Virus record (IMG/VR): IMGVR_UViG_3300010885_025649
Location: 148,498 to 212,497 of that record
Length of the DNA: 64,000 nt
Strand: one strand, 5' to 3'
Both the position numbers and the translations under genes were made by a program. This document shows positions 1-64,000 of this stretch, piece after piece; within the stretch, counting starts at the first letter, position 1, and each line of letters starts with the position of its first letter. The notes beneath the pieces are model-generated. The model did not search any database, was not told the DNA's origin, and saw nothing but the letters and a program-made list of their open reading frames with translations.

Positions 1-15
1 CCCTGGAAGCAATCC

Positions 16-303
16 TTAATCTTGTTTAGGTCGATCAGTTTTATAATAGTTCTCCAAGAACATATCTGCAGTATAATCAGGAAAGTACCACCGGATAAAA
101 GCTTCAAAGAAGGCAGGATCTGTATTCTCCTGAAACCATTCTTCTTCTTTGCCATTAATCACCAAGACAATACCATTCCCTTCACAGAAGAAGTGAGTGA
201 TGGAAGCTTTGGTAATCACCGTAGCGTATTGACCCTCCCCCAACCAAATAAAGGCAGCAGGGTGATCATGGTCACTTACAGTAAATCGCATTGGTATGTA
301 CAC
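16..303 (-). CDS. hypothetical phage protein
   Basis: ORF 16..315; GGAGG 5 nt before GTG at 303 suggests this start. Confidence 0.6.
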   Translation of the reverse strand: MYIPMRFTVSDHDHPAAFIWLGEGQYATVITKASITHFFCEGNGIVLVINGKEEEWFQENTDPAFFEAFIRWYFPDYTADMFLENYYKTDRPKQD

Positions 304-457
304 AGCAACCTCCAAGTAACGTGTATTAGAGGATTAACGTACCTCCAGAAGACTCTTACGAATCAACGCCGAATGCTAGATAGCAAGAGCACCCACACGA
401 TTGCAGCTTAATCTGTGAGGTTAGACTCAGGTCAATCAGGTGACCTTTAAATTGATC

Positions 458-853
458 TTAGCCTGGGATGGAGAGATACTCCCCATTCCCGAAGCGCTTG
501 ATCTGTTCAGGCAGCTCATCCAGAGCTATAGTTGGCCAATAGGGTTGTAAAACCCCCAAAGCTAAAGCGGCCTCCCACACCGCTTTATTATCAACCAAGG
601 GTAGCGTGACCAACACCTTGTGGTGCGCCGGGATGTCTTTGAGGTCTGATGGGTGACGGAGATAGAACTCCGCTCCCAGGTCTTCATCTTCGTCGAGATT
701 GGTGTGCCCTGGGCAGGGCTTGAATACCACCTGGGTCTGAGGATTCTGGCGGCGTGCCTCCTCCTCAGCTACAAGTTCACGGCTACGGACTTGAATGCGG
801 AGCTGGCGCTCCAATGGATACTCAGACATGATCTCTTGAACTGTACGTCCCAC
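458..853 (-). CDS. hypothetical protein, N-terminus resembles HigA/XRE-type antitoxin N-terminal helices
   Basis: MGRTVQEIMSEYPLERQLRIQVRSRELVAEE; GGAG upstream; no HTH follows. Confidence 0.5.
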   Translation of the reverse strand: MGRTVQEIMSEYPLERQLRIQVRSRELVAEEEARRQNPQTQVVFKPCPGHTNLDEDEDLGAEFYLRHPSDLKDIPAHHKVLVTLPLVDNKAVWEAALALGVLQPYWPTIALDELPEQIKRFGNGEYLSIPG

Positions 854-972
854 GAGTCTTCTCCAACTAGAGTTAGTAATGACCCGTCTCAGTATCGTCC
901 CCCAGGCGAGGCCGGATCAAGCGCCCTGGGTGTACGGCTAGGAGTTAAAGGCATCCAAGCTAGCCTGCTAAA

Positions 973-1260
973 CTAAGAGAAACTGTCTAACATAGCCTGC
1001 ACAGCAGCATAGTCCTCTCCCATAAGCTGCTGTAACAGCGGCTCATAGTTAGAGTTACTATACCAACCTGCCAAAGCAAGGCTGAGGGCTTGACGTTGCC
1101 GACTACTCAGGTGAGCAATGTCTGCCTCACAAAGGCAGATATCTAGTAGGCCAGCTTGACCAAAAACATTATCCCACAGAGGGAATGCTACCGCTGCAGG
1201 CCAACGGCGGCATCCGGTCTCCTTCTGGATCTTATCAATCAACTGTTCAACTAATTCCAT
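973..1260 (-). CDS. hypothetical protein
   Basis: 95 aa ORF, AGGAG upstream. Confidence 0.65.
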   Translation of the reverse strand: MELVEQLIDKIQKETGCRRWPAAVAFPLWDNVFGQAGLLDICLCEADIAHLSSRQRQALSLALAGWYSNSNYEPLLQQLMGEDYAAVQAMLDSFS

Positions 1261-1322
1261 GATGATCTCCTAAAGTAATGTAAACAAGTATTATTAATTC
1301 AACTCCCCTAGGAGAGCATGTA

Positions 1323-1393
1323 ACCAATACCCCAGTCAGGAGTCGAACCTGACTGACTGCCTTTGCTAGAGGGAGTCACCGGATGGGGTTGGT
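1323..1393 (-). ncRNA. D-armless tRNA-like structure
   Basis: Minus strand: ACCCCA/TGGGGT stem, GTCAGG-TTCGACT-CCTGAC T-arm, hairpin with loop CTAGCAA; no D-arm, no encoded CCA. Confidence 0.45.
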
Positions 1394-1409
1394 GCTCTGT
1401 CATCTACAG

Positions 1410-1793
1410 TTAATTCCGGTAGAACCCTAAGCACCCAATGGGCTTAGGCTCAGTCGCACTCTTGTACACAGTGCCTCGAACAGTAAGTAGACGATCTGTG
1501 CGCAAGCCTAGCGCTTTACACGCGCTAACGTATAAGGCAGAGACCACGTAGTAATGATCGGTATCTTGTGGATAAGCATCCACCGATGTAAACTCAAACG
1601 TTTTGCATGGTATACCATAGACCGCCTCTGTAAAGCGTTCCTCTTGTTTAGCATTGAGGAGGGTACCCGATGGCTCAATAACTTGTGCAGCCACCTGACC
1701 ATCTTTTACAAGTAGCTTCCGAATCGAAGCATCAAATACAGTACTGTCCTCACGAAACAAGTTGATAATGTGCGGGGTCATGTTGTTGATCAT
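1410..1793 (-). CDS. conserved phage hypothetical protein (N.TPH.I / P.SG / YVVS pattern)
   Basis: 127 aa, AAGGAG RBS; motif pattern recalled from phage hypotheticals. Confidence 0.65.
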   Translation of the reverse strand: MINNMTPHIINLFREDSTVFDASIRKLLVKDGQVAAQVIEPSGTLLNAKQEERFTEAVYGIPCKTFEFTSVDAYPQDTDHYYVVSALYVSACKALGLRTDRLLTVRGTVYKSATEPKPIGCLGFYRN

Positions 1794-1904
1794 GTCAGCT
1801 CCTTTAAAGCAAGGTTTGTTCGCAGGGTTAGGAAACCTGCTCGCCTTGGTCGGTCCAAGGACGGCTCCTTTTATTTAAAGCCCGTGGAGTCAGGGCTGTT
1901 AGAT

Positions 1905-2216
1905 CTAAAGGATGTAACCATCCTTAGGCATGTTAGCCTGAAGGAATTCCAGAATTCGCTGCTGCTGTTGCTGCGTGGTTTTGGGGAAATGATTAAAGAT
2001 AGGTCGGCGCCCATCTTTGTTGTGGATAGAATCCACTCTGACAACAATTTGAGAATCGTTCTCCTCAAGAACCCCGCTTGTCTTGTACATCCCACCCCAA
2101 AGGTGGGGGAAGTACCAGGTTATAGCTTCCATCTCCAACGTCGCACCATTGAAACGCAGCTCGCTAATCCGAGCATTATCCCGTTCAACTAACTGTAAGT
2201 CAGTAACAATGTTCAC
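1905..2216 (-). CDS. hypothetical protein
   Basis: 103 aa, AAGGAG before GTG. Confidence 0.65.
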   Translation of the reverse strand: MNIVTDLQLVERDNARISELRFNGATLEMEAITWYFPHLWGGMYKTSGVLEENDSQIVVRVDSIHNKDGRRPIFNHFPKTTQQQQQRILEFLQANMPKDGYIL

Positions 2217-2345
2217 GATGCTCTCCTTATCCCGTATCGTGGGTATCCGCCAGTCAGGTCAGACTGGATGACCAGGGCTTAGGACCTGGACCCCAGCAGG
2301 TGCTAGGGTGACCTTCATGCCTACCGGAGCAGGCACCCTTCGGTA

Positions 2346-2534
2346 TTAAGTTGCAGATTCAATAGTATATTGAAGTTTATGAGCTATTGCGTATGCTATA
2401 ACTCCTTCAGCTTCCTTTTCATCAAGAGCGCACCGATCCTCATAATGGCTAGTTAGCCAAAAGCACCGCTCTGATAAAGTAATAACCCAACCATTCAAGA
2501 CTTTGTTCCCCACCAACAAAATGGCGTATTTCAC
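2346..2534 (-). CDS. hypothetical protein
   Basis: 62 aa, AAGGAG before GTG. Confidence 0.6.
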   Translation of the reverse strand: MKYAILLVGNKVLNGWVITLSERCFWLTSHYEDRCALDEKEAEGVIAYAIAHKLQYTIESAT

Positions 2535-2583
2535 AGCGCTCTCCTTTTGTTCCGCAACGTGCTTAGGGGCGCATGCACAATAA

Positions 2584-2783
2584 GCCCTCAGTCCAGCAAC
2601 ACCAAGGGGTGCTGCTACACCACAGCGCTCCGGGGTTTACCCCTGTCATGCTGCAATGCTGGAGGCCCGAGCCGTACTCCTGGCCAGACCTCCAAAACCC
2701 TCAAGAGGATTTGGCTGTTAACCCTCAGGGGAGCCAGCCCCCCAGGAGGAAGGCTGTTTGGGCCGAAGGCGAAGACTGAGGGC
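2584..2783 (-). ncRNA. candidate ~200-nt multibranch structured RNA
   Basis: 10-bp closing inverted repeat GCCCTCAGTC (2584-2593)/GACTGAGGGC (2774-2783) enclosing about 7 hairpins; no credible minus-strand ORF. Confidence 0.55.
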
Positions 2784-2849
2784 GAAACTTCGGGTCGGTA
2801 CTAATAAAAGGGTCGGTAGACCCTAGGGAAACTAGGATAATCTACCGAC
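2784..2849 (-). promoter_or_regulatory. junction J1: terminator hairpin (CCTAG-GGAAA-CTAGG family) plus motif, second variant motif
   Basis: GTCGGTAGA..TCTACCGAC immediately after RNAP stop. Confidence 0.7.
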
Positions 2850-2859
2850 GCGTTAAGTG

Positions 2860-5667
2860 TTAGTCAATGCCTAGGTCAACCACACGGTTATATTCTGCTA
2901 CAACTTGTTTCTCCACCCCAAGGGTCAGAGCCACAAAGTAGAAGAAGCCTAGGTGTTTGATGCTACCTTCTCCTTGTTTAACCTTATCTGCTGTAAGAGC
3001 AGTAAAGTACAGGAGTTGGTCCTCAGAGAAGCCAAGAGTGTAAGCTTGAAGCTTATGCTCAATAGCAACCATGAGCGCACCATAGTTAGCCCCTTGAGAC
3101 ACTTGATCAAGGAGGATACGGTAGTCCACCTCAATAGCCTTATAGGCAACCCGAACATCTTCATACTCATCAGTGGGCAGAGCTTGACCCATGATCTCCC
3201 AGCGAGAGAGGTTAGAGGTCAAGGTATCCACATCAAGTACAGGATGCTCAGTCAAGTTGGTGAGGGTTGACCACACGTAGTCTGCTACGTGACCATAGCC
3301 TAGAGAACGAATCTCCGCCAAGTGGGGAGACAATTTCTCATAGGTGGTAGCTTCTGCCACAGCCAAAGCCCGTGCTTTGGTAGCAGTAAAGCCTTGATCA
3401 CGCAGCTCATTAACCCGATCTACCAGCCCATGATCTTTCCACACTTCCTTAAGGTGGGAAATAGCACTAAGGATTGGGCTGATATCTTTGTAGGGCATTT
3501 CACCCACGCCACCCAAAGCTTTCCACAACTTAGTAGCTTCAAGACGAAAGGCATGTAAGCTCAAAGAGCTATCAACCGTCTTCTTCATGCTGTTGAGGAC
3601 CGCTTGGATGTAACGAGCGAACTTGAACCTGATAGATGGCACCGCGCCTTCAGCACCGCTATCATCACCTTTGGTAAAGGCGGCAATCAGACCTGCACTA
3701 TGGTACAGGAACATCAAGGCCTTACCGAGGTTAACAGCGACGCCCACTTTAGCATCCCCTTCTTTGACCACCATAGCCATGACGTTCTTCCACGTAGAGT
3801 CTCCACTATTGGAGTGCTCAGTCTTCGTGGTAAGCGAACCATGGTTGCTGATGCGGGTATCATTTAGGGTAAGGAACTCAGGTAAGATCCCCCCTTCACA
3901 ATCCCCGTCAAAGTCACCTTGAATTTGCCCTTGAGTATAGGGAGTCATCAAGAACGCTGTTTGCTCGCCATGATCAATGACCTTTAAGGCCACCCAGCTA
4001 AAGTCAAACAACGCGGGTGCGCGATGGAAGATCATCACAGAACCCAGGGGGTATTTCCCTTTCAGTTCTGCTGGAACAATTACTTCATCATCTTTAATCC
4101 CGGTGTGGGGTAGGATGGGAAGATTGTATCCAGGCAAGCGATGAGTCAACATACGCTTCTTGAAGGCGTTAGTGAACTCGCTTGTGACATCTTCAAGGAT
4201 GGACTTGGCCAGCGGAAGACCAGCAGCTTGCATACGTAAGGCTAAACCTTGCGTACCAAACTGAGAACCGGCCTCATGCTCTTTGGCCAACGTGAGGAAC
4301 TTGCCCTCATCCCAGAGCTTAGCCATCGCTTGCACCTCTGCAAGAGAGGATACATGGTAGGCAGCTTTTAACTCAGGGTGGGCAAGAGTATCCATGAAGC
4401 GCAGATCTACCCCAAAGTTCAGAAGAGTCTGACGGGGATTAATCCACACGTTCATGATCAACAGTTCCTCAGGTTTGAGGGTGAGCTGATCCCCGTGCTT
4501 GGGCAAAGCGGCACCTTTTGCGCATTGGGTGAAAGCCTCCACAATAAAGCACAAAGAAGCCTCAGGATTGATCTCACGCGCCGCTGCTACCAAGCGTTTC
4601 TGCTTGTGATCAGTAGGCTTATTGATCATACCTTTGGCATTCAACATGCCGTGGTTAAGGAGAGCCGTACCTTGAGCAGGCGTGCAGGTATGCCCCACAG
4701 CCTCAAAGATTTGCTCATCATCAACCACTAACGCAAAGGGGCCATCCATGCTGACCTTGTATTTAATGCCAAGCTCTTTCGCGCTGACAAATACAATGTT
4801 AGCCAGGGAATGAAACAGGGGCGCACCAGGACGAAGGAGCGTTCTAGCCAGTTTATTAGCTAGGGCTGCATCCTCAGTCTGCTGAGGTTTATCTGTCCAC
4901 ACATAGGTCCCAGATGCACCTTTAACCCCTAACAGGTATGGGTGATTAGGGAACGCTGCATGAGCATGCTCAGCAACAGGAGCCATGAAATGCTCTTTGC
5001 CTACATAGGCTTGAGTCAGTTCCGCGCTTTCGATCTGGTACGTTGAAATAGGCTTGTTGGCCCGCACCGCTTCTGCCTCAGCCTTCTTAACGGCCTCATG
5101 ATCTTTGAGGACACTAGCTTTATAATCAAACATGTCAGCGCCCGTAGGACGACCAACTTGTTGAGTAATCAAGCCATTCTCAAACACCATAGGTTTGTAC
5201 CATCCGGCCGCAAATGGGTCAGAGGTTTTAACCTTAGGCAACGGTTTCTGTGGCTGATTGAACGCACCCTTGGTAAAGCTGATGCTATCTTTCCGCGTTA
5301 CTTCAGAAGCATGTGCTTCTTTTTCACACGGGAATTTCACATCAGCATAAGCCCGAGGGAAGGGGCGCTCTTGCTGAGTCCATGCGCGCACTACGCCGTT
5401 GTGGAGCTTCTTAACGCTAACAATCTTATCCAGATTACCATCAGCTTCGATCTTATACAAGATCTTAGCGACAGAGCTGAATGCAGACTGCGGCATTTTG
5501 AAGCCGTCAATAAAGAGGATAGGGTTACCCCGATCATCCCGGACGATTTCCACAAGGTGCGACGAGATAGCCTTCTTGTAGAAGAAGTCAATCACGTAGC
5601 TGCGTACAATCTCATCGGTCTCGGAGACCAATTGAATGCGCGCTTTGACGTTCATGGTTTTAGCCAT
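2860..5667 (-). CDS. single-chain two-barrel RNA polymerase (YonO/cellular-RdRP-like)
   Basis: ILPHTGIKDDEVIVP...VMIFHRAPAL...QGDFDGD (DFDGD at 3901-3915); upstream SMDG...PAQG...NAKG fits the second barrel. Confidence 0.85.
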   Translation of the reverse strand: MAKTMNVKARIQLVSETDEIVRSYVIDFFYKKAISSHLVEIVRDDRGNPILFIDGFKMPQSAFSSVAKILYKIEADGNLDKIVSVKKLHNGVVRAWTQQERPFPRAYADVKFPCEKEAHASEVTRKDSISFTKGAFNQPQKPLPKVKTSDPFAAGWYKPMVFENGLITQQVGRPTGADMFDYKASVLKDHEAVKKAEAEAVRANKPISTYQIESAELTQAYVGKEHFMAPVAEHAHAAFPNHPYLLGVKGASGTYVWTDKPQQTEDAALANKLARTLLRPGAPLFHSLANIVFVSAKELGIKYKVSMDGPFALVVDDEQIFEAVGHTCTPAQGTALLNHGMLNAKGMINKPTDHKQKRLVAAAREINPEASLCFIVEAFTQCAKGAALPKHGDQLTLKPEELLIMNVWINPRQTLLNFGVDLRFMDTLAHPELKAAYHVSSLAEVQAMAKLWDEGKFLTLAKEHEAGSQFGTQGLALRMQAAGLPLAKSILEDVTSEFTNAFKKRMLTHRLPGYNLPILPHTGIKDDEVIVPAELKGKYPLGSVMIFHRAPALFDFSWVALKVIDHGEQTAFLMTPYTQGQIQGDFDGDCEGGILPEFLTLNDTRISNHGSLTTKTEHSNSGDSTWKNVMAMVVKEGDAKVGVAVNLGKALMFLYHSAGLIAAFTKGDDSGAEGAVPSIRFKFARYIQAVLNSMKKTVDSSLSLHAFRLEATKLWKALGGVGEMPYKDISPILSAISHLKEVWKDHGLVDRVNELRDQGFTATKARALAVAEATTYEKLSPHLAEIRSLGYGHVADYVWSTLTNLTEHPVLDVDTLTSNLSRWEIMGQALPTDEYEDVRVAYKAIEVDYRILLDQVSQGANYGALMVAIEHKLQAYTLGFSEDQLLYFTALTADKVKQGEGSIKHLGFFYFVALTLGVEKQVVAEYNRVVDLGID

Positions 5668-5705
5668 GAGTTGGTATTCTCCTTACTAGTGATAGCTTAG
5701 TTGAG

Positions 5706-6281
5706 TTACGCAGCCAATTTGACTGCAAACGCAACAAGGCTAGCAAAGGTGTCTTTGGTGACAACCTTTTTAGCTGCAGGCTCCTTCACTTTAGTAGCAG
5801 AAGCTACCGCAGTAAAGAGTGGCACGGCCACCATTTTGATTTGGCGAGCCGCCCAAGCAGCCGCAGATGCAGCTACTTGTTTGCGTGCCACGCTGGCCGC
5901 TACTTGAGCGCGACGGACTTGCGCCCGCGCAGTCAATACCGCCTGAGCCTTGCGGCACAGTTTGGTGAGCTTATTAACCAACTTGGCTACGGTAGCACCC
6001 AGCAAGCGCTGTTGCGCCCACTGGTACATACCTTTAGTAGCCAGGGCTTTAAGCCCCTTGTTAGCCCGGGCCAACACGGCTTTCACCGCATTGGTTGGTA
6101 GGCTCGCCACGTTACCGTGGAAAGCCCCTTGTTCCGCAACTGCAAGGGCAGCACGAAAAGTAACCGATTTGGCCAGAGTGGCCTTAATGCTGGCCGCTTT
6201 AGCGACCTTTAAAGCCGTAGCTGCAGAGCAGCCACGGAAAGCCACCATATAGGCGGCTAAGTTGTTAACTGTGTTTGACAT
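5706..6281 (-). CDS. Ala/Lys-rich basic protein, possibly nucleic-acid binding
   Basis: 191 aa, very few acidic residues; AAGGAG RBS; directly upstream of RNAP gene. Confidence 0.65.
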   Translation of the reverse strand: MSNTVNNLAAYMVAFRGCSAATALKVAKAASIKATLAKSVTFRAALAVAEQGAFHGNVASLPTNAVKAVLARANKGLKALATKGMYQWAQQRLLGATVAKLVNKLTKLCRKAQAVLTARAQVRRAQVAASVARKQVAASAAAWAARQIKMVAVPLFTAVASATKVKEPAAKKVVTKDTFASLVAFAVKLAA

Positions 6282-6342
6282 GGTTTATTCGCTCCTTTAA
6301 AGTAACGGGTTACCACAACCCACACGCCCAGAAGGAGGGGTG

Positions 6343-6356
6343 CAAATAAAAAGTCG
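6343..6356 (-). promoter_or_regulatory. junction J2: motif without hairpin
   Basis: CGACTTTTTATTTG upstream of the basic protein/RNAP pair. Confidence 0.65.
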
Positions 6357-6388
6357 GTAACCAAAAGGAGCAACCACATACACAATAA

Positions 6389-6487
6389 CTATTGAAGCTT
6401 ATACTTGGGTCGTTCTAAGGGGCCGACCAAACCTCCACGGTCAACAGCAATCACCAAACCGAGCTCAACACTGCTAACAACAGTCAT
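6389..6487 (-). CDS. 32-aa small protein
   Basis: AAGGAGG then MTVVSSVELGLVIAVDRGGLVGPLERPKYKLQ*; translated by hand. Confidence 0.45.
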   Translation of the reverse strand: MTVVSSVELGLVIAVDRGGLVGPLERPKYKLQ

Positions 6488-6547
6488 GTCTAATCCTCCT
6501 TCAAGAATAGGCAGAGAGAAGGCTCCCTGCCTACAAGTTAAAGGAGT

Positions 6548-6844
6548 TTATTTGGCAACAAATTCCCTGCAACCTCTATCTACACTGTGCGGATTAACCG
6601 CACACGACAACGCGGAGCTAAAGCTGTAATACTTACAGCCATAACAAGGCCTTAAAGCCTTTACAATCTCCCAGTCTTCCTCCGAACAGTAGCCTGAGGC
6701 TAGAAAGAAACTAACCTCCTGCTCCGCATACTCAGCTTGACGCTCTTCCTCTTGAGCACAGAGAAGGGCAAGGGCATCAGCCATAATCTCCCCTTGAGAT
6801 TGATCTTTGATTCCCTGTGCTTCAGCGTGTGTGTAGTAACCCAT
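6548..6844 (-). CDS. protein with C-terminal CxxC..CAVNP..C domain (DUF6464-like)
   Basis: CYGCKYYSFSSALSCAVNPHSVDRGCREF. Confidence 0.65.
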   Translation of the reverse strand: MGYYTHAEAQGIKDQSQGEIMADALALLCAQEEERQAEYAEQEVSFFLASGYCSEEDWEIVKALRPCYGCKYYSFSSALSCAVNPHSVDRGCREFVAK

Positions 6845-6877
6845 GGTGCATCTCCATTACGCCACAAATCGAGGTGG

Positions 6878-6948
6878 CTAAATAAAGAGTCGGTATATAC
6901 AGAAAGAAAGTCGTTAACTCCTAGGGAAACTAGGATAAGTTAACGACT
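6878..6948 (-). promoter_or_regulatory. junction J3: hairpin plus tandem motifs
   Basis: AGTCGTTAACT-CCTAGGGAAACTAGG-ATA-AGTTAACGACT. Confidence 0.75.
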
Positions 6949-6955
6949 AGATTAA

Positions 6956-7261
6956 TTAAGCGGTGTAATAGTCAACTACAACCAAATTGCCTTTCAAGAA
7001 GGCAACAAGATCATAGTACTCGCCTTTATTAACATAAATCAAAACCTTCTTAGCCCCAAGAGCCAAGAAAGCTTGAAGCATTTCGCATGCGGTTGCATGT
7101 GAGAGGTTTTTGAACTTGGTGCGATTAGCACCAGTGTTGTAATCTTGCTTAGCCGCACGGAAGCGATTATGCTTGAGGACTAGCACTTGGCGATCCTCCA
7201 CCTCTGAAAACGAGATGCAAAAGGTCAACGCTGGGGTGATAACATTATGTTCTTGTAACAT
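6956..7261 (-). CDS. hypothetical protein
   Basis: ATG at 7261 after GGAGAG; the longer ORF-track start runs through the leader repeat. Confidence 0.65.
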   Translation of the reverse strand: MLQEHNVITPALTFCISFSEVEDRQVLVLKHNRFRAAKQDYNTGANRTKFKNLSHATACEMLQAFLALGAKKVLIYVNKGEYYDLVAFLKGNLVVVDYYTA

Positions 7262-7300
7262 GTGTCTCTCCAATAAGCCGCCTTTAAAAGAGGGCGAACT

Positions 7301-7329
7301 CAAATAAAGAGTCGGGGTTTCCCCCGACT
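7301..7329 (-). promoter_or_regulatory. junction J4: short hairpin plus motif
   Basis: CAAATAAAG-AGTCGGGG-TTTC-CCCCGACT. Confidence 0.75.
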
Positions 7330-7336
7330 TGTTTAT

Positions 7337-7504
7337 TTAGATCTTACCATTCTTAAGAATGGCCTCCTCCCATTCTTGCATAGCCATCCCGAAGACGATC
7401 TCCTGATCATCTTCAGGCGCAGCAGCGGCTGCTGCATATGCTTTGCACACTAGCATAAATAACAACCACTGCTGAGCAGTGGGAGTTACACAATAAACTC
7501 TCAT
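7337..7504 (-). CDS. 55-aa small protein
   Basis: GGAGAG then MRVYCVTPTAQQWLLFMLVCK...NGKI*; translated by hand. Confidence 0.6.
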   Translation of the reverse strand: MRVYCVTPTAQQWLLFMLVCKAYAAAAAAPEDDQEIVFGMAMQEWEEAILKNGKI

Positions 7505-7541
7505 GTTCTCTCCAATAAGCCACCTTTAAAAGAGGGTAGCT

Positions 7542-7555
7542 CAAATAAAGAGTCG
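7542..7555 (-). promoter_or_regulatory. junction J5: motif without hairpin
   Basis: CGACTCTTTATTTG. Confidence 0.65.
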
Positions 7556-7597
7556 CGTTATCACACACAATAATTATGGAACTCTATACTTGGGTCG

Positions 7598-7675
7598 TTA
7601 TAGGTAGGCAACAGCCACACCAACGCTAGCGTTAACCAAACTAAACATGTAACAACTAATCAAAAGCCTGCTCAT
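7598..7675 (-). CDS. 25-aa hydrophobic peptide
   Basis: GGAGG then MSRLLISCYMFSLVNASVGVAVAYL*. Confidence 0.4.
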   Translation of the reverse strand: MSRLLISCYMFSLVNASVGVAVAYL

Positions 7676-7728
7676 GATTAACCCTCCAAAGTAAGTGGGA
7701 GGAAGGCCCCCCACTTTAGACAGGTTAA

Positions 7729-7872
7729 TTATTTCTTAGCTGCGGCAGCTTCTTCATCACGCTCATCTTGAAGCCATTGCTCCCAGTAAGCATCCATCTG
7801 GAGCTTATGAATCCACAGATTCCAAGCCAGTGTGTGGTTCACCAACTTGACAATCATCTTCACTTTAGTCAT
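7729..7872 (-). CDS. 47-aa small protein
   Basis: GGAGAG then MTKVKMIVKLVNHTLAWNLW...AAAAKK*. Confidence 0.6.
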   Translation of the reverse strand: MTKVKMIVKLVNHTLAWNLWIHKLQMDAYWEQWLQDERDEEAAAAKK

Positions 7873-7910
7873 GGTACTCTCCAATGACTCACCTTTAAAA
7901 GAGGGCAAGT

Positions 7911-7940
7911 CAAAGAAAAGGTCGGGATTTCTCCCAACCT
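7911..7940 (-). promoter_or_regulatory. junction J6
   Basis: CAAAGAAA-AGGTCGGGA-TTTC-TCCCAACCT. Confidence 0.7.
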
Positions 7941-7949
7941 TTTAATCAA

Positions 7950-8372
7950 TTAAACAGTGTAATCACGGCACAAAGTGCCAAACCCTAGGGGGTTTACAGT
8001 ACACGGAAGCCGCCACTCCCCGGTGGCGTATTTACACGCCTCACAGGGATTAGGTTCCTGTTCCGCACACCAACGGTTGTAAGCTTCTACCGCATCTGGC
8101 TCAAGCTGTTCATCTTGAGCAAGGTGGTAGGCCTCCCGGCGCTCTTGCTCCGTCAGCTCCCGCGGGTCTAACCATGCGTCATAAGCGGGAGAGTTCTCCC
8201 AAAGACACATAGCGATTTCTTCCCGAATCGCCCGTTGGCGATCAGTGAGCAGACGAGTTGGAACTCCGACCCAAGGATCTTGCAGCACAGACTGCTTAGC
8301 AGCCCAGCGCTCAAAATCCCAGTGGTTTTGGTTGACCAAAACGATCTTGGTAGCCTGAGTAACTTTAAACAT
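7950..8372 (-). CDS. protein with C-terminal CxxC..CTVNP..C domain (DUF6464-like)
   Basis: CEACKYATGEWRLPCTVNPLGFGTLCRDYTV; start MFKVT after AAGGAG. Confidence 0.7.
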   Translation of the reverse strand: MFKVTQATKIVLVNQNHWDFERWAAKQSVLQDPWVGVPTRLLTDRQRAIREEIAMCLWENSPAYDAWLDPRELTEQERREAYHLAQDEQLEPDAVEAYNRWCAEQEPNPCEACKYATGEWRLPCTVNPLGFGTLCRDYTV

Positions 8373-8396
8373 TTGCGCTCCTTTAATAGTGGAGGA

Positions 8397-8472
8397 CAAA
8401 TAAAGAGTCGATAATACTTATCCTAGAAAAGAAGTCGGCAATCCCTAGAGAAACTAGGATAGATTGCCAACT
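8397..8472 (-). promoter_or_regulatory. junction J7: hairpin plus tandem motifs
   Basis: AGTCGGCAATC-CCTAGAGAAACTAGG-ATA-GATTGCCAACT. Confidence 0.75.
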
Positions 8473-8476
8473 CAAA

Positions 8477-8989
8477 TTACCACTTCATGGTAGCCTTAGA
8501 CCAGCCATCCGGAGCTGCATCTAATACTTCCATCAGATCTCCCGCCAGGTGGTAGCTAGCAGGAGAGGGCTTTCCAGAAGGCAAGGTCAGCTTCTGAGGC
8601 TCTTCAGCCTCGAAGTCAACCTGAAGAAATAAACGCACCATTGCATCTATTCCTATAGCTTTGGAAAGCCGAAAGGGAGGTAAGTTGCCCCGGTACGAAA
8701 CCGGCGATAGCGTCACGTCAACGCCAATCACACGATTCTCATACTGAAAGACCACATCAGCACCGTATACCCAATCCAGAATGGACCGGGCAGAACAGGT
8801 GTTGATAGGTCTCCCAATGATCCCCTCCAAGCTTTTCAGCTTACGAACACCTAAGAACCGCTGAGCGGTAGCTAGAAGTTCGACTTCGCTTGGACGAGGC
8901 CATGAGGCAAAGGTAGAGGGATGCAGCTCAATCAAACGAATGAACTGCAACTCAACTACCTTAGGATCGTAATACCCATCTTGGGACAT
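8477..8989 (-). CDS. hypothetical protein, possible PD-(D/E)XK nuclease fold
   Basis: LDWVYGADVVFQYENRVIGVDVT; start MSQDG after GAGG. Confidence 0.5.
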   Translation of the reverse strand: MSQDGYYDPKVVELQFIRLIELHPSTFASWPRPSEVELLATAQRFLGVRKLKSLEGIIGRPINTCSARSILDWVYGADVVFQYENRVIGVDVTLSPVSYRGNLPPFRLSKAIGIDAMVRLFLQVDFEAEEPQKLTLPSGKPSPASYHLAGDLMEVLDAAPDGWSKATMKW

Positions 8990-9067
8990 ACGAGTTCCTC
9001 TTGTATTGTGCCAACTCTTGGACGACCACACCAAGAGTAAGAACTACTGACACAGGATTGTAGGACT

Positions 9068-9116
9068 CAGAAAGAAAGTCGCTAACTTCTAGGGAAACTA
9101 GAATAGGTTAGCGACT
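9068..9116 (-). promoter_or_regulatory. junction J8
   Basis: AGTCGCTAAC-TTCTAGGGAAACTAGAA-TAG-GTTAGCGACT; compensatory change in the inner stem. Confidence 0.75.
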
Positions 9117-9122
9117 AATTAA

Positions 9123-9377
9123 TTACGCGTAGTAACGGCAGGAGCTGCCATTAGCACGGGCGGTACGGCCCGCACGATCAAACTTGACGCGGCTTTTGCC
9201 GTCACGGTTGTTTTTGCTACGGCTAAAGCAGGAACGGCAAGCGCTGGGATTACCCCAGAACCCGCCGTCAAACTTGGCATCGCCTGCCAAGAAGGTTCCG
9301 GAAGCAACGTAATAAAAGAAGGTGTTACCACCTTTCCCGTATACGTAGCTTTCCTCATCGTGAGTAACTTTAAACAT
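9123..9377 (-). CDS. 84-aa basic hypothetical protein
   Basis: start MFKVT after AAGGAG; leader nearly identical to that of 7950..8372. Confidence 0.65.
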   Translation of the reverse strand: MFKVTHDEESYVYGKGGNTFFYYVASGTFLAGDAKFDGGFWGNPSACRSCFSRSKNNRDGKSRVKFDRAGRTARANGSSCRYYA

Positions 9378-9401
9378 TTGCACTCCTTTAATAGTGGAGA
9401 A

Positions 9402-9455
9402 CAAATAAATAGTCGATATATACAGAAAAGAAGTCGAGGGAAGGCCCCTCAACTT
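9402..9455 (-). promoter_or_regulatory. junction J9: hairpin plus tandem motifs
   Basis: AAGTCGAGGG-AAGGC-CCCTCAACTT. Confidence 0.75.
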
Positions 9456-9461
9456 CATTAA

Positions 9462-10034
9462 TTAACGTTTACGCGCCGCCCGAAGGTGGAATACAAAACG
9501 ACTGGGTAAACGATAGCGTTCTGTAAGCGGATCACTCAGGACTGAGATCAGAAGATCCCAATCCCTCTTGGGTAGGGAAGCCACCTTAGGCATTATATCA
9601 AATAACACCCCTGCATCACAAACCCTCCATCTATACCTGATGAAGTTCAGATCTCCATCAAGAAGGTATTCTCTACGCAGGCAAGGTTTTACCTTACCAT
9701 TGTAGTAAACAGAGATTACTCCTCCATCCCGGCGAATGCCAAAGTATGCATTTCTCATTTGTATGAGAATGTATACTAAAGCATTAATTAGCATAAAGTG
9801 CGCATGCACTCGCCCATTATACTTGAAGGGAACTTTAGGCCCCACATCAAATATAATGTCAACATCTGGAAGAAACCCATAGTGGCAGGCTTCCCAAGCC
9901 GTGGCCACCCCGGAGATGGGGAGCCACACCAACACATCCCCTGTAGACAGGGTTACTGTCCGAGTGATTTCAAAATCAAAGGGACACGAAATAAACTGAG
10001 CATACTGCTCATTTGAAAGCATGTAGTGTTTCAT
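9462..10034 (-). CDS. hypothetical protein, paralogue of 11175..11813
   Basis: shared FDF.I/V..V..T.G.V....P and KR..D.LI..LS.P...LRAARK. Confidence 0.65.
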   Translation of the reverse strand: MKHYMLSNEQYAQFISCPFDFEITRTVTLSTGDVLVWLPISGVATAWEACHYGFLPDVDIIFDVGPKVPFKYNGRVHAHFMLINALVYILIQMRNAYFGIRRDGGVISVYYNGKVKPCLRREYLLDGDLNFIRYRWRVCDAGVLFDIMPKVASLPKRDWDLLISVLSDPLTERYRLPSRFVFHLRAARKR

Positions 10035-10097
10035 GGCTTTTTAAACTCCCTTTAGAGTACAGGTAACCACACCTGGAGTCCACAAAAGGGATGAACT

Positions 10098-10144
10098 CAG
10101 AAAAGAAGTCGTAGCTAGCCCCATCATGGCGTTCAGCTACGACT
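10098..10144 (-). promoter_or_regulatory. junction J10
   Basis: CAGAAAAGA-AGTCGTAGCT..AGCTACGACT. Confidence 0.7.
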
Positions 10145-10234
10145 ATCTTAGATATACTCTCTCCTATGCGGTTATTGCAGTAGTACGAGAGCTTCTGTTC
10201 CCAGGCTTATTCAGCCCGATGTATAGAGAAACTC

Positions 10235-10429
10235 TTAGCGGATGTAGATCCGTTTCTGAGTTTTCTCTACTGTGCAAGTTGCGCTATTAAACGCAGGATC
10301 GCACAGGGTATACAACAGTTGATATTCTTGGCGAACATCTTTGTACTGTGTATTACCTACATACACACTATATCCTTGGTACATGACCAAGTGGATAAGT
10401 GTGCTTAGAGAGATTAGTAATGGGTGCAT
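10235..10429 (-). CDS. hypothetical protein
   Basis: 64 aa, GGAG upstream, long structured leader. Confidence 0.55.
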   Translation of the reverse strand: MHPLLISLSTLIHLVMYQGYSVYVGNTQYKDVRQEYQLLYTLCDPAFNSATCTVEKTQKRIYIR

Positions 10430-10545
10430 TACTAACTCCGTAAGTCCCTCCGAGTAACGTCCTTAGGGGTCTACGTATCCGCTATTAATTCTCTTCGACA
10501 AGAGAACCACAGGTTAAACCCGGAGTTGACGGATAAAGTGCAACT

Positions 10546-10594
10546 CAAATAAAGAGTCGGAACTTCCTAGGGAAACTAGGATAAAGCTCCGACT
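10546..10594 (-). promoter_or_regulatory. junction J11
   Basis: AGTCGGAACTT-CCTAGGGAAACTAGG-ATA-AAGCTCCGACT. Confidence 0.75.
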
Positions 10595-10601
10595 ATATCA
10601 C

Positions 10602-11057
10602 TTAAACTGTGTAGTCACGACACCCCTGCCCAAAGGCCAGGGGATTTACGCCACAAGGGAGGAGAGCCTCCCCTGTGGCGTATACACAGCCCTTGCAAAG
10701 GTTTTCCGACTCCGGATATGCCGGTGGCGGACTATATAATTGGTATGCCGGGTGAAGGGCAATATTGCCCTCAAATACCGGTGGCAGATCTTGCCACCGG
10801 TCCTCCCACACCCATACCGTTATGTGACATGCCCAGAAGGGCAGTAACGGTATGGCACCGTCTGCATCCTGCACAGGCAGGATGACCATATAATTATTAA
10901 ATTGCGGATCCTGATAGTGGATCCGAACGCGGGGAGTTTCCCTCGCCTCAATCTTAGCCGTGCTAAGATTAAGGTTGGCTTGGGCTTTCGCCCGTTTTGC
11001 TGCATACGCAGCGTATCCGGGAAACGTAGCCAATGTAGCCAGGTTGGTACGTGCCAT
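10602..11057 (-). CDS. protein with C-terminal CxxC..CGVNP..C domain (DUF6464-like)
   Basis: CKGCVYATGEALLPCGVNPLAFGQGCRDYTV; start MARTN after GGAGAG. Confidence 0.7.
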   Translation of the reverse strand: MARTNLATLATFPGYAAYAAKRAKAQANLNLSTAKIEARETPRVRIHYQDPQFNNYMVILPVQDADGAIPLLPFWACHITVWVWEDRWQDLPPVFEGNIALHPAYQLYSPPPAYPESENLCKGCVYATGEALLPCGVNPLAFGQGCRDYTV

Positions 11058-11095
11058 GTGTCTCTCCAATAAGCCGCCTTTAAAAGAGGGCAGCT

Positions 11096-11171
11096 CAAAT
11101 AAAGAGTCGATAATACTTATCCTAGAAAAGAAGTCGGAACTTCCTAGGGAAACTAGGATAAAGCTCCGACT
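11096..11171 (-). promoter_or_regulatory. junction J12: hairpin plus tandem motifs
   Basis: hairpin identical to J11, spacer identical to J7 and J13. Confidence 0.75.
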
Positions 11172-11174
11172 TAG

Positions 11175-11813
11175 TTATGCTTTACGAGCAGCACGAAGGC
11201 GCGCCACTAAATCTTTAGGCACTTGACGACAAGGACCAGACAAGATACCTATCAAGGTATCATACTCTCGCTTTGAAAACGCGTCCATCCCAGCGATTAG
11301 CCAGGACTCTCCATCGGGACGTTCAACCCTCCAACCGGTGTTAACCGGCACTGGGGACCAAGTCCACCAGCTACCATGAGGTAAGGTAGACTTATGCAGC
11401 AAGGCATAAATCTTGTTACCCCGCTCTAAGTAAAGCGTGTTTCCACTAATTTCTAGCCTCAAACTAAACCTGACCAAGATCTTGATCACCGTGGCAAGGT
11501 GCCACTTATATACGTAAAGCTTAACATTGTAGCGGTTAATCTCCGGTGGCTCAACGGGAGCCAACATTACTGCGGCTACCCAAAGGAGGCAGCGCACCGC
11601 TGCTGGAGGGCAACTTACACCCTCCGCATAGTACGAGCCAGGGGCTAGACACCCCGGAATTTGTGATACCTGTAGGAGAGCGGTATAGCCCTCCTTGGGA
11701 ATGAGTAGAATAACTCGACCCATGGTTGTGGGCACGACGGCCCTCACATTAAAGTCAAACATCCCGGTCAGGATGGACGAAACTTTTTCTTCGGTCACGT
11801 TTACTTTAAACAT
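11175..11813 (-). CDS. hypothetical protein, paralogue of 9462..10034
   Basis: 212 aa, ends LRAARKA. Confidence 0.65.
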   Translation of the reverse strand: MFKVNVTEEKVSSILTGMFDFNVRAVVPTTMGRVILLIPKEGYTALLQVSQIPGCLAPGSYYAEGVSCPPAAVRCLLWVAAVMLAPVEPPEINRYNVKLYVYKWHLATVIKILVRFSLRLEISGNTLYLERGNKIYALLHKSTLPHGSWWTWSPVPVNTGWRVERPDGESWLIAGMDAFSKREYDTLIGILSGPCRQVPKDLVARLRAARKA

Positions 11814-11854
11814 CTTGATGTCTCCAATAAGCCGCCTTTAAAAGAGGGCGAACT

Positions 11855-11920
11855 CAAATAAAGAGTCGATAATACTTATCCTAGAAAAACTGTCGAATGT
11901 AGTGCTAGTACATCCGACAG
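11855..11920 (-). promoter_or_regulatory. junction J13: hairpin plus tandem motifs
   Basis: CTGTCGAATGTA..TACATCCGACAG. Confidence 0.7.
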
Positions 11921-11976
11921 CTTGGTGGTCAGTTATTTAGATTGTCTATCCTCGCAGACCTACGAGGGTTAATTGG

Positions 11977-12420
11977 TTACGGGCTATCCGCGCATAAATC
12001 TTCAATGATGCTTAATACATCATCAAAGTCCTGTGCAGGAAATACAACCCCTAACGAAGTGATGACAGCCCAATTAAAGCCATCATGTTCGTAGAAGCCG
12101 TACACACCCAACTTAAATGTGCCGATAACGACATCTAAGCTAAGTGGTTCCACCACAGGAGGTGCCACAGAATAACCCATAAGTACCTGTCCCCAGATGC
12201 CCAGGTCCGTGGCATAACCCTGAATAGCAGGATTAAGCCCATCGCCATAGGCCCAGTGCAGATGCAGGTCTTCAATAACCTCATGAACGGTAATACGAGT
12301 ACCATCCTTGAAGGCCTTGAATCCCCACACCTCACCTTGTGGGTTATAGATTTGCTCAACAGTAATGTTAAGCTCCTCTACAACCCCAACTGGTGGCAGG
12401 AAGAAATGGAGTTTATCCAT
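11977..12420 (-). CDS. hypothetical protein
   Basis: start MDKLH after AAAGGAG. Confidence 0.65.
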   Translation of the reverse strand: MDKLHFFLPPVGVVEELNITVEQIYNPQGEVWGFKAFKDGTRITVHEVIEDLHLHWAYGDGLNPAIQGYATDLGIWGQVLMGYSVAPPVVEPLSLDVVIGTFKLGVYGFYEHDGFNWAVITSLGVVFPAQDFDDVLSIIEDLCADSP

Positions 12421-12484
12421 GTTCTCCTTTCTCCCGCGTGCAGATAACCAGCTAGTTATCCTACGTCTTATGGAGTTCAATCAA

Positions 12485-12558
12485 CAAATAAAGAGTCGAT
12501 AATAATTAATCTAGAAAAGAAGTCGCTAACCCCTAGAGACTAGGATAAGTTAGCGACT
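12485..12558 (-). promoter_or_regulatory. junction J14: hairpin plus tandem motifs
   Basis: AGTCGCTAACC-CCTAGAGACTAGG-ATA-AGTTAGCGACT. Confidence 0.75.
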
Positions 12559-12564
12559 TAACTT

Positions 12565-12639
12565 TTAGAAGCTAAAGTACGCGATGATCATCGCTATAAT
12601 AGCGATGAACAAAGAACCTTCAGCAATCTTCTTCAACAC
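12565..12639 (-). CDS. 24-aa single-TM peptide
   Basis: TAAGGAGGTGA then MLKKIAEGSLFIAIIAMIIAYFSF*, occupying its own cassette. Confidence 0.6.
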   Translation of the reverse strand: MLKKIAEGSLFIAIIAMIIAYFSF

Positions 12640-12664
12640 AGAAATCACCTCCTTAGGTGTGTAC

Positions 12665-12696
12665 CTAAAGAAGAGGTCGGGGTATTCCCCCGACCT
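12665..12696 (-). promoter_or_regulatory. junction J15
   Basis: AGGTCGGGG-TATTC-CCCCGACCT. Confidence 0.7.
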
Positions 12697-12700
12697 ACTA

Positions 12701-13249
12701 TTAATCTTTACTAAACGTTAAGACACCTCCAGTATCAAGGTAGATACGAAGGATTTCCCAATCGCTTTTATACGATAGGTGTGGAAGGAGTTTTTGAAGA
12801 TCTCCTTTCATACCCATACGTATAAGCAAATCTGGGGTTTGGAGCCACGAACTCCAGTTGAGTTGGTTTGTGCAGTGACTAAACCAATCATTATCTAAAT
12901 TGCCCGTACGAGCAAGTTGACTGATTTGGGAATCAGTCAAGGTGTAAAACTTCTTATCCCGCGCTTTAAGCGGGACAATGAGTTTCCCGGGTAGAGCATT
13001 AGGCCCCACCTGTGCAGCAACTCTCTGCTGTACCCGGATCTCCCCTAAAGGAGTGCCCACGATTCCCCACCAAAGATGGAACAAATCATGAACAGAAGGT
13101 ACTGCTGCCCCCTGTTCAATGTACCACTGACAAAGGGAACCCCCCCCTTGTAGTCTAAATAACTTTATGGGACATTGTTGCTCCGCGTCATCAACGCGGA
13201 TAAACAATAGCGAGCCCATCCGGTGACCACTCTTCTTAGATAATCCCAT
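12701..13249 (-). CDS. hypothetical protein
   Basis: 182 aa ORF, GGAGAGG upstream. Confidence 0.65.
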   Translation of the reverse strand: MGLSKKSGHRMGSLLFIRVDDAEQQCPIKLFRLQGGGSLCQWYIEQGAAVPSVHDLFHLWWGIVGTPLGEIRVQQRVAAQVGPNALPGKLIVPLKARDKKFYTLTDSQISQLARTGNLDNDWFSHCTNQLNWSSWLQTPDLLIRMGMKGDLQKLLPHLSYKSDWEILRIYLDTGGVLTFSKD

Positions 13250-13294
13250 GATCCTCTCCCTGGAGTACCTCTACGAAATTGTAGAGCAGTAGTC

Positions 13295-13333
13295 CAAGAA
13301 AAAGAGTCGGAGGTTGCTAGCCTCCAACTCTTT
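13295..13333 (-). promoter_or_regulatory. junction J16
   Basis: AAAGAGTCGGAGG..CCTCCAACTCTTT. Confidence 0.7.
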
Positions 13334-13339
13334 ATTTAC

Positions 13340-13744
13340 TTATTGCGGTGGGAATTCAAAGAACTCCACGATGGTAGTCAACGGGAGGTGCACCCATTTA
13401 GAGTAATGCACCTCCGTTAACATAACATTTGACGCATAGGGCAGGGTGCCCTCAGTCATGGAGAGTGTAATATGAGGGTGCGTGTTATCGCACACCTCCT
13501 GGATCTCCTCAGGAAGGAGAACTGACAGGGCTTGCACCCTATCATCGTGGTGTGACAGCATAGCTGTCACAATAAGCTGCTGACCAAGCAGGTGTTGATA
13601 GCCGACGCTATCAACCCCGAACTTGAGCGTGCAATGGAAGTGTTTAGCTTCCACTGGAAACTCGAAGTTCACAGCAGCTTTGACTGCTGCGATGGCCTCA
13701 GCAGTCAAAGAAAGCCAAAGAATTCCCTTTGCCATGTCATTCAC
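13340..13744 (-). CDS. 2H phosphoesterase
   Basis: two HxT motifs: FHCTLKF and PHITLS, followed by G..P.ASN.ML; start may be ATG at 13735. Confidence 0.75.
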   Translation of the reverse strand: MNDMAKGILWLSLTAEAIAAVKAAVNFEFPVEAKHFHCTLKFGVDSVGYQHLLGQQLIVTAMLSHHDDRVQALSVLLPEEIQEVCDNTHPHITLSMTEGTLPYASNVMLTEVHYSKWVHLPLTTIVEFFEFPPQ

Positions 13745-13766
13745 CTGGGGTGTGAAAGATTTGCCC

Positions 13767-13814
13767 CAGAAAAGAAGTCGGTAATCCCTAGAGAAACTAG
13801 GATAGATTACCGAC
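13767..13814 (-). promoter_or_regulatory. junction J17
   Basis: GTCGGTAATC-CCTAGAGAAACTAGG-ATA-GATTACCGAC. Confidence 0.75.
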
Positions 13815-13820
13815 AGCTAG

Positions 13821-14168
13821 CTACAGGTAGACCCTGCAGTTAGTCAGGAGTATAGGATACTCCTCTCTTAACCAATCTCGATCCTCCTCTAAAAGAGGGA
13901 CAGGATCCTCATTATCAATACGATAATGAGTGGCACGATTGCACACCTCATCACCGTTCATTATATCTTCAACAATGTAACCATCTAAGGTTACAAACTC
14001 ACTGTTAAACATGGAGCAAAGCTCCTGTGTAATATAGCTCTTACTCCTAAAAGGAGTAATGGGGCCTAAGTCCCCATTGTTAATTTGATCTCTCTCGACT
14101 GTATCCCGGGTAACTTTACCCACAGCCAGTAAACAAAACTCATAGGCCTCAGCAGTAAACTTGATCAT
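13821..14168 (-). CDS. hypothetical protein
   Basis: 115 aa, AAGGAGG RBS. Confidence 0.7.
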   Translation of the reverse strand: MIKFTAEAYEFCLLAVGKVTRDTVERDQINNGDLGPITPFRSKSYITQELCSMFNSEFVTLDGYIVEDIMNGDEVCNRATHYRIDNEDPVPLLEEDRDWLREEYPILLTNCRVYL

Positions 14169-14223
14169 GGTGAACCTCCTTGACAGAGAGGGGAACCACC
14201 CCGAGATCTTTAATAGAGGATCT

Positions 14224-14273
14224 CAGAAAAAGAGTCGAAGACTATAAGAGGAGGCTCTTACAATCTTCGACTC
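14224..14273 (-). promoter_or_regulatory. junction J18
   Basis: GAGTCGAAGA..TAAGAG-GAGG-CTCTTA..TCTTCGACTC. Confidence 0.7.
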
Positions 14274-14276
14274 CAG

Positions 14277-14615
14277 TTAGGCATCATAAACAAGGGTATT
14301 ACCCCCAGCTTTCTGAAAGCCTAAACTTAAGAAGGCCAAGCTCCGATGCTCAGCCAAGCCATCCCCCTCATAAGGAATGGCCATTACTTCAACCCCAGCC
14401 AAGGGGCCAGCGGTCCATTGGCTGAAGGTACGACAAAGCCATCGTACAATCCGGACTTTCGTCCTAACTTCAGCACTAACAATAGTATAACTATTATTAA
14501 TGCTAAAGCTAATAGACCCCGAGCTTGCAGTCCCACGGAACTCAAGCTCAACGGCAACCCCATCAATTAGGGTTACCGCTTTGATAATGTCTAGTTCCAT
14601 ATTAGAAACTATCAC
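14277..14615 (-). CDS. hypothetical protein, paralogue of 14914..15306
   Basis: AIPYEGDGLAEHRSLAFLSLGF; start uncertain, no SD seen. Confidence 0.6.
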   Translation of the reverse strand: MIVSNMELDIIKAVTLIDGVAVELEFRGTASSGSISFSINNSYTIVSAEVRTKVRIVRWLCRTFSQWTAGPLAGVEVMAIPYEGDGLAEHRSLAFLSLGFQKAGGNTLVYDA

Positions 14616-14617
14616 AA

Positions 14618-14647
14618 CAGAAAAAGAGTCGAGGCAGTTGCCCCGAC
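14618..14647 (-). promoter_or_regulatory. junction J19
   Basis: CAGAAAAAGA-GTCGAGGC-AGTT-GCCCCGAC. Confidence 0.7.
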
Positions 14648-14691
14648 ATCTTAGTTAGAATTTCTTACCCGCGCTAACTACGCGGACACCC

Positions 14692-14847
14692 CTAAAGTCC
14701 AGCCCCAAGCTGGTCTAGGGTGATGAACCCTAGCCTCCAAGCTTGAAGCCAACAGTTGGAAGGGGTGCACTCCTCAACTGTTGTGAACATCTTCACTACC
14801 AACTGGCGCTCAGCATCAGTCAGTAACAAAGCTAACTGTGGGCACAT
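14692..14847 (-). CDS. 51-aa small protein
   Basis: TAAGGAGGTGA then MCPQLALLLTDAERQ...GAGL*. Confidence 0.6.
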   Translation of the reverse strand: MCPQLALLLTDAERQLVVKMFTTVEECTPSNCWLQAWRLGFITLDQLGAGL

Positions 14848-14876
14848 AAAGAATCACCTCCTTAAGGTTATGCTCA

Positions 14877-14915
14877 CAGAAAAGAAGTCGAAGGGAAGGC
14901 CCTCCAACTTCTTTT
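14877..14915 (-). promoter_or_regulatory. junction J20
   Basis: AAGAAGTCGAAGGG-AAGG-CCCTCCAACTTCTT. Confidence 0.7.
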
Positions 14916-15306
14916 AGGTGATAAGAAAATAACTATCACCATACTCGGCAAAGCCGAGTGAATCAAGAAATTTGCAGCGGACACTGTGATGGCCATCACC
15001 ATCACAGGGAAACGCGCAAACAATGGTGTTTGCGGGGAGACCCGCGATGTGTGCTTTTACAGCACGGTACGCGGTACGGACCGCGCTTGTTGGGACGACG
15101 CTGTGGTTAGCAGCATTGTAACCAACGGAGCCATTAACATCTGCATCGAGGACGATGCAGCTGACGTAATCATCACCGAAGAAGTCTTCGGTGACGAAGA
15201 AGTTGACGCTAAGCGCGCCAACGGTGATATCAGCATTGAAGCTGACATCAACAGGAGTATTAGATACTCCTGCTTTGAGATTAGTAAGTTGGCGAATGGT
15301 ATTCAT
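14914..15306 (-). CDS. hypothetical protein, paralogue of 14277..14615
   Basis: AFPCDGDGHHSVRCKFLDSLGF; AAGGAGG RBS. Confidence 0.65.
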   Translation of the reverse strand: MNTIRQLTNLKAGVSNTPVDVSFNADITVGALSVNFFVTEDFFGDDYVSCIVLDADVNGSVGYNAANHSVVPTSAVRTAYRAVKAHIAGLPANTIVCAFPCDGDGHHSVRCKFLDSLGFAEYGDSYFLIT

Positions 15307-15341
15307 TCCCCCCCTCCTTCTGTTACCCAGATTAGGTAACT

Positions 15342-15411
15342 CAAATAAAAAGTCGGAGGATACAGAAAGAAAGTCGTTAACTCCTAGGGAAACTAGGATA
15401 AGTTAACGACT
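15342..15411 (-). promoter_or_regulatory. junction J21: hairpin plus tandem motifs
   Basis: hairpin identical to J3. Confidence 0.75.
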
Positions 15412-15417
15412 AGTCAC

Positions 15418-15540
15418 TTAAGGGCAGCGATAAACGATGCAGATGGCTGCATCGAGAGTAGCCAAATACAGGGCTAATCCAACGTTGACAAGAATCGCGG
15501 CGAGGGCCGCGATTAAAATATCCAATGCGTATTTGCGCAT
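15418..15540 (-). CDS. 40-aa membrane peptide
   Basis: AAGGAG then MRKYALDILIAALAAILVNVGLALYLATLDAAICIVYRCP*. Confidence 0.6.
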   Translation of the reverse strand: MRKYALDILIAALAAILVNVGLALYLATLDAAICIVYRCP

Positions 15541-15571
15541 GGTGTCTCCTTGTTACCCAGATTAGGTAACT

Positions 15572-15627
15572 CAAATAAAAAGTCGGTATATACAGAAAAG
15601 AAGTCGGTAACCAAGGGGTTACCGACT
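15572..15627 (-). promoter_or_regulatory. junction J22: hairpin plus tandem motifs
   Basis: AGTCGGTAACC-AAGG-GGTTACCGACT. Confidence 0.75.
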
Positions 15628-15633
15628 ATGAGA

Positions 15634-15840
15634 TTAGAATCCAAGGGCGCTAAGGCCATCTTGGATTGTCTTGAGTCTAGTTGGGGTGGTACGATACCCC
15701 CCTGCTAGACAGACAAGATGAAAATATAAATCTGGGTTTTTTGTACAAAACGGATTTGCCGAGTATACGGTATCCACCGAAGGGGTGAACACGGAAACGG
15801 AAACGGAAACAATCAAAACAAAACGGATTAACTTTGACAT
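15634..15840 (-). CDS. small protein with possible signal peptide
   Basis: MSKLIRFVLIVSVSVSVFTP; TAAGGAG RBS; first gene of the array. Confidence 0.6.
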   Translation of the reverse strand: MSKLIRFVLIVSVSVSVFTPSVDTVYSANPFCTKNPDLYFHLVCLAGGYRTTPTRLKTIQDGLSALGF

Positions 15841-15863
15841 TTGAACTCCTTAATAGTGGAGGA

Positions 15864-15877
15864 CAAATAAAGAGTCG
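15864..15877 (-). promoter_or_regulatory. junction J23: first motif of the array, no hairpin
   Basis: CGACTCTTTATTTG with no upstream co-oriented gene. Confidence 0.7.
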
Positions 15878-16063
15878 AGGCACAGAGGCTCCCAGTGTCA
15901 AGGGTATGAGCTAAAAAATCTAGACGAAAACACATATATGCCGGGGGGGTATAGCAAGTACATATATGGCCTATTCAGAAAATTTCTAATTTTTTGGTGG
16001 GAAGTCGGAATTTCCCGATTCGAATCTGATATGGTTAGAAAGTATACACCGGAGAGTTGCCTT

Positions 16064-16807
16064 ATGCCATTTTTAAATACCCTAATCGGATTCCTATCCG
16101 AGAATACTAACGGTGGGGTTATTGTAGATGTAACTCAGAAAGATTCACCAATAATCTACGTGAACAAAGCTTTTGAAGAACTTACAGGATATAGCGCTAC
16201 AGAAGTAATAGGAAAGAACTGCAGATTTTTACAAGGCGGCGACAAGAATCAAGTCGGCATTCTACAATTAGGATTAGCGATTAACCAAGGAATAGGCTGT
16301 AAAGTATTGCTCCGCAATTATAGAAAAGACGGCTTAATGTTTTGGAATGATTTAGCAATCACGCCAATCAAAGATGACGAAGGAAAGGTAAAATATTATA
16401 TAGGAATTCAATCCGATATAAGTGCAAGATTAGAAGGAACAAGAAGTTCTCAGGATACTTTAATCAAGTTCACTAAACTGGACATGGAGTTATTACAGAT
16501 CCAAAGAGACATAAGTAATCTATTAAAGATTGTACAGATTGGAAATGGTAACCCGAGTTTAATTCGTAGAGTGGACAAAGTGGAAACAAGATTAGATGAC
16601 GTGCAAAAAGATATCTCTGAGTTAAAAGCTTTATATATAAGTGAAAGTGAATCTATCAGAGATACTTTAGGAACAATAGTAGAGAACACGCAGACTAATA
16701 AGGGCACAACCAGTGCAGCAATAATTACAGCAATAGCCACAACAATCATAGGATTACTAACTATTTTTGGTCCTCAATTAGTAACCTTATTACATTTAGT
16801 TAAGTAA
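16064..16807 (+). CDS. LOV (PAS) flavin photoreceptor domain + coiled coil + C-terminal TM helix
   Basis: PIIYVNKAFEELTGY..GKNCRFLQG (16211-16237)..NYRKDG..FWN..YYIGIQSD; GGAG precedes ATG at 16064 (ORF track start 15938). Confidence 0.85.
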   Translation: MPFLNTLIGFLSENTNGGVIVDVTQKDSPIIYVNKAFEELTGYSATEVIGKNCRFLQGGDKNQVGILQLGLAINQGIGCKVLLRNYRKDGLMFWNDLAITPIKDDEGKVKYYIGIQSDISARLEGTRSSQDTLIKFTKLDMELLQIQRDISNLLKIVQIGNGNPSLIRRVDKVETRLDDVQKDISELKALYISESESIRDTLGTIVENTQTNKGTTSAAIITAIATTIIGLLTIFGPQLVTLLHLVK

Positions 16808-16831
16808 CCTTAATACCCGATATTACTTTCC

Positions 16832-19800
16832 TCAAGTAGTCATTACAGACATATCATTCCCGGCCACATCTTGGAAGTGGTATTCATATTCCTGATTATT
16901 AATAGAACTAAGATAAGAAGTCTGATTTAATTCAGAATCATCATATTCATCAATAGAATCAGTAATAGAGACCTCCGCGATATTAAGAACATCAGACTCT
17001 CCAGCAGAGTTAATAAGCTCAAGCCGATATCTTTCAGCTTGGGCTTGTTCATATTCATTCTCAATAGCTTGAGCAGTCAAGGAAGTAACAGGGGATTCTT
17101 CTCTAGTAGCTGTCCGGACAGCCATAGCCGCAGATAACCCCGCGGCAAGCGCACCAAACGCGGCAGTAATAAGTCCGGATCCCATATTAGCAAGACCACG
17201 AGAAGCAAGTTCTCCAACATTAGTACCTTCTTTCCCTATAAATTTAGCAATAGGTGTTGTAATAACATCAGATAGGATAGTACTACCAACAATATTTCCT
17301 GCAAGACCGAGGGCATAGCCCCCTAAGATTTCATGTCGGGTATCACTATCAGACATATCCCTCATAGATTTAACTGCAGAGGTAATATCCGAGGCCATCA
17401 TAAAAGCGGATCTCATAGGAGCGAAAGTATTAGAAGACATAAGGCCATGACCAACAGATCTACCTAATTCAGCAGGATCAGTATTAGACTCTCTACCTAA
17501 AGCGCCACCAACAATAGAAGCACCGATAGTAGTAACTGCCAGCATACCATATCCAAGGAATCCCATAGGAGTATTATTAGACATAGCATTTTTAAAGTTT
17601 CTAATAAGGCCACTAGGAGGATTAATATGTGCGCGCAGTTCATTAGATTGCGCTAATCTAGTAACCATTTCATTAGCTTCATAAGGATTCATTTGTTTAA
17701 TATTATTATGTAAAGCATTAGAGAGATCCACAAGATTTTGATTATGTTCATTAGAATCTGGTGCTGAAGTAGACTCATAAGCAGCTTGTGCAATAAACAT
17801 CATAGTTTCCTTAGCAGTTTGTCCAGAGATACCTAATCTAGAAGCATCACTAATAGCACGATCAATAATAAGTTTTCTACCTACAATTCGTTTAGCCGTT
17901 TCATAATCAATTACTTTGCTTTGTGGTCCAGCACTAGTAGAATATTCATGAGTATAACTTGCAGTACTGGGGTCAGTACCAATCATACCCGTAGCTCTAA
18001 TATAAGAAACACCATTAACAATTTTACCAGAACCATTAACATAAATTTCCCCTGGGAAAGCTCTAGGACCATGGCTAGAATATTCAAGAATTTTATCAAC
18101 AGCATCACTAAAAGTCTTAGTCTTCATAGTCTCATCAATAGAGGCTCTAAAGCCAGACATAATTTCTTTAATATTTACATTATGTAATTTACCTCTACCA
18201 AGGATATCAGTAATAGTAGTACCAGCACCTTCACGGCTAGCAAAGTTTACTGATTCCGTAATAAGGGCTTGACCAATATGTGCAGCGGCCAAAGCCAAAT
18301 CACCAATATCAGCTTTACTTTCAGTAGTTAAAGCTTTCTGAACCCCATACATCTTTTGAATATTAAGTAATCCTTTATGCATAAGTTCATTAACTTTATT
18401 ACGGGCATCAGGAACAGAAAGGGGATCAAAGTCAATAGAACCCAATCCAGCTTCACCAAAAGGAGCAATAGTATTACTAGTATTAATACGACTAGCCATA
18501 AGTTCACGCTCATTTAAAGTAGAAGTAACAAACTTAAATAGATCATGATACTGGTGTGCTTGTAGAACTCTATTCATAGTATCTTGAAGATCCTTAGTAT
18601 AAGTAACAGTACCAGTAGTATCAGTAGCAAAAGCTCTAAGAGCAGCAATATCAGAATTATTCATTGCCGATCTACCCAGACTATCTTCTGCAAGCGTAAC
18701 CAACCGGGTAATCTTCTCACTACTCCCTCCAGTAACTAATTCTTCATCTAAGGTTTGGAATAAGTTAGCCGCAATTCTACGAATAGTTTGCAGTTTAGTA
18801 TGAGGAACTTCTTTAGCAAAGTCATGAGCAATTTCATCACTACTAAGAGATCCCACATGTGCTGCAAGAGCACCATAGCTTAAATTTGTAAGGATTTTAT
18901 TAGAGATAGATTCTGTAAGTGGAGTACCGGCATTACCTTGGACAGCAGATATATAATCTGCAACAGGATTAAGAAGCCCAGTAGCTTGAACAGCTTGATC
19001 AAGAGCTGCAGGTTGCAACTTAGTTTTAGTAGGCTTGTCTTCATAAGCATTCTCATACAATTGATTTAATGCAGTATACATTTCGCTAGGAGATACTCCG
19101 GTAGCAGCATTAGGTTTAATACCTTCTCTTCCCAGCATTTGCATTTGATAAGCAATACGAGATACAGACTCAATCGTTCTAGCTTTAGCTTTACCCATAC
19201 TATCCGCTTGTAAAAACTCATGACTAAATATATGAGAAGTAGTATCATAAAGCATACCCATATACTTAGTAGCCACTTGAGCAGTTTGTTGAGTAGCAGC
19301 CGCGGCTATATTTTGAGGCATAATAACAGGGAACATTAGTTTAAGGTAACTATTAACAGTTCCTTCATTAGCAGAATACGCAGCCAAATGTTGGCTTAAG
19401 GTTGGATTACCTTGTATAGTATTAAGTTTATCTTCAACAGAAGCAGATTTAAAAGCTGCGGCGCCTGCCGCTCCAAGTTCTGTTGAGACAACAGTTTCAA
19501 ACTCAGCACTATGAAAGTGATCAATAATTTTAGTAGTAGATTCATACTGTGCTCTACCAAACTTATTAAGAAGAATAGAGTCTTCAATTGTTTGGGCATT
19601 AAGTCCAGAAAGAACTCTTGATTGACGTTTGAAGGTAGCTAAGATATTAGTATCAGAGGTAACATTTGCTGTTACTTGTTCATGAAGACTAACAATACGT
19701 TTATCCTCCATAATTCTTTCAGCAGTTTCTTCAGCAGATGTTGGGCCAAGTACACCATAAAGTGCATCATAAGTACTATGAACCGCATCAACTCCTGAAG

Positions 19801-22800
19801 TACCATAAGGAATAACAGTAGTATTTACCGCTTGTCCAGCGCTACGTAATCTATTAGTAGAATCTGTTACAGCTTGACTAATATCTGTAGTAGTAGGTGT
19901 TCTACCCAGGCGTCTACCAATAATAGCATCACGTTCAGCCATTGCTTGTGCGCTACTAGTAAGAGCTTGAATGGTAGCCATATCCCCGTCATAATCCCCT
20001 TGCTGGTAGCCCATAGCAAACTTAGACACGAATATACTATCAGAATTATTCGCGAATCCTAGCTGCACTCCGCGTCTTCCAGCAGCACGATTATTAAGAG
20101 TTCTCAGAGTAATAACCTTCAAAGCGGCGGGGGCAACACCCTGAGGTGCTCCTGCTCTTAGGAACATACTAAAGAATCTATCACTATATGCATCCACCTT
20201 AAGCATACTAAAAGTGTCATTAATAACACCTAATAGATTACGATCATAGCCTTGTTTAGTAGTAGGATCTAAGATACCATAAGATTCCGCATGATGACGA
20301 AGACTATAGCCATTAAGTTTAATATCATCTAATATAGAACTGCCAGCAGTAGAACCAACCAAAGTACTCTTTAGAGTAGTTTCATCTAAAGTAAAGGGAT
20401 TTGTAACAAAAAACTTAGGGTTAGTATAAGTATGAGCTTTAGTTAAAATATCAAACCCACTATCTAAGATTTCTTGATCTGCTCCCCCAGAGTAATAAGA
20501 TTTATTAGATTTAGCTTTAGTAACATAATCATTCACCACACGTAATGCAGGATTAAGTCCCAGAGCAATTTCTCCCAACTTAACCTGATTAGATTCCATA
20601 GTAACACCAGAACCCCCGGCCGCTCTATGAATAGTGGTAGATAAGTATTGTTGATAAGTATCAGAATCAAGTAGGTTAGAAAGCGCTGTAATATAATTCC
20701 TCTTAGCCTCATTAAGAGATTTCAGGTAAGAATACTCTTCAATAGATAACCCGTAGTTAATAAGCTTTTTACCATTAGCATTACTAACATTCTGACTCAT
20801 ATATTGAATCTTAGACATATTAGTATCAGGATCTATTTCCTTTAAGGAAGTCGGCATTTGGTTAAAGACTTTAGTAATCTCTTGTTGACTTAGAACAAGT
20901 CTATTAATATATTGATCTGCATTATCTCTATTAGGATTTACATTAATAGATAATTGTTTAAGTTGTTCTGCTCCCAGTACAGGAATAAGTTCAAAGTCTA
21001 AGATAGTAGATTCAATATTTCTATGTACTCTAACTGCATTAGGAATAGCGGCCCCTAATTCAAATGTAGGAATCAGGACAGTACCCTTCTGCCTTGCGGC
21101 AAGTACTTCCTGTCTATATTTATACATATCAGTTTCATTAATTCCACCTGCTGTTCTATCTGCCGCAGAGGTATTAACTAAGGTTTGTATTTTAGTATTT
21201 AAATCTATTTTATTAGTACTAGATAATACATAACCAACAGCAGATTCTTTAGCTGATCTATACATAGAATCATACAAACTATGAATAGCCATAGCTTGAT
21301 TTCTTGTCTCTTCATTTACGACCAAGTGAGTAAGATCTAATCCACCATGCCATTGAGTATCAAAGGCAGGAGCAAATTCAGTTAAGCCTTGACTAAAAGC
21401 GCCGACAAGGAACATTCTCCCAATAGCTTGTTGAGTTAATTGTCTTAAGAGACCTATCTGTGATTGTTCACCGACAAGATCAGCAAAGGGAGTATTAGCA
21501 GTAAAGCCAAGGTGATCTGAATCATTAGCATAGTGTTCATATAAAGAAGCGTACTGACTAAACATATTAGCAGAAGTCTTGCGGCCAAATCTGGTATCAT
21601 CTGCTCTAAAGGTATCTTGAGATAAAGTAATCAGATTAAAGTTAGGAATAATCTGTTGTAATCTTTGTAGAGCTGTATTATCTTTTGGTTTAGCCCCGAG
21701 CATTTGTCCTAATACAGAAGAGACTAAACCATCTAGTTCCTCATTAGCTGGGATTCTACTAGCTCTAACTTGTGTTTTAACCTGAGTATATAAAGAAACA
21801 GCTTCAATCAAGTAATAAGTAAAGTCTAATTTATGAGCTTGTGCTTGTTTTGCAGGAAGGATAAATCCAAACTTCTGACTTTGAGGACTCATTACTTCTG
21901 TATAAGCCTCTTTAAACAACTGATTAATATATTGTGCAGGATCAGCATGTTGTATAAACTGATATAATTCATTATAGAAACCATGAGGAGACCCCGCAGT
22001 ATAATAACTTTGCATAGCTGCCTTGACTTCAGGAGGTGTTTTATTATAGAAATCAATTTGCTCCTTAGACATTTTATTAACTAAACTTTCAGTAAGCTTT
22101 TTAACATCCTCAATAACTTCTTGAGTAAGTGTCTGCAAATGTTTAGTAGAACTATGTGTTTGAAGATTTCTTAATTCCATAATCTTCATGAAATCATCTT
22201 CATTAGTAGCCATTAACGCGCCATATCTAAGTTTAAGGGCACCAGACATTTTAGGTTGTGTCCCATACTTAAACTGTTTAGGAGATACAAGTCTATTAAT
22301 AAGAGGGCTAGCTGTTGCCAAAGATCCCTTAAGTTTTGTTCTAAAGTCAGCACCATCATTAACAAAGAGTTTATCTTCATCAAAGACATCATTATTCATC
22401 AAGACATCTTGAACAGCATTACTAAGTCTAAGGAATCTTCTAGCCCCAATACCTCCATAAATACCATCTAAGGCATTTGCTTGCGTTTCGGCATAAGTTC
22501 TATTCATACCTGCGGTAGGACCTTTAGTATCAAGCAATCTAGCAGTAGGATTAGTATAAAGTTTAGCTTTAAAAGTGACAGCAGTATTACCAGATTGTTC
22601 TGGATCCACATTAATCATAACAAACTGCATTTTAGCGCCGGTTCTATTTTCAGCTAAGTTAGGAACTTCAACAGTAAAACCTGCCCCCATACCAACAGAT
22701 TTCTGTAGATTAGTAACAGCAACTTTAAATTCATCTTCAGTATAAAAGTTACCCGCAGTAACTAAATCTCTTAGTTTAGTAACTAAGTTATTATGTGTGT

Positions 22801-25800
22801 TTTGATCTGCGGTTGTTTTATAGGGTTGGAATCTGATAGTAAGATCTACTAACCGCACTTGTGTAGTATCTAAAAGATCATAACCTATTTCAGGATTAAG
22901 TCCGGCCTCACCAGTCGTAAGTGCAACCACTTGCAGTGGTTCCCGAGGTCTTTCTATAGCAGCAAGCTGAGCTAATCTTAAAGCATCACTAGCTTCACCA
23001 TAACCCATATGATAAACGGGTTCAGGCAAACCTGTTTCTCTAAACTGATTAGTAGCAGGATTAAACTGCCCATATTGATAAGAGAATCTAGGCGAAGCCA
23101 AGTTCTTAGTTCTTTGTCCTAATTGCCCAATAGATTTATGTGCTGTAAGAACGGCAACCATAGGAATTCTAAAAGGAGTTCCCGCGGCAGTATTACCGGT
23201 AACATCATCAAGTTTGTCATAAGCCTGCATTCTAAAAGCAGCTTCCATAGTAAGAATAGAAGCAGCAGGATCTCCAATCTGAGTAATAGCTCCAAGCTTC
23301 TTAGCTTTATATCCTTTAGTTAATTGGCTTTGCATAGACAGAGAATACATAGTCTCTGAAGTACCATCAAGGTTATAAACAACTCCTTCAACTCCTGGAG
23401 AATCCGGACTAACTGGAGCCACTTTAATAACTTGTTCATTAGTAGTAAATAGATCATCATACATAAAAGGTTGATACTTATTACTATCCCCAAGTTGAGA
23501 ATACCCCATAGTTTTAGTAGGGATAGGAACAGAAGCTTTAGTAAGCATTTTAAAGATAATACGCATCTCTTCGGTATTAAATCTACTCAGATCTTCGTTA
23601 GTTCCGGTAGATTTAATAATTCTATATTTCATCAAGCGCATTTTATCAACAGTATCAGTAAGAGTAAGATCAGGATTATCCAATGCTCTATCATAAGCGC
23701 GTAATCTTTGTACCAATTGATATTCCGCGATCTGTCCTAAAGCAATAATAGCTTGAGCGGAATTAAGTTTAACAGTTTGATTAGCCCCAAAAGTTCTACC
23801 AGCAATAACACGTTCTTTATCTCCGGTATTAATAAGCATACTTGAGATTAAGGTGTCATATTTCTGCATATAGATATCACCTTTTTCAGTGAACCCAATA
23901 TCATAGTTAAATACATCTTCCCCTGCATATTTAAGTCTAATTCTAAGACCTGATTGCGGTATTCCTGGTAAATGTTCTTGCATAAAGAGTTTAGAATTTA
24001 ATCCACCCTTTTGATTAAATTCCATAGTTTGTCTAATAAGCTCACTAGCTTTATTCCAAGAAGCTTTAGTACCAAATGCTTGTCTAGCCGCATTATTAAA
24101 CTCCGCAGTACTACTATAAATAGGACTACGACCACTAAGGGTATCTTCTCTAAAGAGTCCAAGTTCTTGTAGTCCTGATTTAAGTTGCCCTAATAATTGT
24201 GGATCATGTGAGTCTTTATTACCAATAAACAAACCAGTCTCAGTATTACTGCGCAAAGCTCTAGCACTAATATTAGCCGAGGTCATCAATCCATATTGGG
24301 CATCACCATACTGATTAGTAACCAACATACTAGTTTGGTGTTGAAATCTTTGTGTAGACGAAAATCTAATCTTCCCGGCGGCAACAAGTCTATCAAATTC
24401 CCCGGGGTTAGTAGTATCAAAATATCGTCTAGCTTGTTCTAATCTAACATCCCCCCCAAGTTCTAATGGAGATCCCAGCATTAAAGTAAATCTATCTGTA
24501 TTTAAAGCCTTAAGTATCTTAGTACTTATACCCGAAATAGTATTAGAAGATAGATCTAACTGATTAGTTAGTAAGTATCCTCTAGAAGTGCCCTCATCTA
24601 AGACAGTTTGTAATAATTTATCCAGAGCAAGTTCATTAAGGTTACTACCCGTAGTACCAATAGGCCCTCTAGTATCTATAAGAGCAGTAGTTTGATATTT
24701 AGTAACTGCATCTATAGCATCAGTAACCAATAATTGTTGATACTGGGTACCAAGGCTAGCTCCAGTAAACACAGATTCCACCCCAGCGCTATATTGTCTA
24801 ATCTGTTTACCAACCAAAGTACTATCATTAAGCAGATTAGAGCCATGTAAACCAACAAACATTTGGTTAAACTGTGATGGATTAGTATAAGGTTCAGACA
24901 TTCTACCAGTAGCACTAGGAGTTAAGTTCTGTTTACCCAACCCAGCAAATGCTATAAGTTGCCCATCCCCATACACAGATATATTCTTTTGGTGTTCAAT
25001 TCCGCCACTAGAACCACTACTAAGATCTTCATGGAAAACCCCAGAGGCACGAATCATATCATCAATAGCATTTACATTTCCACTAGTAAACGCATCCAGA
25101 TAAGTTCTACCCCCAACAATAGATCTTAAAGCATCACTATTAAGAACAATAGAGCCACCCCTACCTTGTTGTAAGAATGCTAGATTAATATCTAGTTTAC
25201 CCCCATATTCAGCATCAGCCAATTGTAATAAGTTCTTAGCCATAGCAAAGACTTCCAAGTTACCTGAGGTAATACTACTAGAAGGTGCTTGCACAGTTAA
25301 GTTAATAGTTAATTTATTAAGGCTATTCTTAACAGTACTTCTAGGATTAAGTAGATAATCTGTAGCTGCGATCAGCATTTGATTAATCTGCCCTTCTTGT
25401 TGGAAGAAGGAGCTAAAGATAGTCGCTTCACTAAAAGCAACAGGACCAATACCCGCAGCAGCAAACACATTAGCAAAGCTAGCTAAAGTAGGAGCACTAA
25501 GAATACCAGTAGGAGTTTCAGTAACATTTAGTAGAGATCTAAACCCCAAAGGATCCTCATTAAACTTAATACCTTTACGAACACTAGCAATACCCACAGT
25601 ATCAAGCAAGAAGTGATTAGCCATAACAACCTGCATAGCACTAGAAGCAATGGCACTCATATTCAAATAGAAGTCATCATTAGCAAGCCTATCTGAGTCA
25701 AGAGTATTAATAGCAACTCCAGACTTAGTATAGAAATTTCTAAGTTCAGAGCTATAACTTTCTACAGGTTTAAAGAATGGTTGTAATGCACGTTTAAGTC

Positions 25801-26383
25801 TTCTATTAGGTTCTTGAGTAGGGTCAAAGTAATTAAATGCATTAGTGCCGGCCTCCATAAACAAGCTCAAACCTTCTCCTAAAGTTTGTCTATAAGATTG
25901 AACTTCAGCAGTTTCTTGGAATTGATAAGCATCCGCAGCTTCAATATTAGCTTCCAAATCTAAGAATGCCGTTTCAGAGGCGGAGCTACCAGCTCTATCA
26001 ACATGATATTGTCTAGCAGCTTGACTAATAGCAGTAGCTAAATCCTTATTACTACTCATTGCAGTAAGTCTGAACTTTCTAATAGTACTACCATCAGGAG
26101 CTAATTCGCTTTGCACAACTAAGCGATTATCTACAAAGTAATTATCTTGCCCAAATGGAGACGCACCTCTACGATAATAATAGGGGTTACTATCCCCGGA
26201 CATATCAGTACCAGGAGACTGGAACATCTTATCTCTAAAGACGCGTCTATTAGCATTTCTAGTATCATAGACCCCAGCAATACCTTTATCAATAAGCGCA
26301 GCAACATTATCATCAGAGGTAATGGCATAACCGCCCTGATAATACTGTCCTGTTATTTTATTCAAGAAACTATTATTGCGCAT
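16832..26383 (-). CDS. giant (~3,180 aa) protein with two-barrel RNAP active site; candidate virion RNA polymerase
   Basis: MFLRAGAP...IFVSKFAMGYQQGDYDGD (DYDGD at 19982-19996); TARLLDTKGP; PLD-like motifs; hydrophobic C-terminal helices; ATG at 26383 (track start 26398). Confidence 0.7.
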   Translation of the reverse strand: MRNNSFLNKITGQYYQGGYAITSDDNVAALIDKGIAGVYDTRNANRRVFRDKMFQSPGTDMSGDSNPYYYRRGASPFGQDNYFVDNRLVVQSELAPDGSTIRKFRLTAMSSNKDLATAISQAARQYHVDRAGSSASETAFLDLEANIEAADAYQFQETAEVQSYRQTLGEGLSLFMEAGTNAFNYFDPTQEPNRRLKRALQPFFKPVESYSSELRNFYTKSGVAINTLDSDRLANDDFYLNMSAIASSAMQVVMANHFLLDTVGIASVRKGIKFNEDPLGFRSLLNVTETPTGILSAPTLASFANVFAAAGIGPVAFSEATIFSSFFQQEGQINQMLIAATDYLLNPRSTVKNSLNKLTINLTVQAPSSSITSGNLEVFAMAKNLLQLADAEYGGKLDINLAFLQQGRGGSIVLNSDALRSIVGGRTYLDAFTSGNVNAIDDMIRASGVFHEDLSSGSSGGIEHQKNISVYGDGQLIAFAGLGKQNLTPSATGRMSEPYTNPSQFNQMFVGLHGSNLLNDSTLVGKQIRQYSAGVESVFTGASLGTQYQQLLVTDAIDAVTKYQTTALIDTRGPIGTTGSNLNELALDKLLQTVLDEGTSRGYLLTNQLDLSSNTISGISTKILKALNTDRFTLMLGSPLELGGDVRLEQARRYFDTTNPGEFDRLVAAGKIRFSSTQRFQHQTSMLVTNQYGDAQYGLMTSANISARALRSNTETGLFIGNKDSHDPQLLGQLKSGLQELGLFREDTLSGRSPIYSSTAEFNNAARQAFGTKASWNKASELIRQTMEFNQKGGLNSKLFMQEHLPGIPQSGLRIRLKYAGEDVFNYDIGFTEKGDIYMQKYDTLISSMLINTGDKERVIAGRTFGANQTVKLNSAQAIIALGQIAEYQLVQRLRAYDRALDNPDLTLTDTVDKMRLMKYRIIKSTGTNEDLSRFNTEEMRIIFKMLTKASVPIPTKTMGYSQLGDSNKYQPFMYDDLFTTNEQVIKVAPVSPDSPGVEGVVYNLDGTSETMYSLSMQSQLTKGYKAKKLGAITQIGDPAASILTMEAAFRMQAYDKLDDVTGNTAAGTPFRIPMVAVLTAHKSIGQLGQRTKNLASPRFSYQYGQFNPATNQFRETGLPEPVYHMGYGEASDALRLAQLAAIERPREPLQVVALTTGEAGLNPEIGYDLLDTTQVRLVDLTIRFQPYKTTADQNTHNNLVTKLRDLVTAGNFYTEDEFKVAVTNLQKSVGMGAGFTVEVPNLAENRTGAKMQFVMINVDPEQSGNTAVTFKAKLYTNPTARLLDTKGPTAGMNRTYAETQANALDGIYGGIGARRFLRLSNAVQDVLMNNDVFDEDKLFVNDGADFRTKLKGSLATASPLINRLVSPKQFKYGTQPKMSGALKLRYGALMATNEDDFMKIMELRNLQTHSSTKHLQTLTQEVIEDVKKLTESLVNKMSKEQIDFYNKTPPEVKAAMQSYYTAGSPHGFYNELYQFIQHADPAQYINQLFKEAYTEVMSPQSQKFGFILPAKQAQAHKLDFTYYLIEAVSLYTQVKTQVRASRIPANEELDGLVSSVLGQMLGAKPKDNTALQRLQQIIPNFNLITLSQDTFRADDTRFGRKTSANMFSQYASLYEHYANDSDHLGFTANTPFADLVGEQSQIGLLRQLTQQAIGRMFLVGAFSQGLTEFAPAFDTQWHGGLDLTHLVVNEETRNQAMAIHSLYDSMYRSAKESAVGYVLSSTNKIDLNTKIQTLVNTSAADRTAGGINETDMYKYRQEVLAARQKGTVLIPTFELGAAIPNAVRVHRNIESTILDFELIPVLGAEQLKQLSINVNPNRDNADQYINRLVLSQQEITKVFNQMPTSLKEIDPDTNMSKIQYMSQNVSNANGKKLINYGLSIEEYSYLKSLNEAKRNYITALSNLLDSDTYQQYLSTTIHRAAGGSGVTMESNQVKLGEIALGLNPALRVVNDYVTKAKSNKSYYSGGADQEILDSGFDILTKAHTYTNPKFFVTNPFTLDETTLKSTLVGSTAGSSILDDIKLNGYSLRHHAESYGILDPTTKQGYDRNLLGVINDTFSMLKVDAYSDRFFSMFLRAGAPQGVAPAALKVITLRTLNNRAAGRRGVQLGFANNSDSIFVSKFAMGYQQGDYDGDMATIQALTSSAQAMAERDAIIGRRLGRTPTTTDISQAVTDSTNRLRSAGQAVNTTVIPYGTSGVDAVHSTYDALYGVLGPTSAEETAERIMEDKRIVSLHEQVTANVTSDTNILATFKRQSRVLSGLNAQTIEDSILLNKFGRAQYESTTKIIDHFHSAEFETVVSTELGAAGAAAFKSASVEDKLNTIQGNPTLSQHLAAYSANEGTVNSYLKLMFPVIMPQNIAAAATQQTAQVATKYMGMLYDTTSHIFSHEFLQADSMGKAKARTIESVSRIAYQMQMLGREGIKPNAATGVSPSEMYTALNQLYENAYEDKPTKTKLQPAALDQAVQATGLLNPVADYISAVQGNAGTPLTESISNKILTNLSYGALAAHVGSLSSDEIAHDFAKEVPHTKLQTIRRIAANLFQTLDEELVTGGSSEKITRLVTLAEDSLGRSAMNNSDIAALRAFATDTTGTVTYTKDLQDTMNRVLQAHQYHDLFKFVTSTLNERELMASRINTSNTIAPFGEAGLGSIDFDPLSVPDARNKVNELMHKGLLNIQKMYGVQKALTTESKADIGDLALAAAHIGQALITESVNFASREGAGTTITDILGRGKLHNVNIKEIMSGFRASIDETMKTKTFSDAVDKILEYSSHGPRAFPGEIYVNGSGKIVNGVSYIRATGMIGTDPSTASYTHEYSTSAGPQSKVIDYETAKRIVGRKLIIDRAISDASRLGISGQTAKETMMFIAQAAYESTSAPDSNEHNQNLVDLSNALHNNIKQMNPYEANEMVTRLAQSNELRAHINPPSGLIRNFKNAMSNNTPMGFLGYGMLAVTTIGASIVGGALGRESNTDPAELGRSVGHGLMSSNTFAPMRSAFMMASDITSAVKSMRDMSDSDTRHEILGGYALGLAGNIVGSTILSDVITTPIAKFIGKEGTNVGELASRGLANMGSGLITAAFGALAAGLSAAMAVRTATREESPVTSLTAQAIENEYEQAQAERYRLELINSAGESDVLNIAEVSITDSIDEYDDSELNQTSYLSSINNQEYEYHFQDVAGNDMSVMTT

Positions 26384-26499
26384 ATAGTTAACTAACAACT
26401 TACTATACTATATAGCAAAAGTATGGTAATATCTAAGGATGCGCAGATTACACAAGGCGCAGGTACTAAAATAAAACTAGTTTACAACGGACACACAAA

Positions 26500-26919
26500 A
26501 TGAGAAAGGATAAGTTTTACAAGATCACGCTACCAACCGGGTTAGTAATTGAATTCAGAGAACCATTATTCAAAGAAGTAGAAACATTAAAGCATCAGTG
26601 GAAGAGCAAATTAGCAGCTAAGCAAATTGTATTAACCGATTTAGTTCCGGCCGCATGCATTGAAACTATTAATGGACAAGCTCCAGAAGAGCCAGATCCT
26701 ATTGCATTACTAAGCACAATGGTATACAGAGATGTATGTGCTTACACTAACTTCTTCAATGGAATGTGTATGCCTCCTGACTTGGCCAAACAGATTGAGG
26801 AAGCAGATTACAATAGTTTTTTCGAGACGGGGGAGATCAACTTCCAGACCAAGAACAACTTCGAGACTTCCGATGGCAAAGAGACCGTAGTCGTCAAGAA
26901 AACCGCCCAGAAACCTTAA
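26500..26919 (+). CDS. tail assembly chaperone-like protein (gpG-like)
   Basis: ITLPTGLVIEFREP..ACIETING; slippery T TTT TTC near the 3' end. Confidence 0.6.
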   Translation: MRKDKFYKITLPTGLVIEFREPLFKEVETLKHQWKSKLAAKQIVLTDLVPAACIETINGQAPEEPDPIALLSTMVYRDVCAYTNFFNGMCMPPDLAKQIEEADYNSFFETGEINFQTKNNFETSDGKETVVVKKTAQKP

Positions 26920-27416
26920 GTAAATATCGGCATAATCGTATAACCACTTGGGAAAAGAGAGTATTTCCTACACCTGTACAGTTTGCTCATCTTTCCCCAA
27001 TTGGCCCAATATTCCCGGAAGTAACTATATTAGATGGAATCTTCTACTTTGTATATAGTCACTTCTTATATAGACGAACTACAAAGTTTCGAGATAACAA
27101 GTACGATTTAACCAGGGCAATACAAGAAAGATTAATTGATGACTATATAAATAGTTATGAGTTGCGAGATCTATATGAAATAAGTAAAGGTTGGGGAATG
27201 CCTGCTTTTGCTGAGCCATTAACTGAGTTATCATATTTCTTAGTAGCCGCATTAAACTCAATACATTTAGAATATGTAGCAAAACTAAATAGACAGAAAC
27301 AGGAAGAAGAACAAAAAATATTTAAGAAGTTTGAAGAAGTTAATAAACCTGCACCTCAAGGTCCACCAAGAGTTGAGAGTGCATTAACCAAAGTACATGT
27401 ACGAGGATTAAGTTAA
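26817..27416 (+). CDS. -1 frameshift extension (gpGT-like)
   Basis: -1 frame opens at the heptamer 26817-26823 (TAG immediately before) and stays open to 27416. Confidence 0.65.
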   Translation, partial: FFRDGGDQLPDQEQLRDFRWQRDRSRQENRPETLSKYRHNRITTWEKRVFPTPVQFAHLSPIGPIFPEVTILDGIFYFVYSHFLYRRTTKFRDNKYDLTRAIQERLIDDYINSYELRDLYEISKGWGMPAFAEPLTELSYFLVAALNSIHLEYVAKLNRQKQEEEQKIFKKFEEVNKPAPQGPPRVESALTKVHVRGLS

Positions 27417-28919
27417 ATGGCACAAAGAGGAAGGCCTAAAGGCAGTACCGTTAGAAATAATAACTCATCAGAGTTTGATTTTAGCGCAATGAATAAGCCA
27501 GTCTCTGGGGCAAAACAAGTAGGTACAAATCTAAATCCATTTAATGCAAGTCTAGTCCAAAGTTATTATAGATTACCTACGAATGCGATTCAGAGTTATA
27601 TATACGCAGCAACAGTAGAACCTACTATTCACGGAGCATTAGAATTAATCATCCGTAGTTTAGTAGGTGCTATTGGTAGTTATGAACACCCCAATAAAGA
27701 AATACAAGATTTTGTTAGACAGAACTTATTAGAATTAGATGAAAGTTTAAGTAATATCTTTTATAACTTAACCTATAATAATTTAACTGCGGGATATGCA
27801 GTAGGTGAGAATATTTGGGCTTTAAAGAATGAGCAATGGTGGTTAAAGAATGTAGCTTGTTATCACCCTGCATCAATATTCTTCAGTGTTAACCACAGAG
27901 GAATTCTAACAGAAGGTGAAGCCAGTTTATTCGGCCCCTATACTACTGGAGTTTGGCAGCATCAATTCATGGGTACACCAATGAGACTACCCAGAAATAA
28001 ACTAATAATCACCGCTCACAAGAAAAGAGATAATAATTATTATGGGGAGTCAGCTATCAAACCCATATATAATCATTACTTAGCTAAAGGTCAAGTACTG
28101 CCCATGCAGTTAGTAGCATTAGATAGATATGGTAGTCCATTAATCCATGCTAATGTACCTGCAATGCCTACAACCAGAATGTTAGAAGATCCAATTACTA
28201 AAGAGATTCGTCCTATGAGTATGGCAGAAGATCTAACAGAGAAAGTTAGCAATCTACAAACCGGTAGTACTATTGTTACAGAGCAGCCGCCAGGAGCTAA
28301 CATTCAACCAATCAAGATTGAAGCTATTACAACCAGTAATAACTTTGGTAAGTCTTTTGATAATGCTACCCAACAATACAATAGAGAAATCTATAGAGGC
28401 TTATTAGTTCCGCAGTTATTATTAGAAACCCAAACCGGAGTAATCGGACAAGGCGGGGCACCAATACACTTTGAAGTATTCAAGATTATGTTACAGAGTT
28501 TATATGAAGAAGTAATGGGGCCATTTCTAAGAGAGACTATTGGATCATTAGTATGGTATAACTTTAATGAGCGTAATCCGGGTAGCTTTCCTTTTATGCA
28601 CAAAGATATTGCTACACAAGAACGCATTGCAGCATTACTAAAACAAGCTGTAGTGGATGGATTCCTAGACTACAATAATATTCAAGATCTAGATTATGGC
28701 AGAAGACTATTAGGATTACCACAATCTAATACGGATGAATTAGCCTCACATGCTAAACAGGTAAGAGATAGAACTAGTAGCAAGCCTGAAGAAATTAAAA
28801 CAGCAGGACAAGTCTTGAAGCAAGGATTAGCTGCACAAGACTTTACACCAGAACAGATACAAGCAATCTATCATTGGTTAGAAGAAGCATTAGATTTAAA
28901 TAAGGAAGAAGAAGAATGA
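27417..28919 (+). CDS. portal protein (Mu gp29/DUF935-like)
   Basis: AGYAVGENIW, NYYGESAIKPIY, LDRYGSP; size and position. Confidence 0.8.
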   Translation: MAQRGRPKGSTVRNNNSSEFDFSAMNKPVSGAKQVGTNLNPFNASLVQSYYRLPTNAIQSYIYAATVEPTIHGALELIIRSLVGAIGSYEHPNKEIQDFVRQNLLELDESLSNIFYNLTYNNLTAGYAVGENIWALKNEQWWLKNVACYHPASIFFSVNHRGILTEGEASLFGPYTTGVWQHQFMGTPMRLPRNKLIITAHKKRDNNYYGESAIKPIYNHYLAKGQVLPMQLVALDRYGSPLIHANVPAMPTTRMLEDPITKEIRPMSMAEDLTEKVSNLQTGSTIVTEQPPGANIQPIKIEAITTSNNFGKSFDNATQQYNREIYRGLLVPQLLLETQTGVIGQGGAPIHFEVFKIMLQSLYEEVMGPFLRETIGSLVWYNFNERNPGSFPFMHKDIATQERIAALLKQAVVDGFLDYNNIQDLDYGRRLLGLPQSNTDELASHAKQVRDRTSSKPEEIKTAGQVLKQGLAAQDFTPEQIQAIYHWLEEALDLNKEEEE

Positions 28920-29197
28920 TAAAAGAATATAAAGAGTTTCTACAAAAAGCAATGAATTCAAATACTTTAATAGGTCTAGATACTGTGGAATATCCTGGGT
29001 TAAGATTAATGAATATCTTAACTTTAGGTAGAGAAACCTTTGTAGCAAATGTTATCTGTGCAAAAGACTTAAAGACTTATTTATATAGAGTAATGTTACC
29101 TTATACAGCTATTCAAAGTGTAATATATTATCCTGCAACTTGGGAAAGTTTATTTGGGGATGATGATTTAGAATCAGAAATTGAATACGAGGATTAA
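28916..29197 (+). CDS. hypothetical protein
   Basis: 93 aa, overlaps portal stop. Confidence 0.6.
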   Translation: MIKEYKEFLQKAMNSNTLIGLDTVEYPGLRLMNILTLGRETFVANVICAKDLKTYLYRVMLPYTAIQSVIYYPATWESLFGDDDLESEIEYED

Positions 29198-30142
29198 GTG
29201 AATATCATTGATGAAACCACAGCAATAGAACTTATTAAAAATATCCAATTACTTTCTAACACAGAGCAATTAGATATTATTAATAAGTTCTATTATCGTT
29301 TAAGTAATCATATGAATCCTACAGAAGATATTATTGCAGCAACAGCAGTATTAGCTAACTACTTAAGAACTAAGAATAATAAATTAGATATCTTTACAAA
29401 CTATCTGGCAAAGAGGCAAAAAGTTCTCTTTATATGCACCTCTACAAGGTATGAAAAACACAGCGGGGATATTCCCAAGAGTACTGAACTTGCATATATT
29501 GTGCAACGTAAACTTGGACAAGACAAGGTGACTGTGATGGATGCATATAAGCTGAACATTTATGTCTGCGAAGGTAATGTGTCAGCAAGGGAAGGAAACA
29601 ATTGTGGTGTAAAAGAAGCCAAGCTTATAGATAGCACAAAGAATCCCACAGGCTATCATAGGTGTTGGGCTTCTATAAATAATCCCACAGATGAATTATG
29701 GAAGATCAGTAAAGCTATATTTGAAAGTGATGTTATAGTATTCTGTTTATCAAATCGCTGGGGTAGTGGTTGTGCAATATATCAAAAGATTAAAGAGAGA
29801 TTAAACTGGATTATTAATAGAGTAGACACCTTAAAAGAAACTCCGATAATAATTAATAAAGACTTAGGATTAATAATCACAGGACATAACTGGGGCACAG
29901 AAGAGTTACTTCTTAAAGAACAACAAGTGTGGAATATGTTTGGATTTAATACCCCTAATGAGCTACAGATTAGTTATCAATTTAGTAATGATATTACTAC
30001 AACAACTCCAGAAAGTTATTCAGAAACATATAAGAAGTTTGAACAAGTCTTTAATGTTAATTTAATAACAAATGATTATTTAGCAAGAATTATAATAAAT
30101 CCATACACAGGATTAAAACAAGATGGAGCCGATTTAAAATGA
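29198..30142 (+). CDS. flavodoxin-fold NAD(P)H-dependent FMN reductase-like protein
   Basis: VLFICTSTR..KSTELA..CEGNVS..HRCWAS..DELWKISKAIFESDVIVF..RWG. Confidence 0.7.
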   Translation: MNIIDETTAIELIKNIQLLSNTEQLDIINKFYYRLSNHMNPTEDIIAATAVLANYLRTKNNKLDIFTNYLAKRQKVLFICTSTRYEKHSGDIPKSTELAYIVQRKLGQDKVTVMDAYKLNIYVCEGNVSAREGNNCGVKEAKLIDSTKNPTGYHRCWASINNPTDELWKISKAIFESDVIVFCLSNRWGSGCAIYQKIKERLNWIINRVDTLKETPIIINKDLGLIITGHNWGTEELLLKEQQVWNMFGFNTPNELQISYQFSNDITTTTPESYSETYKKFEQVFNVNLITNDYLARIIINPYTGLKQDGADLK

Positions 30143-30333
30143 TAACAAGAAAAGGATTAAATGTCCAAGCAAGAAAGAATACAAATAATAAATATCAAGC
30201 TTATTTATATTGGGAGAACAGGCCTATTAGTATTAAAGCTTTAAGTGAAGAAGAATTTGAAACCGAAGCAGATGTATTAATAAACTTTAAAGATAAGATA
30301 AAAGATATTAAACTTAAACATAGGGATTTATAA
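30139..30333 (+). CDS. hypothetical protein
   Basis: 64 aa, coupled to both neighbours. Confidence 0.55.
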   Translation: MITRKGLNVQARKNTNNKYQAYLYWENRPISIKALSEEEFETEADVLINFKDKIKDIKLKHRDL

Positions 30334-31775
30334 TGAACAGTTTTGAATGGAATGGCTTAACTATAGTTATTGAATATAACGAAGGGGATATTCGCTTTGG
30401 CCGATATTGGTCTTGTAAGTATGGTTATATAGAAGACTACTTAGGAGAAGATGGTGTAGAGTTAGATTGTTATGTTGGAGATAACTTAGATAGCCCCAAT
30501 CTATTTTTACTACAGCAAGTACGCTTAGATGGTACTCCGGATGAATCTAAAGTAATGATTGGATTTAATGATATTGATGAGGCTAAACAAGCTTATATTA
30601 GATGCATGCCTGTAAGATTCTTTGGGGGCATTAAACCAATTAGTTTTGATAGCCTTGAATATTTTCAGAACAAGATCTATACAACTACTCAACCGGTAAG
30701 ATTTATTATTGATTATACTGTTCCTAATACTATAGAAGGAATTGATGCATATTTTGCAGATCCATTCTGTAAGGAATTAACCCAAGCACAGATCGCAGCT
30801 ATTGCGGATAGCCCTGCAATGTATGAATGTTATTCTAATACTGTCTTTATAGATAAAGCTATCCATGCTAAAGCTGTAGCTAAAGCTAAGAATAAGTTTG
30901 ATGTATGGCCTAGTGCATATGGCAGTTTATACATGACCAAATTATACAAAAGTATGGGAGGAAGATTCCGTGCGGAGAAGAACTCAACTAATGCTTTAAG
31001 TAATACTACTATTAGTTGGTCTAGTGGTTGGCAAGTATTAAGTAATAAAGGAGAAGTCTTAGAAGTAAAAGACAATACTACTAGACCTAAATGTTTATCT
31101 TATGATACCTGGAAAGCATCTATTTCTCCGGAGATCCTAAGTGCTTATACTACAAAGTATGAAGTTCAAAGTAATACCGTAGAGTTAAAAACCCGTGCTG
31201 AAAAATACTCATCTTTATCAGAAGAATTATTAAGTATGTTTAATTTAAGTGATGGTGAAGATGACGATGCAGATTTACTTGAAGATTATATCCATCACAA
31301 CTGCACAGATTATACATATGATCAATTAGCAGAGATGCAAGATGAAGATCATATTCTTAATACTTTAATGGAATTATACGGTACAGAATATAATGATAGT
31401 GAAATAGAAGGGCTGGAAGAAGAGTTATCTGCGAATTATTATATTCCTAGTAAGTACAAAGATAAAGAAAGTGGAGGACTAACCAATAAAGGCATCTCGT
31501 ATTCCAATAGGAAGTTTGGCACCAAGTTAAAAGCAGGAGTGCAACACAAACCCCGAAGTCCTGAAGAGTTTCGTCGTCAAGGATTATTCTTAACTAGAAT
31601 GTATGGTCCTAATTCACATGGCCCTTTAACCAATGCAGATGGTACTCCAACCCGCCGAGCATTACAGGCAAAGAAGTGGAATAGTAAGATTCCTAAAACG
31701 GCCGATGATGTTAGGGTATTATATAAAAAAGGCAAACGGTTATTAGAAACTTATAGTAGATTAAAGGATAAATAA
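30333..31775 (+). CDS. multidomain head-module protein with inorganic-pyrophosphatase-like N-terminal domain
   Basis: YGYI...GEDGVELDCYVG..DESKVMIGF; then WPSAYGS..YKSMGG and GGLTNKG..FLTRM..PTRRAL..KKW phage modules. Confidence 0.65.
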   Translation: MNSFEWNGLTIVIEYNEGDIRFGRYWSCKYGYIEDYLGEDGVELDCYVGDNLDSPNLFLLQQVRLDGTPDESKVMIGFNDIDEAKQAYIRCMPVRFFGGIKPISFDSLEYFQNKIYTTTQPVRFIIDYTVPNTIEGIDAYFADPFCKELTQAQIAAIADSPAMYECYSNTVFIDKAIHAKAVAKAKNKFDVWPSAYGSLYMTKLYKSMGGRFRAEKNSTNALSNTTISWSSGWQVLSNKGEVLEVKDNTTRPKCLSYDTWKASISPEILSAYTTKYEVQSNTVELKTRAEKYSSLSEELLSMFNLSDGEDDDADLLEDYIHHNCTDYTYDQLAEMQDEDHILNTLMELYGTEYNDSEIEGLEEELSANYYIPSKYKDKESGGLTNKGISYSNRKFGTKLKAGVQHKPRSPEEFRRQGLFLTRMYGPNSHGPLTNADGTPTRRALQAKKWNSKIPKTADDVRVLYKKGKRLLETYSRLKDK

Positions 31776-32689
31776 TGCATACCGGAACAACTGTTGCAGT
31801 AGAAGAAGCTCCAGATTCTATAGCACCTGGACAAGATAGTGAGGATTGTCTAAGCACAAACTATAAGAAAGTATTTAATAATGATCAGTTATCAAAACTT
31901 TCAGATAAAGTAACTGAGGCATTAACTATTCACATGGGATTAAAAGAGATCTTAACTAATACTGAAAAGTTAAGTGAAGAATATAGTAATTACTTAGCAA
32001 AGACTTTAACATTAACTAATCAGCTATTAAGCTTAGGTATTAATCAAGATTTAAGCCAGCTAAGTAGCTTAGGTAAAAGTAATCCAAAGAATCAATTTAA
32101 TTTTATAGCAACTAGTTTACAAGCAGTAAGTACAGAATTGCAGGAATCACTTAGTATTAATGTTCCTGGTAGTGTTTATACAATGACCTTAGATAATCCG
32201 CTACCAGATCAAACTCCTTTAGACAATGAACCGGCTAAGCCACAAGAAGATGCATTATTCAAAGTGCAAGAAGAGATGGATTCTAAACAAAATGGTTACG
32301 ATAAGACTGGCTTAAAGAGTTTATATACCGGGCAACAATTCTATAGTAATTTAGTGGATGCGGCTGATTATAATTGTGGATTTGACGAATGCCCATTATT
32401 TAGTTATAGTATGGATGTACTCGGGGTACCAGAAGATGAGGTAGATTTAAGTACATTCGTATTAAGTAAACTAGATGGTAGTGCTAGAAAAGCTTTAGCT
32501 GCCAGTGAATTTGGATTACCCAAAGAGCGTAGGTTTCCTTTAAATGATAAAGCCCATGTATTAGCAGCCTTACGCATGTTTAAGTTAGGTAAGAATCTAA
32601 GTGATGCACAAAAGAGCAGTCTAAAAGCTAAGATACATGCTAAAGCTAAAGAGTATGGAATTGAAGTAGCAAGCGCAGAAAAACCCTAG
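31775..32689 (+). CDS. head-module protein with C-terminal DUF6582-like domain
   Basis: RKALAASEFGLPKERRFPLNDKAHVLAALRMF..AKAKEYGIE. Confidence 0.6.
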   Translation: MHTGTTVAVEEAPDSIAPGQDSEDCLSTNYKKVFNNDQLSKLSDKVTEALTIHMGLKEILTNTEKLSEEYSNYLAKTLTLTNQLLSLGINQDLSQLSSLGKSNPKNQFNFIATSLQAVSTELQESLSINVPGSVYTMTLDNPLPDQTPLDNEPAKPQEDALFKVQEEMDSKQNGYDKTGLKSLYTGQQFYSNLVDAADYNCGFDECPLFSYSMDVLGVPEDEVDLSTFVLSKLDGSARKALAASEFGLPKERRFPLNDKAHVLAALRMFKLGKNLSDAQKSSLKAKIHAKAKEYGIEVASAEKP

Positions 32690-32727
32690 CAATTAGTATA
32701 TAGTATAAAGAAGTTAGAGAAATAGTA

Positions 32728-34017
32728 ATGGCAGACAAACTACCAGATTTGAAAATCCCAGTTGCCAGATTAGGTACATGGCACCACCCCCGTTATGGCA
32801 GAGTTTCCTTCCGCCAATCCGACTTCAATGACATGAAAAGGAACTTTACTAATAGTGAGGCGGGGTTTAAACCTTATTTAACTTATGGACATGTACAAGG
32901 TGCTCAGGAACATTTAGAGAAGTATCCACCTACAATAGATGGATCTATTTCTAGAGGCACTTTAAAAGAATTACTACAAGAAGGGGATGTATTATATGGA
33001 ATCTTTATTCCAACAAATCAAACAATTGTTGATCAGATTAAAGAGTCTGGATACAGACATGCTTCTGGGGAATTTACAAGAGGTGCTATGTCCAAGAACA
33101 GTGGTCAGAATATTGGTACATTATTAACAGCAGTCGCATTAACCAACGCACCATACTTACCAAACTTACCTTTAGCAACAACGCTAAGCATAAGCACAGA
33201 TTACCCCAAGGATTTTATGCTAAGTTCTTATACAGATGAAGAAGTTCTAACCTATGGAGCTTCTGTTTTAGAAGAACTGTCAATGTTATTAAGCAGTAGT
33301 CAAATAAACGAGGACAAAATGGATTTAAACGCAGTAAGAGTAGTCGAAGGCCACGAACAATTAGATGGAGTTATTAAGCCTCCAACACTAGACGGCCCTA
33401 ACGTTCCTAAATATCCACCAAACGCAGACATGGCCCCAGTAGATTATCCAATCCTTCCTACTCAAGTACAGCAAGAAAATGTTACTACTTTGAGTGCGAA
33501 TCCATTTGCTGCCAAGCCTGCTGATGAAAAAGCTAAGGATAAAGATATGGAAGACAAACTTGAGAAAATGTCTGCAGCAATCGCAACATTAAGTAGTACT
33601 GTAGCTACATTATCTCAAGCCAACGCTAATTTACAGACCCAGTTAAGTAATACTCAGCAAGAAGCCTCAAGATTCACTCAGTATGAAAGAGAAGCTAATA
33701 GAGCAGCAATCAAATCTCAATTGTTATCTGAAGGTATTCCTTTAGGAATGGTTGAACAAGTATTTAGACTTGCTACCAGTTCATCTTCAAATACTATTAA
33801 GTTATCTAATGGTGCCGACAGTGACTTATTTGCTTGGGGTGTTGACTTGTTAAGATCTATTCCTTCTACCATGAGAGTAAATCCTAGCCAAGTTGGTCAG
33901 CAATTAAGTAGTAATGCCGTAGCTCAAGGTCAAGAAAACATCTTCGCAAAAGTGGTTAGTCCTGAGCATGCTGAAGCATTACGTAAAGTAAAGATTAATT
34001 ATAACGGAGTATACTAA
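32728..34017 (+). CDS. capsid maturation protease/scaffold (Mu gpI-like)
   Basis: GTWHHPRYG..YRHASGEF..LTAVALTNAPYL; coiled-coil C-terminal half; precedes capsid gene. Confidence 0.8.
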   Translation: MADKLPDLKIPVARLGTWHHPRYGRVSFRQSDFNDMKRNFTNSEAGFKPYLTYGHVQGAQEHLEKYPPTIDGSISRGTLKELLQEGDVLYGIFIPTNQTIVDQIKESGYRHASGEFTRGAMSKNSGQNIGTLLTAVALTNAPYLPNLPLATTLSISTDYPKDFMLSSYTDEEVLTYGASVLEELSMLLSSSQINEDKMDLNAVRVVEGHEQLDGVIKPPTLDGPNVPKYPPNADMAPVDYPILPTQVQQENVTTLSANPFAAKPADEKAKDKDMEDKLEKMSAAIATLSSTVATLSQANANLQTQLSNTQQEASRFTQYEREANRAAIKSQLLSEGIPLGMVEQVFRLATSSSSNTIKLSNGADSDLFAWGVDLLRSIPSTMRVNPSQVGQQLSSNAVAQGQENIFAKVVSPEHAEALRKVKINYNGVY

Positions 34018-34019
34018 CA

Positions 34020-35177
34020 ATGGCTGAATTAGCAACAGGCTTATATACACCATTTACTAGTCAAGGTGACATTCTACAAACGGGTACTACACAACTAACT
34101 GAACTTGCCCGTTCTTACGAGCAGCTTGGTAGTAGTAGTGTTTTAGATATTTTCTTCCCTGTAAGAAATGTCCCAGAATATAGAGTTAATATTGAACGTA
34201 AGAAATTCGGTGTGGGACTTTCCCAATTAGTTGATCCAGTATCTCGTTCTAGTTTCTTGCCAAAAGCTAAGTTTGAAAGACTATCTGTAGAACCTTTAAC
34301 TATTAAAGAAGCAGGTACAATCTCTCAATACGATATCAACACTGCTCGTAGAGTTGGTACTTTGAATGAGACTGCTGGATTGCTAAACATTGTAGAATTA
34401 GTCCAAATGTTAGTTATGCGCAGAAACAACTTGTGGAACTTGTTAAAGTCTCAAGTATTACTTGGAACCATTAATTATAGTGATCCTTCAAGAGGTGTTA
34501 CTAAAGTCATTTCCTCAGGTATTCCTTCTGGTAACTTTAGAGATATTGTTACTAACTATGGAGCTTCTGGAGCATGGTCTCAATTAGATACTGCTAGAGT
34601 GATTAGTCAGTTGTTATTTGAATACACAAGATTGCTAGAATCTGGTAAGGCGCAACCTTCTCACATTATTATGCATCCTAGACTAGTAACTATTCTAACC
34701 ATGAACCAAGAGATTCGTGAGTTAGGTTCTAGAGAATATCACACTCAAATGGGATTAGTTTCCTATGAGAATGGTAGATTAGCTGGGTTGGCAGGTTTGC
34801 GTATTGTAGAACAGCAAGGTATTTATGAAGATCCTGCTGATAACACTGTAAAGAGTATTTGGCCTATTAACCAAGTAGTTATCATTTGTAAGACTTCTTT
34901 TGATAGTTCAGCAATTGCTCCCACTGTAGGTAGAATGCACTATACATTATCTGAAGCTCCTGATGGACTTCCTGGAATGTATATTAGAGTTAGTCCTCCT
35001 AACCAAATCCCTGAACCTCAAGGTATCTCTATTGAATTAGGTGATTCTGGATTGCCTTTCCTAGTGTATCCTGAATGGGTAGCTGTATTGACTGTTGATA
35101 CTGCTGCTGCGCTTAACGCCATTATTCCTAGTGCTGTTGCGAATAACGTTGCAGTTCTTGGTCCTAACAGTAAGTAA
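34020..35177 (+). CDS. major capsid protein
   Basis: 385 aa after the protease; LDIFFP, IIMHP..L pattern of gpE-like capsids. Confidence 0.75.
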   Translation: MAELATGLYTPFTSQGDILQTGTTQLTELARSYEQLGSSSVLDIFFPVRNVPEYRVNIERKKFGVGLSQLVDPVSRSSFLPKAKFERLSVEPLTIKEAGTISQYDINTARRVGTLNETAGLLNIVELVQMLVMRRNNLWNLLKSQVLLGTINYSDPSRGVTKVISSGIPSGNFRDIVTNYGASGAWSQLDTARVISQLLFEYTRLLESGKAQPSHIIMHPRLVTILTMNQEIRELGSREYHTQMGLVSYENGRLAGLAGLRIVEQQGIYEDPADNTVKSIWPINQVVIICKTSFDSSAIAPTVGRMHYTLSEAPDGLPGMYIRVSPPNQIPEPQGISIELGDSGLPFLVYPEWVAVLTVDTAAALNAIIPSAVANNVAVLGPNSK

Positions 35178-35197
35178 CAATAAGGTAGGTAAAACAA

Positions 35198-35833
35198 ATG
35201 CCAAATATCACATATCTGCAACAATTAGGTTCTGGCGATCAACAAAGAGTAAACTCCTTAGGTACTTCTTACGGTATGATCAGTGGTAACAGTGGGATTC
35301 TAATTGGTCCTGAATGCAGCATTACTTCTAATGCTTTAACTGTTCCCGATCTTCAAATCAAGTTTGAAGGACTTGTATATTTTATTACTGGTGCTAACTA
35401 CACAACTACATCTGTACTTAATGGTTATGCTTCTGCTCCTGATACCCACTCTGGCGGATACAACGTTTATATTCACCCTAAGTTGGCAGCAACTGGGTCT
35501 GAATTACTAGACGCCACCACTCCACTAGAAGTTAAGATTGCTAGCTTTGCGTTTGCAACATATCCTACAGGAACGTCAACCTATAACATAGCTAACGCCA
35601 CTGGCCCTGCTGGTGTACTAGCAACCCTTCCTGGAAGTTATCCTGCTATTCAATATGATTCATTTAACACAGCGAATCCTATTCCTGAAGCTAACGTGTT
35701 TACTTCTGATGCAGTCAATGGTACCCGTAGAATTAGATACTACTCTAGAGATATTCTATTGTGCAAAATCTATCTAAATGCTAGTGGACAAACTGTAGTA
35801 GTAGATAACAACGCAAGACAAGTCACAATCTAA
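35198..35833 (+). CDS. probable virion (head decoration) protein
   Basis: between capsid gene and terminator; position only. Confidence 0.5.
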   Translation: MPNITYLQQLGSGDQQRVNSLGTSYGMISGNSGILIGPECSITSNALTVPDLQIKFEGLVYFITGANYTTTSVLNGYASAPDTHSGGYNVYIHPKLAATGSELLDATTPLEVKIASFAFATYPTGTSTYNIANATGPAGVLATLPGSYPAIQYDSFNTANPIPEANVFTSDAVNGTRRIRYYSRDILLCKIYLNASGQTVVVDNNARQVTI

Positions 35834-35851
35834 GCTAAACAATGCTATAGT

Positions 35852-35890
35852 ATGGGTGGTAGGGGGAGACCTTATCACCCATTTTTATTT
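35852..35890 (+). terminator. intrinsic terminator after capsid operon
   Basis: ATGGGTGGTAGGGG-GAGA-CCTTATCACCCAT followed by T-tract. Confidence 0.75.
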
Positions 35891-35901
35891 AGGAGTATTC
35901 T

Positions 35902-36303
35902 ATGTATTATGTAAAAGTATTAGTACCAATTCCAGAACAACCCTCTTGGGCTGTAGGAAAGATTATGCAAGTATCTGCTAGAAGTTATAATGAAATATTA
36001 TCTGATCCTAAGCTAAGAGCTAAGTTTGAACCACAACCAGTTAAAATAGCTACACCTTCTTTAAGTACTAATACTTTAGATTACTTAATAGATACGTTAG
36101 CTCATACTGCAGAACAACAAGTCACACAAACAATAGAACAAGAACTATCTCAAGTAGTAGCTGATATTGCTCCTGCAGTTAAACCAGTAGAAGATGTCAT
36201 TGATATTGTTAATAATCCTGTAAACGCAGTGGTATCAGAACTATTCCATCTTATAGATCCTAAGATTAAATCTCCTATAGATGATTTGATTAATCCTAAA
36301 TAA
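35902..36303 (+). CDS. hypothetical protein
   Basis: 133 aa, AGGAG RBS. Confidence 0.65.
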   Translation: MYYVKVLVPIPEQPSWAVGKIMQVSARSYNEILSDPKLRAKFEPQPVKIATPSLSTNTLDYLIDTLAHTAEQQVTQTIEQELSQVVADIAPAVKPVEDVIDIVNNPVNAVVSELFHLIDPKIKSPIDDLINPK

Positions 36304-36320
36304 TAAGGATATAATATTAA

Positions 36321-38129
36321 ATGCAAGATATATCAAGGTTTAGACTTACAGTAAGTTTCCCAGATATAACATCTGGGTTAACTGTTACTGATATGCAATT
36401 AACTATTAATATGGTACGTAGTCTAAACGTAGTATTTAGTAGTACAGTTAGTCCTACAGATGCTGAGATACAGAATATTATAGTTAACTTTGGAGACCCT
36501 CAAGTAGCAATCTACTTACAAGCTTGTCAAGATGTAAATGGAAAGTATTTATTTGCAGATTACAATTCTTTATCCGGTGCTCTACAGAATAACCAGAGTT
36601 TAAGAGATGGTTTAAGAGCAGCGACTGCTCATTTCTCTGCAGCTTATTTAATCAATTCTAAAGTTGGTCAGATTGAACAGCAACAAAAGATTGCTAAGCA
36701 GCATGAAGATACAGCTATTAGAATACTAACCCTATTACTAAAACCACAAGTACTTACTACTATGAATACTTCTAGTAGTACTACAGGAACTGCTAGTGAT
36801 TATGTTAGTATGTATTTCTCCATGGCGCCTCAAGTAATCTTTAATAATAATATCCTAAATGATTTAGTTCCATATCCGTATATAACCTTAGTAAGAAATA
36901 AACAGAGAGCACAAGCAGTATTAAACTACGGTGGTAGAGTAAGTACTGTTGAGTTTGCTAATGGTGATAATAGTATTGATATTATTAGTAAGATCTCAGA
37001 TCAAATTAATAGTGAACCCAATCTAAACTTAATCACAGTACCGCATCAAGATAACGATACTCCTACTACTATAGTTAAGTTTGGTTATAGTTCTATTCAA
37101 GACTTTAGTGCAGATCAACAAAGTATACTATTAAGTGCACAGAATTATATGCCTGTTAGTATCGATGAATTAAGAATTCATGGTAGATTATTAGATGCGC
37201 TACAAGATACAGAAGCGGTTACAATATATCTACAAAGATTAACTAATGGCAAGGGGACAATAACCTTAGGCAGTAACACAAGTTTTGATAATATATATAC
37301 AGTTACAGGAACCAGCACTTTATTTACCCAAGAAGTTAGTTTAGGCGATTCCATTATAGTTAATGGCAATACATATCAAGTAGTTAATATAACCAGTGAT
37401 ACAGACTTAGAGATAAAGAGTTTATCAGGAACTCCTAGTTTTACCGCAGCCAGTTATACAATACAAGAACCCGGAATACCAGAAGTAGTTTATGGAACAC
37501 AACACGATTATAATACTTTAACTAAGACTGGACCTTATGGATTACTAATCAATATAACTAATTCTAATGGTACAGTAGTTACCACCAATACTAATGCTAA
37601 TAGTGTAATTAATACATTCTATTTCAGCGGCACTACCACAGCCACGCGTACTTTACAATATAGAATATCTACGACTCCTAGTGGGGCAATACCTCCTCAA
37701 GGAATCTATACAATAAATGTTACTACAGGCACTACTGCAGAGCAATTAGTATTATTATTACTTAATGATATTTACAGTAACAGAAACACTAATTTCCTTT
37801 TAGGAGCATTAACTAGTATCAGCACTGCTATACAAATGACAGGTTTCAGAAGAACAGATCCACAGTATCAATTAATCATAGATATATTAGTAGTACCTAC
37901 AGGAATAACATTTGCTAGAGGTACTACAAGTGTTGTTAGAGGTTCTTTTAGTACAAGTGCTAAGAGTTTAATACTAGATACCTCTTTAGCTGCGGGTAAT
38001 GTAAGTAATGATGTTAGTCCAAATACAGGAATTCCTGTAGGAACTTTAATATCTAAATATAAACCAAATAGTGATATGCAACGGGTATTAGATCGAATTA
38101 ATGATTCTTATGGATTACGAGGCTACTAA
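36321..38129 (+). CDS. virion structural protein (possible head-tail adaptor with appended beta domains)
   Basis: helical N-terminus, Thr-rich beta C-terminus; position. Confidence 0.5.
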   Translation: MQDISRFRLTVSFPDITSGLTVTDMQLTINMVRSLNVVFSSTVSPTDAEIQNIIVNFGDPQVAIYLQACQDVNGKYLFADYNSLSGALQNNQSLRDGLRAATAHFSAAYLINSKVGQIEQQQKIAKQHEDTAIRILTLLLKPQVLTTMNTSSSTTGTASDYVSMYFSMAPQVIFNNNILNDLVPYPYITLVRNKQRAQAVLNYGGRVSTVEFANGDNSIDIISKISDQINSEPNLNLITVPHQDNDTPTTIVKFGYSSIQDFSADQQSILLSAQNYMPVSIDELRIHGRLLDALQDTEAVTIYLQRLTNGKGTITLGSNTSFDNIYTVTGTSTLFTQEVSLGDSIIVNGNTYQVVNITSDTDLEIKSLSGTPSFTAASYTIQEPGIPEVVYGTQHDYNTLTKTGPYGLLINITNSNGTVVTTNTNANSVINTFYFSGTTTATRTLQYRISTTPSGAIPPQGIYTINVTTGTTAEQLVLLLLNDIYSNRNTNFLLGALTSISTAIQMTGFRRTDPQYQLIIDILVVPTGITFARGTTSVVRGSFSTSAKSLILDTSLAAGNVSNDVSPNTGIPVGTLISKYKPNSDMQRVLDRINDSYGLRGY

Positions 38130-39346
38130 TGAAACCTTTAATATTAGGCTTAACTAAAATCAACTTTACTACTAACACCTTTCCAATAGTACAGTTTTAT
38201 GGAATTAACTTTACTAATATACAAACTATACAAGTTTATAATCTTAGTGGAATTACTTTTAATATAATTAAAGAATCTTTACAAGATAACTTCTTTGAAG
38301 CAGTTGCAGTAGTAGCTTTACCTAATGGCTATACGCCTGTATATGCAACGGGATATGTAACTGTAGTAAATAACTTAGGAGAAGAAAGTAATACAGTTCC
38401 TATAAATATAACTAAGACTACAGATTTAATAACTACACAAGATTTAATCTATAATACTTTATTAGGATTAGCCAACAATCCTTTATTAACCAGTCCTCCA
38501 TTTAAAAATGCTGATGGTACCGATCAATATCCTGATCCAGCCACTGGAAAGAATTATGTATTGTCCACCATTAGAGATTACGCAGGATTTGCTCCTGATC
38601 CGGGATTAACCCTATCTGTATATCCTTATTCAACTAGAGAGAATAAACTCTTACCAGCTATTACAACAAACACTGGGACCTATTATAAAGACTACACATT
38701 AGCAGGAAATAAAACTCTTGGACAATGTAAAGAGATAACCATGTTAGTAATTGAATTAAGATTAACTGGGCCGGCATTAGATAATCAAACTACTATAACA
38801 ACAGCATCTGGAAAAGTAACACAGAAGTTAGACACATATGAAGGTGTAATAAGAGCTTACACAGAACTAATCAGAAGAATCTTACAGTATGATTTATTTG
38901 GGATTAACAACTTAGCCAAAGCTACCACATTAATTAAAGTAGATTATAAGAGTTCTAGCCCTTTTACTGACTCAGGTATTTATTTCCACTTAGTAGAAAT
39001 GTATTGGGAAGTAGAATTGTTCAAGACTAATTATTATGCATATACAGTTCCTGCTACTACAATTGATATTCAGTATAGTTTAGATGATATCTACCCGAGT
39101 ACTTTACCAGCTAACAGTATTATAACAATTACACAATTAGCAACTACCATACCATTACCAAGTCAGTGGTTACCAGGAAACACAACACAATACAACAGCA
39201 GCTTTACATTTATATATACAATAGGAGATCCTGGACTTGCAGGAGCTTTTACATCAGTTAATATAACTTGCCCAGATAATACAGGGTATTTATTATATTA
39301 TGACAACAGTGGTTTACTAATAAACAAGACTATTACAACAGGATAA
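38129..39346 (+). CDS. virion structural protein (possible neck/tail terminator)
   Basis: directly before sheath; position only. Confidence 0.5.
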   Translation: MKPLILGLTKINFTTNTFPIVQFYGINFTNIQTIQVYNLSGITFNIIKESLQDNFFEAVAVVALPNGYTPVYATGYVTVVNNLGEESNTVPINITKTTDLITTQDLIYNTLLGLANNPLLTSPPFKNADGTDQYPDPATGKNYVLSTIRDYAGFAPDPGLTLSVYPYSTRENKLLPAITTNTGTYYKDYTLAGNKTLGQCKEITMLVIELRLTGPALDNQTTITTASGKVTQKLDTYEGVIRAYTELIRRILQYDLFGINNLAKATTLIKVDYKSSSPFTDSGIYFHLVEMYWEVELFKTNYYAYTVPATTIDIQYSLDDIYPSTLPANSIITITQLATTIPLPSQWLPGNTTQYNSSFTFIYTIGDPGLAGAFTSVNITCPDNTGYLLYYDNSGLLINKTITTG

Positions 39347-39350
39347 TCAT

Positions 39351-42300
39351 ATGGCAACCGACCAAAGAACTCCACGGGTATTAATTTCAGAACCAACTAA
39401 TACAATAGTTGCTCCACGTACGGTAAATTTAAACCGCATTGGAGTTTATGGCAGGTTTAGAAGAGGCCCTGCAAATACCCACACAACATTATCATCTAGA
39501 GATACCTTTTCTCGTAGATACGGAATTGATACAAACCCAGGATCCCTATGTGTACAGACCGCATTTGATCAAGGTGCTGGTGACTTTGCTATTTATAGAA
39601 TTGTCCCAGGAGCTAGTGCAGCTACCGCCACTATTACCCTAACAGGAATTGTTGGTACTGCAGGAACTCAAGATGTTGCCTTATGGCATTATAAAAGTGG
39701 AGATACTAGTGGTACTGGTGTTGTAGTTGCTTATGCAGTAACCTCAATTGGGGAAACCGCTGCAACTATTATGAACAGATTAGTTAGTAATATTAACGCC
39801 AACCCTGTAACCGTTGGAAGATTAAACGCCGTGTATAATAGCACAGCTACTCCAAGTATTACTTTAACTACAACTACTATTGGTGCCGCTGCAAACACTG
39901 AGCAGTATTATATAGCAGTAGGAAGTAGTGGATTAAGTGGAGCGACACCAACATTTGCTAGTGGAGGCTATACCTTTAGTGGTGGAGCTAATGCCGCTAC
40001 TGCAGGATCTATTACTTTATATGATGCTACTGGCTTGTTACCTTTAGTAACTATCACAGATGTATCTGTAGGATACTCTAACTTAGTACTTACTGTTACC
40101 GCTGGTATTGGTAGTAGTAAATGGAACCTAACAGTACAAGATCAAAGTGCTAGTAATAACACAGTAAGTACTGTAGATGCTTTTGGTAACCCTATTGTTA
40201 GTAACGTTACTCAAAGTGGAAGACAAGAAGTATATACCGGATTAGATTTCCTTAACTTAGATATTCTAGGATTTATGCAGCAATTTGATAAGTCTGAATA
40301 TATCAAAGCACAATATGTTGGTAGAGGTGGACCTAATGCTGCTGGCCCTAATGGAATTAGTGATATTAACTTACGTCCTACAAGAGCAGGAAAGCAATAT
40401 GCAGTAAGTCTTACAAGAGGTTATAGACCTAATACTCAAGATGACACCGGGTATACCTTTGTTAAATCTTTAATAAGTGTAAGCCAAACAGTAAGAAATG
40501 CATTTAATCCTACTACCACAACTACTACAACTTTTACTCAAGGTATTGATTATAAGTTGACTGGTAATACCGTTGATTGGTTGTATGATTCACTAGATCT
40601 AGCACAACCAGGAACAGTTACAGTTACTTCTGCTAACTACTATCAAGTAATTGGTACTAATACAACCTTCTTAACTACGTTTAGTGTTGGTAACTTAATT
40701 AAATTTAATAGTGTCTCTTACACAATCGCTAGTATTACTAATGATTTATTATTAACTCTAACAACTCCTGCTGCCGCCACAAGTGGAGCTTCTTATGTTA
40801 GAGATGATAACAGCACAGTTAACGAACCTATTAACGCGACCTCTATGATTATGCCTGCAGTAGGCAGCACAGTAGCCGCAGCTAACTCAGGAGCAGGTAC
40901 TGGCTCTTTAACTAACGCCACTACTTATTACTACGTAGTATGTGCAGGAGATGCTGGTGGATATACTACTTTAGGAACTGTGGTTAACGTTGCTGCTACA
41001 AGTACAGGAACTATTAACTTAACCTGGACTGCAGTAAGTAATGCTACTAAATACAGAGTATTCAGAAAGACTACTACTATTTCTGCTGGTGATACTTCAG
41101 TAAGTTACTATGATATTCTTAGTGGAACTACACTTAACTACTTAGATACTAACGCTGCCCCTACAGGAACTGCTACTGTTCCTTCTTCTAACACAACTAC
41201 CGGAGTATTAGCAGCAGTTACAGGACTAAACGCAGCTACTACATACTTCTATACTGTTTGTGCTTCTCCTGATAACGTAAACTTCACTACTATTAGTGGT
41301 AACGTACCAAGTGCAGTTGTAAGTAGCACAGGAATTGTAAACGTGACTTGGCCTATTTCTGCTGGTGCTAACTACTACAGAGTATTCAGAAAGCCAACAA
41401 CTATTATTAGTGCAGGTGATACTACTATTGGTTATTACACAATTACTGGTGGAAACATTACTACACTAGCTGATACTTTAGGAAGTCTTAATGCTACTAC
41501 TGCCACAGTTCCTAGTACTAATGGTACCGGGTTAGCTACAGTACTTAGCACAACTCCTACTACTGTTACAGGAACTGGTACAGCCTTTATTAACCAGTTT
41601 GCAGTTGGGGATACAGTTACTATTCGTACTAGAGCTTATAGCGGGGCTGCAACGCCTTTAGTATTAACCGCTACTACAGATGGAACTACTACTACAGTAA
41701 CAGCACAACAACCTTATGCTTTTATTAATGCTAGTAACGTACCAGTAATTCAATTAGGTGATATTATCAGAATTGGTTCTGAGAATCGTAAGATTACAGC
41801 TATTACAAGTGCAACCGTAGTTGTAGTAGATTATGCATTCGCAGCTAACACTACCCAACCTTTATACATTGTACAAGATAGAGTGATTACTGCTATTGGA
41901 AGTAACACTTCCTTAACTGTAAGTTCTGCCTTTACTTACTTTGGAGCTAACTTAGCTTATGAAATCCTACGTAGAGAATTCTATACAGCTAACATTGTTT
42001 CTTGTAAAGACACAACAGTTGTAACAACTCCTTTATATGGTGGAAGTGATGGTCCTTTACCAAGTGCTCAAGATTATATCAATGCTATTAACACCAGTAA
42101 CACTTATAACTTGAACTATATTGTAGTTGGTGCTGAAGCAGGAATCGTAGATAACTTTAACGTACATGCTGCACAAATTACTGCTGTAGATAACTCTGTA
42201 GAACTAACCGGATTACGTATTGCAATCTTACAAGCTCCTAAATCTTGGACTACTACAGATACAATTGTAAGTAACTCCTTAACTTATGCACAACCAAGTG

Positions 42301-42923
42301 TATATAAAGGTGGAGCAGTAATGGTTTATAGTTGGCACACATATACAGCACAGACTTCTGTAGCTCCTCTTAGTGTTCCTGGTAATGGTTTCTATGTAGG
42401 GCACTTAGCAAGTACACCTTTCTATGTAAGTCCTGCTGCTCGTAGATCCAGTCCTACTATCAAGAATATTGTAGATACCACTCTAACAACCTCCCAAGAT
42501 TACTACAATGCTATTGCTGATGCAGGCTTCGAAGCCTTAATCTTAGACCCCGCTATTGGTCAATATCACTGTTTAACTGGGAAGACTACTTCTACTGATT
42601 CTAACTGGGTATATATCTCTGTAAGACGTGTATATAACGTATTACGTGAGAACATCTACTTTGCGTTAAGTTGGGTTAAATCTGAACCAGCAAGTACACA
42701 AAACAGCTACTACAATAGAATTAATGACTCTGTAGATAATATCTTACAAAATGCTAAGAATCAAGGGATTATTGAGGCATTTGTACCAACAACTTCTACT
42801 GCTAGTAGTTCTGACAGAGCGGCCGGGATTGTTAAAGTCTATACATCTATTACCCCTGTATATCCTGCAGACTTTATTAATCTTGAGATCAATCGTAGTA
42901 TCCCATTAGCAATCAATATTTAA
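39351..42923 (+). CDS. tail sheath protein with large inserted beta-rich domains
   Basis: TPRVLISE..GRFRRGP N-terminus; YISVRRV..WVKSEP..ITPVYPADFI C-terminus. Confidence 0.9.
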   Translation: MATDQRTPRVLISEPTNTIVAPRTVNLNRIGVYGRFRRGPANTHTTLSSRDTFSRRYGIDTNPGSLCVQTAFDQGAGDFAIYRIVPGASAATATITLTGIVGTAGTQDVALWHYKSGDTSGTGVVVAYAVTSIGETAATIMNRLVSNINANPVTVGRLNAVYNSTATPSITLTTTTIGAAANTEQYYIAVGSSGLSGATPTFASGGYTFSGGANAATAGSITLYDATGLLPLVTITDVSVGYSNLVLTVTAGIGSSKWNLTVQDQSASNNTVSTVDAFGNPIVSNVTQSGRQEVYTGLDFLNLDILGFMQQFDKSEYIKAQYVGRGGPNAAGPNGISDINLRPTRAGKQYAVSLTRGYRPNTQDDTGYTFVKSLISVSQTVRNAFNPTTTTTTTFTQGIDYKLTGNTVDWLYDSLDLAQPGTVTVTSANYYQVIGTNTTFLTTFSVGNLIKFNSVSYTIASITNDLLLTLTTPAAATSGASYVRDDNSTVNEPINATSMIMPAVGSTVAAANSGAGTGSLTNATTYYYVVCAGDAGGYTTLGTVVNVAATSTGTINLTWTAVSNATKYRVFRKTTTISAGDTSVSYYDILSGTTLNYLDTNAAPTGTATVPSSNTTTGVLAAVTGLNAATTYFYTVCASPDNVNFTTISGNVPSAVVSSTGIVNVTWPISAGANYYRVFRKPTTIISAGDTTIGYYTITGGNITTLADTLGSLNATTATVPSTNGTGLATVLSTTPTTVTGTGTAFINQFAVGDTVTIRTRAYSGAATPLVLTATTDGTTTTVTAQQPYAFINASNVPVIQLGDIIRIGSENRKITAITSATVVVVDYAFAANTTQPLYIVQDRVITAIGSNTSLTVSSAFTYFGANLAYEILRREFYTANIVSCKDTTVVTTPLYGGSDGPLPSAQDYINAINTSNTYNLNYIVVGAEAGIVDNFNVHAAQITAVDNSVELTGLRIAILQAPKSWTTTDTIVSNSLTYAQPSVYKGGAVMVYSWHTYTAQTSVAPLSVPGNGFYVGHLASTPFYVSPAARRSSPTIKNIVDTTLTTSQDYYNAIADAGFEALILDPAIGQYHCLTGKTTSTDSNWVYISVRRVYNVLRENIYFALSWVKSEPASTQNSYYNRINDSVDNILQNAKNQGIIEAFVPTTSTASSSDRAAGIVKVYTSITPVYPADFINLEINRSIPLAINI

Positions 42924-42933
42924 GGAGTTCATA

Positions 42934-43605
42934 ATGTCTATTTTAAGTAAAGCGCCAGGGAATGCTGAATTAGTCCCATTTTCTGGATATGATTGTCAAG
43001 TATGGCTAGCAAACCAAGCAGATGGTAAACCAGTATTAGTGGGTGAATATACCTCTGGTACATTTACCATCAGAGATGCTACTGAAGCATACTTAACATT
43101 CAACCAAAGAATCCCTATGTATCTAAACGGAGAGATTCAGATTGCATGGGTATTAGAAAGAGGACTATTAGATCTAGGAATGATTCAAGAGATCTTTGGG
43201 GAAACCCAAATGACAAGAGCAGATAGATTTAATAGAGGTCCCAGATTCTCTTTAACTTTTAATGTAAATGCAGATGACTTATCTTCTAGTGGTTTAGTAT
43301 CAGGTAGTCCCGAAGGCTCCGGTGCTCAATCTAACACCATTGATTTCTCTAAAGGGGGCTATGTTAATAATAACCCTAATGATTTAAGCTTCGCAGAAAG
43401 ATACCCAGGATCTCCTACTACGGGTGCATTAAGACCCAGATCTACATCTTCTAGACTTAAATTAGAGATGTGTAAATCAGATAGTTTTTCTATGGCAGCT
43501 ATGTCAGGCCGACCTGTAGTAGCTACTCAGATTCAAGGACTAGCTGAAGGTTGGAAAATATTAGAGGGTAATAAAGGTTATAGTCCTCTTGGCCCCTTGT
43601 TCTAA
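42934..43605 (+). CDS. tail tube protein
   Basis: follows sheath, followed by terminator; beta-rich. Confidence 0.7.
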   Translation: MSILSKAPGNAELVPFSGYDCQVWLANQADGKPVLVGEYTSGTFTIRDATEAYLTFNQRIPMYLNGEIQIAWVLERGLLDLGMIQEIFGETQMTRADRFNRGPRFSLTFNVNADDLSSSGLVSGSPEGSGAQSNTIDFSKGGYVNNNPNDLSFAERYPGSPTTGALRPRSTSSRLKLEMCKSDSFSMAAMSGRPVVATQIQGLAEGWKILEGNKGYSPLGPLF

Positions 43606-43628
43606 AGTTCGTAATCATAATCCTATAT

Positions 43629-43660
43629 TAGACACTGTAGCAATGCAGTGTCTATTTTTT
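43629..43660 (+). terminator. intrinsic terminator after tube gene
   Basis: TAGACACTG-TAGCAATG-CAGTGTCTA-TTTTTT. Confidence 0.8.
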
Positions 43661-43696
43661 ATGTTATACTTTTAAAGTAATATATAAACAACAACA

Positions 43697-44089
43697 ATGG
43701 AAGAATCTAAAGACTGGAAAGTTTGGGTAAGTAATACAGAAGGGACCACGTTAGTAGGAGAATATAAGACAGGAACTTTTACTATTTACTGTAGTGTAGA
43801 ACAAGAAATAATGACTATGGAAAGTAGAATACCTAAATATTTAGCCGGGGAAAAACAAATAAAATGGAAACTAGAAGACGGTAGTTTAGATCATGATTTA
43901 ATTACTAAGTTACGCCCCGAAAGAAAATATAGTTCAGGAATACGATTCTTTATTACAGGAAATACTATAAACGGGCCAGTAAAGTTATCATCATTAGCCT
44001 CAGATTACTTTAATATTTCTGGTGAAGAGAAGGTATTAGATAGCACAACCATTGTTGGCTATGCAGAAGAATATGATATAATACAATAG
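43697..44089 (+). CDS. tail tube paralogue
   Basis: VW...LVGEYKTGTFTI..RIPKYLAGEKQIKW.LE.G.LD matches 42934..43605. Confidence 0.7.
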   Translation: MEESKDWKVWVSNTEGTTLVGEYKTGTFTIYCSVEQEIMTMESRIPKYLAGEKQIKWKLEDGSLDHDLITKLRPERKYSSGIRFFITGNTINGPVKLSSLASDYFNISGEEKVLDSTTIVGYAEEYDIIQ

Positions 44090-44110
44090 TAAATTAAGGT
44101 AATAATAACA

Positions 44111-44983
44111 ATGCTTACAAATTGCAAGATCTGGGTATATTCCAAGAAAGGTTTATGTACAGGCACATCAACATTAGTTGGTAGATATGAAAAGGGAAAC
44201 TTTAGTGCTGAGATTGTAGAAGAGGCCTATCTAGACCTTAGTAAAAGAGTACCTACATATTTGGGCGAGGTAAAAATATATTGGGAATTAGAAGATGGAA
44301 GTTTAGATACAGAACAAATCCTTAAGTTATCTCAACAAGATCCAACAATCAAATTCTTTATGACAGCTTGTACGGATGCCCCTATAACATCAGTCTCAGG
44401 CCTCCCATCCGAATCTCCTGGAATACTTAAACCAGGAATACTTGAATTTATTGAATGTAAATCTGATAGTTTCTTTGATCGGAACAATAAAGGCATTACA
44501 TCTATTAAGGGCACCGCTGAAGGTTGGACAGTAGTACATGATATTAAATTTAACCTAGATTGTTTAAAAGTAGATAACTTAGCAACTAGATTATCTAAAG
44601 GTGAAACAGTAAAAGAAAGAGGGCACTTCAAAGTTTGGCTTAGCTTACGAGATATGCCTTGTGAAGTATTAGTGGGAGAATATAAGATTGGAGAAGCAAA
44701 GTATAATGTAGATTTAGGAGAAGACAATCCAGATCCCTTAAGTAAATCTTCCTTCAAGACTAAAGTTAGTTGGAGATTTAGAGATGGCGAATTAGATTAC
44801 GAACTTATTAATTGTTTACTAAAAAGAGCCAAGTATTATAATAGTCCTTATGAATTTTATATCATAGTAAATAGAAATAAACTATTTAATTTAGAATCTG
44901 AATTCCTTACTGAAGAAGCTGCTAAAGAAGCCAAAGAGAGTAAACTAATTACCGGAATTGCTAATGGTTATCAGAAACTATAA
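44111..44983 (+). CDS. tandem double tail tube paralogue
   Basis: two repeats of KI/VW..LVG.Y..G..W...DG.LD..G.A.G. Confidence 0.7.
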   Translation: MLTNCKIWVYSKKGLCTGTSTLVGRYEKGNFSAEIVEEAYLDLSKRVPTYLGEVKIYWELEDGSLDTEQILKLSQQDPTIKFFMTACTDAPITSVSGLPSESPGILKPGILEFIECKSDSFFDRNNKGITSIKGTAEGWTVVHDIKFNLDCLKVDNLATRLSKGETVKERGHFKVWLSLRDMPCEVLVGEYKIGEAKYNVDLGEDNPDPLSKSSFKTKVSWRFRDGELDYELINCLLKRAKYYNSPYEFYIIVNRNKLFNLESEFLTEEAAKEAKESKLITGIANGYQKL

Positions 44984-44990
44984 TTTAACC

Positions 44991-45086
44991 TTATTCTGGA
45001 CTCAATCCTACTTCATCTGCTCGTGTGGCGGGGTCACTATTGACACCCTCAAAAAGTACATCTAGAACCAAGGGAAAGAAGCATGA
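44991..45086 (+). pseudogene. tnpA: tnpA C-terminal remnant with nonsense codon
   Basis: LFWTQSYFICSCGGVTIDTLKKYI*NQGKEA*; overlaps tnpB start as ATGA. Confidence 0.8.
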
Positions 45087-46309
45087 GAATCACCTACCAG
45101 TACCGGATGCGCCCACCCCCTAACCAAGAAGCCACAATGCTTGATTGGTTAGAACTGTTACGGAAGCAGTACAACTACCACTTGGGTGAGCGTCTGGACT
45201 GGGAACGGCTCAATAAATGCCCTGTAGACCGTTGCTCTATTATCAGTTGTCCAATTGCCCCACCCAAAGACAGACCTAGCTATTACAGCCAACAAAATGA
45301 CCTACTCAATACCAAGAAGCTGTTTCCTGAGTACAAAGCTATTCACTCTCAGGTACTTCAAGATTGCGTAAAACGTATTGACCGCACTTGGCAGCGATTC
45401 ACTCAAGGGGACAGTAACGGTAAGCGGTCAGGCCGTCCTCGATTCAAAAGCAAAGGCCGCTATCACTCATTCACTTACACCCAGATGAAACCAGGATGCT
45501 TGGATGGGAAACTGCTTACCCTGCCCAAGCTGGGAGTCATCAAGCTTATTTTGCATCGTCCCATCCCAAACGGCTTTGTTATCAAAACCGCTACCGTCAC
45601 GCATCGGGCGGACGGGTGGTATGTGTCCTTATCCTTGCTCTGTGATGATGTGCCCCTTTTGGCTCCAGACCCAAACCCAGAAAATACGATAGGGATTGAC
45701 TTAGGGCTAAAGGCGTTCCTGGTCACACCTGAAGGTGAAGAAGTTGCTATTCCACAACATTACCGCAAAGCTGAGAAGAAGCTAAGGCGCATACAACGTC
45801 AGCTATCCAAGAAGAAAAAGGGCAGCAACAACCGCAATAAAGCCCTACGCCGGGTTGCCAAATTGCAGCAACGCACGGCTAACCAACGTAAAGATTTTCA
45901 CCACAAGACAGCTTCTAATCTTGTGGTAAAGCATCAGGTCATTGCTCATGAAGACCTGAACATCAAAGGCTTGGCAAAGTCCAGACTAGCCAAGTCAGTC
46001 AATGATGCCGGATGGGGTCAATTCCTGTCAATTCTCGCTGTCAAAGCTGCAAATGCTGGACGGATGACGATAGCAGTGAATCCAAACGGCACAAGTCAAG
46101 AATGTTCTAGCTGTGGAACGCACGTCCCCAAGACCTTAGCCGACAGGTGGCATAACTGCCCTAGCTGTGCCCTGAGTCTTGACCGTGACCACAATGCAGC
46201 CCTGAACATCAAACAAAAGGCGGTGGGTCATCCCGTCTCTGCTAGGGGAGGCTTCCAGGATGCTGGGCCAATGAACCTAGAAGCCCGCTCTATACCGCTT
46301 TGCGGTTAG
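45083..46309 (+). CDS. tnpB: RNA-guided endonuclease TnpB
   Basis: GIDLG, AHEDL, DRDHNAA RuvC motifs; CSSC..CPSC zinc ribbon. Confidence 0.95.
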   Translation: MRITYQYRMRPPPNQEATMLDWLELLRKQYNYHLGERLDWERLNKCPVDRCSIISCPIAPPKDRPSYYSQQNDLLNTKKLFPEYKAIHSQVLQDCVKRIDRTWQRFTQGDSNGKRSGRPRFKSKGRYHSFTYTQMKPGCLDGKLLTLPKLGVIKLILHRPIPNGFVIKTATVTHRADGWYVSLSLLCDDVPLLAPDPNPENTIGIDLGLKAFLVTPEGEEVAIPQHYRKAEKKLRRIQRQLSKKKKGSNNRNKALRRVAKLQQRTANQRKDFHHKTASNLVVKHQVIAHEDLNIKGLAKSRLAKSVNDAGWGQFLSILAVKAANAGRMTIAVNPNGTSQECSSCGTHVPKTLADRWHNCPSCALSLDRDHNAALNIKQKAVGHPVSARGGFQDAGPMNLEARSIPLCG

Positions 46310-46346
46310 AGTCGGGAGTATGTCACTAAACTAAATAACACTTTAA
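46200..46346 (+). ncRNA. predicted TnpB omega-RNA (scaffold to TCAC 46326, guide about 46327-46346)
   Basis: known TnpB architecture; 5' boundary approximate. Confidence 0.5.
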
Positions 46347-46413
46347 GACTAGGCCCTGCCTAGTTTTCTAGTATTAAGTAGGATATACTATATACAAACA
46401 GCTCAGTGAACTT

Positions 46414-49400
46414 ATGAAAATATATAATGATCGCGCTAGACATAATGGTACTAAAGACACCCCTGTATTATACAGAGGAATGAACCCGGGAATAACTTGT
46501 AGCCAAGGCGGTAATGACGCATTAACTCCTAAGTTTGTCTTGGTAGGAGTTGATAGAAGTTCTGATAACTTATTAAGCTCAGCTTATCCACAGATACAAG
46601 CCCTATGTAGTAAAGTATTCAATGGCCCCGTAGATAAATATGGGCAGTATTTAATAGCAGGCCAAATGGGAACCTTCAGATTCCATTCTGCTGTAGTAAG
46701 AATGACAAGATTCTTTGCAGTATCCAGTGCAACTATTACTTTAAGCATAGATGCAGATCAATATAATAAAAGCTGCGGTGGATTAAATACATTACAATAT
46801 GATGATCTTAAAGAAGCTACTAAGATAGACTTAAGTAATGTAAAACTTAAGACTGATAGTAGTGCGTCGATAAAAACCCAAACAGCTACTTCAACAACAA
46901 CTCTTCCACCATTTTTATACACATTATATCCAGACCTAGAAGTAAGAATCTTTGGTGGCTATAGCAAAGATAAATATGTAGAATCTACAGATTGGATGGA
47001 AGATAATTGGCAGTCTACAGATTCGGAACTAGCCCCAATATTCTGGGGAGTTATAGATACAATTAGTGTAAGTATCCAAAGCACGAATATATTCATTAGT
47101 CTAAACTTAAGAGATAATATTAGATACTTTGTAGATACTAACTTAGTACAAGAGATTTTGCCCAGTAAAAATAATACTGCAGGTAATAGCCTAACTAGAT
47201 TTGAAGTATTATCTTCAGTAATTTTAAACACCTTTTATAGATCTTCAGATGCAAGATTAATAAGTTCTTCCATTGATACTAATAATCCAGATGCTATAAT
47301 TAATCCTATTGGATTTAATCTTACCGATCCTGAAACAAGAAGGAAAGCTGTAGGAGCTACTGCTAAAGATGGAGGAACATTATCTGGGAATGCCCCAGTA
47401 TTTACCAAGGAGCAAACGCCAGAACGAATTCCACAATATACATTTACAGCATTACCAAGACCTGTATACTTACAACCGGCTGTAGCTTTTGTTAGTGGAA
47501 GTGGCGGCAACTTAATTCAATGTGCAACACTACCAACAGACCCTGAGGTTAAGAAAGCTTTAACAGATAACAACACTAAGACACGAGGAGAGTTATTAAC
47601 TTTAGCAATTAGTAACTCAACCCAAGCAGATACAACTAATATAAAGAAGTTAGCTGCTTTTAAAGCCGCCTTCTTAAGCAATATATATCTTGCTAAAAAT
47701 AGTGTGTTACAAACCCCATCTTTAGACTTACTTAGCACAGGTAACGCCACGGGCAGCTACTCTCAAGAAAGTCAAATAAGCGCAGCCAAAGGTATAACTA
47801 ATAATAATGGTGACACCTTTCAAGATGTGTTTACAAAAGCTAATAGCGATACAACCAGATATAGTACTGAGACTTTACAAACCATATTTACAAATGGTAT
47901 TACAGCTTTTGATTCTTTAAAAGACAAAACATACACGTCAGCATTAAATAAGAAACCACCTAGTAATTTTGGCTCTGGTACCTTAACTAAAGCAGATCTA
48001 ATAGCTTATATATTAGATACTAAAAGCGTAGACTTACAACAGAACACTCAAAGCTTAAGTGATACAGTACAAACTTATACTTATTTAAATGAAGGTTCTG
48101 CCCCACCGCCTAATATAGATACCGTAGCTCAAACCATGGGGAATTACATCGTTACTAAAGGCTTCGCCCAATTATCAATGGTAGACCCGGATGATGTCAA
48201 GAACTACTTTCAGTATCAAGCTTTGGGAGATCCCTATAGATTAGATAAGATAGGATTACCTCCATTTGCTTTTATCTATACTCAGCGCAGTTATATCTCA
48301 GGTGATAGCGCCACACCTAATTTATTCAAGGTAACTAACAAAGCACCTATAGATGTATTAAAGCACTTAGGAACTACTGAAGCGGTACCCACAGAGTTCT
48401 TCTTTGATCATAGAACAGGACATTACTTTTATATTCCTAAAGCTAGCGCATTTGACTTTAATATAAGTAATGATGTTAAGCAGTATTTAAATAACTCAAG
48501 TCAGCTATCTACTTTAGGTGGACTTATTACAAGCACTAATGAAACCTTGGCTAGTACTACAGCAGATAGTACTACACAAGATGATGAGGTAACTGCAGCC
48601 CAAGCCACTATTACTGAAGCTAATAAGCAAGGGTTTGCAATTACAGGTAAAGATGGTAAAACTATTTACAAAATTAGACCTATAACGACCAACGATCTAA
48701 CCTACTTTTCCCAAGTGGCAACCCCAGTAGACAGGCTACCAAATAAAGATCCCTCTACAATTTATTACACAAATGGTGGAGGATTCCTAGAACCTAATAG
48801 AAATATACAAAGAATTAAATCAGATCCCACAGGAAATAACTATGATGCTTTTATTTTAGATCCCGCAGCAAAAGTAACAGATACTCTTTATGAACAAACT
48901 ACAGATGGCAGTAAAAAACCATTAGGCTCAGTTTTATCTGTATTACGTACCTCACCATTTACGCATTTTACTCTTACACCAACAGATAAAAATAATCCAA
49001 TAGTGCAGCAACTAAAAGATGCCACAGATATAGTTAATAAAGCTGCTACAAATAAAACACAAGCTAACCAAACAATAAGCAAACTAAATAAACAGGTTAG
49101 TGATTACAAAGCCCAACAAGATACTATAACCAAACAGCAAGAAGCTTTACTAGCAGCCAATCCTGATCTAGCAAAGACTCTAACTGCCCCGGCTGATGCA
49201 ATCCCCAGACACTATTATGCTGTACTAGAGGATACTCAGATTAAAGATCTAAGAGATCCCTCAGGTAAATCTAGTGTAATCATTCCTAAATCAGTTAGTA
49301 ATTGTAAAGTAGAATGGTCTTCTTTTGGTATGAAGACAGATATCCACATGACTAACCAGAAAGGAATTAATAATGGAACACTACAAGGTGTTGGTTTACA

Positions 49401-49944
49401 CGCAGGAATTATTATAGATGAAAGAGCCGGGATACCTAACTATGCCATCCCACCCAGAAATGTATTTATCTTTGATGAAACTGCTGACGAGAACATGACA
49501 AACGAGAACTTTGCAGTAGTTATGGCTATGGCTAGACTATGGGGTAGAGATACTAAAGTAGCTTTAATAACTATTCCTGGAGATCCCGGAGTTATTATTG
49601 GAGAAACAGTTAAGTTATACAAGACTATATTAAATACTAATAATATCTTACAGTTATCTGCAGAAGCTAATAAAAGTGTTAATGATCAGAATGCTAGATT
49701 ACATGCCAGCGGATGTAACTTAGGACAAGGTGTTACTAATGCCGATAGTAAAAATCAACTTACTACAGTAGTCTATCAAGCTGATGTGCAAGGACTATTC
49801 GTTAACTTAAGTGATAGTCATAAAGATCCTTATACCACAACCGAAGAAGGTTATACGTATAGAATAGAAGCAGTGTCTCACATTTATAGACCTAATACAG
49901 ATGTAGGATTTGAAACCCAGCTATCTTTAATTGAGGTGATTTAA
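46414..49944 (+). CDS. baseplate hub-like protein with large insertions
   Basis: C-terminal ITIPGDPGVIIGETVKL..YRIEAVSH..GFETQLSL; IFWGVIDTI. Confidence 0.6.
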   Translation: MKIYNDRARHNGTKDTPVLYRGMNPGITCSQGGNDALTPKFVLVGVDRSSDNLLSSAYPQIQALCSKVFNGPVDKYGQYLIAGQMGTFRFHSAVVRMTRFFAVSSATITLSIDADQYNKSCGGLNTLQYDDLKEATKIDLSNVKLKTDSSASIKTQTATSTTTLPPFLYTLYPDLEVRIFGGYSKDKYVESTDWMEDNWQSTDSELAPIFWGVIDTISVSIQSTNIFISLNLRDNIRYFVDTNLVQEILPSKNNTAGNSLTRFEVLSSVILNTFYRSSDARLISSSIDTNNPDAIINPIGFNLTDPETRRKAVGATAKDGGTLSGNAPVFTKEQTPERIPQYTFTALPRPVYLQPAVAFVSGSGGNLIQCATLPTDPEVKKALTDNNTKTRGELLTLAISNSTQADTTNIKKLAAFKAAFLSNIYLAKNSVLQTPSLDLLSTGNATGSYSQESQISAAKGITNNNGDTFQDVFTKANSDTTRYSTETLQTIFTNGITAFDSLKDKTYTSALNKKPPSNFGSGTLTKADLIAYILDTKSVDLQQNTQSLSDTVQTYTYLNEGSAPPPNIDTVAQTMGNYIVTKGFAQLSMVDPDDVKNYFQYQALGDPYRLDKIGLPPFAFIYTQRSYISGDSATPNLFKVTNKAPIDVLKHLGTTEAVPTEFFFDHRTGHYFYIPKASAFDFNISNDVKQYLNNSSQLSTLGGLITSTNETLASTTADSTTQDDEVTAAQATITEANKQGFAITGKDGKTIYKIRPITTNDLTYFSQVATPVDRLPNKDPSTIYYTNGGGFLEPNRNIQRIKSDPTGNNYDAFILDPAAKVTDTLYEQTTDGSKKPLGSVLSVLRTSPFTHFTLTPTDKNNPIVQQLKDATDIVNKAATNKTQANQTISKLNKQVSDYKAQQDTITKQQEALLAANPDLAKTLTAPADAIPRHYYAVLEDTQIKDLRDPSGKSSVIIPKSVSNCKVEWSSFGMKTDIHMTNQKGINNGTLQGVGLHAGIIIDERAGIPNYAIPPRNVFIFDETADENMTNENFAVVMAMARLWGRDTKVALITIPGDPGVIIGETVKLYKTILNTNNILQLSAEANKSVNDQNARLHASGCNLGQGVTNADSKNQLTTVVYQADVQGLFVNLSDSHKDPYTTTEEGYTYRIEAVSHIYRPNTDVGFETQLSLIEVI

Positions 49945-50606
49945 TGATTATAGATCCAAGCCTACCCCAACCATTAGATAACCCCAAAGGGTTAATGACT
50001 TTGTGGAATCGTCTAGGTGATAATGAATATAACCATAAACATGATATGGGAATATTCCCGGCTATTATTATTGATAACAGTAATTGGCAACGCGGCGTAT
50101 ATCTTATAGCCAACTTACAAATAGCAGGGAATAAAACTTATGCTGTAGATACTACACAGAATATTAGTTTTGGCTCTGGGAGTAATAAAAGAATAGAACT
50201 AAATACTAAAGTAGTTGTAAACTGTAATGGTTATAATAGTAATGGTGAATATTATATTGTTGGGATTATCCCTTCAGTAATTCACATGAATAGTGATAAG
50301 ATAGATACTAGTAGCGCCACCACTAATGCATTACCTTATGTACCTGAGATAGAGAACTCTAATAATCATATAGAGGTTAAATCAGGAGATCTATTTAGTG
50401 GAACCAACTCTCAAGTATCTTTATCAGATGGTGTTAACTCTTCTACATATCATAGAGGAACTAAATCAGAGAATATAGAATCAGGACATATAGTTATGAA
50501 TACAGGATTCTGTATCCCCGCCCATGAATATTTAGCTACTGATATGGTACAAGTAAGTCAAAGTAATATAAATCTTAGTAATAAATTGAGTTCATATGTG
50601 GAATAG
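49944..50606 (+). CDS. possible baseplate spike N-terminal (OB-fold) protein
   Basis: GIFPAIIIDN; follows hub gene. Confidence 0.4.
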   Translation: MIIDPSLPQPLDNPKGLMTLWNRLGDNEYNHKHDMGIFPAIIIDNSNWQRGVYLIANLQIAGNKTYAVDTTQNISFGSGSNKRIELNTKVVVNCNGYNSNGEYYIVGIIPSVIHMNSDKIDTSSATTNALPYVPEIENSNNHIEVKSGDLFSGTNSQVSLSDGVNSSTYHRGTKSENIESGHIVMNTGFCIPAHEYLATDMVQVSQSNINLSNKLSSYVE

Positions 50607-51993
50607 TACAATAGATACAGAATTAAAGAGAACAAATGATTTGACTGTACTAACTAATAGTCTGCAGCCAATTATCTTAAGCATTCTACAAAGTTATAAC
50701 TTTGTCCCTATTATTAAATATATAGAAACTAATACTGCCACCGGTTATATAGGAGATCAAACTAGCTTTATAAATACTTTAAGTAATTATACAAAAGCAC
50801 AATATGATTTATTATATCCAACTAAACGAGAAGTAGACAGCACATATTCTTCGAGAAGTTCTAATATATTTAACCTGACTAATAGTGTAACGGCAACTCC
50901 TTATGCAACTATTGAACAAGATAACCAACATAGAAAAGATAACATTAATAGAACTAACCAGTTAACTTTACATTTAAGTTCTAAGCAAAGAGCTATTAGT
51001 GATATTTGTAATACAGTAGTTAATAGCTTTGATTTAGATTTAATAGATTACACTAATGCAATCTTAGAAAGCATTATTAAGCTTCAATGTTTGCAGAACT
51101 TATGTTTAGATTTAGATGGAACTATTGCTAATGAAACCTTACATTCCAAGCGCACTTTTAGTTTAGATACACATGAATATAAAGATTTGCAAAGCGGATT
51201 ATATGCTAACCAAACTTTGTATTGGAAAGGTAATCTAATATATCTAAGCGGATTACAATTATTAAGCTTTAATCAAACTACTATAGATGGATTAGTAGGA
51301 AATCTTATAGGTAAAGTATTAAATGGAATCTACTTAAAGGATTTACAAACCAATACTTATAGCGCTAAACAATTAATAGATAAGGCTAATAATTATTTAA
51401 TAACTGTGTGGCAACCTATAAAAGATCTACTAACTACTCACCAACAAATCTTAAGCACAAAGACTCCAAGTGATACTTATCAGAAGTTAGTTGATGGTAA
51501 CATTCCATATCCTCCAGGAACACTAACTATAGATGACTATTTATATGTAGCCTTTAGAAATGAACTAACAGATTCACAAAGAGTAGATTTAAGAACTTGG
51601 TATATATTCTGGAATTCAGATAATTATTATTTATCTGCCCAAAGCGCAGTAGATAACTATTTATATCCCAGTGGGTTCGTATATACCGTAACCGCGCTTC
51701 TAGTTATCTATTTATATTTATGTAAATTAACTCCGGCTAATATTCCTACATATCTAAATATAATGAATGATTTAGTTAATTATTATGGGATATCTTTACC
51801 ACAAACAAAGAGTTATTATTCAACTGTTATAAGCAGATTAACTCCAAGTACTAGTTATGATAGTTTATTTAAACTCTTTAGTATCTTATTAGCTGGAATA
51901 AACACACAATTAGGTGGGGAGCATATAGTTATTCAAAGCTTAACTACTATACATTCAGGAAGTCAATCAGGAGAATTATTAAGCTATGATTAG
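50596..51993 (+). CDS. hypothetical protein
   Basis: 465 aa, overlapping neighbours. Confidence 0.6.
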   Translation: MWNSTIDTELKRTNDLTVLTNSLQPIILSILQSYNFVPIIKYIETNTATGYIGDQTSFINTLSNYTKAQYDLLYPTKREVDSTYSSRSSNIFNLTNSVTATPYATIEQDNQHRKDNINRTNQLTLHLSSKQRAISDICNTVVNSFDLDLIDYTNAILESIIKLQCLQNLCLDLDGTIANETLHSKRTFSLDTHEYKDLQSGLYANQTLYWKGNLIYLSGLQLLSFNQTTIDGLVGNLIGKVLNGIYLKDLQTNTYSAKQLIDKANNYLITVWQPIKDLLTTHQQILSTKTPSDTYQKLVDGNIPYPPGTLTIDDYLYVAFRNELTDSQRVDLRTWYIFWNSDNYYLSAQSAVDNYLYPSGFVYTVTALLVIYLYLCKLTPANIPTYLNIMNDLVNYYGISLPQTKSYYSTVISRLTPSTSYDSLFKLFSILLAGINTQLGGEHIVIQSLTTIHSGSQSGELLSYD

Positions 51994-52573
51994 TAATAGA
52001 CAGAATATAACAAATGGTTTAAATAACATAAGTATTAATGCTATGCAGCAAAGCAATTCATTAGTACAAATTAGTGGTGAGATAAGTAGAACAGAAGCTA
52101 TTAAGAATAAGCTAGATAGTATGTTAAGTAGTGCTAAGAGTTATGTAACCTTACCAACTATTACACAAGTACAAGGGTATAATGATACACAATACTCTGC
52201 TTTATTTACTGATATCGGATTAGAAAAGAACAATACAAGTTACGGCCGCACATTAATTTATGATAGCAAAGCAGATAAAGTTAATGAGTTAACTGATAAC
52301 GCCACTGCAGGTATAAGTAGTCCGGAATATGTAGCAGCAATATCTTCTAATTATTCAGCAGATGTAGTTGATGAAGCCTTATATAAGAATGTATTACCTA
52401 ATCAGCCTATAGATACCATGACACAGGTGCAAGCTAATATGTCTAACTCTGATACTACTTCAAGTAGTAGTGATAGTTCAACAGCACAAACCATAGTTAA
52501 ATCTACATTACAGTTAAGTTTAGCAACATTGAATATAAATAAATTAAATCTTATGGGATTAACCTATGGCTAA
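51986..52573 (+). CDS. hypothetical protein
   Basis: 195 aa, overlapping neighbours. Confidence 0.6.
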   Translation: MISNRQNITNGLNNISINAMQQSNSLVQISGEISRTEAIKNKLDSMLSSAKSYVTLPTITQVQGYNDTQYSALFTDIGLEKNNTSYGRTLIYDSKADKVNELTDNATAGISSPEYVAAISSNYSADVVDEALYKNVLPNQPIDTMTQVQANMSNSDTTSSSSDSSTAQTIVKSTLQLSLATLNINKLNLMGLTYG

Positions 52574-53510
52574 TATTACACAAACATCTGCAGAAATAGC
52601 ATCACCATCAACTGAAGGTAATAAGATACAGACTGCTTTATTAGAAGCTACTGATAAGAAACACTTGGATCAGTTAGAGAATGCTGGATTATTATTGCCG
52701 CAGTATGCACAGACGCTACGAGATGAATTAAGTAGAATTAAAGATCCTTTAGTACCTCTTACAGATACCATATTAAAAGATGTATTAGGGCGGTCTATAT
52801 TTAATTACCATAAGTTAGGATTAGAAGCTTTAGGAAATACCTATGAGGCTAATAAGATAGAAATAACTAGCAACCGCCATATACTTAGTAGTAATAGTAT
52901 GACCTTAAGTAGTGATTCCTTATTATTATTAACCAGTCCTATACTACAGACACAATCTTTAGATTCAATAGAAACTATTAGTAATACTAAATACAGTGAG
53001 ATTCATTTAGAATGGGAACAGTTAGGTACCAGTATTAGTTCTATAAATGGCTTTAAAATATTAAATGTTGGTGGTAGTTATACATCTATATTAGGAGTTA
53101 ATTATAGCAGTTCTATTGGTAATAATTATACAGAGATTATCCAAGGACAACAGAGTATAAGAGTATTAGGAAGTCCTACTGCAGATAGCTCTTTAGATAG
53201 TTCTCTAGCCGCCAAGTATAGTTATGCTAAGGGTGTAGAGGTATTAATACAAGACACCTTTAAACGCGAAGTAGATGGCACTGAGACAACATTAAATGCA
53301 GATACAGTTACCAGAACTTATGAAGCTGATTACAATACCGAAGTTAAAGGAACTAGAACAGATACTTTAGATGTGGACTATAACATAGAAGTTAGTGAAG
53401 ATTATAATCTGGTAGCGGATACTATAAATATCACAGGTAATAACCAGATTACTTTACAAGTAGGAAGCACAGCAATTAGAATCAGAAACGGCGCCATTTA
53501 TATAGGATAG
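52566..53510 (+). CDS. spike beta-helix protein (gp5/VgrG C-terminus-like)
   Basis: 8-residue periodic TEVKGTRT/IEVSEDYN repeats ending ITLQVGSTAIRI. Confidence 0.6.
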   Translation: MANITQTSAEIASPSTEGNKIQTALLEATDKKHLDQLENAGLLLPQYAQTLRDELSRIKDPLVPLTDTILKDVLGRSIFNYHKLGLEALGNTYEANKIEITSNRHILSSNSMTLSSDSLLLLTSPILQTQSLDSIETISNTKYSEIHLEWEQLGTSISSINGFKILNVGGSYTSILGVNYSSSIGNNYTEIIQGQQSIRVLGSPTADSSLDSSLAAKYSYAKGVEVLIQDTFKREVDGTETTLNADTVTRTYEADYNTEVKGTRTDTLDVDYNIEVSEDYNLVADTINITGNNQITLQVGSTAIRIRNGAIYIG

Positions 53511-53516
53511 AAACAT

Positions 53517-54167
53517 ATGTCATCATGTAGTCAACAGTTTAATAATTTAATTAACGCGGCTGTACAAGATGCAGCCAACTTTGTAGTACCAATAGTAGCA
53601 GATTACTTTCAGCCTTTAGCAGATAAATTGTCTAGTTTCTTTAATCAAAACAAAGGATTAGACTTTGCTAGTATTCAAAACAATATAAATGATTTTATTA
53701 ATACGAATATTACAGACACAATTAAGCAGTTAAGTAAAGACCTAACTGCAGCAAATACAAGTATTAATAAATATATTCAACAGCAAATAAAAGAGGCTTT
53801 AGATAATGTATATAGTACAGTAACAGATAGCATTACATCTTTATTTGGGAAAGCTTCTTTAGATTATTTAGCTAATAGTTTACCCGCATTACAAAGCACC
53901 TTAGGATGTTTACTTACTGATCAATTAGGGCCATTAAATGATTTACTAAATGCTAAAGATAAACTAGTAGATGATTTAACAACTGAATTAGCCAATGGAA
54001 CTAATCTATTAAATACAATTACTAGTTATACTCCTCAACCAATGATTAATACTGCGTTATCTAATTACATGGCTATTCCTGGAATTCAACAAGCAGAACA
54101 AGTAGTTAAAACAGCTTTAGATAATAGATTAAAAGGTAAAGCTATAGTAGCCACAGGTAACCCTTAA
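53517..54167 (+). CDS. helical hypothetical protein
   Basis: 216 aa. Confidence 0.55.
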   Translation: MSSCSQQFNNLINAAVQDAANFVVPIVADYFQPLADKLSSFFNQNKGLDFASIQNNINDFINTNITDTIKQLSKDLTAANTSINKYIQQQIKEALDNVYSTVTDSITSLFGKASLDYLANSLPALQSTLGCLLTDQLGPLNDLLNAKDKLVDDLTTELANGTNLLNTITSYTPQPMINTALSNYMAIPGIQQAEQVVKTALDNRLKGKAIVATGNP

Positions 54168-54805
54168 GCAAGTCCTAAGGCTTGTTTAGCATGTGCCCAG
54201 CAAACAATTCTATCAGTTTCTCCATTAGTACCACCATTAATAGCTCTACCTATTTGCTTAAAGGAATTAAGATCTTTCTTATCCGCCAATTCATTTAGTT
54301 CACGAGTATACCAGAACCAACCTGCGCTCATACAAGCAAATCTTGGTGTAGCTAATAAATCAGGACTCATTACTAAAGTTAGCTCTGAGGGAATTAGTTT
54401 GCGCTTAAATAATTCTCTAGATAGAAAAGTATAATTAGCTTTACCTGTAAGCTGAATTAATCCACGCCCCCTATATTTATAGCCATCAGTAGGAATTGTA
54501 TTCCCCATACGATTGGCATAAACTATATTAGCAATCTTATCTGGTTTACGGGCATTTACTAGCGCTGTAGCATAGTTAAAGTATTTAGGGAATGTCTTAA
54601 GTAATCCCTGCACGCCATAGTTAAGATTCTCTACAACTGCTGTAAGAGCAGCGCTTTCATGTGCAATCTGTGCTAAGAATGCAGCTTGTCTATAAGAAGT
54701 ATTTATCTCGAATACAATACAAGTCTCATTAATAAATGGTAAATACTTATCAGCATTAGCATCAGAACATCTAATAGCCTGCATTAATTGTTGTTTAGTT
54801 ATCAT
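54164..54805 (-). CDS. GH19-family endolysin
   Basis: AAFLAQIAHES, YRGRGLIQLTGKANY, INGGTNG..DR. Confidence 0.9.
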   Translation of the reverse strand: MITKQQLMQAIRCSDANADKYLPFINETCIVFEINTSYRQAAFLAQIAHESAALTAVVENLNYGVQGLLKTFPKYFNYATALVNARKPDKIANIVYANRMGNTIPTDGYKYRGRGLIQLTGKANYTFLSRELFKRKLIPSELTLVMSPDLLATPRFACMSAGWFWYTRELNELADKKDLNSFKQIGRAINGGTNGETDRIVCWAHAKQALGLA

Positions 54806-54891
54806 TTTTGTATCTCATTCATAGTGTATATATAAATAACCGCTGTGATTATAACAAGAGCAGCCGCGGTAAGTCCTAATCCATAAACCAT
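54802..54891 (-). CDS. 29-aa single-TM peptide coupled to endolysin
   Basis: AAAGGAG then MVYGLGLTAAALVIITAVIYIYTMNEIQK*; ATGA overlap with endolysin start. Confidence 0.6.
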   Translation of the reverse strand: MVYGLGLTAAALVIITAVIYIYTMNEIQK

Positions 54892-54909
54892 ATTAGTCTC
54901 CTTTATTAT

Positions 54910-55935
54910 CTATAAAGTAATTATAGTAGTTAAAACAGATTGATTCCAGAAGTATAATCTGGGATGTCCTGAAGCAGTTTCATCAGCAACAACATAAACT
55001 AATCTAGGAGATAAACCAATAACTCCTACAGTAGCTAAAGCATAAGTATTAAATTGAATTAATGGAGTTGCATTAACTATTCTAGAATCATCTCCAGCAG
55101 CTACAGTACCGATAGTTGTACCAGTATTCTTACTAGCCGCATCTCCTAATGGAACCGCTCCATTAACATTATCCCCTAAATTAACTGTACCAACTGGAGC
55201 ATTAGTAACTACTAAATCATTAGCTGTGCTAGGAATATTAGTAGGAATAACATAATCCAATTGCGCAGGTAATACAGTTACATTAGGTAATTGTGTTGTG
55301 CTGAGAATAGTCTGAGATTGATCTTGTAACCCACCTCCATAAGCGCTAATAGTTAAGTTAGTAAATGTGGTTAATAGTGGCAACACAACAATAACTGTAA
55401 TAGTATTCCCAGTAATAATAGTCTTACCTGATATAGGAATACCATTAGCATTAATACTAGAAGTGGTATTGGTAGAAGTTATTGTAACTGCTTTAGTATT
55501 AGTATTTAAAGTAATTACTGGAGATGTATAAGTATTAGTTAGTGCATTATAAGTCCAACCAATAAAGCTAATATAAGTTAAAGTCTGTAATAAGTTATCC
55601 GGGTAAGTATATTCTTGTCTAGTTAATACAGAATTTACTGCATATTGTGTAGTGGCCACAGAAGTATCTAATGCATAATTAATAACTGAGTAATCTCTAT
55701 AAACAGAATAAGTAGAACTATTTAATCGTTTAATCTTAGCTGGTTGAATATCCTGGATTAAACTTCTAGTCTTACTAATAAGAATATCTGTGCTGCCAAT
55801 ATATTCATCCGTTCCTTGTGTATACCGGATTCCTAAAGTAGGTTCTAATTCTACTTGTGTATAAGTTTGATATTGTGTATCTGGGGTAATAATATTAGCA
55901 CCGACAATATCATTACCATCAACATATAAAGCCAT
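54910..55935 (-). CDS. virion/fibre-associated protein
   Basis: LGDAASKNTGTTIGTVAAGDDSRI fibre-type motif. Confidence 0.55.
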   Translation of the reverse strand: MALYVDGNDIVGANIITPDTQYQTYTQVELEPTLGIRYTQGTDEYIGSTDILISKTRSLIQDIQPAKIKRLNSSTYSVYRDYSVINYALDTSVATTQYAVNSVLTRQEYTYPDNLLQTLTYISFIGWTYNALTNTYTSPVITLNTNTKAVTITSTNTTSSINANGIPISGKTIITGNTITVIVVLPLLTTFTNLTISAYGGGLQDQSQTILSTTQLPNVTVLPAQLDYVIPTNIPSTANDLVVTNAPVGTVNLGDNVNGAVPLGDAASKNTGTTIGTVAAGDDSRIVNATPLIQFNTYALATVGVIGLSPRLVYVVADETASGHPRLYFWNQSVLTTIITL

Positions 55936-55941
55936 ATTATA

Positions 55942-56202
55942 TTATCCTATTTGAACGTACATACCTTTAATCTGTTTACCACCACAGGGATGTTGATCTC
56001 CAACTCTATGTGCTTTAGCTCCTACTATAAATACTCTAGAAGACCCTGTACTAGCTTTAACACCGCAACAGGTAAGATTATCTACACTTCTAGCTGCTGC
56101 TTTACCACCTACAAATACTTTATTCTGTGTAACTAGAAGTAATCCCGGGCAGCTATTACATGCCCCTTTAGATTCTCTAGTTAATGTGTAGCCGAGTCGC
56201 AT
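55942..56202 (-). CDS. PAAR-domain spike tip protein
   Basis: VFVGGKAAARSVD..TGSSRVFIVGAKAHRVGD..CG. Confidence 0.8.
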   Translation of the reverse strand: MRLGYTLTRESKGACNSCPGLLLVTQNKVFVGGKAAARSVDNLTCCGVKASTGSSRVFIVGAKAHRVGDQHPCGGKQIKGMYVQIG

Positions 56203-56423
56203 GATTTAACCTCCCACACATGAGAAGAAATCTCCTGTGCTACTTCTGCTGGACTAGTTGCTAAGTATACACTGTTATCTTTAGGCTCACCTATAATAAT
56301 ATATCCTGTAGCTAATAAAGAAGCATTGCCTTTAATTGTGATTACCAAACCATGATCTTCCTCAGTAATATCAAGTTGATTTAATAGTCTAAACAACTTT
56401 ATTATGTTATTAAATAGTTTCAT
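56181..56423 (-). CDS. hypothetical protein
   Basis: probable start MKLFNN. Confidence 0.5.
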   Translation of the reverse strand: MKLFNNIIKLFRLLNQLDITEEDHGLVITIKGNASLLATGYIIIGEPKDNSVYLATSPAEVAQEISSHVWEVKSCDSATH

Positions 56424-56479
56424 CCGAGATTCCCATGTATAATTAATATATAATACATTATACATTACATAGACTAAAA

Positions 56480-57544
56480 ATGGTAGCAACAACATTATTA
56501 GATCAATTAGGCACAGATATTAATTGGGACGGCGATATAGGGATAATAACTAGAGATACTACAAGTGGTTATATAGATTTAACCTCATTAGTAAGCTTAG
56601 TAAAAGGCCCCGTAACAAACTACGTATATGTATACCAAGTAATAACAATAACCCCTACCAGTACATATTTAGGAATTATCAACGCGGCTATACAGAACTG
56701 TAATTATGAAGTTATTAATGATTACTCTTTAGTTGACGGTAATAATAACCCTATACTTTCAGTAATAGCCGATAATATAACTACAACTAGTAGTTTAACC
56801 TTGACACTAAATCTGGTAGCTGCAGCATATACAACTCCAAGTTATACAGTTAAATTACTTGGTAGTACTGGCAATGATATTACATCTCAATTCACAATTA
56901 ATATTGGAGTTGTTAATCAGGAAGTAATCTTACAGCAGCCCATAACTATAACCGCTTTAAGTAGTCAGAACATAGTTGGAAACATTAATATACTTACAAG
57001 TAACTTTCAGTACGGCGCCTATATGATTAATGCTATTAATAACTACACTTATATTAGTGATACGTTAACTAATACTCCAGTAACAGTTAACTTATATATT
57101 AAAAACGCAATAGCAAAGACTTTAACTTATACATTACAAATAGTAGATACGCAAGCTTATACAATAGTAGATTTATTAACTATAAGTGGATTAGAGAATC
57201 TAGATAAAGCTTTATTAAGGCGGCTAAATACACCACAAACATATATAGGTAGATTCATAGGAAGTATAGATGGATTAAGAACAGTAGACTTTAACTATGG
57301 TAATAGTTTGTATAATATCTTAAGTGAGCCACAAAGCGCAGCTAATTTCACAGATATACAGAATAGTATACGGAATGCATTATTAGCAGATCTTAGAGTA
57401 AGTACTGTTGATGTAAGTTTAACCTCACCAGCTCCAAGTAATGGACAGTTATTAATAAATATAAACTATGCCATTAGTGGAACCAATTCAACCAAGAATT
57501 TAGTTATTGGTTTTAATGGTAATAGTTTTGTAACAGTTTCATAG
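56480..57544 (+). CDS. baseplate wedge/sheath initiator (gp25/XkdS-like) with insertion
   Basis: ISGLENLDKALLRRLNTP..NYGNSL..ALLADLRV. Confidence 0.7.
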   Translation: MVATTLLDQLGTDINWDGDIGIITRDTTSGYIDLTSLVSLVKGPVTNYVYVYQVITITPTSTYLGIINAAIQNCNYEVINDYSLVDGNNNPILSVIADNITTTSSLTLTLNLVAAAYTTPSYTVKLLGSTGNDITSQFTINIGVVNQEVILQQPITITALSSQNIVGNINILTSNFQYGAYMINAINNYTYISDTLTNTPVTVNLYIKNAIAKTLTYTLQIVDTQAYTIVDLLTISGLENLDKALLRRLNTPQTYIGRFIGSIDGLRTVDFNYGNSLYNILSEPQSAANFTDIQNSIRNALLADLRVSTVDVSLTSPAPSNGQLLININYAISGTNSTKNLVIGFNGNSFVTVS

Positions 57545-57556
57545 GAGTATAAATTA

Positions 57557-58624
57557 ATGGTAGATTTTTTAACATATGATCAAATGTTTAGTGGTGTTGA
57601 GAATAACTTAAAGACTCAAGCACAACCACTAACAGATTTTAACCAAGGGGCTGGACTAAGAATGCTAGTCCAAGCATTTGTAGCCACATTAAGTTTAAGA
57701 GAAACAAGATTAACTGAATTGCAGAAGTCCTTTTATATCAAGACTGCAACAGGCACAGATTTAGATAATAGATTAGCTGACTTTGATTTCTATAGAATAG
57801 GTGGTAGTTATAGCACAGGAGCAATAACTATAAGCGGTACTGGTATTAGCGGCAGTATTACTATTCCTGCTAATAGTCTATTAATAGATCCTAATACTCA
57901 ATACAGATATAGAACTAGTGATTTAGTATCCCTCTCTAATAACATATCTAAGACAGTTAATGTAACTGCAGAAGCAGAAGGATTCCTGAGTAATCAAAGT
58001 GTCGGAACTTCATTAAGCTTTGTTTCGTATCCCACAATAACCGCTACGGTAAGCACAGCTATAACCGCAGGTAATATTACAGAAACAGATGCAGGATTTG
58101 TGCAAAGATTCATTAGTTATATAACTTCATTATCTAAATCTACTAAAGATGCAATCTTAAGTAGTGTACTCGGGGTTTCCGGAGTAGTAAGTGCTTATGT
58201 AGATAATATAACTAGTGTTCCCGGGGCATTTAATGTATATATAGATGATGGCAATGGCACAGCTAGTCAAAGCTTATTAGATTCAGTAGCTACGGCAGTT
58301 GGAACTGTAAGCGCTGCGGGAACTTATTATACTGTAAAGGCTATTACACAAGTACCAATAGTAGTAACTCTTACAGTTAAAACTACTAATACTTTAGATA
58401 CTAATTTATTAAGTAACATAACTACTAATCTAACCACATTATCTAACAGTTTAGTAATAGGGCAGACCTTATATTTAAGTCAGATACAACAAGCTGTAAT
58501 GAATACTACAAGTACTTCTAGTGTTATCTTAAATGCTACTATTAGTTCACCTCTTACAGATACTATAATAGATAATACTAAGATTATTAGATTTAGTAGT
58601 ATAGGAGTAAGTTATGCAAGCTAG
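57557..58624 (+). CDS. baseplate J-like protein
   Basis: TDFNQGA..TATGTDLD..ETDAGFVQR..VSGVVSA. Confidence 0.85.
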   Translation: MVDFLTYDQMFSGVENNLKTQAQPLTDFNQGAGLRMLVQAFVATLSLRETRLTELQKSFYIKTATGTDLDNRLADFDFYRIGGSYSTGAITISGTGISGSITIPANSLLIDPNTQYRYRTSDLVSLSNNISKTVNVTAEAEGFLSNQSVGTSLSFVSYPTITATVSTAITAGNITETDAGFVQRFISYITSLSKSTKDAILSSVLGVSGVVSAYVDNITSVPGAFNVYIDDGNGTASQSLLDSVATAVGTVSAAGTYYTVKAITQVPIVVTLTVKTTNTLDTNLLSNITTNLTTLSNSLVIGQTLYLSQIQQAVMNTTSTSSVILNATISSPLTDTIIDNTKIIRFSSIGVSYAS

Positions 58625-59723
58625 TAATTTAATAGATACCGATTATCTAACAGCAGACTTTCTACAAGCAGTTAAGTATTACATACCTACAAACACTAGT
58701 TTTAGTTGGTTTGATATTACTACACCTCAATTAGATTCTCTACTAACAAGTCTTGCAGAAACCTTTGCTAAACAAGAAGAGCGAAGATTACTACTAAGAT
58801 TTAATACTTTATTAGAATATGCTAAAGCTTCTGATTTAGATACATTAGCTGCAGACTTTAATATAACCCGGCTAGCAGATGAGACTGATGCTAAGTTCTA
58901 TAGCCGAGTAAAGTTATATATCTTAGGTGAAAGATGTACAGTAAGTGGTATTAGTGCATTTATAAAATCAATTGGTTATTTAGATACAGAGTTTACTATT
59001 ACAGAAAGCTGGAGAAGTCTTAAACCGGTTGATGGTGATGTAGGAGTTGTAAGTCCTAAACGAGATGGCTTTAGAGCTGACTATGATATTACTCCATATG
59101 GAAATACTATTCAGCCAGGATATATACAAATAGCTTTAGTTACTCCCAGTACAGATGATCCCAGATATGAATCCTTATTAGAACTACTTGATTTAGTTGT
59201 AGCAAGTGGAGTCAAAGTAACCTTCACCATGCTTAATCTTAGTATTCTATCAAATACTTTAAACACATTTACTATTACAACTACTCCAACAGTAATTATA
59301 AATACAGAAGAAGCAGACATATTTACTAATGAGTTTAGTGCAGAGTTTGCTAGTCAGACTAATAACTTAAATATCTATATGTTTGATTCTGTAACTCCAA
59401 TAACTGCCACTATAACTAGTGGGGATTATATCAAAACATTTACACTTAGTTTAGATAGAACAAACTTGCCAGATACAGTTACATTTAGCGCACAAGGATT
59501 ACCTGCCGGGGCTAGTGCTAGTTTTACTCCTATGACTACAAATGGGAATACCACAACAGTTACATTAACTTTTAGTCCTGGAACTGCCACAGGTACTTAT
59601 CCAATAGTATTAATAGCAAATGCAGGAAACAAACAAGCACAGATAAATGTAAATGTAACCAGAACTGGTGGAACTTTAACAGGACAACCAATGGGATTAT
59701 TACTAGCATTCACTTATAGTTAA
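58614..59723 (+). CDS. baseplate wedge protein with C-terminal Ig-like domain
   Basis: LDTLAADFNITRLADETDAKFYSRV; GLPAGASASFTP. Confidence 0.7.
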   Translation: MQASNLIDTDYLTADFLQAVKYYIPTNTSFSWFDITTPQLDSLLTSLAETFAKQEERRLLLRFNTLLEYAKASDLDTLAADFNITRLADETDAKFYSRVKLYILGERCTVSGISAFIKSIGYLDTEFTITESWRSLKPVDGDVGVVSPKRDGFRADYDITPYGNTIQPGYIQIALVTPSTDDPRYESLLELLDLVVASGVKVTFTMLNLSILSNTLNTFTITTTPTVIINTEEADIFTNEFSAEFASQTNNLNIYMFDSVTPITATITSGDYIKTFTLSLDRTNLPDTVTFSAQGLPAGASASFTPMTTNGNTTTVTLTFSPGTATGTYPIVLIANAGNKQAQINVNVTRTGGTLTGQPMGLLLAFTYS

Positions 59724-59735
59724 AGGATATTTAAC

Positions 59736-60644
59736 ATGACAGATACAATAAGAACACAGACAGATTTACTAAGCTTATTCGCCGCAGCACAAACTCCGGG
59801 ATCTATTAATTCTCAAGATATGAGGGATACAATTGTTACATTATTTAATAGAGGTCGCCAGATCTTATTATCTAACGTAACCTATTATGTTAGAACAGAT
59901 GGTAATGATAGTAATAGTGGTTTAGGTAATGATGCAGGCAGCGCTTTCCTCACAGTTAATCAATTTATAAATACTGTAACCACCTTAGAGTTAAATGGGT
60001 ATACAGTAACCTGTCAATTAGCTGATGGAACTTATACAGTACCTATAGTATTAAAGGATTATAATAGTCGGGGTTCAGTAGTAATCCAAGGAAATATCAG
60101 TAATGCTTCTAGTGTAATAATCCAAACTACTAATGCTGATTGTATTAGTGCTACTAATATTCAAAGCGCCTACACTATTCAATATGTAAAGCTAAGCACA
60201 ATAACTTATGGTAGTTGTATTAGATTAGATAATAGTGTCTTGAATATTAATAACTTGAATTACGGAACTGCAGTAACTGCGCATAATATGTTAACCAAGC
60301 ATTCTATATTAAATTGTGGCAACTTTGCTATTAGTGGTGGAAGTGCTTATCATTGGTACTTAGATACAGTTAGTAGTGTATATGCTACAGGAATAACAAT
60401 AACAATAACTAATGTGCCCACCTTCACAGTTTTTATTTATGCTATACATAATAGTATGGCTTATTTAACTTCACTAACAATTAATGGAACTGCCGCAGGT
60501 ACCAGATACACTGCTTTTAGAAATGCTACAATATTTACTAATGGGGGAGGCCCAACATACTTACCAGGAAATATAGCAGGAACCCCAGTATCAAATGGCA
60601 CAGCAGCTAATTATCTAACCTCACTATATGGATTATATGTCTAG
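59736..60644 (+). CDS. tail fibre/receptor-binding-type beta-helix protein
   Basis: TYYVRTDGNDSNSGL..AFLT..LADGTY. Confidence 0.65.
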   Translation: MTDTIRTQTDLLSLFAAAQTPGSINSQDMRDTIVTLFNRGRQILLSNVTYYVRTDGNDSNSGLGNDAGSAFLTVNQFINTVTTLELNGYTVTCQLADGTYTVPIVLKDYNSRGSVVIQGNISNASSVIIQTTNADCISATNIQSAYTIQYVKLSTITYGSCIRLDNSVLNINNLNYGTAVTAHNMLTKHSILNCGNFAISGGSAYHWYLDTVSSVYATGITITITNVPTFTVFIYAIHNSMAYLTSLTINGTAAGTRYTAFRNATIFTNGGGPTYLPGNIAGTPVSNGTAANYLTSLYGLYV

Positions 60645-61239
60645 TATATTTGTACAGCGCAATCAATTAACTAATATTAGTTTAGTAATAAACAAGGCTA
60701 ATTACAATGGGCAAGTAACTCTAAGTGTTAGTGTTAATAGCCCACAGATTGAGGTATTTATTAGTGAGATAATTACAAGTAGCAATAGAGTTAGATTAGC
60801 TGTATTAGCTCAAGCTGCCCCTGGAGTATATACTCTAACTATAAATGCAACAGGTACAGGAGTAGTCATACAACCCATAATTATATCAATGACAGTATTA
60901 GGGAACTTTAATCCGACTATAATTAGTACAAATACTATTTATCCTGTAATACAAATAAATGGTATAACAAAGTTTACAGGAGTAATTATTAAAGGTAATA
61001 CTAATATTGTTGGAAGTATTAAAAGCACTAATACTATATATCAGAACACAAATGTAATAAGTATAGTTAAGAATACTAATATAATTACTAAGAATGCTTT
61101 AGAGGGAATAACCACACTTACAGGAACCATTACAGTTATTCCTTATGGTGGTGCTTTAAATGGTGTTACCAGAACCACCGGTATAATTAGTAAGAATGCT
61201 TTAGAAGGAGTTATTAAGTTTACTGGGGTAATCAGTTAA
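60628..61239 (+). CDS. virion protein with Ig-like domain
   Basis: APGVYTLTINATG; repeated KNALEG. Confidence 0.55.
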   Translation: MDYMSSIFVQRNQLTNISLVINKANYNGQVTLSVSVNSPQIEVFISEIITSSNRVRLAVLAQAAPGVYTLTINATGTGVVIQPIIISMTVLGNFNPTIISTNTIYPVIQINGITKFTGVIIKGNTNIVGSIKSTNTIYQNTNVISIVKNTNIITKNALEGITTLTGTITVIPYGGALNGVTRTTGIISKNALEGVIKFTGVIS

Positions 61240-61298
61240 CATTTACCAATAGATTAAAGATATACTAAAACTACAACAATTAATTTATAGGACAAATC

Positions 61299-62021
61299 AT
61301 GGCCGCAATAGCAACAAATTCTTGTATAACAAGAGAGAACAATATTTACTTTAGCAATGCTTTAACTGTTACACCTCCCGATAGAACCAAGTTCTATGTA
61401 GCCCTATTAAACTTCACCGCATTTAGTAATACCATAACTTCTACCGGATCTGGTACCAGTTTAACTCTTGGAGTTACTATCGGGACTAACTTAGTAGTTG
61501 GTTCTAGAGTTAGATTTACCACTACTAATACTTTACCTGCTCCTCTAGCACTTGCCACAGATTATTATGTAGTAAGTTTCCCGGGTGGTACCGGTGGTAG
61601 CACATTAACAGTATCTTTAACTCCCGGTGGATCTGCAATTACCTATACTACAACTGGTGCTGGAACTCACACTTTAACTGAGCAAGCTCCCAGTAGAATA
61701 GATACAATGGCGCACTTTATCAGAAGTGAATTACCTGTAACTAATGGTTATGCTAGAGCAAACGTAGTATTTGCCACAGCTACATTTGATACAGTAAACC
61801 TAGTAGCTTATCCTGCAACTGCGGTAGCAAGTTTTACTGCTACAACTGCTTATGCATTTAACACAGTAGTTCTTCTAGAAGATGCTAGTGCTACTGTAGG
61901 AAGTACTACTGGTGGTGTTACCTTCTTTGATAATACTATTACTGGTACTGTACCAACAAGTGGACTAAGCTTTAACATTACTCCTAGAACCGCTAATAGT
62001 AATACTTTAACTGGGGTTTAA
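61299..62021 (+). CDS. virion structural protein
   Basis: VRFTTTNTLPAPLALATDYYVV module; NGYAR. Confidence 0.6.
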   Translation: MAAIATNSCITRENNIYFSNALTVTPPDRTKFYVALLNFTAFSNTITSTGSGTSLTLGVTIGTNLVVGSRVRFTTTNTLPAPLALATDYYVVSFPGGTGGSTLTVSLTPGGSAITYTTTGAGTHTLTEQAPSRIDTMAHFIRSELPVTNGYARANVVFATATFDTVNLVAYPATAVASFTATTAYAFNTVVLLEDASATVGSTTGGVTFFDNTITGTVPTSGLSFNITPRTANSNTLTGV

Positions 62022-62044
62022 TACTTTATAAGTGAGATTATATA

Positions 62045-64000
62045 ATGGGAACAGCAATACCAAATTACTATAACACCTTTGATAGAACTAAAGGCTATAA
62101 TGAGCTTTTATTTATTAGCGGTGTAGATAGATATTTACAAAGCAGAGAACTAAACGAATTACAAAGTATTATTAAAGATCAGATTAAATTATTAGGAGAT
62201 AAGTTATTCCTCCAAGGTAACCCTATTATGGGATTACAAGTATCTATTACCTTTGATAATACTAATGGAACAGGCACAGTAACTTTTAGTGGAACTACAG
62301 TAACCGGAAGCGGGACTAATTTCCTAACCTTCTTTAGTCCTAACGATAAGATTAAGATTGGTTCTAATATAGGTGTAGTAAGTAGTATTACTAGTGATAC
62401 CACATTAACTTTAACCGCAGCTATTCCTACAATTACTGTAGGAACCAGTTATAGTAAGCAGAATAACTATAAAGCATTAATTAATGATGGCCTTGTATAT
62501 TACAATGGAACATTAATTAATTACACAGCTAATGGCAATAAGGTTGCATTAACTGGTGTAGGTACAGAGATTATTGGATTGATTCCTACTAATACTACTA
62601 TCACAGAAGTAGAAGATCCCAGTTTAAGAAACATTGCTATTGGAACTCCCAGCTTAGGATTTCCAGGAGCATATAGAAATCAATTAACCTTAACTGCTGG
62701 GAAGAATACAGCCAGTAATACTCCCAATGCAGGGATGGTAGAACTCCAAACTATTCAAGATGGAACATTAGTAGTTAATACTTTAGTTACTACTAACCTC
62801 AACTCTAATTATGTTACTAGAGCAGCTTTAGATGATATCTTAGCTGTAAGAATATATGATTTATTTGGGCATGTAATTACCGAAGGATTTAATTGTAAAC
62901 TACAGACTTCAACGAATACTAATAACTTTAGATTAGCCGTAAGTCCAGGAAAAGCTTTAGTTAGTGGTTATGAAGTTATTAATAATGAAACTCAATATAT
63001 AGAATTACCAAAAGCTTTAGATACAAGACTACAATCTCAGGAATCTCATGTATTTAATACTACTAATGCTAGCGGGTATATTAACTTTAAAGGACAGATT
63101 CCAGACAGCGGCACTATAAAAATAGTAATTAATAATATTCTAGTTAATAATAAAACCACTACTGTTACTATTAATTACCCGGTAAGTAATCTAACCATTC
63201 TTAGTCTGCGGCAATTGGTTAATAATCTAGTAGCACTTCTTAATGGCACAGATCAAAGTCTTACAACAATATCTTCTGGTAATAGTGATACACCGACTAC
63301 TATTTATGGTGCTTTAAGTAATCAATTTAGTTGTTCTGCAGATGATTTAACTCTAGGTCAACTTAATATTAAGCTATTACATAGTGGTAATAACAATATA
63401 AGTATCACAGTAACCACACCTTATTCTAGTGGTAAGCAACTTAATCAAAGAAATGCTGGACTATTATGTGATGGTTCCTTTGCTACCTTAGGTACAGGTG
63501 TAGCACAAATAGCAGGTGGATCAGGTTCTAGGACTATAGCTTTAAACCTAACTCCAGTACAAAGCATAACCAGTGTTACCGGATTAGTGCCTGTATCTCA
63601 GACATTAACTAGAGGGGCCAGCACAGCAGATTTACTGGGCAATACACCTGTAGGAACTATTACTAGTGTTACTGCTAAAGATATAGCAGCGGTTACAGAT
63701 TTATCTGCTAGTAGTGCAGCTACTGTATTAGATGTCACAAGTACTATTGTTGGTTATGACCTTATAGTTAATATGAAAGGTAATCAACAAAAGCATCCAA
63801 TCTATTTAACTATTGAGAACTTAAGTGCAGGAGCTACTATAATTAGTACTCCTAATGTAACTACTATTAGTGGAGTTACTTGTGTATTAGTTACCCCTAA
63901 TGATTTAGGTGGTAAAGCAGGAACTAATGTATATTTCACTACTACCAGCGCGCCTGTAAGTTTCACTAGTAGATGCTTAGTAGATCAAACTAATATTGAT
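62045..64000 (+). CDS. DUF4815-like baseplate/tail fibre protein (runs off window)
   Basis: MGTAIPNYYNTFDRTKGYNELLF..YLQSRELNELQSIIKDQI; absent from ORF track, consistent with no stop in the window. Confidence 0.75.
   Translation, partial: MGTAIPNYYNTFDRTKGYNELLFISGVDRYLQSRELNELQSIIKDQIKLLGDKLFLQGNPIMGLQVSITFDNTNGTGTVTFSGTTVTGSGTNFLTFFSPNDKIKIGSNIGVVSSITSDTTLTLTAAIPTITVGTSYSKQNNYKALINDGLVYYNGTLINYTANGNKVALTGVGTEIIGLIPTNTTITEVEDPSLRNIAIGTPSLGFPGAYRNQLTLTAGKNTASNTPNAGMVELQTIQDGTLVVNTLVTTNLNSNYVTRAALDDILAVRIYDLFGHVITEGFNCKLQTSTNTNNFRLAVSPGKALVSGYEVINNETQYIELPKALDTRLQSQESHVFNTTNASGYINFKGQIPDSGTIKIVINNILVNNKTTTVTINYPVSNLTILSLRQLVNNLVALLNGTDQSLTTISSGNSDTPTTIYGALSNQFSCSADDLTLGQLNIKLLHSGNNNISITVTTPYSSGKQLNQRNAGLLCDGSFATLGTGVAQIAGGSGSRTIALNLTPVQSITSVTGLVPVSQTLTRGASTADLLGNTPVGTITSVTAKDIAAVTDLSASSAATVLDVTSTIVGYDLIVNMKGNQQKHPIYLTIENLSAGATIISTPNVTTISGVTCVLVTPNDLGGKAGTNVYFTTTSAPVSFTSRCLVDQTNID

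What the first reader, a model, noticed from the sequence alone, without database searches (positions are those of the whole stretch)
2860..5667. YonO-like RNA polymerase with well-ordered barrel motifs, paired with a basic protein
Seen: motif order MDG, Q..KG, second K (CAKG), ILP..DEVIVP, HRAPAL, QGDFDGD matches the beta-like then beta-prime-like order of YonO and cellular RdRPs. The gene has no motif of its own, so it appears co-transcribed from J2 with the Ala/Lys-rich gene, and it is immediately followed by a structured RNA candidate.
Basis: partly seen in the sequence, partly recalled or inferred. Interest (0 to 1): 0.66.

Follow-up and report, generated by a model that had tools for sequence, protein, structure and literature searches.

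The report
Orphan two-barrel RNA polymerase in cyanophage
The gene encodes a very divergent single-chain RNA polymerase of the cellular "two-barrel" type. It is paired with a small basic protein and framed by its own hairpin signals, inside a GC-rich block of a large, probably cyanobacterial, phage. It is a new branch of a known kind of phage enzyme rather than a new kind.

Summary

**Fold.** An AlphaFold model is confident only for residues 280-610. It matches single-chain two-barrel RNA polymerases (QDE-1, Thermus phage gp64/gp62 and gp96, crAss gp66). Its second barrel superposes on the beta' catalytic barrel of cellular polymerases.

**Family.** It is not a member of the YonO sequence family. 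It has no Pfam or PHROG match and only six true distant relatives among 1.84 billion representative proteins.

**Operon.** The gene sits 38 nt behind a 191-aa Ala/Lys-rich protein (pI 11.5). The pair is preceded by the last of 12 GACTCTTTATTTG motifs and followed by one of nine covarying hairpins.

**Conservation elsewhere.** The same pair (basic ~190-aa protein, then polymerase) and the same apical hairpin recur in an unrelated metagenome contig. CGACU-tailed hairpins flank two distant homologues.

**Context.** The gene lies in a 28-kb island (GC3 0.48 against 0.23) of a 212-kb myophage. The phage also holds two further D[FY]DGD proteins.

**Best reading.** An early-expressed phage transcriptase with a basic partner. 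Which polymerase reads the signals is unresolved.

The parts
2860..5667 (-). P0001, a 935-aa single-chain two-barrel RNA polymerase candidate (103 kDa, pI 6.5)
   Evidence: ORF and translation. Fold matches to QDE-1, phage gp64/gp62/gp96 and crAss gp66. No Pfam, PHROG, NCBIfam or PADLOC family.
4408..4830 (-). First (beta-like) double-psi barrel, about residues 280-420, including AKGMINK (residues 344-350, window 4618-4638)
   Evidence: Model pLDDT is 60-92 here. QDE-1, P74 gp62 and P23-45 gp96 alignments span both barrels. AKG is conserved in the family alignment. AKGMINK reads like E. coli beta NKGVISK, with K1073.
3838..4146 (-). Second (beta'-like) double-psi barrel, residues 508-610, with HRAPALF (window 4006-4026) and the metal-binding GDFDGD (window 3901-3918)
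   Evidence: Superposes on the catalytic barrel of Pol I/II/III, archaeal and bacterial largest subunits: Z 9.5-12, rmsd 2.1-2.4 A over about 98 residues. Weak sequence hit to the Pol V largest subunit at this site. D585, D587, G588 and D589 are invariant in the family.
5706..6281 (-). P0002, a 191-aa Ala/Lys-rich basic helical protein, probable operon partner of the polymerase
   Evidence: Translation, composition and pI 11.5. 38-nt gap to the polymerase ATG with a ribosome site and no signals. An analogous 193-aa Ala/Lys-rich protein (pI 10.5) precedes the related polymerase on L028.
6343..6356 (-). Last copy of the repeated CGACT[CT]TTTATTTG motif ('P1'), 62 nt upstream of the P0002 ATG; candidate promoter of the P0002-P0001 unit
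   Evidence: Twelve copies, all on the minus strand and all in window 6343-15876, each 24-62 nt or more before a start codon.
2812..2849 (-). Terminator-like hairpin 10 nt after the polymerase stop: outer stem GUCG..CGAC, 3-nt bulge, apical CCUAG-UUUCC-CUAGG, then the tail CCUUUUAUUAG
   Evidence: Sequence. Nine-copy alignment with all 135 cells paired and five pairs showing compensatory changes; 0 of 500 shuffles reach this.
2535..2800 (-). ORF-free GC-rich stretch between the hairpin and the next gene; candidate structured RNA or regulatory DNA, with two AACAGCC copies
   Evidence: No ORF of 30 aa or more on the gene strand. Fold z-score -3.76 on the minus strand against -1.50 on the plus strand. 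AACAGCC clusters also lie behind the related polymerase genes on L012 and L028. No Rfam match.
6343..15877 (-). Array of about 15 small orphan genes, some paralogous. Each is framed by hairpin + CGACU + U-rich tail and/or the P1 motif. The polymerase operon is its last unit.
   Evidence: Repeat families. 23 CGACT[CT][CT]T sites on the minus strand here, against 4 in the rest of the genome. Terminator-like sites 47 against 16.4 +/- 4.2 expected; sigma-70-like sites not enriched.
16832..26398 (-). P0012, a 3188-aa protein with QGDYDGD, beside the portal gene; candidate virion-borne polymerase (motif evidence only)
   Evidence: Motif scan and translation. No Pfam, PHROG, PDB or phage-record match. 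Portal at window 27417-28919.

Best explanation
**What it is.** P0001 is a catalytically competent, single-chain, two-barrel (double-psi beta-barrel) RNA polymerase of a large, probably cyanobacterial, myophage.

**How it is expressed.** It is made together with the basic Ala/Lys-rich protein P0002, as the last transcription unit of an array of small genes. That unit starts at a CGACTTTTTATTTG motif and stops at a conserved hairpin with a U-rich tail.

**Likely role (by analogy).** In Thermus phage P23-45, phiKZ, N4 and T7, the phage's own polymerase gene sits at the end of the first-expressed block. By that analogy P0001 is most likely the non-virion transcriptase. It would take over after a first polymerase has read the array; that first polymerase could be the 3188-aa DYDGD protein (if it is injected) or the host enzyme. 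P0002 would act as its DNA-binding or specificity partner.

**Shown versus inferred.**
- Shown: the fold, the catalytic motifs, the operon layout, the covarying hairpins, the conserved gene pair, and the restriction of the signals to this block.
- Inferred: DNA-templated activity, timing of expression, which polymerase reads which signal, and binding between P0001 and P0002.
For: - **Fold.** QDE-1 at Foldseek E 2.3e-8, and Z 12.1 over 350 residues. Phage P32 gp64 at E 1.9e-6. P74 gp62 at Z 11.1. P23-45 gp96 at Z 10.9. crAss gp66 at E 7.4e-5. Beta' barrels of cellular polymerases at Z 9.5-12, rmsd about 2.2 A.
- **Catalytic motifs.** GDFDGD is invariant in the family, HRAPALF parallels beta' NRAPTLH, and AKGMINK parallels beta NKGVISK.
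- **Operon.** 38-nt gap with a ribosome site and no signal.
- **Conserved pair.** On L028, P0015 (193 aa, pI 10.5, Ala/Lys-rich) lies 42 nt ahead of P0014 (804 aa). P0014 matches the P0001 family profile at probability 96.3%, E 1.7e-9.
- **Signals.** Confined to window 2.8-15.9 kb. Hairpin covariation is strong.
- **Precedent.** In P23-45 a virion polymerase reads pre-early genes that include the non-virion polymerase gene. That system has distinct promoter motifs and a conserved termination motif (PMC10770324).
- **Not an artefact.** The block is assembled identically in two further samples, across both junctions.
Against:
- The model is confident only for residues 280-610.
- No conserved promoter-like motif was found in the other half of the island or in the rest of the genome that P0001 could plausibly read.
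- The polymerase nature of the 3188-aa and 1171-aa proteins rests on the motif and a short beta'-like stretch only. The fold of P0004 failed.
- P0002 and P0015 share composition and position but no detectable sequence similarity.
- The complex prediction gave no verdict.
Confidence: 0.62

Rival explanations
1. P0001 itself reads the CGACU/hairpin code. On this view the right half of the island is a self-contained, self-amplifying module. The hairpins and T-rich tails are this polymerase family's own promoters and/or terminators, perhaps recognised as extruded hairpins as in N4. Only the first round of synthesis would need another polymerase.
For: - The signals occur only in the block that ends with P0001 and almost nowhere else in 212 kb, although other polymerase candidates exist there.
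- Contigs of the distant homologues P0010 and P0008 (22-25% identity) carry AGUYG-stem-CGACU-CUUUUACUGGG hairpins right behind genes, including the polymerase genes. A CGACTCTTTTTCT motif lies 55 nt ahead of P0008.
- L028 shares the apical hairpin and the UUUCUUUCUG tail.
- In L012 and L011 a single element lies between genes, so it would have to allow re-initiation.
Against: - In every characterised phage cascade, the polymerase gene lies in the regulon of an earlier polymerase (PMC10770324; T7, N4 and phiKZ from established knowledge).
- The closest homologue's contig, L003, has no such signals.
- Co-occurrence could be shared descent of whole modules that also share an unseen first polymerase or host.
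- The first P1 copy has no hairpin.
Confidence: 0.28
2. P0001 is not the phage's messenger-RNA transcriptase. It would be an RNA-templated or primer-making enzyme of the QDE-1 kind, for example making antisense or double-stranded RNA, or replication primers.
For: The top structural matches are QDE-1 and plant RDR2, which copy RNA. QDE-1 has both DNA- and RNA-templated activity (PMC9508822, abstract seen).
Against: - All characterised phage members of this fold (YonO, gp66, gp64, gp96) are DNA-dependent transcriptases (PMC5467207; PMC10770324).
- Those phage enzymes match the model nearly as well as QDE-1 does.
- The operon position at the end of a small-gene array fits a transcription switch.
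Confidence: 0.07
3. The gene, or the whole GC-rich block, is an assembly chimera or a decayed, inactive relic.
For: There is a sharp composition break (GC3 0.48 against 0.23) and not one gene of the block has a Pfam hit.
Against: - Two other samples give contigs 99.94-100% identical and collinear across the left and right junctions.
- The 935-aa frame is intact and all catalytic residues are kept.
- The regulatory signals are maintained by compensatory changes.
Confidence: 0.03

Closest known systems
Thermus phage P23-45 / P74-26 non-virion RNA polymerase (gp64 / gp62; PDB 8f72, 8f5m), with the virion polymerase gp96 (8h2n)
   Same: - Single-chain two-barrel fold (E 1.9e-6; Z 11.1 and 10.9).
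- The phage carries more than one such enzyme.
- The polymerase gene lies in a first-expressed block that has its own promoter motif and a conserved termination motif (PMC10770324).
   Different: - No detectable sequence similarity: tblastn of P0001 against 50,697 phage records found nothing.
- The host is probably a cyanobacterium, not Thermus.
- There is a conserved basic-protein partner, a composition island, and possibly three polymerases.
YonO of Bacillus prophage SPbeta
   Same: - One chain of 800-900 aa holding both barrels.
- Metal loop (FDNDGD) and an R-x-P motif in the same order.
- A small DNA-binding protein gene (yonN) lies next to yonO.
   Different: - Profile comparison gives probability 1.5%, so P0001 is not in the YonO sequence family.
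- P0001 keeps more cellular-type motifs (RAPxL, DFDGD) than YonO does.
- YonO transcribes late genes of a temperate phage (PMC5467207).
QDE-1 and plant RDR2 (eukaryotic RNA-silencing polymerases)
   Same: Best overall structural match: Foldseek E 2.3e-8, and Z 12.1 over 350 residues covering both barrels and the following helices.
   Different: These are eukaryotic enzymes that copy RNA. Identity is 11-14%. The phage operon context argues for DNA-templated transcription.
crAss-like phage phi14:2 gp66 virion polymerase (PDB 6vr4)
   Same: Two-barrel single-chain fold (E 7.4e-5).
   Different: gp66 is over 2,100 residues and virion-packaged. P0001 is 935 aa and sits among small non-structural genes. 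The 3188-aa P0012 beside the portal is the closer analogue in gene position.
Rho-independent terminators, and the RNase III hairpins between phage T7 early genes (for the hairpin family)
   Same: A stable stem right after a stop codon, followed by a U-rich tract, repeated between genes of one block.
   Different: The stem base (GUCG/CGAC), a 3-nt bulge, the apical stem and the UUUCC loop are sequence-conserved. They are conserved even in contigs from other environments that have a different outer stem. This points to recognition by a specific protein or polymerase.

Membership tests
Two-barrel (double-psi beta-barrel) RNA polymerase superfamily | Two double-psi barrels on the catalytic core, beta-like first and beta'-like second | tested here: met
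   The model core (residues 280-610) aligns to QDE-1, P74 gp62 and P23-45 gp96 across both barrels.
Two-barrel (double-psi beta-barrel) RNA polymerase superfamily | DxDGD metal-binding loop in the second barrel, preceded by an R-x-P motif | tested here: met
   GDFDGD at 584-589 and HRAPALF at 548, spaced as in E. coli beta'. The aspartates are invariant in the seven-sequence family alignment. Weak sequence match to the Pol V largest subunit at this site.
Two-barrel (double-psi beta-barrel) RNA polymerase superfamily | Conserved substrate-binding lysine(s) in the first barrel | tested here: inconclusive
AKG (K345) is conserved across the family and reads like beta NKG (K1073). Equivalence in three dimensions was not checked residue by residue.
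Two-barrel (double-psi beta-barrel) RNA polymerase superfamily | Template-dependent RNA synthesis | not testable with these tools
   Needs purified protein.
YonO family (SPbeta prophage polymerase) | Sequence homology to YonO beyond the metal loop | tested here: not met
   hhalign of the family profile against YonO gives probability 1.5%, E 0.035, with only the metal-site region aligned. No tblastn match in the phage records.
P23-45 gp64-type non-virion polymerase | Gene lies in a block transcribed by an injected virion polymerase from a shared promoter motif | tested here: inconclusive
   A shared motif and conserved hairpins frame the block, and a giant DYDGD protein exists. Which enzyme reads the motif is unknown.
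crAss gp66-type virion polymerase | Very large virion-packaged protein encoded in the structural module | tested here: not met
   P0001 is 935 aa, lies among small orphan genes, and is 11 kb from the structural genes.
Intrinsic (hairpin plus U-tract) terminators, for the element after the gene | Stable stem directly after a stop codon, followed by a U-rich tract on the gene strand | tested here: met
   15 base pairs, all 135 cells paired across nine copies, five pairs with compensatory changes, followed by a U/C tract. Terminator-like sites are enriched three-fold. Actual termination was not tested.

The most novel reading that the evidence does not exclude
The 28-kb GC-rich island would be a horizontally acquired, transcriptionally autonomous module. 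It would comprise two unrelated two-barrel polymerases (P0001 and P0004), a dedicated basic cofactor, and a private hairpin/CGACU signal code read by the P0001 family itself. Its signal code and polymerase family recur in phage-like contigs targeted by hot-spring Synechococcus CRISPR arrays. Grafted into an AT-rich jumbo cyanophage that carries a third, virion-type polymerase, it would give a host-independent three-polymerase cascade. The conserved apical hairpin would be a polymerase-specific (or cofactor-specific) recognition element rather than a generic terminator.
Probability: 0.25. Interest if true: 0.75.

Novelty: new member of a known kind. Interest (0 to 1): 0.55.

Why it matters
- **Evolutionary interest.** Single-chain two-barrel polymerases are the minimal relatives of the cellular transcription machine. 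Only a handful have been studied (YonO, crAss gp66, P23-45 gp64 and gp96).
- **A rare new branch.** This one has six distant relatives in 1.84 billion representative proteins. It still keeps unusually cellular-looking catalytic motifs.
- **Testable signals.** It comes with candidate promoter and terminator sequences and a conserved candidate cofactor. Promoter recognition and termination by a minimal polymerase could therefore be tested directly in vitro.
- **A natural experiment.** The context is a block with foreign composition and its own expression code, inside a jumbo phage that holds two more polymerase candidates. It shows how phages assemble host-independent transcription.

Tried and rejected
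**Searches that found nothing useful**
- Pfam, PHROGs, NCBIfam and PADLOC gave nothing for P0001, P0002 or P0004.
- Word-index protein searches returned only the query itself, for P0001, for the family alignment, and for P0012 residues 1750-2400.
- tblastn against the phage records found nothing for P0001, P0004 or P0012.
With the P0008/P0010 pair it found nothing in metagenome or viral contigs.
- The protein atlas gave no usable hit.
- Rfam found nothing in the window or in L002.

**False leads**
- P0007 in the exhaustive search is a repeat-protein false hit.
- An 18-nt P1 pattern hit one other viral contig, L023. It is a chance match in coding DNA.
- The reverse transcriptase next to homologue P0011 is a group II intron maturase, not a partner.

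**Tests that failed or gave no answer**
- Profiles of the two barrels of the P0001 family do not detect P0004 or P0012. E. coli beta' picks P0004 as the best ORF in the genome, but only at E 0.2.
- The single-sequence fold of P0004 residues 470-1010 failed, with pLDDT 31.
- The complex prediction for P0001 (228-935) with P0002 gave no verdict; this is evidence neither for nor against binding.

**Negative comparisons**
- No sequence similarity between the non-coding stretches behind the polymerase genes, apart from the AACAGCC repeats.
- No strong spacer match from isolate Synechococcus CRISPR arrays to this phage.
- The two island borders were each scanned separately and showed no obvious repeats; they were not compared with each other. 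I saw no integrase.
- Sigma-70-like promoters are not enriched.

**Housekeeping**
- No other genetic code was used.
Full report
**Where the window lies.** The window is the last 64 kb of a 212,497-bp IMG/VR viral contig, estimated 91% complete. The phage is a myovirus-type virus with a Mu-like portal and a tail sheath. The sheath's nearest relatives in the phage records are the Microcystis phage Ma-LMM01 group and a Microcoleus phage, at about 33% identity. A cyanobacterial host is therefore likely, but not shown.

**The observation.** Window 2860-5667 on the minus strand is a single 935-aa ORF, P0001.
- A DFDGD-type loop is rare. The pattern occurs three times in all six frames of the genome, each time in a very long ORF.
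- The neighbouring gene at window 5706-6281 encodes P0002: 191 aa, 27% Ala, 30 Lys+Arg against 3 Asp+Glu, pI 11.5.

**What the protein is.**
- No curated family matches it. The word-index search returns only itself.
- The exhaustive search of 1.84 billion representatives finds eight proteins. One is the query itself, one is a false repeat hit, and six are true distant relatives (E 5.5e-16 to 3.7e-4, 24-27% identity).
- In the alignment of these, E528, P532, P551, D585, D587, G588, D589, P596 and L599 are invariant, and an AKG/GKG motif is conserved.
- The only sequence matches to solved structures are weak. All of them fall on the metal-binding barrel of the largest subunits of cellular polymerases.
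- An AlphaFold model built on the seven-row alignment is poor overall (mean pLDDT 49), but reaches 60-92 for residues 280-610.
- Foldseek places that core with QDE-1 (E 2.3e-8), phage P32 gp64 (1.9e-6), P74 gp62, plant RDR2 and crAss gp66 (7.4e-5).
- The independent aligner gives QDE-1 Z 12.1 over 350 residues, P74 gp62 Z 11.1 and P23-45 gp96 Z 10.9. Residues 508-610 lie on the catalytic barrel of Pol I, II, III, archaeal and bacterial enzymes at rmsd 2.1-2.4 A.
- Direct reading against E. coli shows AKGMINK beside beta NKGVISK (K1073), and HRAPALF...GDFDGD beside beta' NRAPTLH...ADFDGD.

I conclude that P0001 is a single-chain two-barrel RNA polymerase with an intact active site.

**Is it YonO-like?** Only in architecture. 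I fetched YonO from SPBc2. Profile comparison aligns just the metal site, at probability 1.5%. tblastn of P0001 against 50,697 phage records finds nothing. It should not be filed in the YonO family.

**The operon and its signals.**
- The P0002 stop and the P0001 ATG are 38 nt apart. The gap holds an AAGGAGA ribosome site and nothing else.
- Upstream of P0002 lies CGACTTTTTATTTG. This is the last of 12 copies of GACT[CT]TTTATTT[GA]. All are on the minus strand and all lie in window 6343-15876. Eleven lie 24-62 nt before a start codon and one lies further upstream.
- Ten nucleotides after the P0001 stop begins a hairpin with three parts: an outer stem GUCG..CGAC, a 3-nt bulge, and an apical CCUAG-UUUCC-CUAGG.
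- Nine copies of this hairpin exist. All 135 pair cells are standard pairs, and five pairs show compensatory changes. No shuffle of 500 reaches this, and slid controls fall to 26-51% paired.
- Other, simpler hairpins share the GUCG/CGACU base and a U/C-rich tail.
- CGACT[CT][CT]T occurs 23 times on the minus strand of window 2.8-15.9 kb and four times in the rest of the genome.
- Terminator-like sites are three-fold enriched, and sigma-70-like sites are not enriched.

The polymerase operon is thus the last unit of an array of about 15 small orphan genes, several of them paralogous.

**The stretch behind the hairpin.** Window 2535-2800 has no ORF on the gene strand. It folds with z -3.8 on that strand against -1.5 on the other. 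It has no Rfam match.

**Relatives elsewhere.**
- *Contigs of the distant homologues.* A covariance model of the hairpin gives weak hits on the contigs of P0010 (L012) and P0008 (L011). The hits are on the gene strand, right behind genes, including the polymerase genes. They read AGUYG-stem-CGACU-CUUUUACUGGG. The contig of the closest homologue, P0005 (L003), has none.
- *A third sample of the same phage.* A metagenome scan with the 18-nt apical sequence found a third contig of this phage. It is 100% identical across the right border of the island.
- *Unrelated contigs.* The same scan found about 17 short contigs of 45-52% GC. There the identical apical hairpin sits in a different outer stem (CACCCAGGUG..CACCUGGGUG). 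It is followed by a U/C-rich tail and an AAGGGAG ribosome site.
- *The L028 gene pair.* One of these contigs, L028, encodes P0015 (193 aa, Ala/Lys-rich, pI 10.5). Forty-two nt later comes P0014 (804 aa, AKG...GGDFDGD). P0014 matches the P0001 family profile at probability 96.3%, E 1.7e-9 over 249 columns. P0002 and P0015 share no detectable sequence similarity.

So the gene pair and the hairpin recur together in an independent element. This is the strongest argument that the basic protein is a functional partner.

**The island.**
- Genome 135.9-164.4 kb (window up to about 15.9 kb) has GC 44-50% and GC3 0.48-0.49. The rest of the genome has GC about 34% and GC3 0.23.
- None of its roughly 37 called genes has a Pfam hit.
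- Two other samples give contigs 99.94-100% identical and collinear over both borders, so it is not a chimera.
- Its left half, outside the window, encodes P0004 (1171 aa). P0004 has WRYPLIF...SPLEAIVSAADFDGD, spaced exactly as in E. coli beta'. It is otherwise unrelated to P0001, and its fold could not be predicted.
- Just outside the island lies P0012 (3188 aa, QGDYDGD), next to the portal gene.
- The 13 tRNA genes of the phage lie elsewhere, and most read A/U-ending codons.

**Mechanism.** The best-supported reading is an early-expressed, non-virion phage transcriptase made with a basic partner from the last unit of a first-expressed array. This parallels P23-45, where a virion polymerase reads pre-early genes that include the non-virion polymerase gene, and where the promoter and termination motifs are polymerase-specific (PMC10770324).

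The main rival is that the P0001 family itself reads the CGACU/hairpin code. The co-occurrence of the code with this family in three other contigs favours the rival. The data here cannot decide between them.

An RNA-templated role is possible from the QDE-1 match but unlikely in this context.

**Comparison and novelty.** Single-chain two-barrel phage polymerases are a known kind (YonO, PMC5467207; gp66; gp64 and gp96). Twenty-three families have been catalogued (PMC10770324). I could not compare against those alignments, because the supplementary file is not held. P0001 is therefore best called a new, very sparse member. Its notable extras are a conserved basic partner, a sequence-specific hairpin code, and residence in a foreign-composition block with a second polymerase candidate.

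**Limits.** No expression data could be obtained. The complex prediction gave no verdict. No other genetic code was used, and no contig was taken for human.

Noticed in passing
window 1-15900, continuing upstream to genome 135,900 (L002:5900-18497): A 28.5-kb block of GC 44-50% and GC3 0.48 inside a genome of GC about 34% and GC3 0.23. All genes are orphans, nearly all on the minus strand. I saw no integrase, and the two borders (scanned separately, not against each other) showed no obvious repeats. It is confirmed in two other assemblies.
   Followed up: partly
L002:7343-10858 (-), genome 137343-140858, outside the window: P0004, an 1171-aa protein with WRYPLIF and SPLEAIVSAADFDGD spaced as in E. 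coli beta'. It is a second polymerase candidate in the same island and is unrelated in sequence to P0001. No relatives were found and the fold prediction failed.
   Followed up: partly
window 16832-26398 (-): P0012, a 3188-aa protein with QGDYDGD near residue 2130 and Gly/Ala-rich hydrophobic stretches near its C-terminus. It lies beside the portal gene and is a possible injected polymerase. There is no database match of any kind.
   Followed up: partly
L024, L031, L035, L055 (metagenome contigs): In these contigs the apical hairpin sequence, with its CACCCAGG outer stem, is a CRISPR spacer. The flanking repeat contains TTTCTAGGGATCCCCCCGAAGGGGGAAC, which occurs in long arrays in Synechococcus sp. 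H60.4, H55.6, H65.1 and M44_DOE_062. Those hosts apparently target the multi-copy hairpin of related phages.
   Followed up: partly
window 2719-2764 (-); L012:4240-4263 and 4386 (+); L028:1162-1177 (-): Clusters of two to four AACAGCC copies lie in the ORF-poor stretch behind the polymerase gene in three independent contigs. These stretches share no other sequence similarity.
   Followed up: partly
window 6548-6844, 7950-8399, 10602-11069 (-): Three small island proteins end in a shared four-cysteine motif (C..C.Y...L.C.VNP....C..[YF]). Other neighbours are paralogues that share promoter, leader and first codons (MFKV...). This suggests an array built by cassette duplication.
   Followed up: no
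window 6377-6417 and 7562-7602: A conserved 41-nt element (83% identical) precedes two P1 copies that lack a hairpin. One of them is the copy that heads the P0002-P0001 unit.
   Followed up: no
L002:12323-13870 (genome 142323-143870): A 1.5-kb ORF-free gap in the left half of the island. It contains several short direct repeats and three AACAGCC copies on the plus strand. There is no Rfam match.
   Followed up: no
L012:2-667 and 1156-4023: The contig of homologue P0010 carries a second, partial paralogue directly upstream, 50% identical over the C-terminal 219 residues. Tandem polymerase genes therefore occur in this family.
   Followed up: partly
L013:8468-11872 and L014:1922-5326: Homologue P0011 (623 aa, with a signal-peptide-like N-terminus) sits in a bacterial chromosome, flanked on one side by RNase E/G and OmpA genes and on the other by a group II intron reverse transcriptase/maturase, with GatB further upstream.
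   Followed up: partly
genome 9473-22201 (+), outside the window: A 4242-aa ORF, the largest in the phage; not examined.
   Followed up: no
genome 84,307-117,281: Thirteen tRNA genes, mostly with anticodons for A/U-ending codons. This fits the AT-rich bulk of the genome rather than the GC-rich island.
   Followed up: no

What the first reader, a model, noticed from the sequence alone, without database searches (positions are those of the whole stretch)
6343..15877. Leader and hairpin families are combinatorially reassorted, suggesting cassette shuffling at the motif
Seen: leader family GAGTTCGCCCTCTTTTAAAGGCGGCTTATTGGAGA occurs at J4, J5, J6, J12, J13; TCCTCCACTATTAA(A)GGAG at J7, J9, J23; GAGTTACCTAATCTGGGTAAC at J21, J22; TAAGGAGGTGATT at J15, J20. 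Hairpin families (CCTAG-loop-CTAGG in 9 copies, GAAGGC-loop, short G/C) do not track the leader families. J3 and J21 share an identical hairpin with different leaders, as do J11 and J12. Established analogue: PeSL promoter stem-loop cassettes of T4-type phages. Inference: recombination in the shared core inserts, deletes and reorders genes. No recombinase is visible in the window.
Basis: partly seen in the sequence, partly recalled or inferred. Interest (0 to 1): 0.62.

Follow-up and report, generated by a model that had tools for sequence, protein, structure and literature searches.

The report
Modular gene junctions beside phage RNA polymerase
A freshwater jumbo phage carries a run of about 24 small orphan genes whose junctions are mosaics of reusable hairpin, 14-base and leader modules, ending at a phage-encoded RNA polymerase gene; the modules have clearly been swapped between junctions, but no copy of the phage shows genes being moved.

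Summary
All 24 junctions of a minus-strand array (window 5668-15937) are built from a few module families. Hairpin and leader families combine as if at random. Several 34-48-nt blocks are 100% identical next to unrelated modules.

The 14-nt CGACT-pyrimidine element occurs only in this array in the 212-kb genome.

The array lies in a roughly 29-kb GC-rich island (about 48% GC against 36.7% overall). It ends at a 935-aa gene that folds like two-barrel RNA polymerases (QDE-1, crAss phi14:2 gp66, P23-45-type gp64). Two short contigs that carry distant homologues of that polymerase have the same hairpin-CGACTC-T-tract grammar. The shared element is therefore most likely a transcription signal, not primarily a recombination site.

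Exchange of modules between junctions is shown by the mosaic pattern. Insertion, deletion or reordering of genes is not shown. Three assemblies and fragments from two further runs are colinear, and the array is base-for-base identical in all of them. No informative relatives exist.

The system is like the T4-type promoter-stem-loop cassettes (PeSLs) in layout and evolutionary logic. It is not a PeSL, because it has no sigma-70 promoter.

The parts
5668..15937 (-). Array of about 24 small genes (g1 15840-15634 through g24 6281-5706; 25-212 aa) with junctions IG1-IG24. Every gene has a Shine-Dalgarno sequence (SD) and a start codon.
   Evidence: Almost all are orphans in Pfam, PHROGs and the 5.8-billion-protein search.
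15841..15937 (-). IG1: C-type element 15864-15877 with no strong hairpin, then leader L2. This is the start of the array and the right edge of the GC-rich island.
15541..15633 (-). IG2: unique hairpin, T-type tail, spacer GTATATAC, C-type element 15572-15585, leader L3.
15307..15417 (-). IG3: CCTAG hairpin 15372-15411 (identical to that of IG22), T-type tail, spacer, C-type element 15342-15355, leader L3.
14848..14913 (-). IG4: GGCCTTCC-loop hairpin, T-type element 14877-14890, leader L4.
12421..12564 (-). IG10: CCTAG hairpin 12521-12558, T-type tail, AT-rich spacer, C-type element 12485-12498, unique long leader.
11814..11976 (-). IG11: unique hairpin, T tail, spacer AGGATAAGTATTAT, C-type element 11855-11868, leader L1 (48/48 identical to IG21).
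11058..11174 (-). IG12: CCTAG hairpin 11132-11171 (40/40 with IG13), T-type element, the same spacer, C-type element 11096-11109, leader L1.
10430..10601 (-). IG13: the same CCTAG hairpin 10555-10594 fused directly to C-type element 10546-10559, then a unique 116-nt leader. Gene g12 (10602-11057) is therefore flanked by 40-nt identical direct repeats.
9378..9461 (-). IG15: GGCCTTCC-loop hairpin, T-type element, spacer GTATATAT, C-type element 9402-9415, leader L2. Homology with IG17 runs 16 nt into the coding sequence (MFKVT).
8373..8476 (-). IG17: CCTAG hairpin 8433-8472 (40/41 with IG7), T-type element, spacer AGGATAAGTATTAT, C-type element 8397-8410, leader L2.
7262..7597 (-). IG20 (C-type element 7542-7555, no hairpin, leader L1), gene g20, and IG21 (short GC hairpin fused to C-type element 7301-7314, leader L1).
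6845..6955 (-). IG22: CCTAG hairpin 6909-6948, T tail, spacer GTATATAC, C-type element 6879-6892, unique leader.
6282..6388 (-). IG24: C-type element 6343-6356 with no hairpin. An upstream GCTCCTTT stretch is complementary to the SD AAAGGAGC of g24.
2860..5667 (-). 935-aa two-barrel single-subunit RNA polymerase (GDFDGD at residues 584-589). It is the last gene of the array, and the g24-g25 junction has no hairpin.
2805..2846 (-). Ninth CCTAG hairpin with a CCGACCCTTTTATTAG tail, directly after the polymerase gene.
16832..26398 (-). 3188-aa ORF on the same strand upstream of the array. It carries NRAAGRRGVQ...GDYDGD, a motif like that of the beta-prime catalytic barrel. It is a candidate virion RNA polymerase on motif evidence only.
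   Evidence: No support.
13340..13735 (-). g7: weak 2H-phosphoesterase (Acb1 / LigT-like) cassette gene with two HxT motifs.

Best explanation
The span is the upstream two-thirds of a probable early or host-takeover gene array of an uncultured freshwater jumbo myophage. About 24 small orphan genes sit on one strand inside a roughly 29-kb GC-rich island. The array ends at a phage-encoded two-barrel RNA polymerase gene.

Each junction is assembled from independent functional modules:
1. A T-type element. This is an RNA or DNA hairpin with a conserved AGTCG/CGACT base and a C/T-rich tail, and it looks like a terminator.
2. A C-type element, CGACTnTTTATTTG, present in 13 junctions. It needs no hairpin and always lies immediately 5' of the leader. 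In the 8 double junctions it always comes after the T-type element. I take it to be the promoter, or another recognition signal, of a phage RNA polymerase.
3. A leader hairpin followed by a Shine-Dalgarno sequence (SD).

Shown: the anatomy, the hairpin covariation, the confinement of the elements to the array, the mosaic pattern, the polymerase fold, and conservation of the T-type grammar in distant relatives.

Inferred: the modules are conserved mainly because they are transcription and translation signals. Because they are repeated, homologous recombination or gene conversion has copied them between junctions and produced the mosaics. The same repeats could delete or insert genes in the way T4-type promoter-stem-loop cassettes (PeSLs) do, but no such event has been observed.
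For: - Element statistics and confinement to the array.
- Junction anatomy. T-type elements always follow a hairpin. Ten of 13 C-type elements have none.
- Terminator-like sites: 40 against 10.6 expected.
- CCTAG hairpin: 99% of cells paired, 5 pairs with compensatory changes, 0 of 500 shuffles as good.
- L1 consensus fold pairs the core CTCTTTA with the SD TGGAGAG.
- Mosaic blocks of 34-48 nt at 100% identity, with repeats confined to junctions.
- Independence of hairpin and leader families.
- GC-rich island.
- The 935-aa protein: invariant D-x-DGD. All 8 sequence hits to solved structures fall on the catalytic barrel of the beta-prime / Rpb1 subunit. Foldseek top hits are QDE-1 (1.5e-7), phi14:2 gp66 (1.4e-6) and P32 gp64 (3.2e-6). 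ESM Atlas feature hits point to phage RdRP-family clusters.
- Relatives L078 and L077, which carry polymerase homologues, have hairpin-CGACTC-T-tract-leader junctions, including a GGGGCCTTCCCC-loop hairpin.
- Precedent: phage P23-45 has 14 conserved promoters for its virion polymerase, a conserved 26-nt terminator motif, and its non-virion polymerase gene among the pre-early genes.
Against: - No RNA data exist, so transcript starts and ends are unknown.
- The C-type element is only 14 nt long and U-rich, so it could be a terminator tail or a processing site.
- In IG13 and IG21 it directly follows a hairpin.
- The polymerase that would read the array before the 935-aa enzyme is made is not identified. 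The 3188-aa candidate rests on a motif alone.
- The pairing between the element and the SD is largely an effect of base composition. SD accessibility is 0.22 with the element, 0.30 with a shuffled element and 0.53 without it.
- The distant relatives show only T-type elements in the few kilobases available.
Confidence: 0.6

Rival explanations
1. The junctions are mobile regulatory cassettes like the T4-type promoter-stem-loop cassettes (PeSLs). Ongoing recombination in the shared core excises, inserts and reorders single genes, possibly through mini-circles. This is the main reason the modules are shared.
For: - Mosaic junctions and four-gamete-type combinations.
- Gene g12 is flanked by 40/40 identical direct repeats. 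Genes g2, g11 and g20 are flanked by 50-68-nt repeats at 90-97% identity.
- The same leader precedes unrelated genes.
- One 165-nt contig from run X2 joins 7266 to 11821 through the 48-nt identical core plus L1 block.
Against: - Three assemblies and fragments from two further runs are identical and colinear across the array.
- Homology boundaries are not confined to the core.
- The X2 joint has depth 2.7 in a sparsely covered run. It is what a k=31 graph produces when the alternative branches are not sampled.
- The element is conserved in distant relatives with unrelated flanking genes, so sharing does not need recent transfer.
- No recombinase was found.
Confidence: 0.3
2. The array is one or a few long transcripts. 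The hairpins and the AU-rich 14-nt element are RNA processing and stability signals (RNase III- or RNase E-type sites, as in the T7 early region), not promoters or terminators.
For: - The junctions are too short for sigma-70 promoters, and none is conserved.
- Long 16-18-bp covarying hairpins have a conserved loop and bulge.
- The element lies single-stranded between two hairpins and can pair with the SD.
- An 8-bp stretch complementary to the SD lies upstream of the element in IG24.
Against: - The element is present in IG1, where no upstream gene needs to be separated.
- CGACT is conserved even where there is no hairpin.
- Hairpins followed by T-tracts fit terminators.
- No RNA data exist either way.
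Confidence: 0.15
3. The hairpins are attC-like or REP-like sites of a site-specific (integron-type or HUH-type) recombination system that captures promoterless cassettes.
For: - A same-orientation array of small ORFs is separated by imperfect palindromes with conserved ends and variable middles.
- A TnpA(Y1) fragment and a TnpB gene exist elsewhere in the window.
Against: - The genome has no tyrosine integrase.
- The Y1 transposase is a 31-residue remnant with a stop codon, 29 kb away.
- Every hairpin is followed by a T-tract on the coding strand.
- Ten C-type elements have no hairpin.
Confidence: 0.03
4. There has been no exchange at all. The module families look alike only because of purifying selection or convergence on the same signals.
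For: The T-type base and tail are conserved across very distant relatives.
Against: Blocks of 34-48 nt are 100% identical. They include the 5-bp stem segment that varies freely, with compensation, in other copies. They abut unrelated modules.
Confidence: 0.03

Closest known systems
PeSL (promoter-early stem-loop) cassettes of T4-type phages (Arbiol et al. 2010, PMC2839356; Comeau et al. 2014, PMC4122927)
   Same: Composite regulatory motifs conserved over 50-110 nt. They lie in intergenic positions of a region rich in small orphan genes, between the stop codon and the ribosome-binding site. They contain a terminator-like stem-loop, and repeated copies offer homology for recombination.
   Different: PeSLs are defined by a strong sigma-70 promoter (-35, -10 and an AT-rich upstream region). 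None is present here. The conserved unit here is a 14-nt CGACT-pyrimidine element plus leader hairpins. The phage is not T4-type on the evidence seen (Mu-like portal). Indels between sister phages and mini-circles, which established the role of PeSLs, are not observed here.
Pre-early/early transcription system of Thermus phage P23-45 (virion polymerase gp96 fused to a giant protein, plus non-virion polymerase gp64; bioRxiv 10.1101/2022.12.01.518664)
   Same: The polymerases are two-barrel RNA polymerases. The gene for the non-virion enzyme lies in the block of first-expressed small genes. A strongly conserved short motif precedes many of those genes, and a conserved terminator motif is specific to that block. 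The 935-aa model matches gp64-type structures (8f72, 8f5m).
   Different: Here the polymerase that reads the array is not identified and no transcript ends have been mapped. The host, phage morphology (contractile tail) and sequences are unrelated. P23-45 is not reported to have modular mosaic junctions or a GC-rich island.
YonO of SPbeta and the crAss-like phi14:2 gp66 virion RNA polymerase (PMC5467207; bioRxiv 10.1101/2020.03.07.982082)
   Same: Single-chain two-barrel RNA polymerases of phages with a D-x-D-G/x-D catalytic motif. gp66 is part of a giant virion protein that transcribes early genes.
   Different: The YonO promoter is unknown, and YonO transcribes one late operon. phi14:2 early transcripts showed no common upstream motif, whereas this array has a very strong one.
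Integron attC cassette arrays
   Same: One-orientation arrays of short ORFs separated by imperfect palindromes with conserved ends.
   Different: There is no integrase and no attI. The hairpins carry T-tract tails and are followed by leaders with ribosome-binding sites. The conserved element also occurs without a hairpin.

Membership tests
PeSL (T4-type promoter-early stem-loop cassette) | Strong sigma-70-type early promoter (-35/-10 with an AT-rich upstream region) inside the motif | tested here: not met
   The consensus scan found 10 sites against 12.7 expected, and only one lies in a junction. Alignment of 21 junctions anchored on the element shows conservation only in the 14-nt element itself.
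PeSL (T4-type promoter-early stem-loop cassette) | Stable stem-loop acting as terminator or attenuator | tested here: met
   Predicted hairpins of -13 to -25 kcal/mol are followed by T-rich tails. Covariation supports the CCTAG hairpin. Function itself was not assayed.
PeSL (T4-type promoter-early stem-loop cassette) | Located between small orphan genes of a hyperplastic region | tested here: met
   There are 24 junctions between genes that have almost no Pfam, PHROG or sequence relatives.
PeSL (T4-type promoter-early stem-loop cassette) | Indels or replacements between closely related phages map to the motifs | tested here: inconclusive
   The only relatives are at least 99.95% identical. They are colinear and have no difference inside the array. 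No moderately diverged relative exists in the collections searched.
PeSL (T4-type promoter-early stem-loop cassette) | Excised mini-circles with one chimeric motif | not testable with these tools
   Only Logan contigs were available, and they break at the repeats.
Two-barrel (QDE-1 / YonO / gp64-type) RNA polymerase, for the 935-aa ORF | Catalytic D-x-D-G-D loop in a beta-prime-like double-psi beta-barrel | tested here: met
   GDFDGD, with D585, D587, G588 and D589 invariant in 7 homologues. The profile aligns to the NADFDGD region of beta-prime / Rpb1 chains in all 8 hits to solved structures.
Two-barrel (QDE-1 / YonO / gp64-type) RNA polymerase, for the 935-aa ORF | Overall fold similar to solved two-barrel polymerases | tested here: met
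   Foldseek probability is 1.00 to QDE-1, phi14:2 gp66, P32 gp64, P74 gp62 and RDR2. Only residues of about 285-610 are modelled with confidence, so TM-scores are low (0.2-0.3).
Two-barrel (QDE-1 / YonO / gp64-type) RNA polymerase, for the 935-aa ORF | DNA-templated RNA synthesis | not testable with these tools
   This needs a biochemical assay.
Virion-delivered giant RNA polymerase (crAss gp66 / P23-45 gp96 type), for the 3188-aa ORF | Recognisable two-barrel polymerase domain | tested here: inconclusive
   Only the motif context NRAAGRRGVQ...GDYDGD supports it. Nothing came from Pfam, PHROGs, tblastn, the solved-structure sequence search, hhalign, the ESM Atlas or the word search. The single-sequence model has pLDDT 35 and is unusable.
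Integron cassette array | Tyrosine integrase (IntI) with attI next to the array | tested here: not met
   PF00589 has no match in the 212-kb record, while all controls were positive.

The most novel reading that the evidence does not exclude
The 14-nt CGACTnTTTATTTG element, with the hairpin-CGACT-T-tract element as its terminator, is the dedicated promoter/terminator code of a previously undescribed lineage of phage two-barrel RNA polymerases. The polymerase would be delivered by the 3188-aa virion protein. The junctions would then form a plug-and-play expression system. Any gene dropped between two junctions is at once transcribed, terminated and translated. That would explain how the GC-rich island collects orphan genes and anti-defence genes by recombination at the signals.
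Probability: 0.3. Interest if true: 0.78.

Novelty: new variant of a known kind. Interest (0 to 1): 0.55.

Why it matters
Promoters and terminators of single-chain two-barrel phage RNA polymerases are almost unknown. The YonO promoter is undefined, and phi14:2 early genes show no common motif. This array offers 13 plus at least 15 copies of short, sharply defined candidate signals next to the polymerase gene, and part of the grammar is conserved in distant relatives. That makes recognition by this enzyme class directly testable.

The array is also a clean natural example of regulatory modules (terminator, recognition element, leader) recombining independently of the genes they serve, in a phage lineage unrelated to T4. 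This extends the idea behind the T4-type PeSL cassettes beyond sigma-70 promoters.

The GC-rich island, with its polymerase genes and an Acb1-like gene, is a candidate self-contained host-takeover module.

Tried and rejected
**Promoters and polymerases**
- Sigma-70 promoters are not enriched, and there is no conserved -35/-10 at any fixed distance.
- Hand comparison with Bacteroidota-type and SPO1-type promoter motifs did not fit consistently.
- PF00940 (T7-like polymerase) has no match, but its control rang nowhere, so this is uninformative.
- PF00562 and PF04542 (cellular-type polymerase subunit and sigma factor) have no match.
- PHROG scans of 20 further large ORFs found replication, ribonucleotide reductase (RNR), RIIA, terminase and HNH genes. 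They found no polymerase or recombinase.

**Recombinases**
- PF00589 (integrase) and PF00154 (RecA) are absent.
- The only Y1 transposase match is a remnant.

**Relatives**
- The phage collection gave no match by megablast or by tblastn with the 3188-aa protein.
- IMG/VR and metagenome pattern scans returned only the same phage, plus single-copy chance hits: L010, L028-L076 and L079-L081.
- The 935-aa protein and g11 have no word-search relatives.
- The exhaustive search found only homologues at 24-35% identity.
- The search for related loci failed with the alignment and found nothing with P0008.
- Cassette proteins are not homologous to genes in L018, L077 or L078.

**Other checks**
- Rfam: nothing. 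tRNAs: none.
- Reads: only contigs were available, and they break at the repeats. The single X2 joint (7266 to 11821) is treated as unresolved, not as evidence. The stretch laid was 6000 letters.
- SD sequestration by the element is mostly a base-composition effect.
- hhalign gave no support for homology between the 935-aa family and the 3188-aa or 1171-aa ORFs.
- The 3188-aa fragment model was too poor to search.
- No genetic code other than table 11 was used.

Full report
**Context.** The window is the last 64 kb of a 212,497-bp IMG/VR virus record, estimated 91% complete. The phage is a jumbo myophage with a Mu-like portal and a tail sheath. It occurs in freshwater metagenomes. The finding's span holds about 24 small genes, all on the minus strand. 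Each has a Shine-Dalgarno sequence (SD) and a start codon. I number the junctions IG1 (15937-15841) to IG24 (6388-6282).

**Observation.**
- The core CGACTCTTTATTTG has 16 matches at up to 2 mismatches, against 0.46 expected.
- Genome-wide, all 13 matches at up to 1 mismatch, and all 25 matches to a looser CGACy-pyrimidine pattern, lie in this array on the minus strand.
- These k-mers are the most repeated strand-specific 11-mers of the genome.
- Eight CCTAG hairpins lie in the span. The ninth is outside it, just after the 935-aa gene at about 2805-2846.
- IG3/IG22 and IG12/IG13 share 40/40 identical hairpins but have different leaders.
- Hairpin and leader families are independent: 1 of 15 same-leader pairs shares a hairpin family, against 2.15 expected.

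**Anatomy.** Anchoring 21 junctions on the element shows that only the 14 nt CGACTyTTTnTyTG are conserved. There is no -35 or -10 box at any fixed distance, and sigma-70-like sites are not enriched. Two classes of element can be told apart.
- T-type: CGACy plus a C/T tail with no A. There are at least 15 copies, and each is the 3' base of a hairpin.
- C-type: CGACTnTTTATTT(G/A). There are 13 copies, and 10 have no adjacent hairpin. The C-type element always lies directly 5' of the leader. In the 8 double junctions the order is always hairpin, T-type, AT-rich spacer, C-type, leader.
- IG1, the head of the array, has a C-type element but no upstream gene to terminate.

Terminator-like sites are four-fold enriched (40 against 10.6). 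The CCTAG hairpin is a selected structure. In it, 99% of cells are paired, 5 pairs show compensatory changes, and 0 of 500 shuffles do as well. Its base, bulge, inner stem and loop are invariant, and a 5-bp middle segment varies freely.

Leaders form hairpins. In L1 the core CTCTTTA pairs with the SD TGGAGAG. This effect is largely due to base composition. No Rfam family matches.

**Mosaicism.** All 48 DNA repeat pairs in the region lie within junctions. The modules of one junction have different nearest relatives. IG12 combines the IG13 hairpin (40/40), the spacer plus core shared with IG11/IG17 (34/34 between those two) and the leader shared with IG11/IG21 (48/48 between those two). IG17 combines the IG7 hairpin (40/41), that same spacer plus core, and leader L2.

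Identity includes the stem segment that varies in other copies. Selection alone therefore cannot explain it, and DNA has been copied between junctions. Borders of homology fall at hairpin/tail, core/leader and leader/coding positions, not only in the core.

Paralogous genes (g3/g5, g11/g14, and the C-terminal domain shared by g12, g17 and g22) do not share leaders or hairpins. The same leader precedes unrelated genes. Gene g12 is bracketed by identical 40-nt direct repeats.

**Is there gene shuffling?** I could not show it.
- The 155-kb IMG/VR contig is 99.956% identical over 22.8 kb. It has no gaps and no difference inside the array.
- A 48.6-kb metagenome contig is 100% identical over 17.6 kb.
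- Contigs from two other runs are identical where they are present.
- One 165-nt, 2.7x contig joins 7266 to 11821 through the 48-nt identical block. A graph artefact in a sparsely covered run explains it equally well.
- No moderately diverged relative exists in any collection searched.

**New context.**
- The array lies in an island of about 29 kb at 44-51% GC, in a genome of 36.7% GC. The right edge of the island is IG1.
- The 935-aa gene that closes the array is a two-barrel RNA polymerase. D585, D587, G588 and D589 are invariant. All sequence hits to solved structures fall on the catalytic barrel of the beta-prime / Rpb1 subunit. ESM Atlas feature hits go to phage RdRP-family clusters. The confident core of the model matches QDE-1, phi14:2 gp66 and P23-45-type gp64.
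- The 3188-aa ORF upstream and a 1171-aa ORF in the island carry motifs like those of the beta-prime barrel. Nothing else supports them.
- Two short contigs that encode homologues of the polymerase at about 25% identity have the same grammar: a hairpin with an AGTyG...CGACTC base, a T-rich tail, a leader hairpin and an SD. One has a GGGGCCTTCCCC-loop hairpin like those of IG4 and IG15. Their other genes are unrelated to the genes of this array.
- The element therefore tracks the polymerase lineage across deep divergence, which is what one expects of a transcription signal.
- P23-45 gives the precedent. It has a conserved promoter motif at 14 pre-early transcript starts, a conserved 26-nt terminator motif, and its non-virion polymerase gene among the pre-early genes.

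**Verdict.** The analogy with T4-type promoter-stem-loop cassettes (PeSLs) is good for layout and evolutionary logic. Membership fails on the defining sigma-70 promoter.

The shared element is best read as a signal of a phage two-barrel RNA polymerase system. Recombination at it is a consequence of its being repeated. Gene-level shuffling remains plausible but unobserved. Promoter, terminator tail and processing site cannot be separated without RNA end mapping.

Noticed in passing
genome ~135,500-164,500 (window up to ~16,000; L026 17,000-19,000; L027): A roughly 29-kb island at 44-51% GC sits in a 36.7% GC genome and has sharp edges. Its genes are mostly on the minus strand. It holds the array, the 935-aa polymerase gene and a 1171-aa ORF with AADFDGDQ. 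It may be a horizontally acquired takeover module or one that is expressed separately.
   Followed up: partly
window 16832-26398 (-) and genome 9473-22201 (+): Two giant ORFs of 3188 and 4242 aa have no database relatives. The first carries NRAAGRRGVQ...GDYDGD, which is like the catalytic barrel of RNA polymerase beta-prime.
   Followed up: partly
window 44979-45071 and 45083-46309 (+): An IS200/IS605-type element lies inside the tail module. It has a complete TnpB (OrfB_IS605 plus a Cas12f-like TNB domain) preceded by a 31-residue TnpA(Y1) remnant that contains a TAG stop.
   Followed up: partly
window 15938-16807 (+): A 289-aa protein has a PAS (LOV-like) domain and a C-terminal part that resembles a holin. 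It is transcribed divergently from the head of the array.
   Followed up: no
window 13340-13735 (-): Cassette gene g7 gives weak hits to 2H phosphoesterases (Acb1 anti-CBASS, LigT, the tRNA-ligase CPD domain) and has two HxT motifs. It is a possible anti-defence gene.
   Followed up: no
window 6389-6547 and 7598-7728 (-): The tiny genes g23 and g19, with their downstream stretches (CGACCCAAGTATA...ATTATTGTGT), are paralogous modules of about 150 nt. Each starts with a GC hairpin that lacks the CGACT base.
   Followed up: no
L027 ~5,330-6,870 (genome ~142.3-143.9 kb): A noncoding stretch of about 1.5 kb in the island has several direct repeats of 18-36 nt and palindromes. It may be an origin or a control region.
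   Followed up: no
L021 6472-12116 and L023 7161-9089: The ribonucleotide reductase and thymidylate synthase ORFs are abnormally long. They have internal hits to HNH, helicase and terminase-like families, which suggests inteins or homing-endonuclease insertions.
   Followed up: no
genome 43654, 58399, 98271, 120913, 123160: A palindromic AT-rich motif, TTACTATTAATAGTAA, recurs at five or more sites in the AT-rich part of the genome. It may be a signal used outside the island.
   Followed up: no
L018 (Logan SRR25991867, 7.8 kb, 41% GC): A contig with the closest polymerase homologue (26% identity) also has small genes, each followed by a canonical GC-stem and T6-8 terminator with a shared CTATTTTTTAGTG-like tail and a leader hairpin. 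The grammar is the same but the motif differs.
   Followed up: partly

What the first reader, a model, noticed from the sequence alone, without database searches (positions are those of the whole stretch)
16064..16807. Phage-encoded LOV blue-light sensor fused to a coiled coil and membrane anchor
Seen: full LOV signature GKNCRFLQG with the adduct-forming Cys, both flavin-binding Asn (NYRKDG, FWN) and the signalling Gln (IGIQSD). It is followed by a heptad-rich segment (LIRRVDKVETRLDDVQKDISELK) and a terminal hydrophobic helix, with no kinase, GGDEF, STAS or HTH output. The composition is AT-rich like the late region, so it does not look like a recent host capture. Inference: the coiled-coil+TM tail resembles XhlA/holin-like phage membrane proteins, so light may gate oligomerisation and lysis timing, or another membrane process, in a phototrophic host.
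Basis: partly seen in the sequence, partly recalled or inferred. Interest (0 to 1): 0.86.

Follow-up and report, generated by a model that had tools for sequence, protein, structure and literature searches.

The report
Cyanophage LOV light sensor fused to XhlA-like anchor
A large virus of freshwater cyanobacteria encodes a blue-light sensor domain joined directly to a small membrane-anchored module distantly related to a phage lysis (holin-type) protein, so the virus itself may sense light to control a membrane step such as the timing of host lysis.

Summary
Window 16064-16807 (+) encodes a 247-aa protein. It has a canonical LOV domain: Pfam PAS_9 at 78 bits, PDB LOV hits at E 1e-34, and the adduct Cys53, Asn85, Asn95 and Gln116 all present. 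One continuous helix leads from the LOV core to a GNGNPS turn, a second heptad helix and a C-terminal transmembrane helix.

The C-terminal half belongs to a conserved, unnamed phage family (V-R-D-G-N-G-Q-P-S turn, tail-anchored). I found more than 130 stand-alone copies of 85-195 aa in viral and metagenome contigs. None of them is fused to a sensor.

A 50-sequence profile of this family matches genuine XhlA proteins (SPP1 gp24.1 and relatives) with 89.6% hhalign probability, well above the shuffled, reversed and DHp controls. It fails Pfam's XhlA threshold, and family members do not sit in lysis cassettes.

In a related Microcoleus cyanophage the same module ends an overlapping histidine kinase-REC-REC operon, so it behaves as a signalling output.

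The host is very probably a cyanobacterium. The gene is identical in five assemblies. I found no paper describing a phage-encoded LOV protein.

Photochemistry, membrane insertion and a role in lysis timing are all untested.

The parts
16051..16056 (+). Shine-Dalgarno GGAGAG, 7 nt before the ATG at 16064
   Evidence: Read directly from the sequence. It supports the 247-aa start used by the public gene calls.
16064..16807 (+). Whole gene: 247-aa LOV / coiled-coil / tail-anchor protein (P0001), stop codon included
   Evidence: ORF list. The exact protein is encoded on 5 public assemblies with 100% identical DNA over window 15000-17800.
16067..16102 (+). N-terminal A'alpha helix (aa 2-13)
   Evidence: AlphaFold model me7e2147119cb, helix 2-13, pLDDT about 89. 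The same element is present in short LOV structures matched by Foldseek.
16112..16417 (+). LOV core (aa 17-118)
   Evidence: Pfam PAS_9 at 78.4 bits. PDB LOV hits at E 1e-34. pLDDT 94-98. Foldseek TM-score 0.84-0.91 to short LOV proteins.
16220..16222 (+). Codon of Cys53, the flavin-adduct cysteine in GKNCRFLQG
   Evidence: This column is invariant in 56 LOV sequences. Aligned to the NCRFLQ motif of solved LOV domains.
16271..16273 (+). Codon of Gly70, where LOV domains normally carry the FMN-phosphate arginine (YtvA R79)
   Evidence: Column composition R49, K4, G2, H1. Pairwise alignments to PpSB1-type LOVs. Role of R79 taken from PMC3836802.
16421..16540 (+). J-alpha helix running without a break into helix 1 of the membrane module (aa 120-159)
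   Evidence: AlphaFold helix 120-159. 3-4 hydrophobic spacing at L139-V157 read from the sequence. Foldseek aligns LOV plus this helix plus the hairpin to the LOV-kinase chimeras SB2F1 and YF1 over about 205 columns.
16541..16558 (+). GNGNPS turn (aa 160-165), the window's version of the family's V-R-D-G-N-G-Q-P-S signature
   Evidence: G36, N37 and S41 are invariant, and V33, R34, D35, G38, Q39 and P40 are at least 90% conserved, in the 50-sequence family alignment A7. Helix break in both models.
16559..16696 (+). Helix 2 (aa 166-211), canonical heptads at L166-Y191; the start of the XhlA-like core
   Evidence: AlphaFold. hhalign of A7 against XhlA aligns from R168 through the transmembrane helix.
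16712..16792 (+). C-terminal transmembrane helix (aa 217-243), followed only by HLVK
   Evidence: Kyte-Doolittle 19-residue maximum 2.16. AlphaFold helix 217-246. Aligned with the transmembrane helix of family members and of XhlA.
54164..54805 (-). Phage endolysin (GH19-like). This is context only: a possible downstream partner if the lysis reading is right. No link has been shown.
   Evidence: PHROG 181 endolysin 7.3e-74. Pfam Glyco_hydro_19 at 24.2 bits, just under the cut-off of 25.5. No transmembrane or SAR segment and no recognisable holin nearby.

Best explanation
This is a phage-encoded blue-light receptor whose output is a membrane module instead of an enzyme or DNA-binding domain.

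Shown:
- A canonical LOV domain.
- One uninterrupted helix from the LOV core into a helix-turn-helix.
- A C-terminal transmembrane anchor.
- Membership of the C-terminal half in a conserved, otherwise stand-alone phage family.
- Probable distant homology of that family to the XhlA holin-type proteins of Bacillus phages.
- A second, independent coupling of the same module to signalling proteins in a related cyanophage.

Inferred mechanism: the LOV domain sits in the cytoplasm on the inner face of a host membrane, held there by the tail anchor. Blue light forms the Cys53-flavin adduct. As in dimeric LOV receptors with coiled-coil linkers (YF1, SB2F1), the change is passed as a rotation or re-packing of the J-alpha coiled coil. 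Here that coiled coil is helix 1 of the module, so light would alter how the helical hairpins and the attached transmembrane helices associate.

Most likely consequence (weakest step): light switches an XhlA-like membrane activity on or off. The holin-type step that releases the cytoplasmic endolysin, and so the time of lysis, would then follow the day-night cycle of the cyanobacterial host.

My confidence by step:
- Photoactive LOV domain: about 0.8.
- Membrane-anchored with LOV in the cytoplasm: about 0.8.
- LOV regulates the module, which is more than an anchor: about 0.6.
- The regulated process is lysis: about 0.3.
For: - LOV identity and key residues.
- Architecture.
- Foldseek's best matches are LOV-kinase chimeras, aligned over LOV plus linker plus helical hairpin (about 205 columns).
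- The C-terminal half finds a family of small tail-anchored proteins. Exhaustive phmmer. Profile search. IMG/VR gives 55 loci and metagenomes 121 loci.
- XhlA relation: PHROG 689 'holin' is the top PHROG for the window protein and for 6 of 20 members. hhalign of A7 against genuine XhlA (Pfam 36-53 bits) gives probability 89.6%, E 1.9e-6, score 40.8. Controls: reversed XhlA 19.3; 120 segment-preserving shuffles with mean 13.1 and maximum 26.6; DHp hairpins 15.4.
- XhlA-type proteins act with holin and endolysin in PBSX and SPP1 (PMC5589764; PMC8878798). In Bacillus phages they sit directly upstream of endolysin or holin genes.
- Module as a signalling output: in Microcoleus phage My-WqHQDG a family member (HMM E 4e-18) is the last gene of an overlapping operon PAS-HisKA-HATPase kinase / REC / REC / member.
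- Cyanobacterial host; the bioRxiv preprint 10.1101/2023.04.12.536658 gives the CRISPR-based host link of the nearest relative.
- Cyanophage infection is known to follow light-dark cycles (10.1101/167650, listed).
- The endolysin has no signal or SAR segment, so it needs a membrane lesion to reach the wall.
Against: - No experiment exists. Flavin binding, photocycle and membrane insertion are predictions.
- G70 replaces a conserved flavin-phosphate arginine. YtvA data indicate the phosphate contributes little to binding (PMC3836802).
- The gene is not in a lysis cassette. It lies alone between the early-type block and a 3188-aa ORF, 37 kb from the endolysin.
- None of 66 neighbours of stand-alone relatives is an endolysin, holin or spanin. 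They are QueC-like, GlmS/SIS-like, polynucleotide kinase, RNR, 2H phosphoesterase and CsrA genes.
- Pfam's own XhlA threshold is not reached. The hhalign match includes a transmembrane helix, which can inflate scores.
- The window's turn has diverged from the family signature (Q-I-G-N-G-N-P-S against R-D-G-N-G-Q-P-S).
- The protein is a single genotype, identical in all five assemblies, so there is no comparative evidence that selection maintains the fusion.
- No partner holin was found in the 64 kb window. The other 148 kb of the contig was not available.
Confidence: 0.45

Rival explanations
1. A regulated membrane effector with a role other than lysis. The DGNGQPS family would carry out some early or middle host-takeover task at the membrane, such as tethering or sequestering a host factor, remodelling membranes or blocking superinfection. 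In this phage light tunes that task.
For: - Stand-alone members sit among nucleotide, RNA-repair and regulatory genes (QueC-like, GlmS/SIS-like, PNK, 2H-SAK, CsrA, RNR, sigma factor), not lysis genes.
- The near-invariant V-R-D-G-N-G-Q-P-S turn looks like a binding site at the tip of a hairpin more than a mere turn.
- The module is wired to a kinase and two REC proteins next to primase and helicase genes in the Microcoleus phage.
- The LOV gene lies at the border of the early-type block.
Against: - The only family with a known function that the module resembles is XhlA.
- Large phages often scatter their lysis genes (established for T4; my own knowledge). Context is therefore weak evidence against a lysis role.
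- No candidate partner or task can be named.
Confidence: 0.27
2. A membrane-tethered 'short LOV' that signals by binding a partner. The LOV domain with its J-alpha helix would be the working part. It would capture or release a host regulator in a light-dependent way, as short LOV proteins do with LitR- or PpsR-type regulators. The C-terminal half would only hold it at the membrane.
For: - The closest solved relatives are short LOV proteins (MrLOVe 9vf7, PpSB1/2-LOV, PF5-LOV; 38-44% identity, TM-score 0.84-0.91).
- Partner-binding short LOVs are documented (PMC9758184 and PMC10890935, listed).
Against: - The C-terminal half is a conserved family that exists on its own in more than 130 loci, so it has a function of its own.
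- The helix from LOV into that module is continuous, which is the arrangement of sensor-effector fusions.
- In the Microcoleus phage the module is again the terminal element of a signalling operon.
Confidence: 0.18
3. A photochemically dead PAS domain. The LOV-like domain would no longer bind flavin usefully and would serve only as a dimerisation or ligand-binding domain on the membrane module.
For: G70 replaces the arginine conserved in 49 of 56 LOV domains that contacts the FMN phosphate. There is only one genotype, so purifying selection on the photocycle residues cannot be shown.
Against: All other flavin-pocket and photocycle residues are intact, including Cys53, Arg54, Gln57, Asn85, Asn95 and Gln116. 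In YtvA riboflavin, which has no phosphate, binds at least as well as FMN (PMC3836802). One other LOV sequence in the alignment also has Gly at this column.
Confidence: 0.07
4. Not a phage gene: a host gene or an assembly chimera joined to phage DNA.
For: GC content changes abruptly (48% to 35%) about 150 bp upstream of the gene.
Against: - The gene lies on the AT-rich side, with phage-like GC3.
- The junction and gene are 100% identical in five independent assemblies. One is a 155.5-kb contig in which the gene lies mid-contig.
- Structural phage genes follow.
- No full-length homologue exists in 5.8 billion proteins.
Confidence: 0.02

Closest known systems
Short bacterial LOV photoreceptors (PpSB1/PpSB2-LOV, PF5-LOV, MrLOVe, YtvA LOV)
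   Same: Same sensor: A'alpha helix, LOV core and J-alpha helix. 38-44% identity, Foldseek TM-score 0.84-0.91. The GxNCRFLQ cysteine and the flavin-pocket Asn and Gln residues are present.
   Different: Those proteins end after J-alpha or carry a STAS domain. Here J-alpha continues into a membrane-anchored helical module. Gly70 replaces the conserved phosphate-binding arginine. The gene is encoded by a phage.
LOV-histidine kinases with a coiled-coil linker (YF1, PDB 4GCZ; SB2F1, PDB 8A3U)
   Same: Best whole-model structural matches. LOV, continuous J-alpha linker and a helical hairpin align over about 205 columns. They provide the best-understood way for a LOV signal to travel along a coiled coil.
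   Different: The hairpin here is not a DHp domain: hhalign probability is 0.6-1.4%. There is no phospho-accepting His and no ATPase domain. The second helix leads into a transmembrane helix.
XhlA family (Pfam PF10779): PBSX XhlA, SPP1 gp24.1
   Same: Short cytoplasmic coiled coil followed by a single C-terminal transmembrane helix. The family profile matches genuine XhlA with 89.6% probability over helix 2, linker and transmembrane helix. PHROG 689 'holin' is the top PHROG hit. XhlA-type proteins are needed, together with a holin and an endolysin, for lysis (PMC5589764, PMC8878798).
   Different: It fails Pfam's gathering score (15.2 against 34.7). It has an extra N-terminal helix and the V-R-D-G-N-G-Q-P-S turn. 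It is not next to holin or endolysin genes, whereas every genuine XhlA examined is (against 101). It is found in large phages of Gram-negative hosts and cyanobacteria, not in Bacillus siphoviruses.
Unnamed DGNGQPS tail-anchored phage family (e.g. XYR93278.1 of Xanthomonas phage PhiXhv-15; WOL31353.1 of Microcoleus phage My-WqHQDG)
   Same: The C-terminal half (aa 125-247) aligns end to end with family members: helix, GNG-x-PS turn, helix, transmembrane helix.
   Different: All other members found are stand-alone proteins of 85-195 aa. Only this one carries a sensor domain. Its turn has diverged (Q-I-G-N-G-N-P-S).
Phage T4 lysis inhibition (holin T with antiholins RI and RIII). A functional analogy recalled from established knowledge, not tested here.
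   Same: A large phage adjusts the time of lysis in response to an external signal, through small proteins acting on the holin at the membrane.
   Different: The T4 signal is superinfection, not light. There is no sequence relation, and no sensor domain of the PAS/LOV kind.
RGS-LOV / BcLOV4 light-switched membrane binding (PMC6099885, listed)
   Same: A LOV domain whose output is exerted at a membrane and not through an enzyme.
   Different: Those are fungal, soluble proteins that bind anionic lipids reversibly by electrostatics. This protein is predicted to be permanently anchored by a transmembrane helix.

Membership tests
LOV photoreceptor domain (flavin-binding PAS subclass) | PAS fold recognised above curated threshold | tested here: met
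   Pfam PAS_9 at 78.4 bits against a cut-off of 27. AlphaFold pLDDT 94-98 over aa 17-118. Foldseek TM-score 0.84-0.91 to solved LOV domains.
LOV photoreceptor domain (flavin-binding PAS subclass) | GxNCRFLQ motif with the adduct-forming cysteine | tested here: met
   G50-K-N-C53-R-F-L-Q57. C53 and F55 are invariant, and R54, L56 and Q57 at least 90% conserved, in 56 LOV sequences.
LOV photoreceptor domain (flavin-binding PAS subclass) | Flavin-pocket Asn, Asn and Gln on the beta sheet (YtvA N94, N104, Q123) | tested here: met
   N85 and N95 are invariant. Q116 is present in 54 of 56 sequences and in the query.
LOV photoreceptor domain (flavin-binding PAS subclass) | Both arginines that contact the FMN phosphate (YtvA R63 and R79) | tested here: not met
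   R54 is present, but the second position is G70 (column R49, K4, G2, H1). PMC3836802 reports that the phosphate adds little binding energy, so this may alter kinetics or flavin preference and need not abolish binding.
LOV photoreceptor domain (flavin-binding PAS subclass) | Flavin binding and a reversible blue-light photocycle | not testable with these tools
   Needs purified protein and spectroscopy.
XhlA (Pfam PF10779) | Score above Pfam's gathering threshold | tested here: not met
   15.2 bits, E 0.025, against a cut-off of 34.7, although profile positions 5-66 of 67 are covered. Genuine members score 36-53 bits.
XhlA (Pfam PF10779) | Profile-profile similarity to genuine members beyond what composition and architecture give | tested here: inconclusive
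   - A7 against A4: probability 89.6%, E 1.9e-6, score 40.8 over 62 columns.
- Reversed control 19.3. Shuffles give mean 13.1 and maximum 26.6. DHp control 15.4.
- With the shallower alignment A3 the probability was 65%.
- The result is strongly suggestive but below the usual 95% level, and it includes a transmembrane helix.
XhlA (Pfam PF10779) | Small protein with a cytoplasmic coiled coil and a single C-terminal transmembrane helix | tested here: met
   Module helices 120-159 and 164-211, transmembrane helix 217-243. XhlA set A4 has the same layout.
XhlA (Pfam PF10779) | Gene placed in a lysis cassette next to a holin or endolysin | tested here: not met
   Genuine XhlA genes sit directly upstream of endolysin or holin genes. 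The window gene is 37 kb from the endolysin. No lysis gene is among 66 neighbours of relatives.
XhlA (Pfam PF10779) | Required for holin-dependent lysis | not testable with these tools
   Needs co-expression or deletion experiments.
Unnamed DGNGQPS tail-anchored phage family | End-to-end similarity of the module to stand-alone members | tested here: met
   Single-sequence phmmer of aa 125-247 finds members at E 6e-6 to 9e-4. The Microcoleus phage member finds the window by tblastn at E 2.8e-4. Alignments A2, A3 and A7.
Unnamed DGNGQPS tail-anchored phage family | V-R-D-G-N-G-Q-P-S turn between the two helices | tested here: inconclusive
   The window has V-Q-I-G-N-G-N-P-S. The three invariant positions (G, N, S), plus V, the second G and P, are kept. 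R, D and Q are replaced.
Unnamed DGNGQPS tail-anchored phage family | Single transmembrane helix at or near the C-terminus | tested here: met
Histidine-kinase DHp (HisKA) hairpin | Profile similarity to the DHp of LOV-kinases, and a phospho-accepting His | tested here: not met
   BLAST alignments to LOV-kinases run on into the hairpin. However, hhalign of the family against 15 DHp regions gives 0.6-1.4% probability, and there is no His at the H-box position.

The most novel reading that the evidence does not exclude
A tailed phage carries its own photoreceptor, wired straight into a holin-type membrane protein. The virus, and not only its host, would read daylight and set the hour of lysis. 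In that reading the DGNGQPS/XhlA-like family is a general, switchable lysis-timing device of large aquatic phages. This phage drives it with light. A related Microcoleus phage drives it with a two-component system.
Probability: 0.3. Interest if true: 0.9.

Novelty: new variant of a known kind. Interest (0 to 1): 0.78.

Why it matters
Cyanophage infections follow the day-night cycle. This is usually explained through the host's photosynthesis and energy state. A photoreceptor encoded by the phage itself would be a direct sensing route, and it makes the question testable with one small gene.

The find also gives LOV domains an output not seen before: a tail-anchored, XhlA-like membrane module. 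It gives a first functional handle, 'it is something worth regulating', on a widespread phage protein family that has no annotation.

If light really gates a membrane lesion, the 247-aa protein would also be a compact natural template for light-controlled permeabilisation or lysis of laboratory bacteria.

Tried and rejected
1. DHp origin of the hairpin. BLAST alignments with LOV-kinases extend through the turn, and the H-box 'H-D/E-x-x-x-P-L' superficially resembles 'D-G-N-G-Q-P-S-L'. Profile-profile comparison rejects it (0.6-1.4%).
2. Lysis-cassette context. I looked at the neighbours of stand-alone members in 8 look-ups and in 17 viral clusters. No endolysin, holin or spanin was found. One 3.6-kb contig (L099) has a weak two-TM 84-aa ORF and a lipoprotein-like ORF downstream. 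It is a single case.
3. Other sensor fusions or sensor neighbours. No LOV/PAS, kinase or REC ORF lies within 5-6 kb of the member in 135 viral and metagenome loci. No other LOV-like ORF in IMG/VR carries the module.
4. A second, stand-alone copy in the window: none.
5. Shared synteny with the 2H-SAK gene that follows many members. The window's 2H-like ORF (13340-13744) does not match that profile.
6. Word-based protein search with the C-terminal half alone found nothing. Foldseek of the module alone against the PDB found nothing.
7. LOV hits in the GenBank phage collection are short, unannotated 'Listeria phage' contigs of 3-9 kb at 38% identity. I judge them likely host DNA and did not follow them.
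8. Taxon of the nearest LOV domains: cluster look-up returned no organism names.
9. Giant ORF as an RNA polymerase (DYDGD motif): no PDB or phage match.
10. Sigma-70 promoter scan upstream of the gene: nothing above background.
Full report
**The observation.** The window holds an ORF on the + strand from 15938 to 16807. The ATG at 16064 is preceded by GGAGAG at a 7-nt spacing. It is also the start chosen by the gene calls of three public assemblies. Pfam places a PAS_9 domain at 78.4 bits (cut-off 27) and finds no other domain. phmmer against the PDB returns 157 chains, led by LOV domains at E 3e-34.

**LOV residues.** I aligned the protein with 55 LOV proteins (A1). Every invariant or nearly invariant LOV column is kept: N34, G42, C53, R54, F55, L56, Q57, N85, Y86, K88, G90, F93, W94, N95, G114, Q116 and D118.

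Position 70 is Gly, where 49 of 56 LOV domains have Arg. This is R79 of YtvA, one of two arginines on the FMN phosphate. The YtvA study reports that riboflavin, which lacks the phosphate, binds at least as well as FMN (PMC3836802). I therefore read G70 as a possible modifier of cofactor choice or recovery kinetics. I do not read it as a sign of a dead domain.

**Anatomy.** AlphaFold, run with the LOV alignment, gave mean pLDDT 84. The elements are:
- an A'alpha helix, aa 2-13;
- the LOV core, aa 17-118, pLDDT 94-98;
- one unbroken helix, aa 120-159;
- a break at G160-N-G-N-P-S165;
- a second helix, aa 164-211;
- a last helix, aa 217-246.

The sequence shows 3-4 hydrophobic spacing at L139-V157 and at L166-Y191. 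The last helix is a transmembrane segment, with a Kyte-Doolittle maximum of 2.16. Only HLVK follows it. There is no signal peptide, and a flavin cofactor must be acquired in the cytoplasm. The expected topology is therefore a tail anchor, with the LOV domain and the helices inside the cell.

Foldseek against the PDB ranks the chimeric LOV-histidine kinases SB2F1 and YF1 first. About 205 columns align, covering LOV, the J-alpha linker and a helical hairpin. Short LOV proteins follow at TM-score 0.84-0.91.

**The C-terminal half.** An exhaustive phmmer search of aa 125-247 against 1.84 billion representative proteins found only six real relatives. All are 81-150 aa, and all have the layout helix, [R/D]GNGQPSL, helix, transmembrane helix. 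A profile search added more. DNA-level scans showed the family is in fact common. IMG/VR holds 55 loci in 17 clusters at 70% identity, many on viral contigs of 150-208 kb. Metagenomes gave 121 confirmed loci from marine and freshwater samples.

In a 50-sequence alignment the turn V-R-D-G-N-G-Q-P-S is invariant or at least 90% conserved. Cultured carriers are the 227-kb Xanthomonas and Erwinia phages PhiXhv-12/15/16 and Ep026/Ep032 (HMM E 4.5e-15) and Microcoleus phage My-WqHQDG.

Every member found is a stand-alone protein of roughly 85-195 aa. The longer ORFs in my list come from upstream alternative start codons. The window holds no second copy. Among 5.8 billion proteins the LOV fusion is a singleton with no full-length homologue. 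None of the 26 other LOV-like ORFs on IMG/VR contigs carries the module.

**Is the module XhlA-like?**
- Pfam's XhlA model matches at only 15.2 bits (cut-off 34.7), though over nearly its whole length.
- Across the family, Pfam mostly returns generic coiled-coil families.
- PHROG 689, annotated 'holin', is the top PHROG for the window protein (2.8e-5) and for 6 of 20 members. Two 'hemolysin' PHROGs follow.

To test this properly I took genuine XhlA proteins from Bacillus subtilis-group and B. cereus phages: SPP1 gp24.1 and four others. They score 36-53 bits on Pfam XhlA. Profile-profile comparison with the 20-sequence family alignment gave 65% probability. With the 50-sequence alignment it gave 89.6%, E 1.9e-6 and score 40.8 over 62 columns. 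The match spans helix 2, the linker and the transmembrane helix.

The controls scored far lower (searches give the shallower-alignment controls):

| Control | Score |
|---|---|
| Reversed XhlA alignment | 19.3 |
| 120 column shuffles that keep the soluble and membrane segments apart | mean 13.1, maximum 26.6 |
| DHp hairpins of 15 LOV-kinases | 15.4 |

I conclude that the module is probably a distant XhlA relative with an added N-terminal helix and the conserved turn. It is not a member of the Pfam family as that family is defined.

**What XhlA does.** XhlA is a membrane protein needed, together with the holin XhlB and the endolysin XlyA, for PBSX lysis (PMC5589764). SPP1 and PBSX XhlA-like proteins are reported to function as holins (PMC8878798). 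In all five Bacillus phages I looked at, the gene sits directly upstream of an endolysin or holin gene.

**Context argues neither way strongly.** The LOV gene stands alone on the + strand. Upstream lies a 48% GC block of small minus-strand genes. Downstream, converging on it, is a 3188-aa ORF, and the structural module follows. The phage's endolysin (PHROG 181, 7e-74) is 37 kb away inside the baseplate region. It has no signal or SAR segment and no recognisable holin beside it.

The neighbours of stand-alone members are QueC-like, GlmS/SIS-like, polynucleotide kinase, RNR, sigma factor, 2H phosphoesterase and CsrA genes. None is a lysis gene. This counts against a classical lysis-cassette role. 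However, large phages such as T4 scatter their lysis genes (my own knowledge), and this phage's endolysin is itself isolated.

**An independent link to signalling.** In Microcoleus phage My-WqHQDG a clear family member (179 aa, 'ILYEGNGQPSITARMATIETGL', HMM E 4e-18) is the last of four genes whose ends overlap by 4-8 nt. The order is:
1. a PAS-HisKA-HATPase kinase of 545 aa;
2. a REC-only protein of 138 aa;
3. a REC protein of 171 aa;
4. the family member.

DNA primase and PIF1 helicase genes flank the operon. That phage is among the closest capsid relatives of the window phage. CRISPR spacers tie it to Microcoleus (bioRxiv 10.1101/2023.04.12.536658). In two related cyanophages, then, the same module is coupled to a sensory input, once by gene fusion and once by operon. 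This is the classic signature of a regulated output. It is the main reason I take the LOV domain to control the module and the module to be more than an anchor.

**Host and authenticity.** The window encodes a Mu-like portal, an HK97-type capsid protein, a tail sheath, baseplate J and gp25. The capsid protein's only matches among 50,697 phage records are the Microcystis Ma-LMM01 group and the Microcoleus phage, at 26-27% identity. A TnpB-like transposase inserted among the tail genes is 55-66% identical to copies in Pantanalinema, Leptolyngbyaceae, Nostoc, Stenomitos, Okeania and other cyanobacteria. These make up nearly all of the 80 best genome hits.

The LOV gene has GC 34.9% and GC3 29%, like the structural genes. 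Its best LOV relatives are only 45-56% identical. It is not a recent capture. The DNA from 15000 to 17800 is 100% identical in five assemblies. They include a 212.5-kb and a 155.5-kb contig. This rules out a chimera but leaves no variation from which to measure selection.

**Mechanism proposed.**
- Shown: the sensor, the continuous helix, the conserved module, the anchor, the distant XhlA relation and the signalling link.
- Inferred: LOV dimers pass adduct formation along the J-alpha coiled coil, as in YF1-type receptors. Here that coiled coil is helix 1 of the module, so light re-packs the hairpins and the attached transmembrane helices.
- Least certain: the affected activity is the XhlA-type contribution to the membrane lesion that lets the endolysin out, so that lysis is timed by light.

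The main rivals are a non-lysis membrane task for the module and a tethered short LOV that works by partner binding.

**Novelty.** Five full-text searches found no paper describing a LOV photoreceptor encoded by a phage. BFVD holds only generic viral PAS proteins at 26% identity or less. IMG/VR does hold 26 other LOV-like ORFs. Five are on giant-virus MAGs. Most of the others are multi-domain proteins on GC-rich contigs whose viral nature I did not check. LOV on viral contigs is therefore not unique. A LOV domain in a clear tailed phage, fused to a holin-type membrane module, is new as far as I can see. I rate it a new variant of a known kind: a LOV receptor with a new class of output.

Noticed in passing
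window 1-15900 (boundary about 15900-16000): A 48% GC block of small minus-strand ORFs with no Pfam, PHROG or phage-database matches abuts the 35% GC remainder of the phage. The junction is identical in five assemblies. The 14-mer CGACTCTTTATTTG occurs 15 times, only on the minus strand and only within 6343-15877 (0.46 expected). Each copy lies about 40 nt upstream of a gene start. Hairpin-plus-T-run repeats follow the genes. It looks like an early region of single-gene units with a phage-specific promoter. The LOV gene has no such motif.
   Followed up: partly
window 16832-26398 (-): A 3188-aa ORF converges on the LOV gene, with 24 bp between the two stop codons. It has no match in the phage collection or the PDB. 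It contains a single D-x-D-x-D motif (GDYDGDMA, aa 2135), reminiscent of RNA polymerase catalytic loops, and a hydrophobic segment near aa 3075. It may be a virion-packaged giant protein. This is untested.
   Followed up: partly
L095:2372-5462 (Microcoleus phage My-WqHQDG, OR578706.1 88856-91946): A phage-borne two-component operon with overlapping genes: a membrane PAS-HisKA-HATPase kinase, two REC proteins and a DGNGQPS-family membrane protein. The paper describing this phage does not mention it.
   Followed up: yes
window 45083-46309 (+): An IS605-type TnpB-like transposase (PHROG 506, 1e-107; GC 50%) is inserted between tail genes. Its closest relatives (55-66% identity) are almost all in filamentous cyanobacteria. 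It is useful as a host marker.
   Followed up: yes
window 54164-54805 (-), with 54910-55935 and 56181-56495 upstream on the same strand: An endolysin (PHROG 181, 7e-74; GH19-like, just under Pfam's cut-off) is embedded on the opposite strand inside the baseplate module. It has no SAR or signal segment and no holin or spanin nearby. The two ORFs transcribed ahead of it have no matches.
   Followed up: partly
window 15418-15540 (-) and 15634-15840 (-): Two tiny ORFs lie immediately upstream of, and divergent from, the LOV gene. Each has the early promoter-like motif. One encodes a very hydrophobic 40-aa peptide. The other encodes a 68-aa protein with an N-terminal hydrophobic segment. They are possible small membrane proteins next to the LOV gene. 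One public gene call lists both.
   Followed up: no
window 13340-13744 (-): A 134-aa ORF (GTG start) with two H-x-T motifs (HCTL, HITL) and weak Pfam hits to 2H phosphoesterases (tRNA ligase CPD, Acb1). Many stand-alone DGNGQPS-family genes are followed by a different 2H clade (2H-SAK). The two do not match by profile.
   Followed up: partly
L149-L154 (IMG/VR), e.g. L150:5944-6366: A 140-aa variant carries the LLDGNGQPSLMQR motif at its N-terminus, followed by a glycine-rich, fibre-like sequence with no transmembrane helix. It lies beside baseplate wedge and tail-fibre genes. The conserved turn may therefore be a docking motif used in more than one setting.
   Followed up: no
L237-L262 (IMG/VR): There are 26 other LOV-like ORFs on contigs classed as viral. 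Five giant-virus MAGs carry proteins of 281-796 aa (four of them 591-796 aa), and four of the five have the NCRFL motif. Very large 412-500 kb contigs also carry some. Most of the rest are multi-domain proteins on GC-rich 10-57 kb contigs that could be prophage edges. I did not check their viral origin.
   Followed up: no
window 42934-43605, 43697-44089, 44111-44983 (+): Three consecutive ORFs downstream of the sheath gene all match PHROG 34837 (unknown function), apparently a small tandem paralogue set.
   Followed up: no
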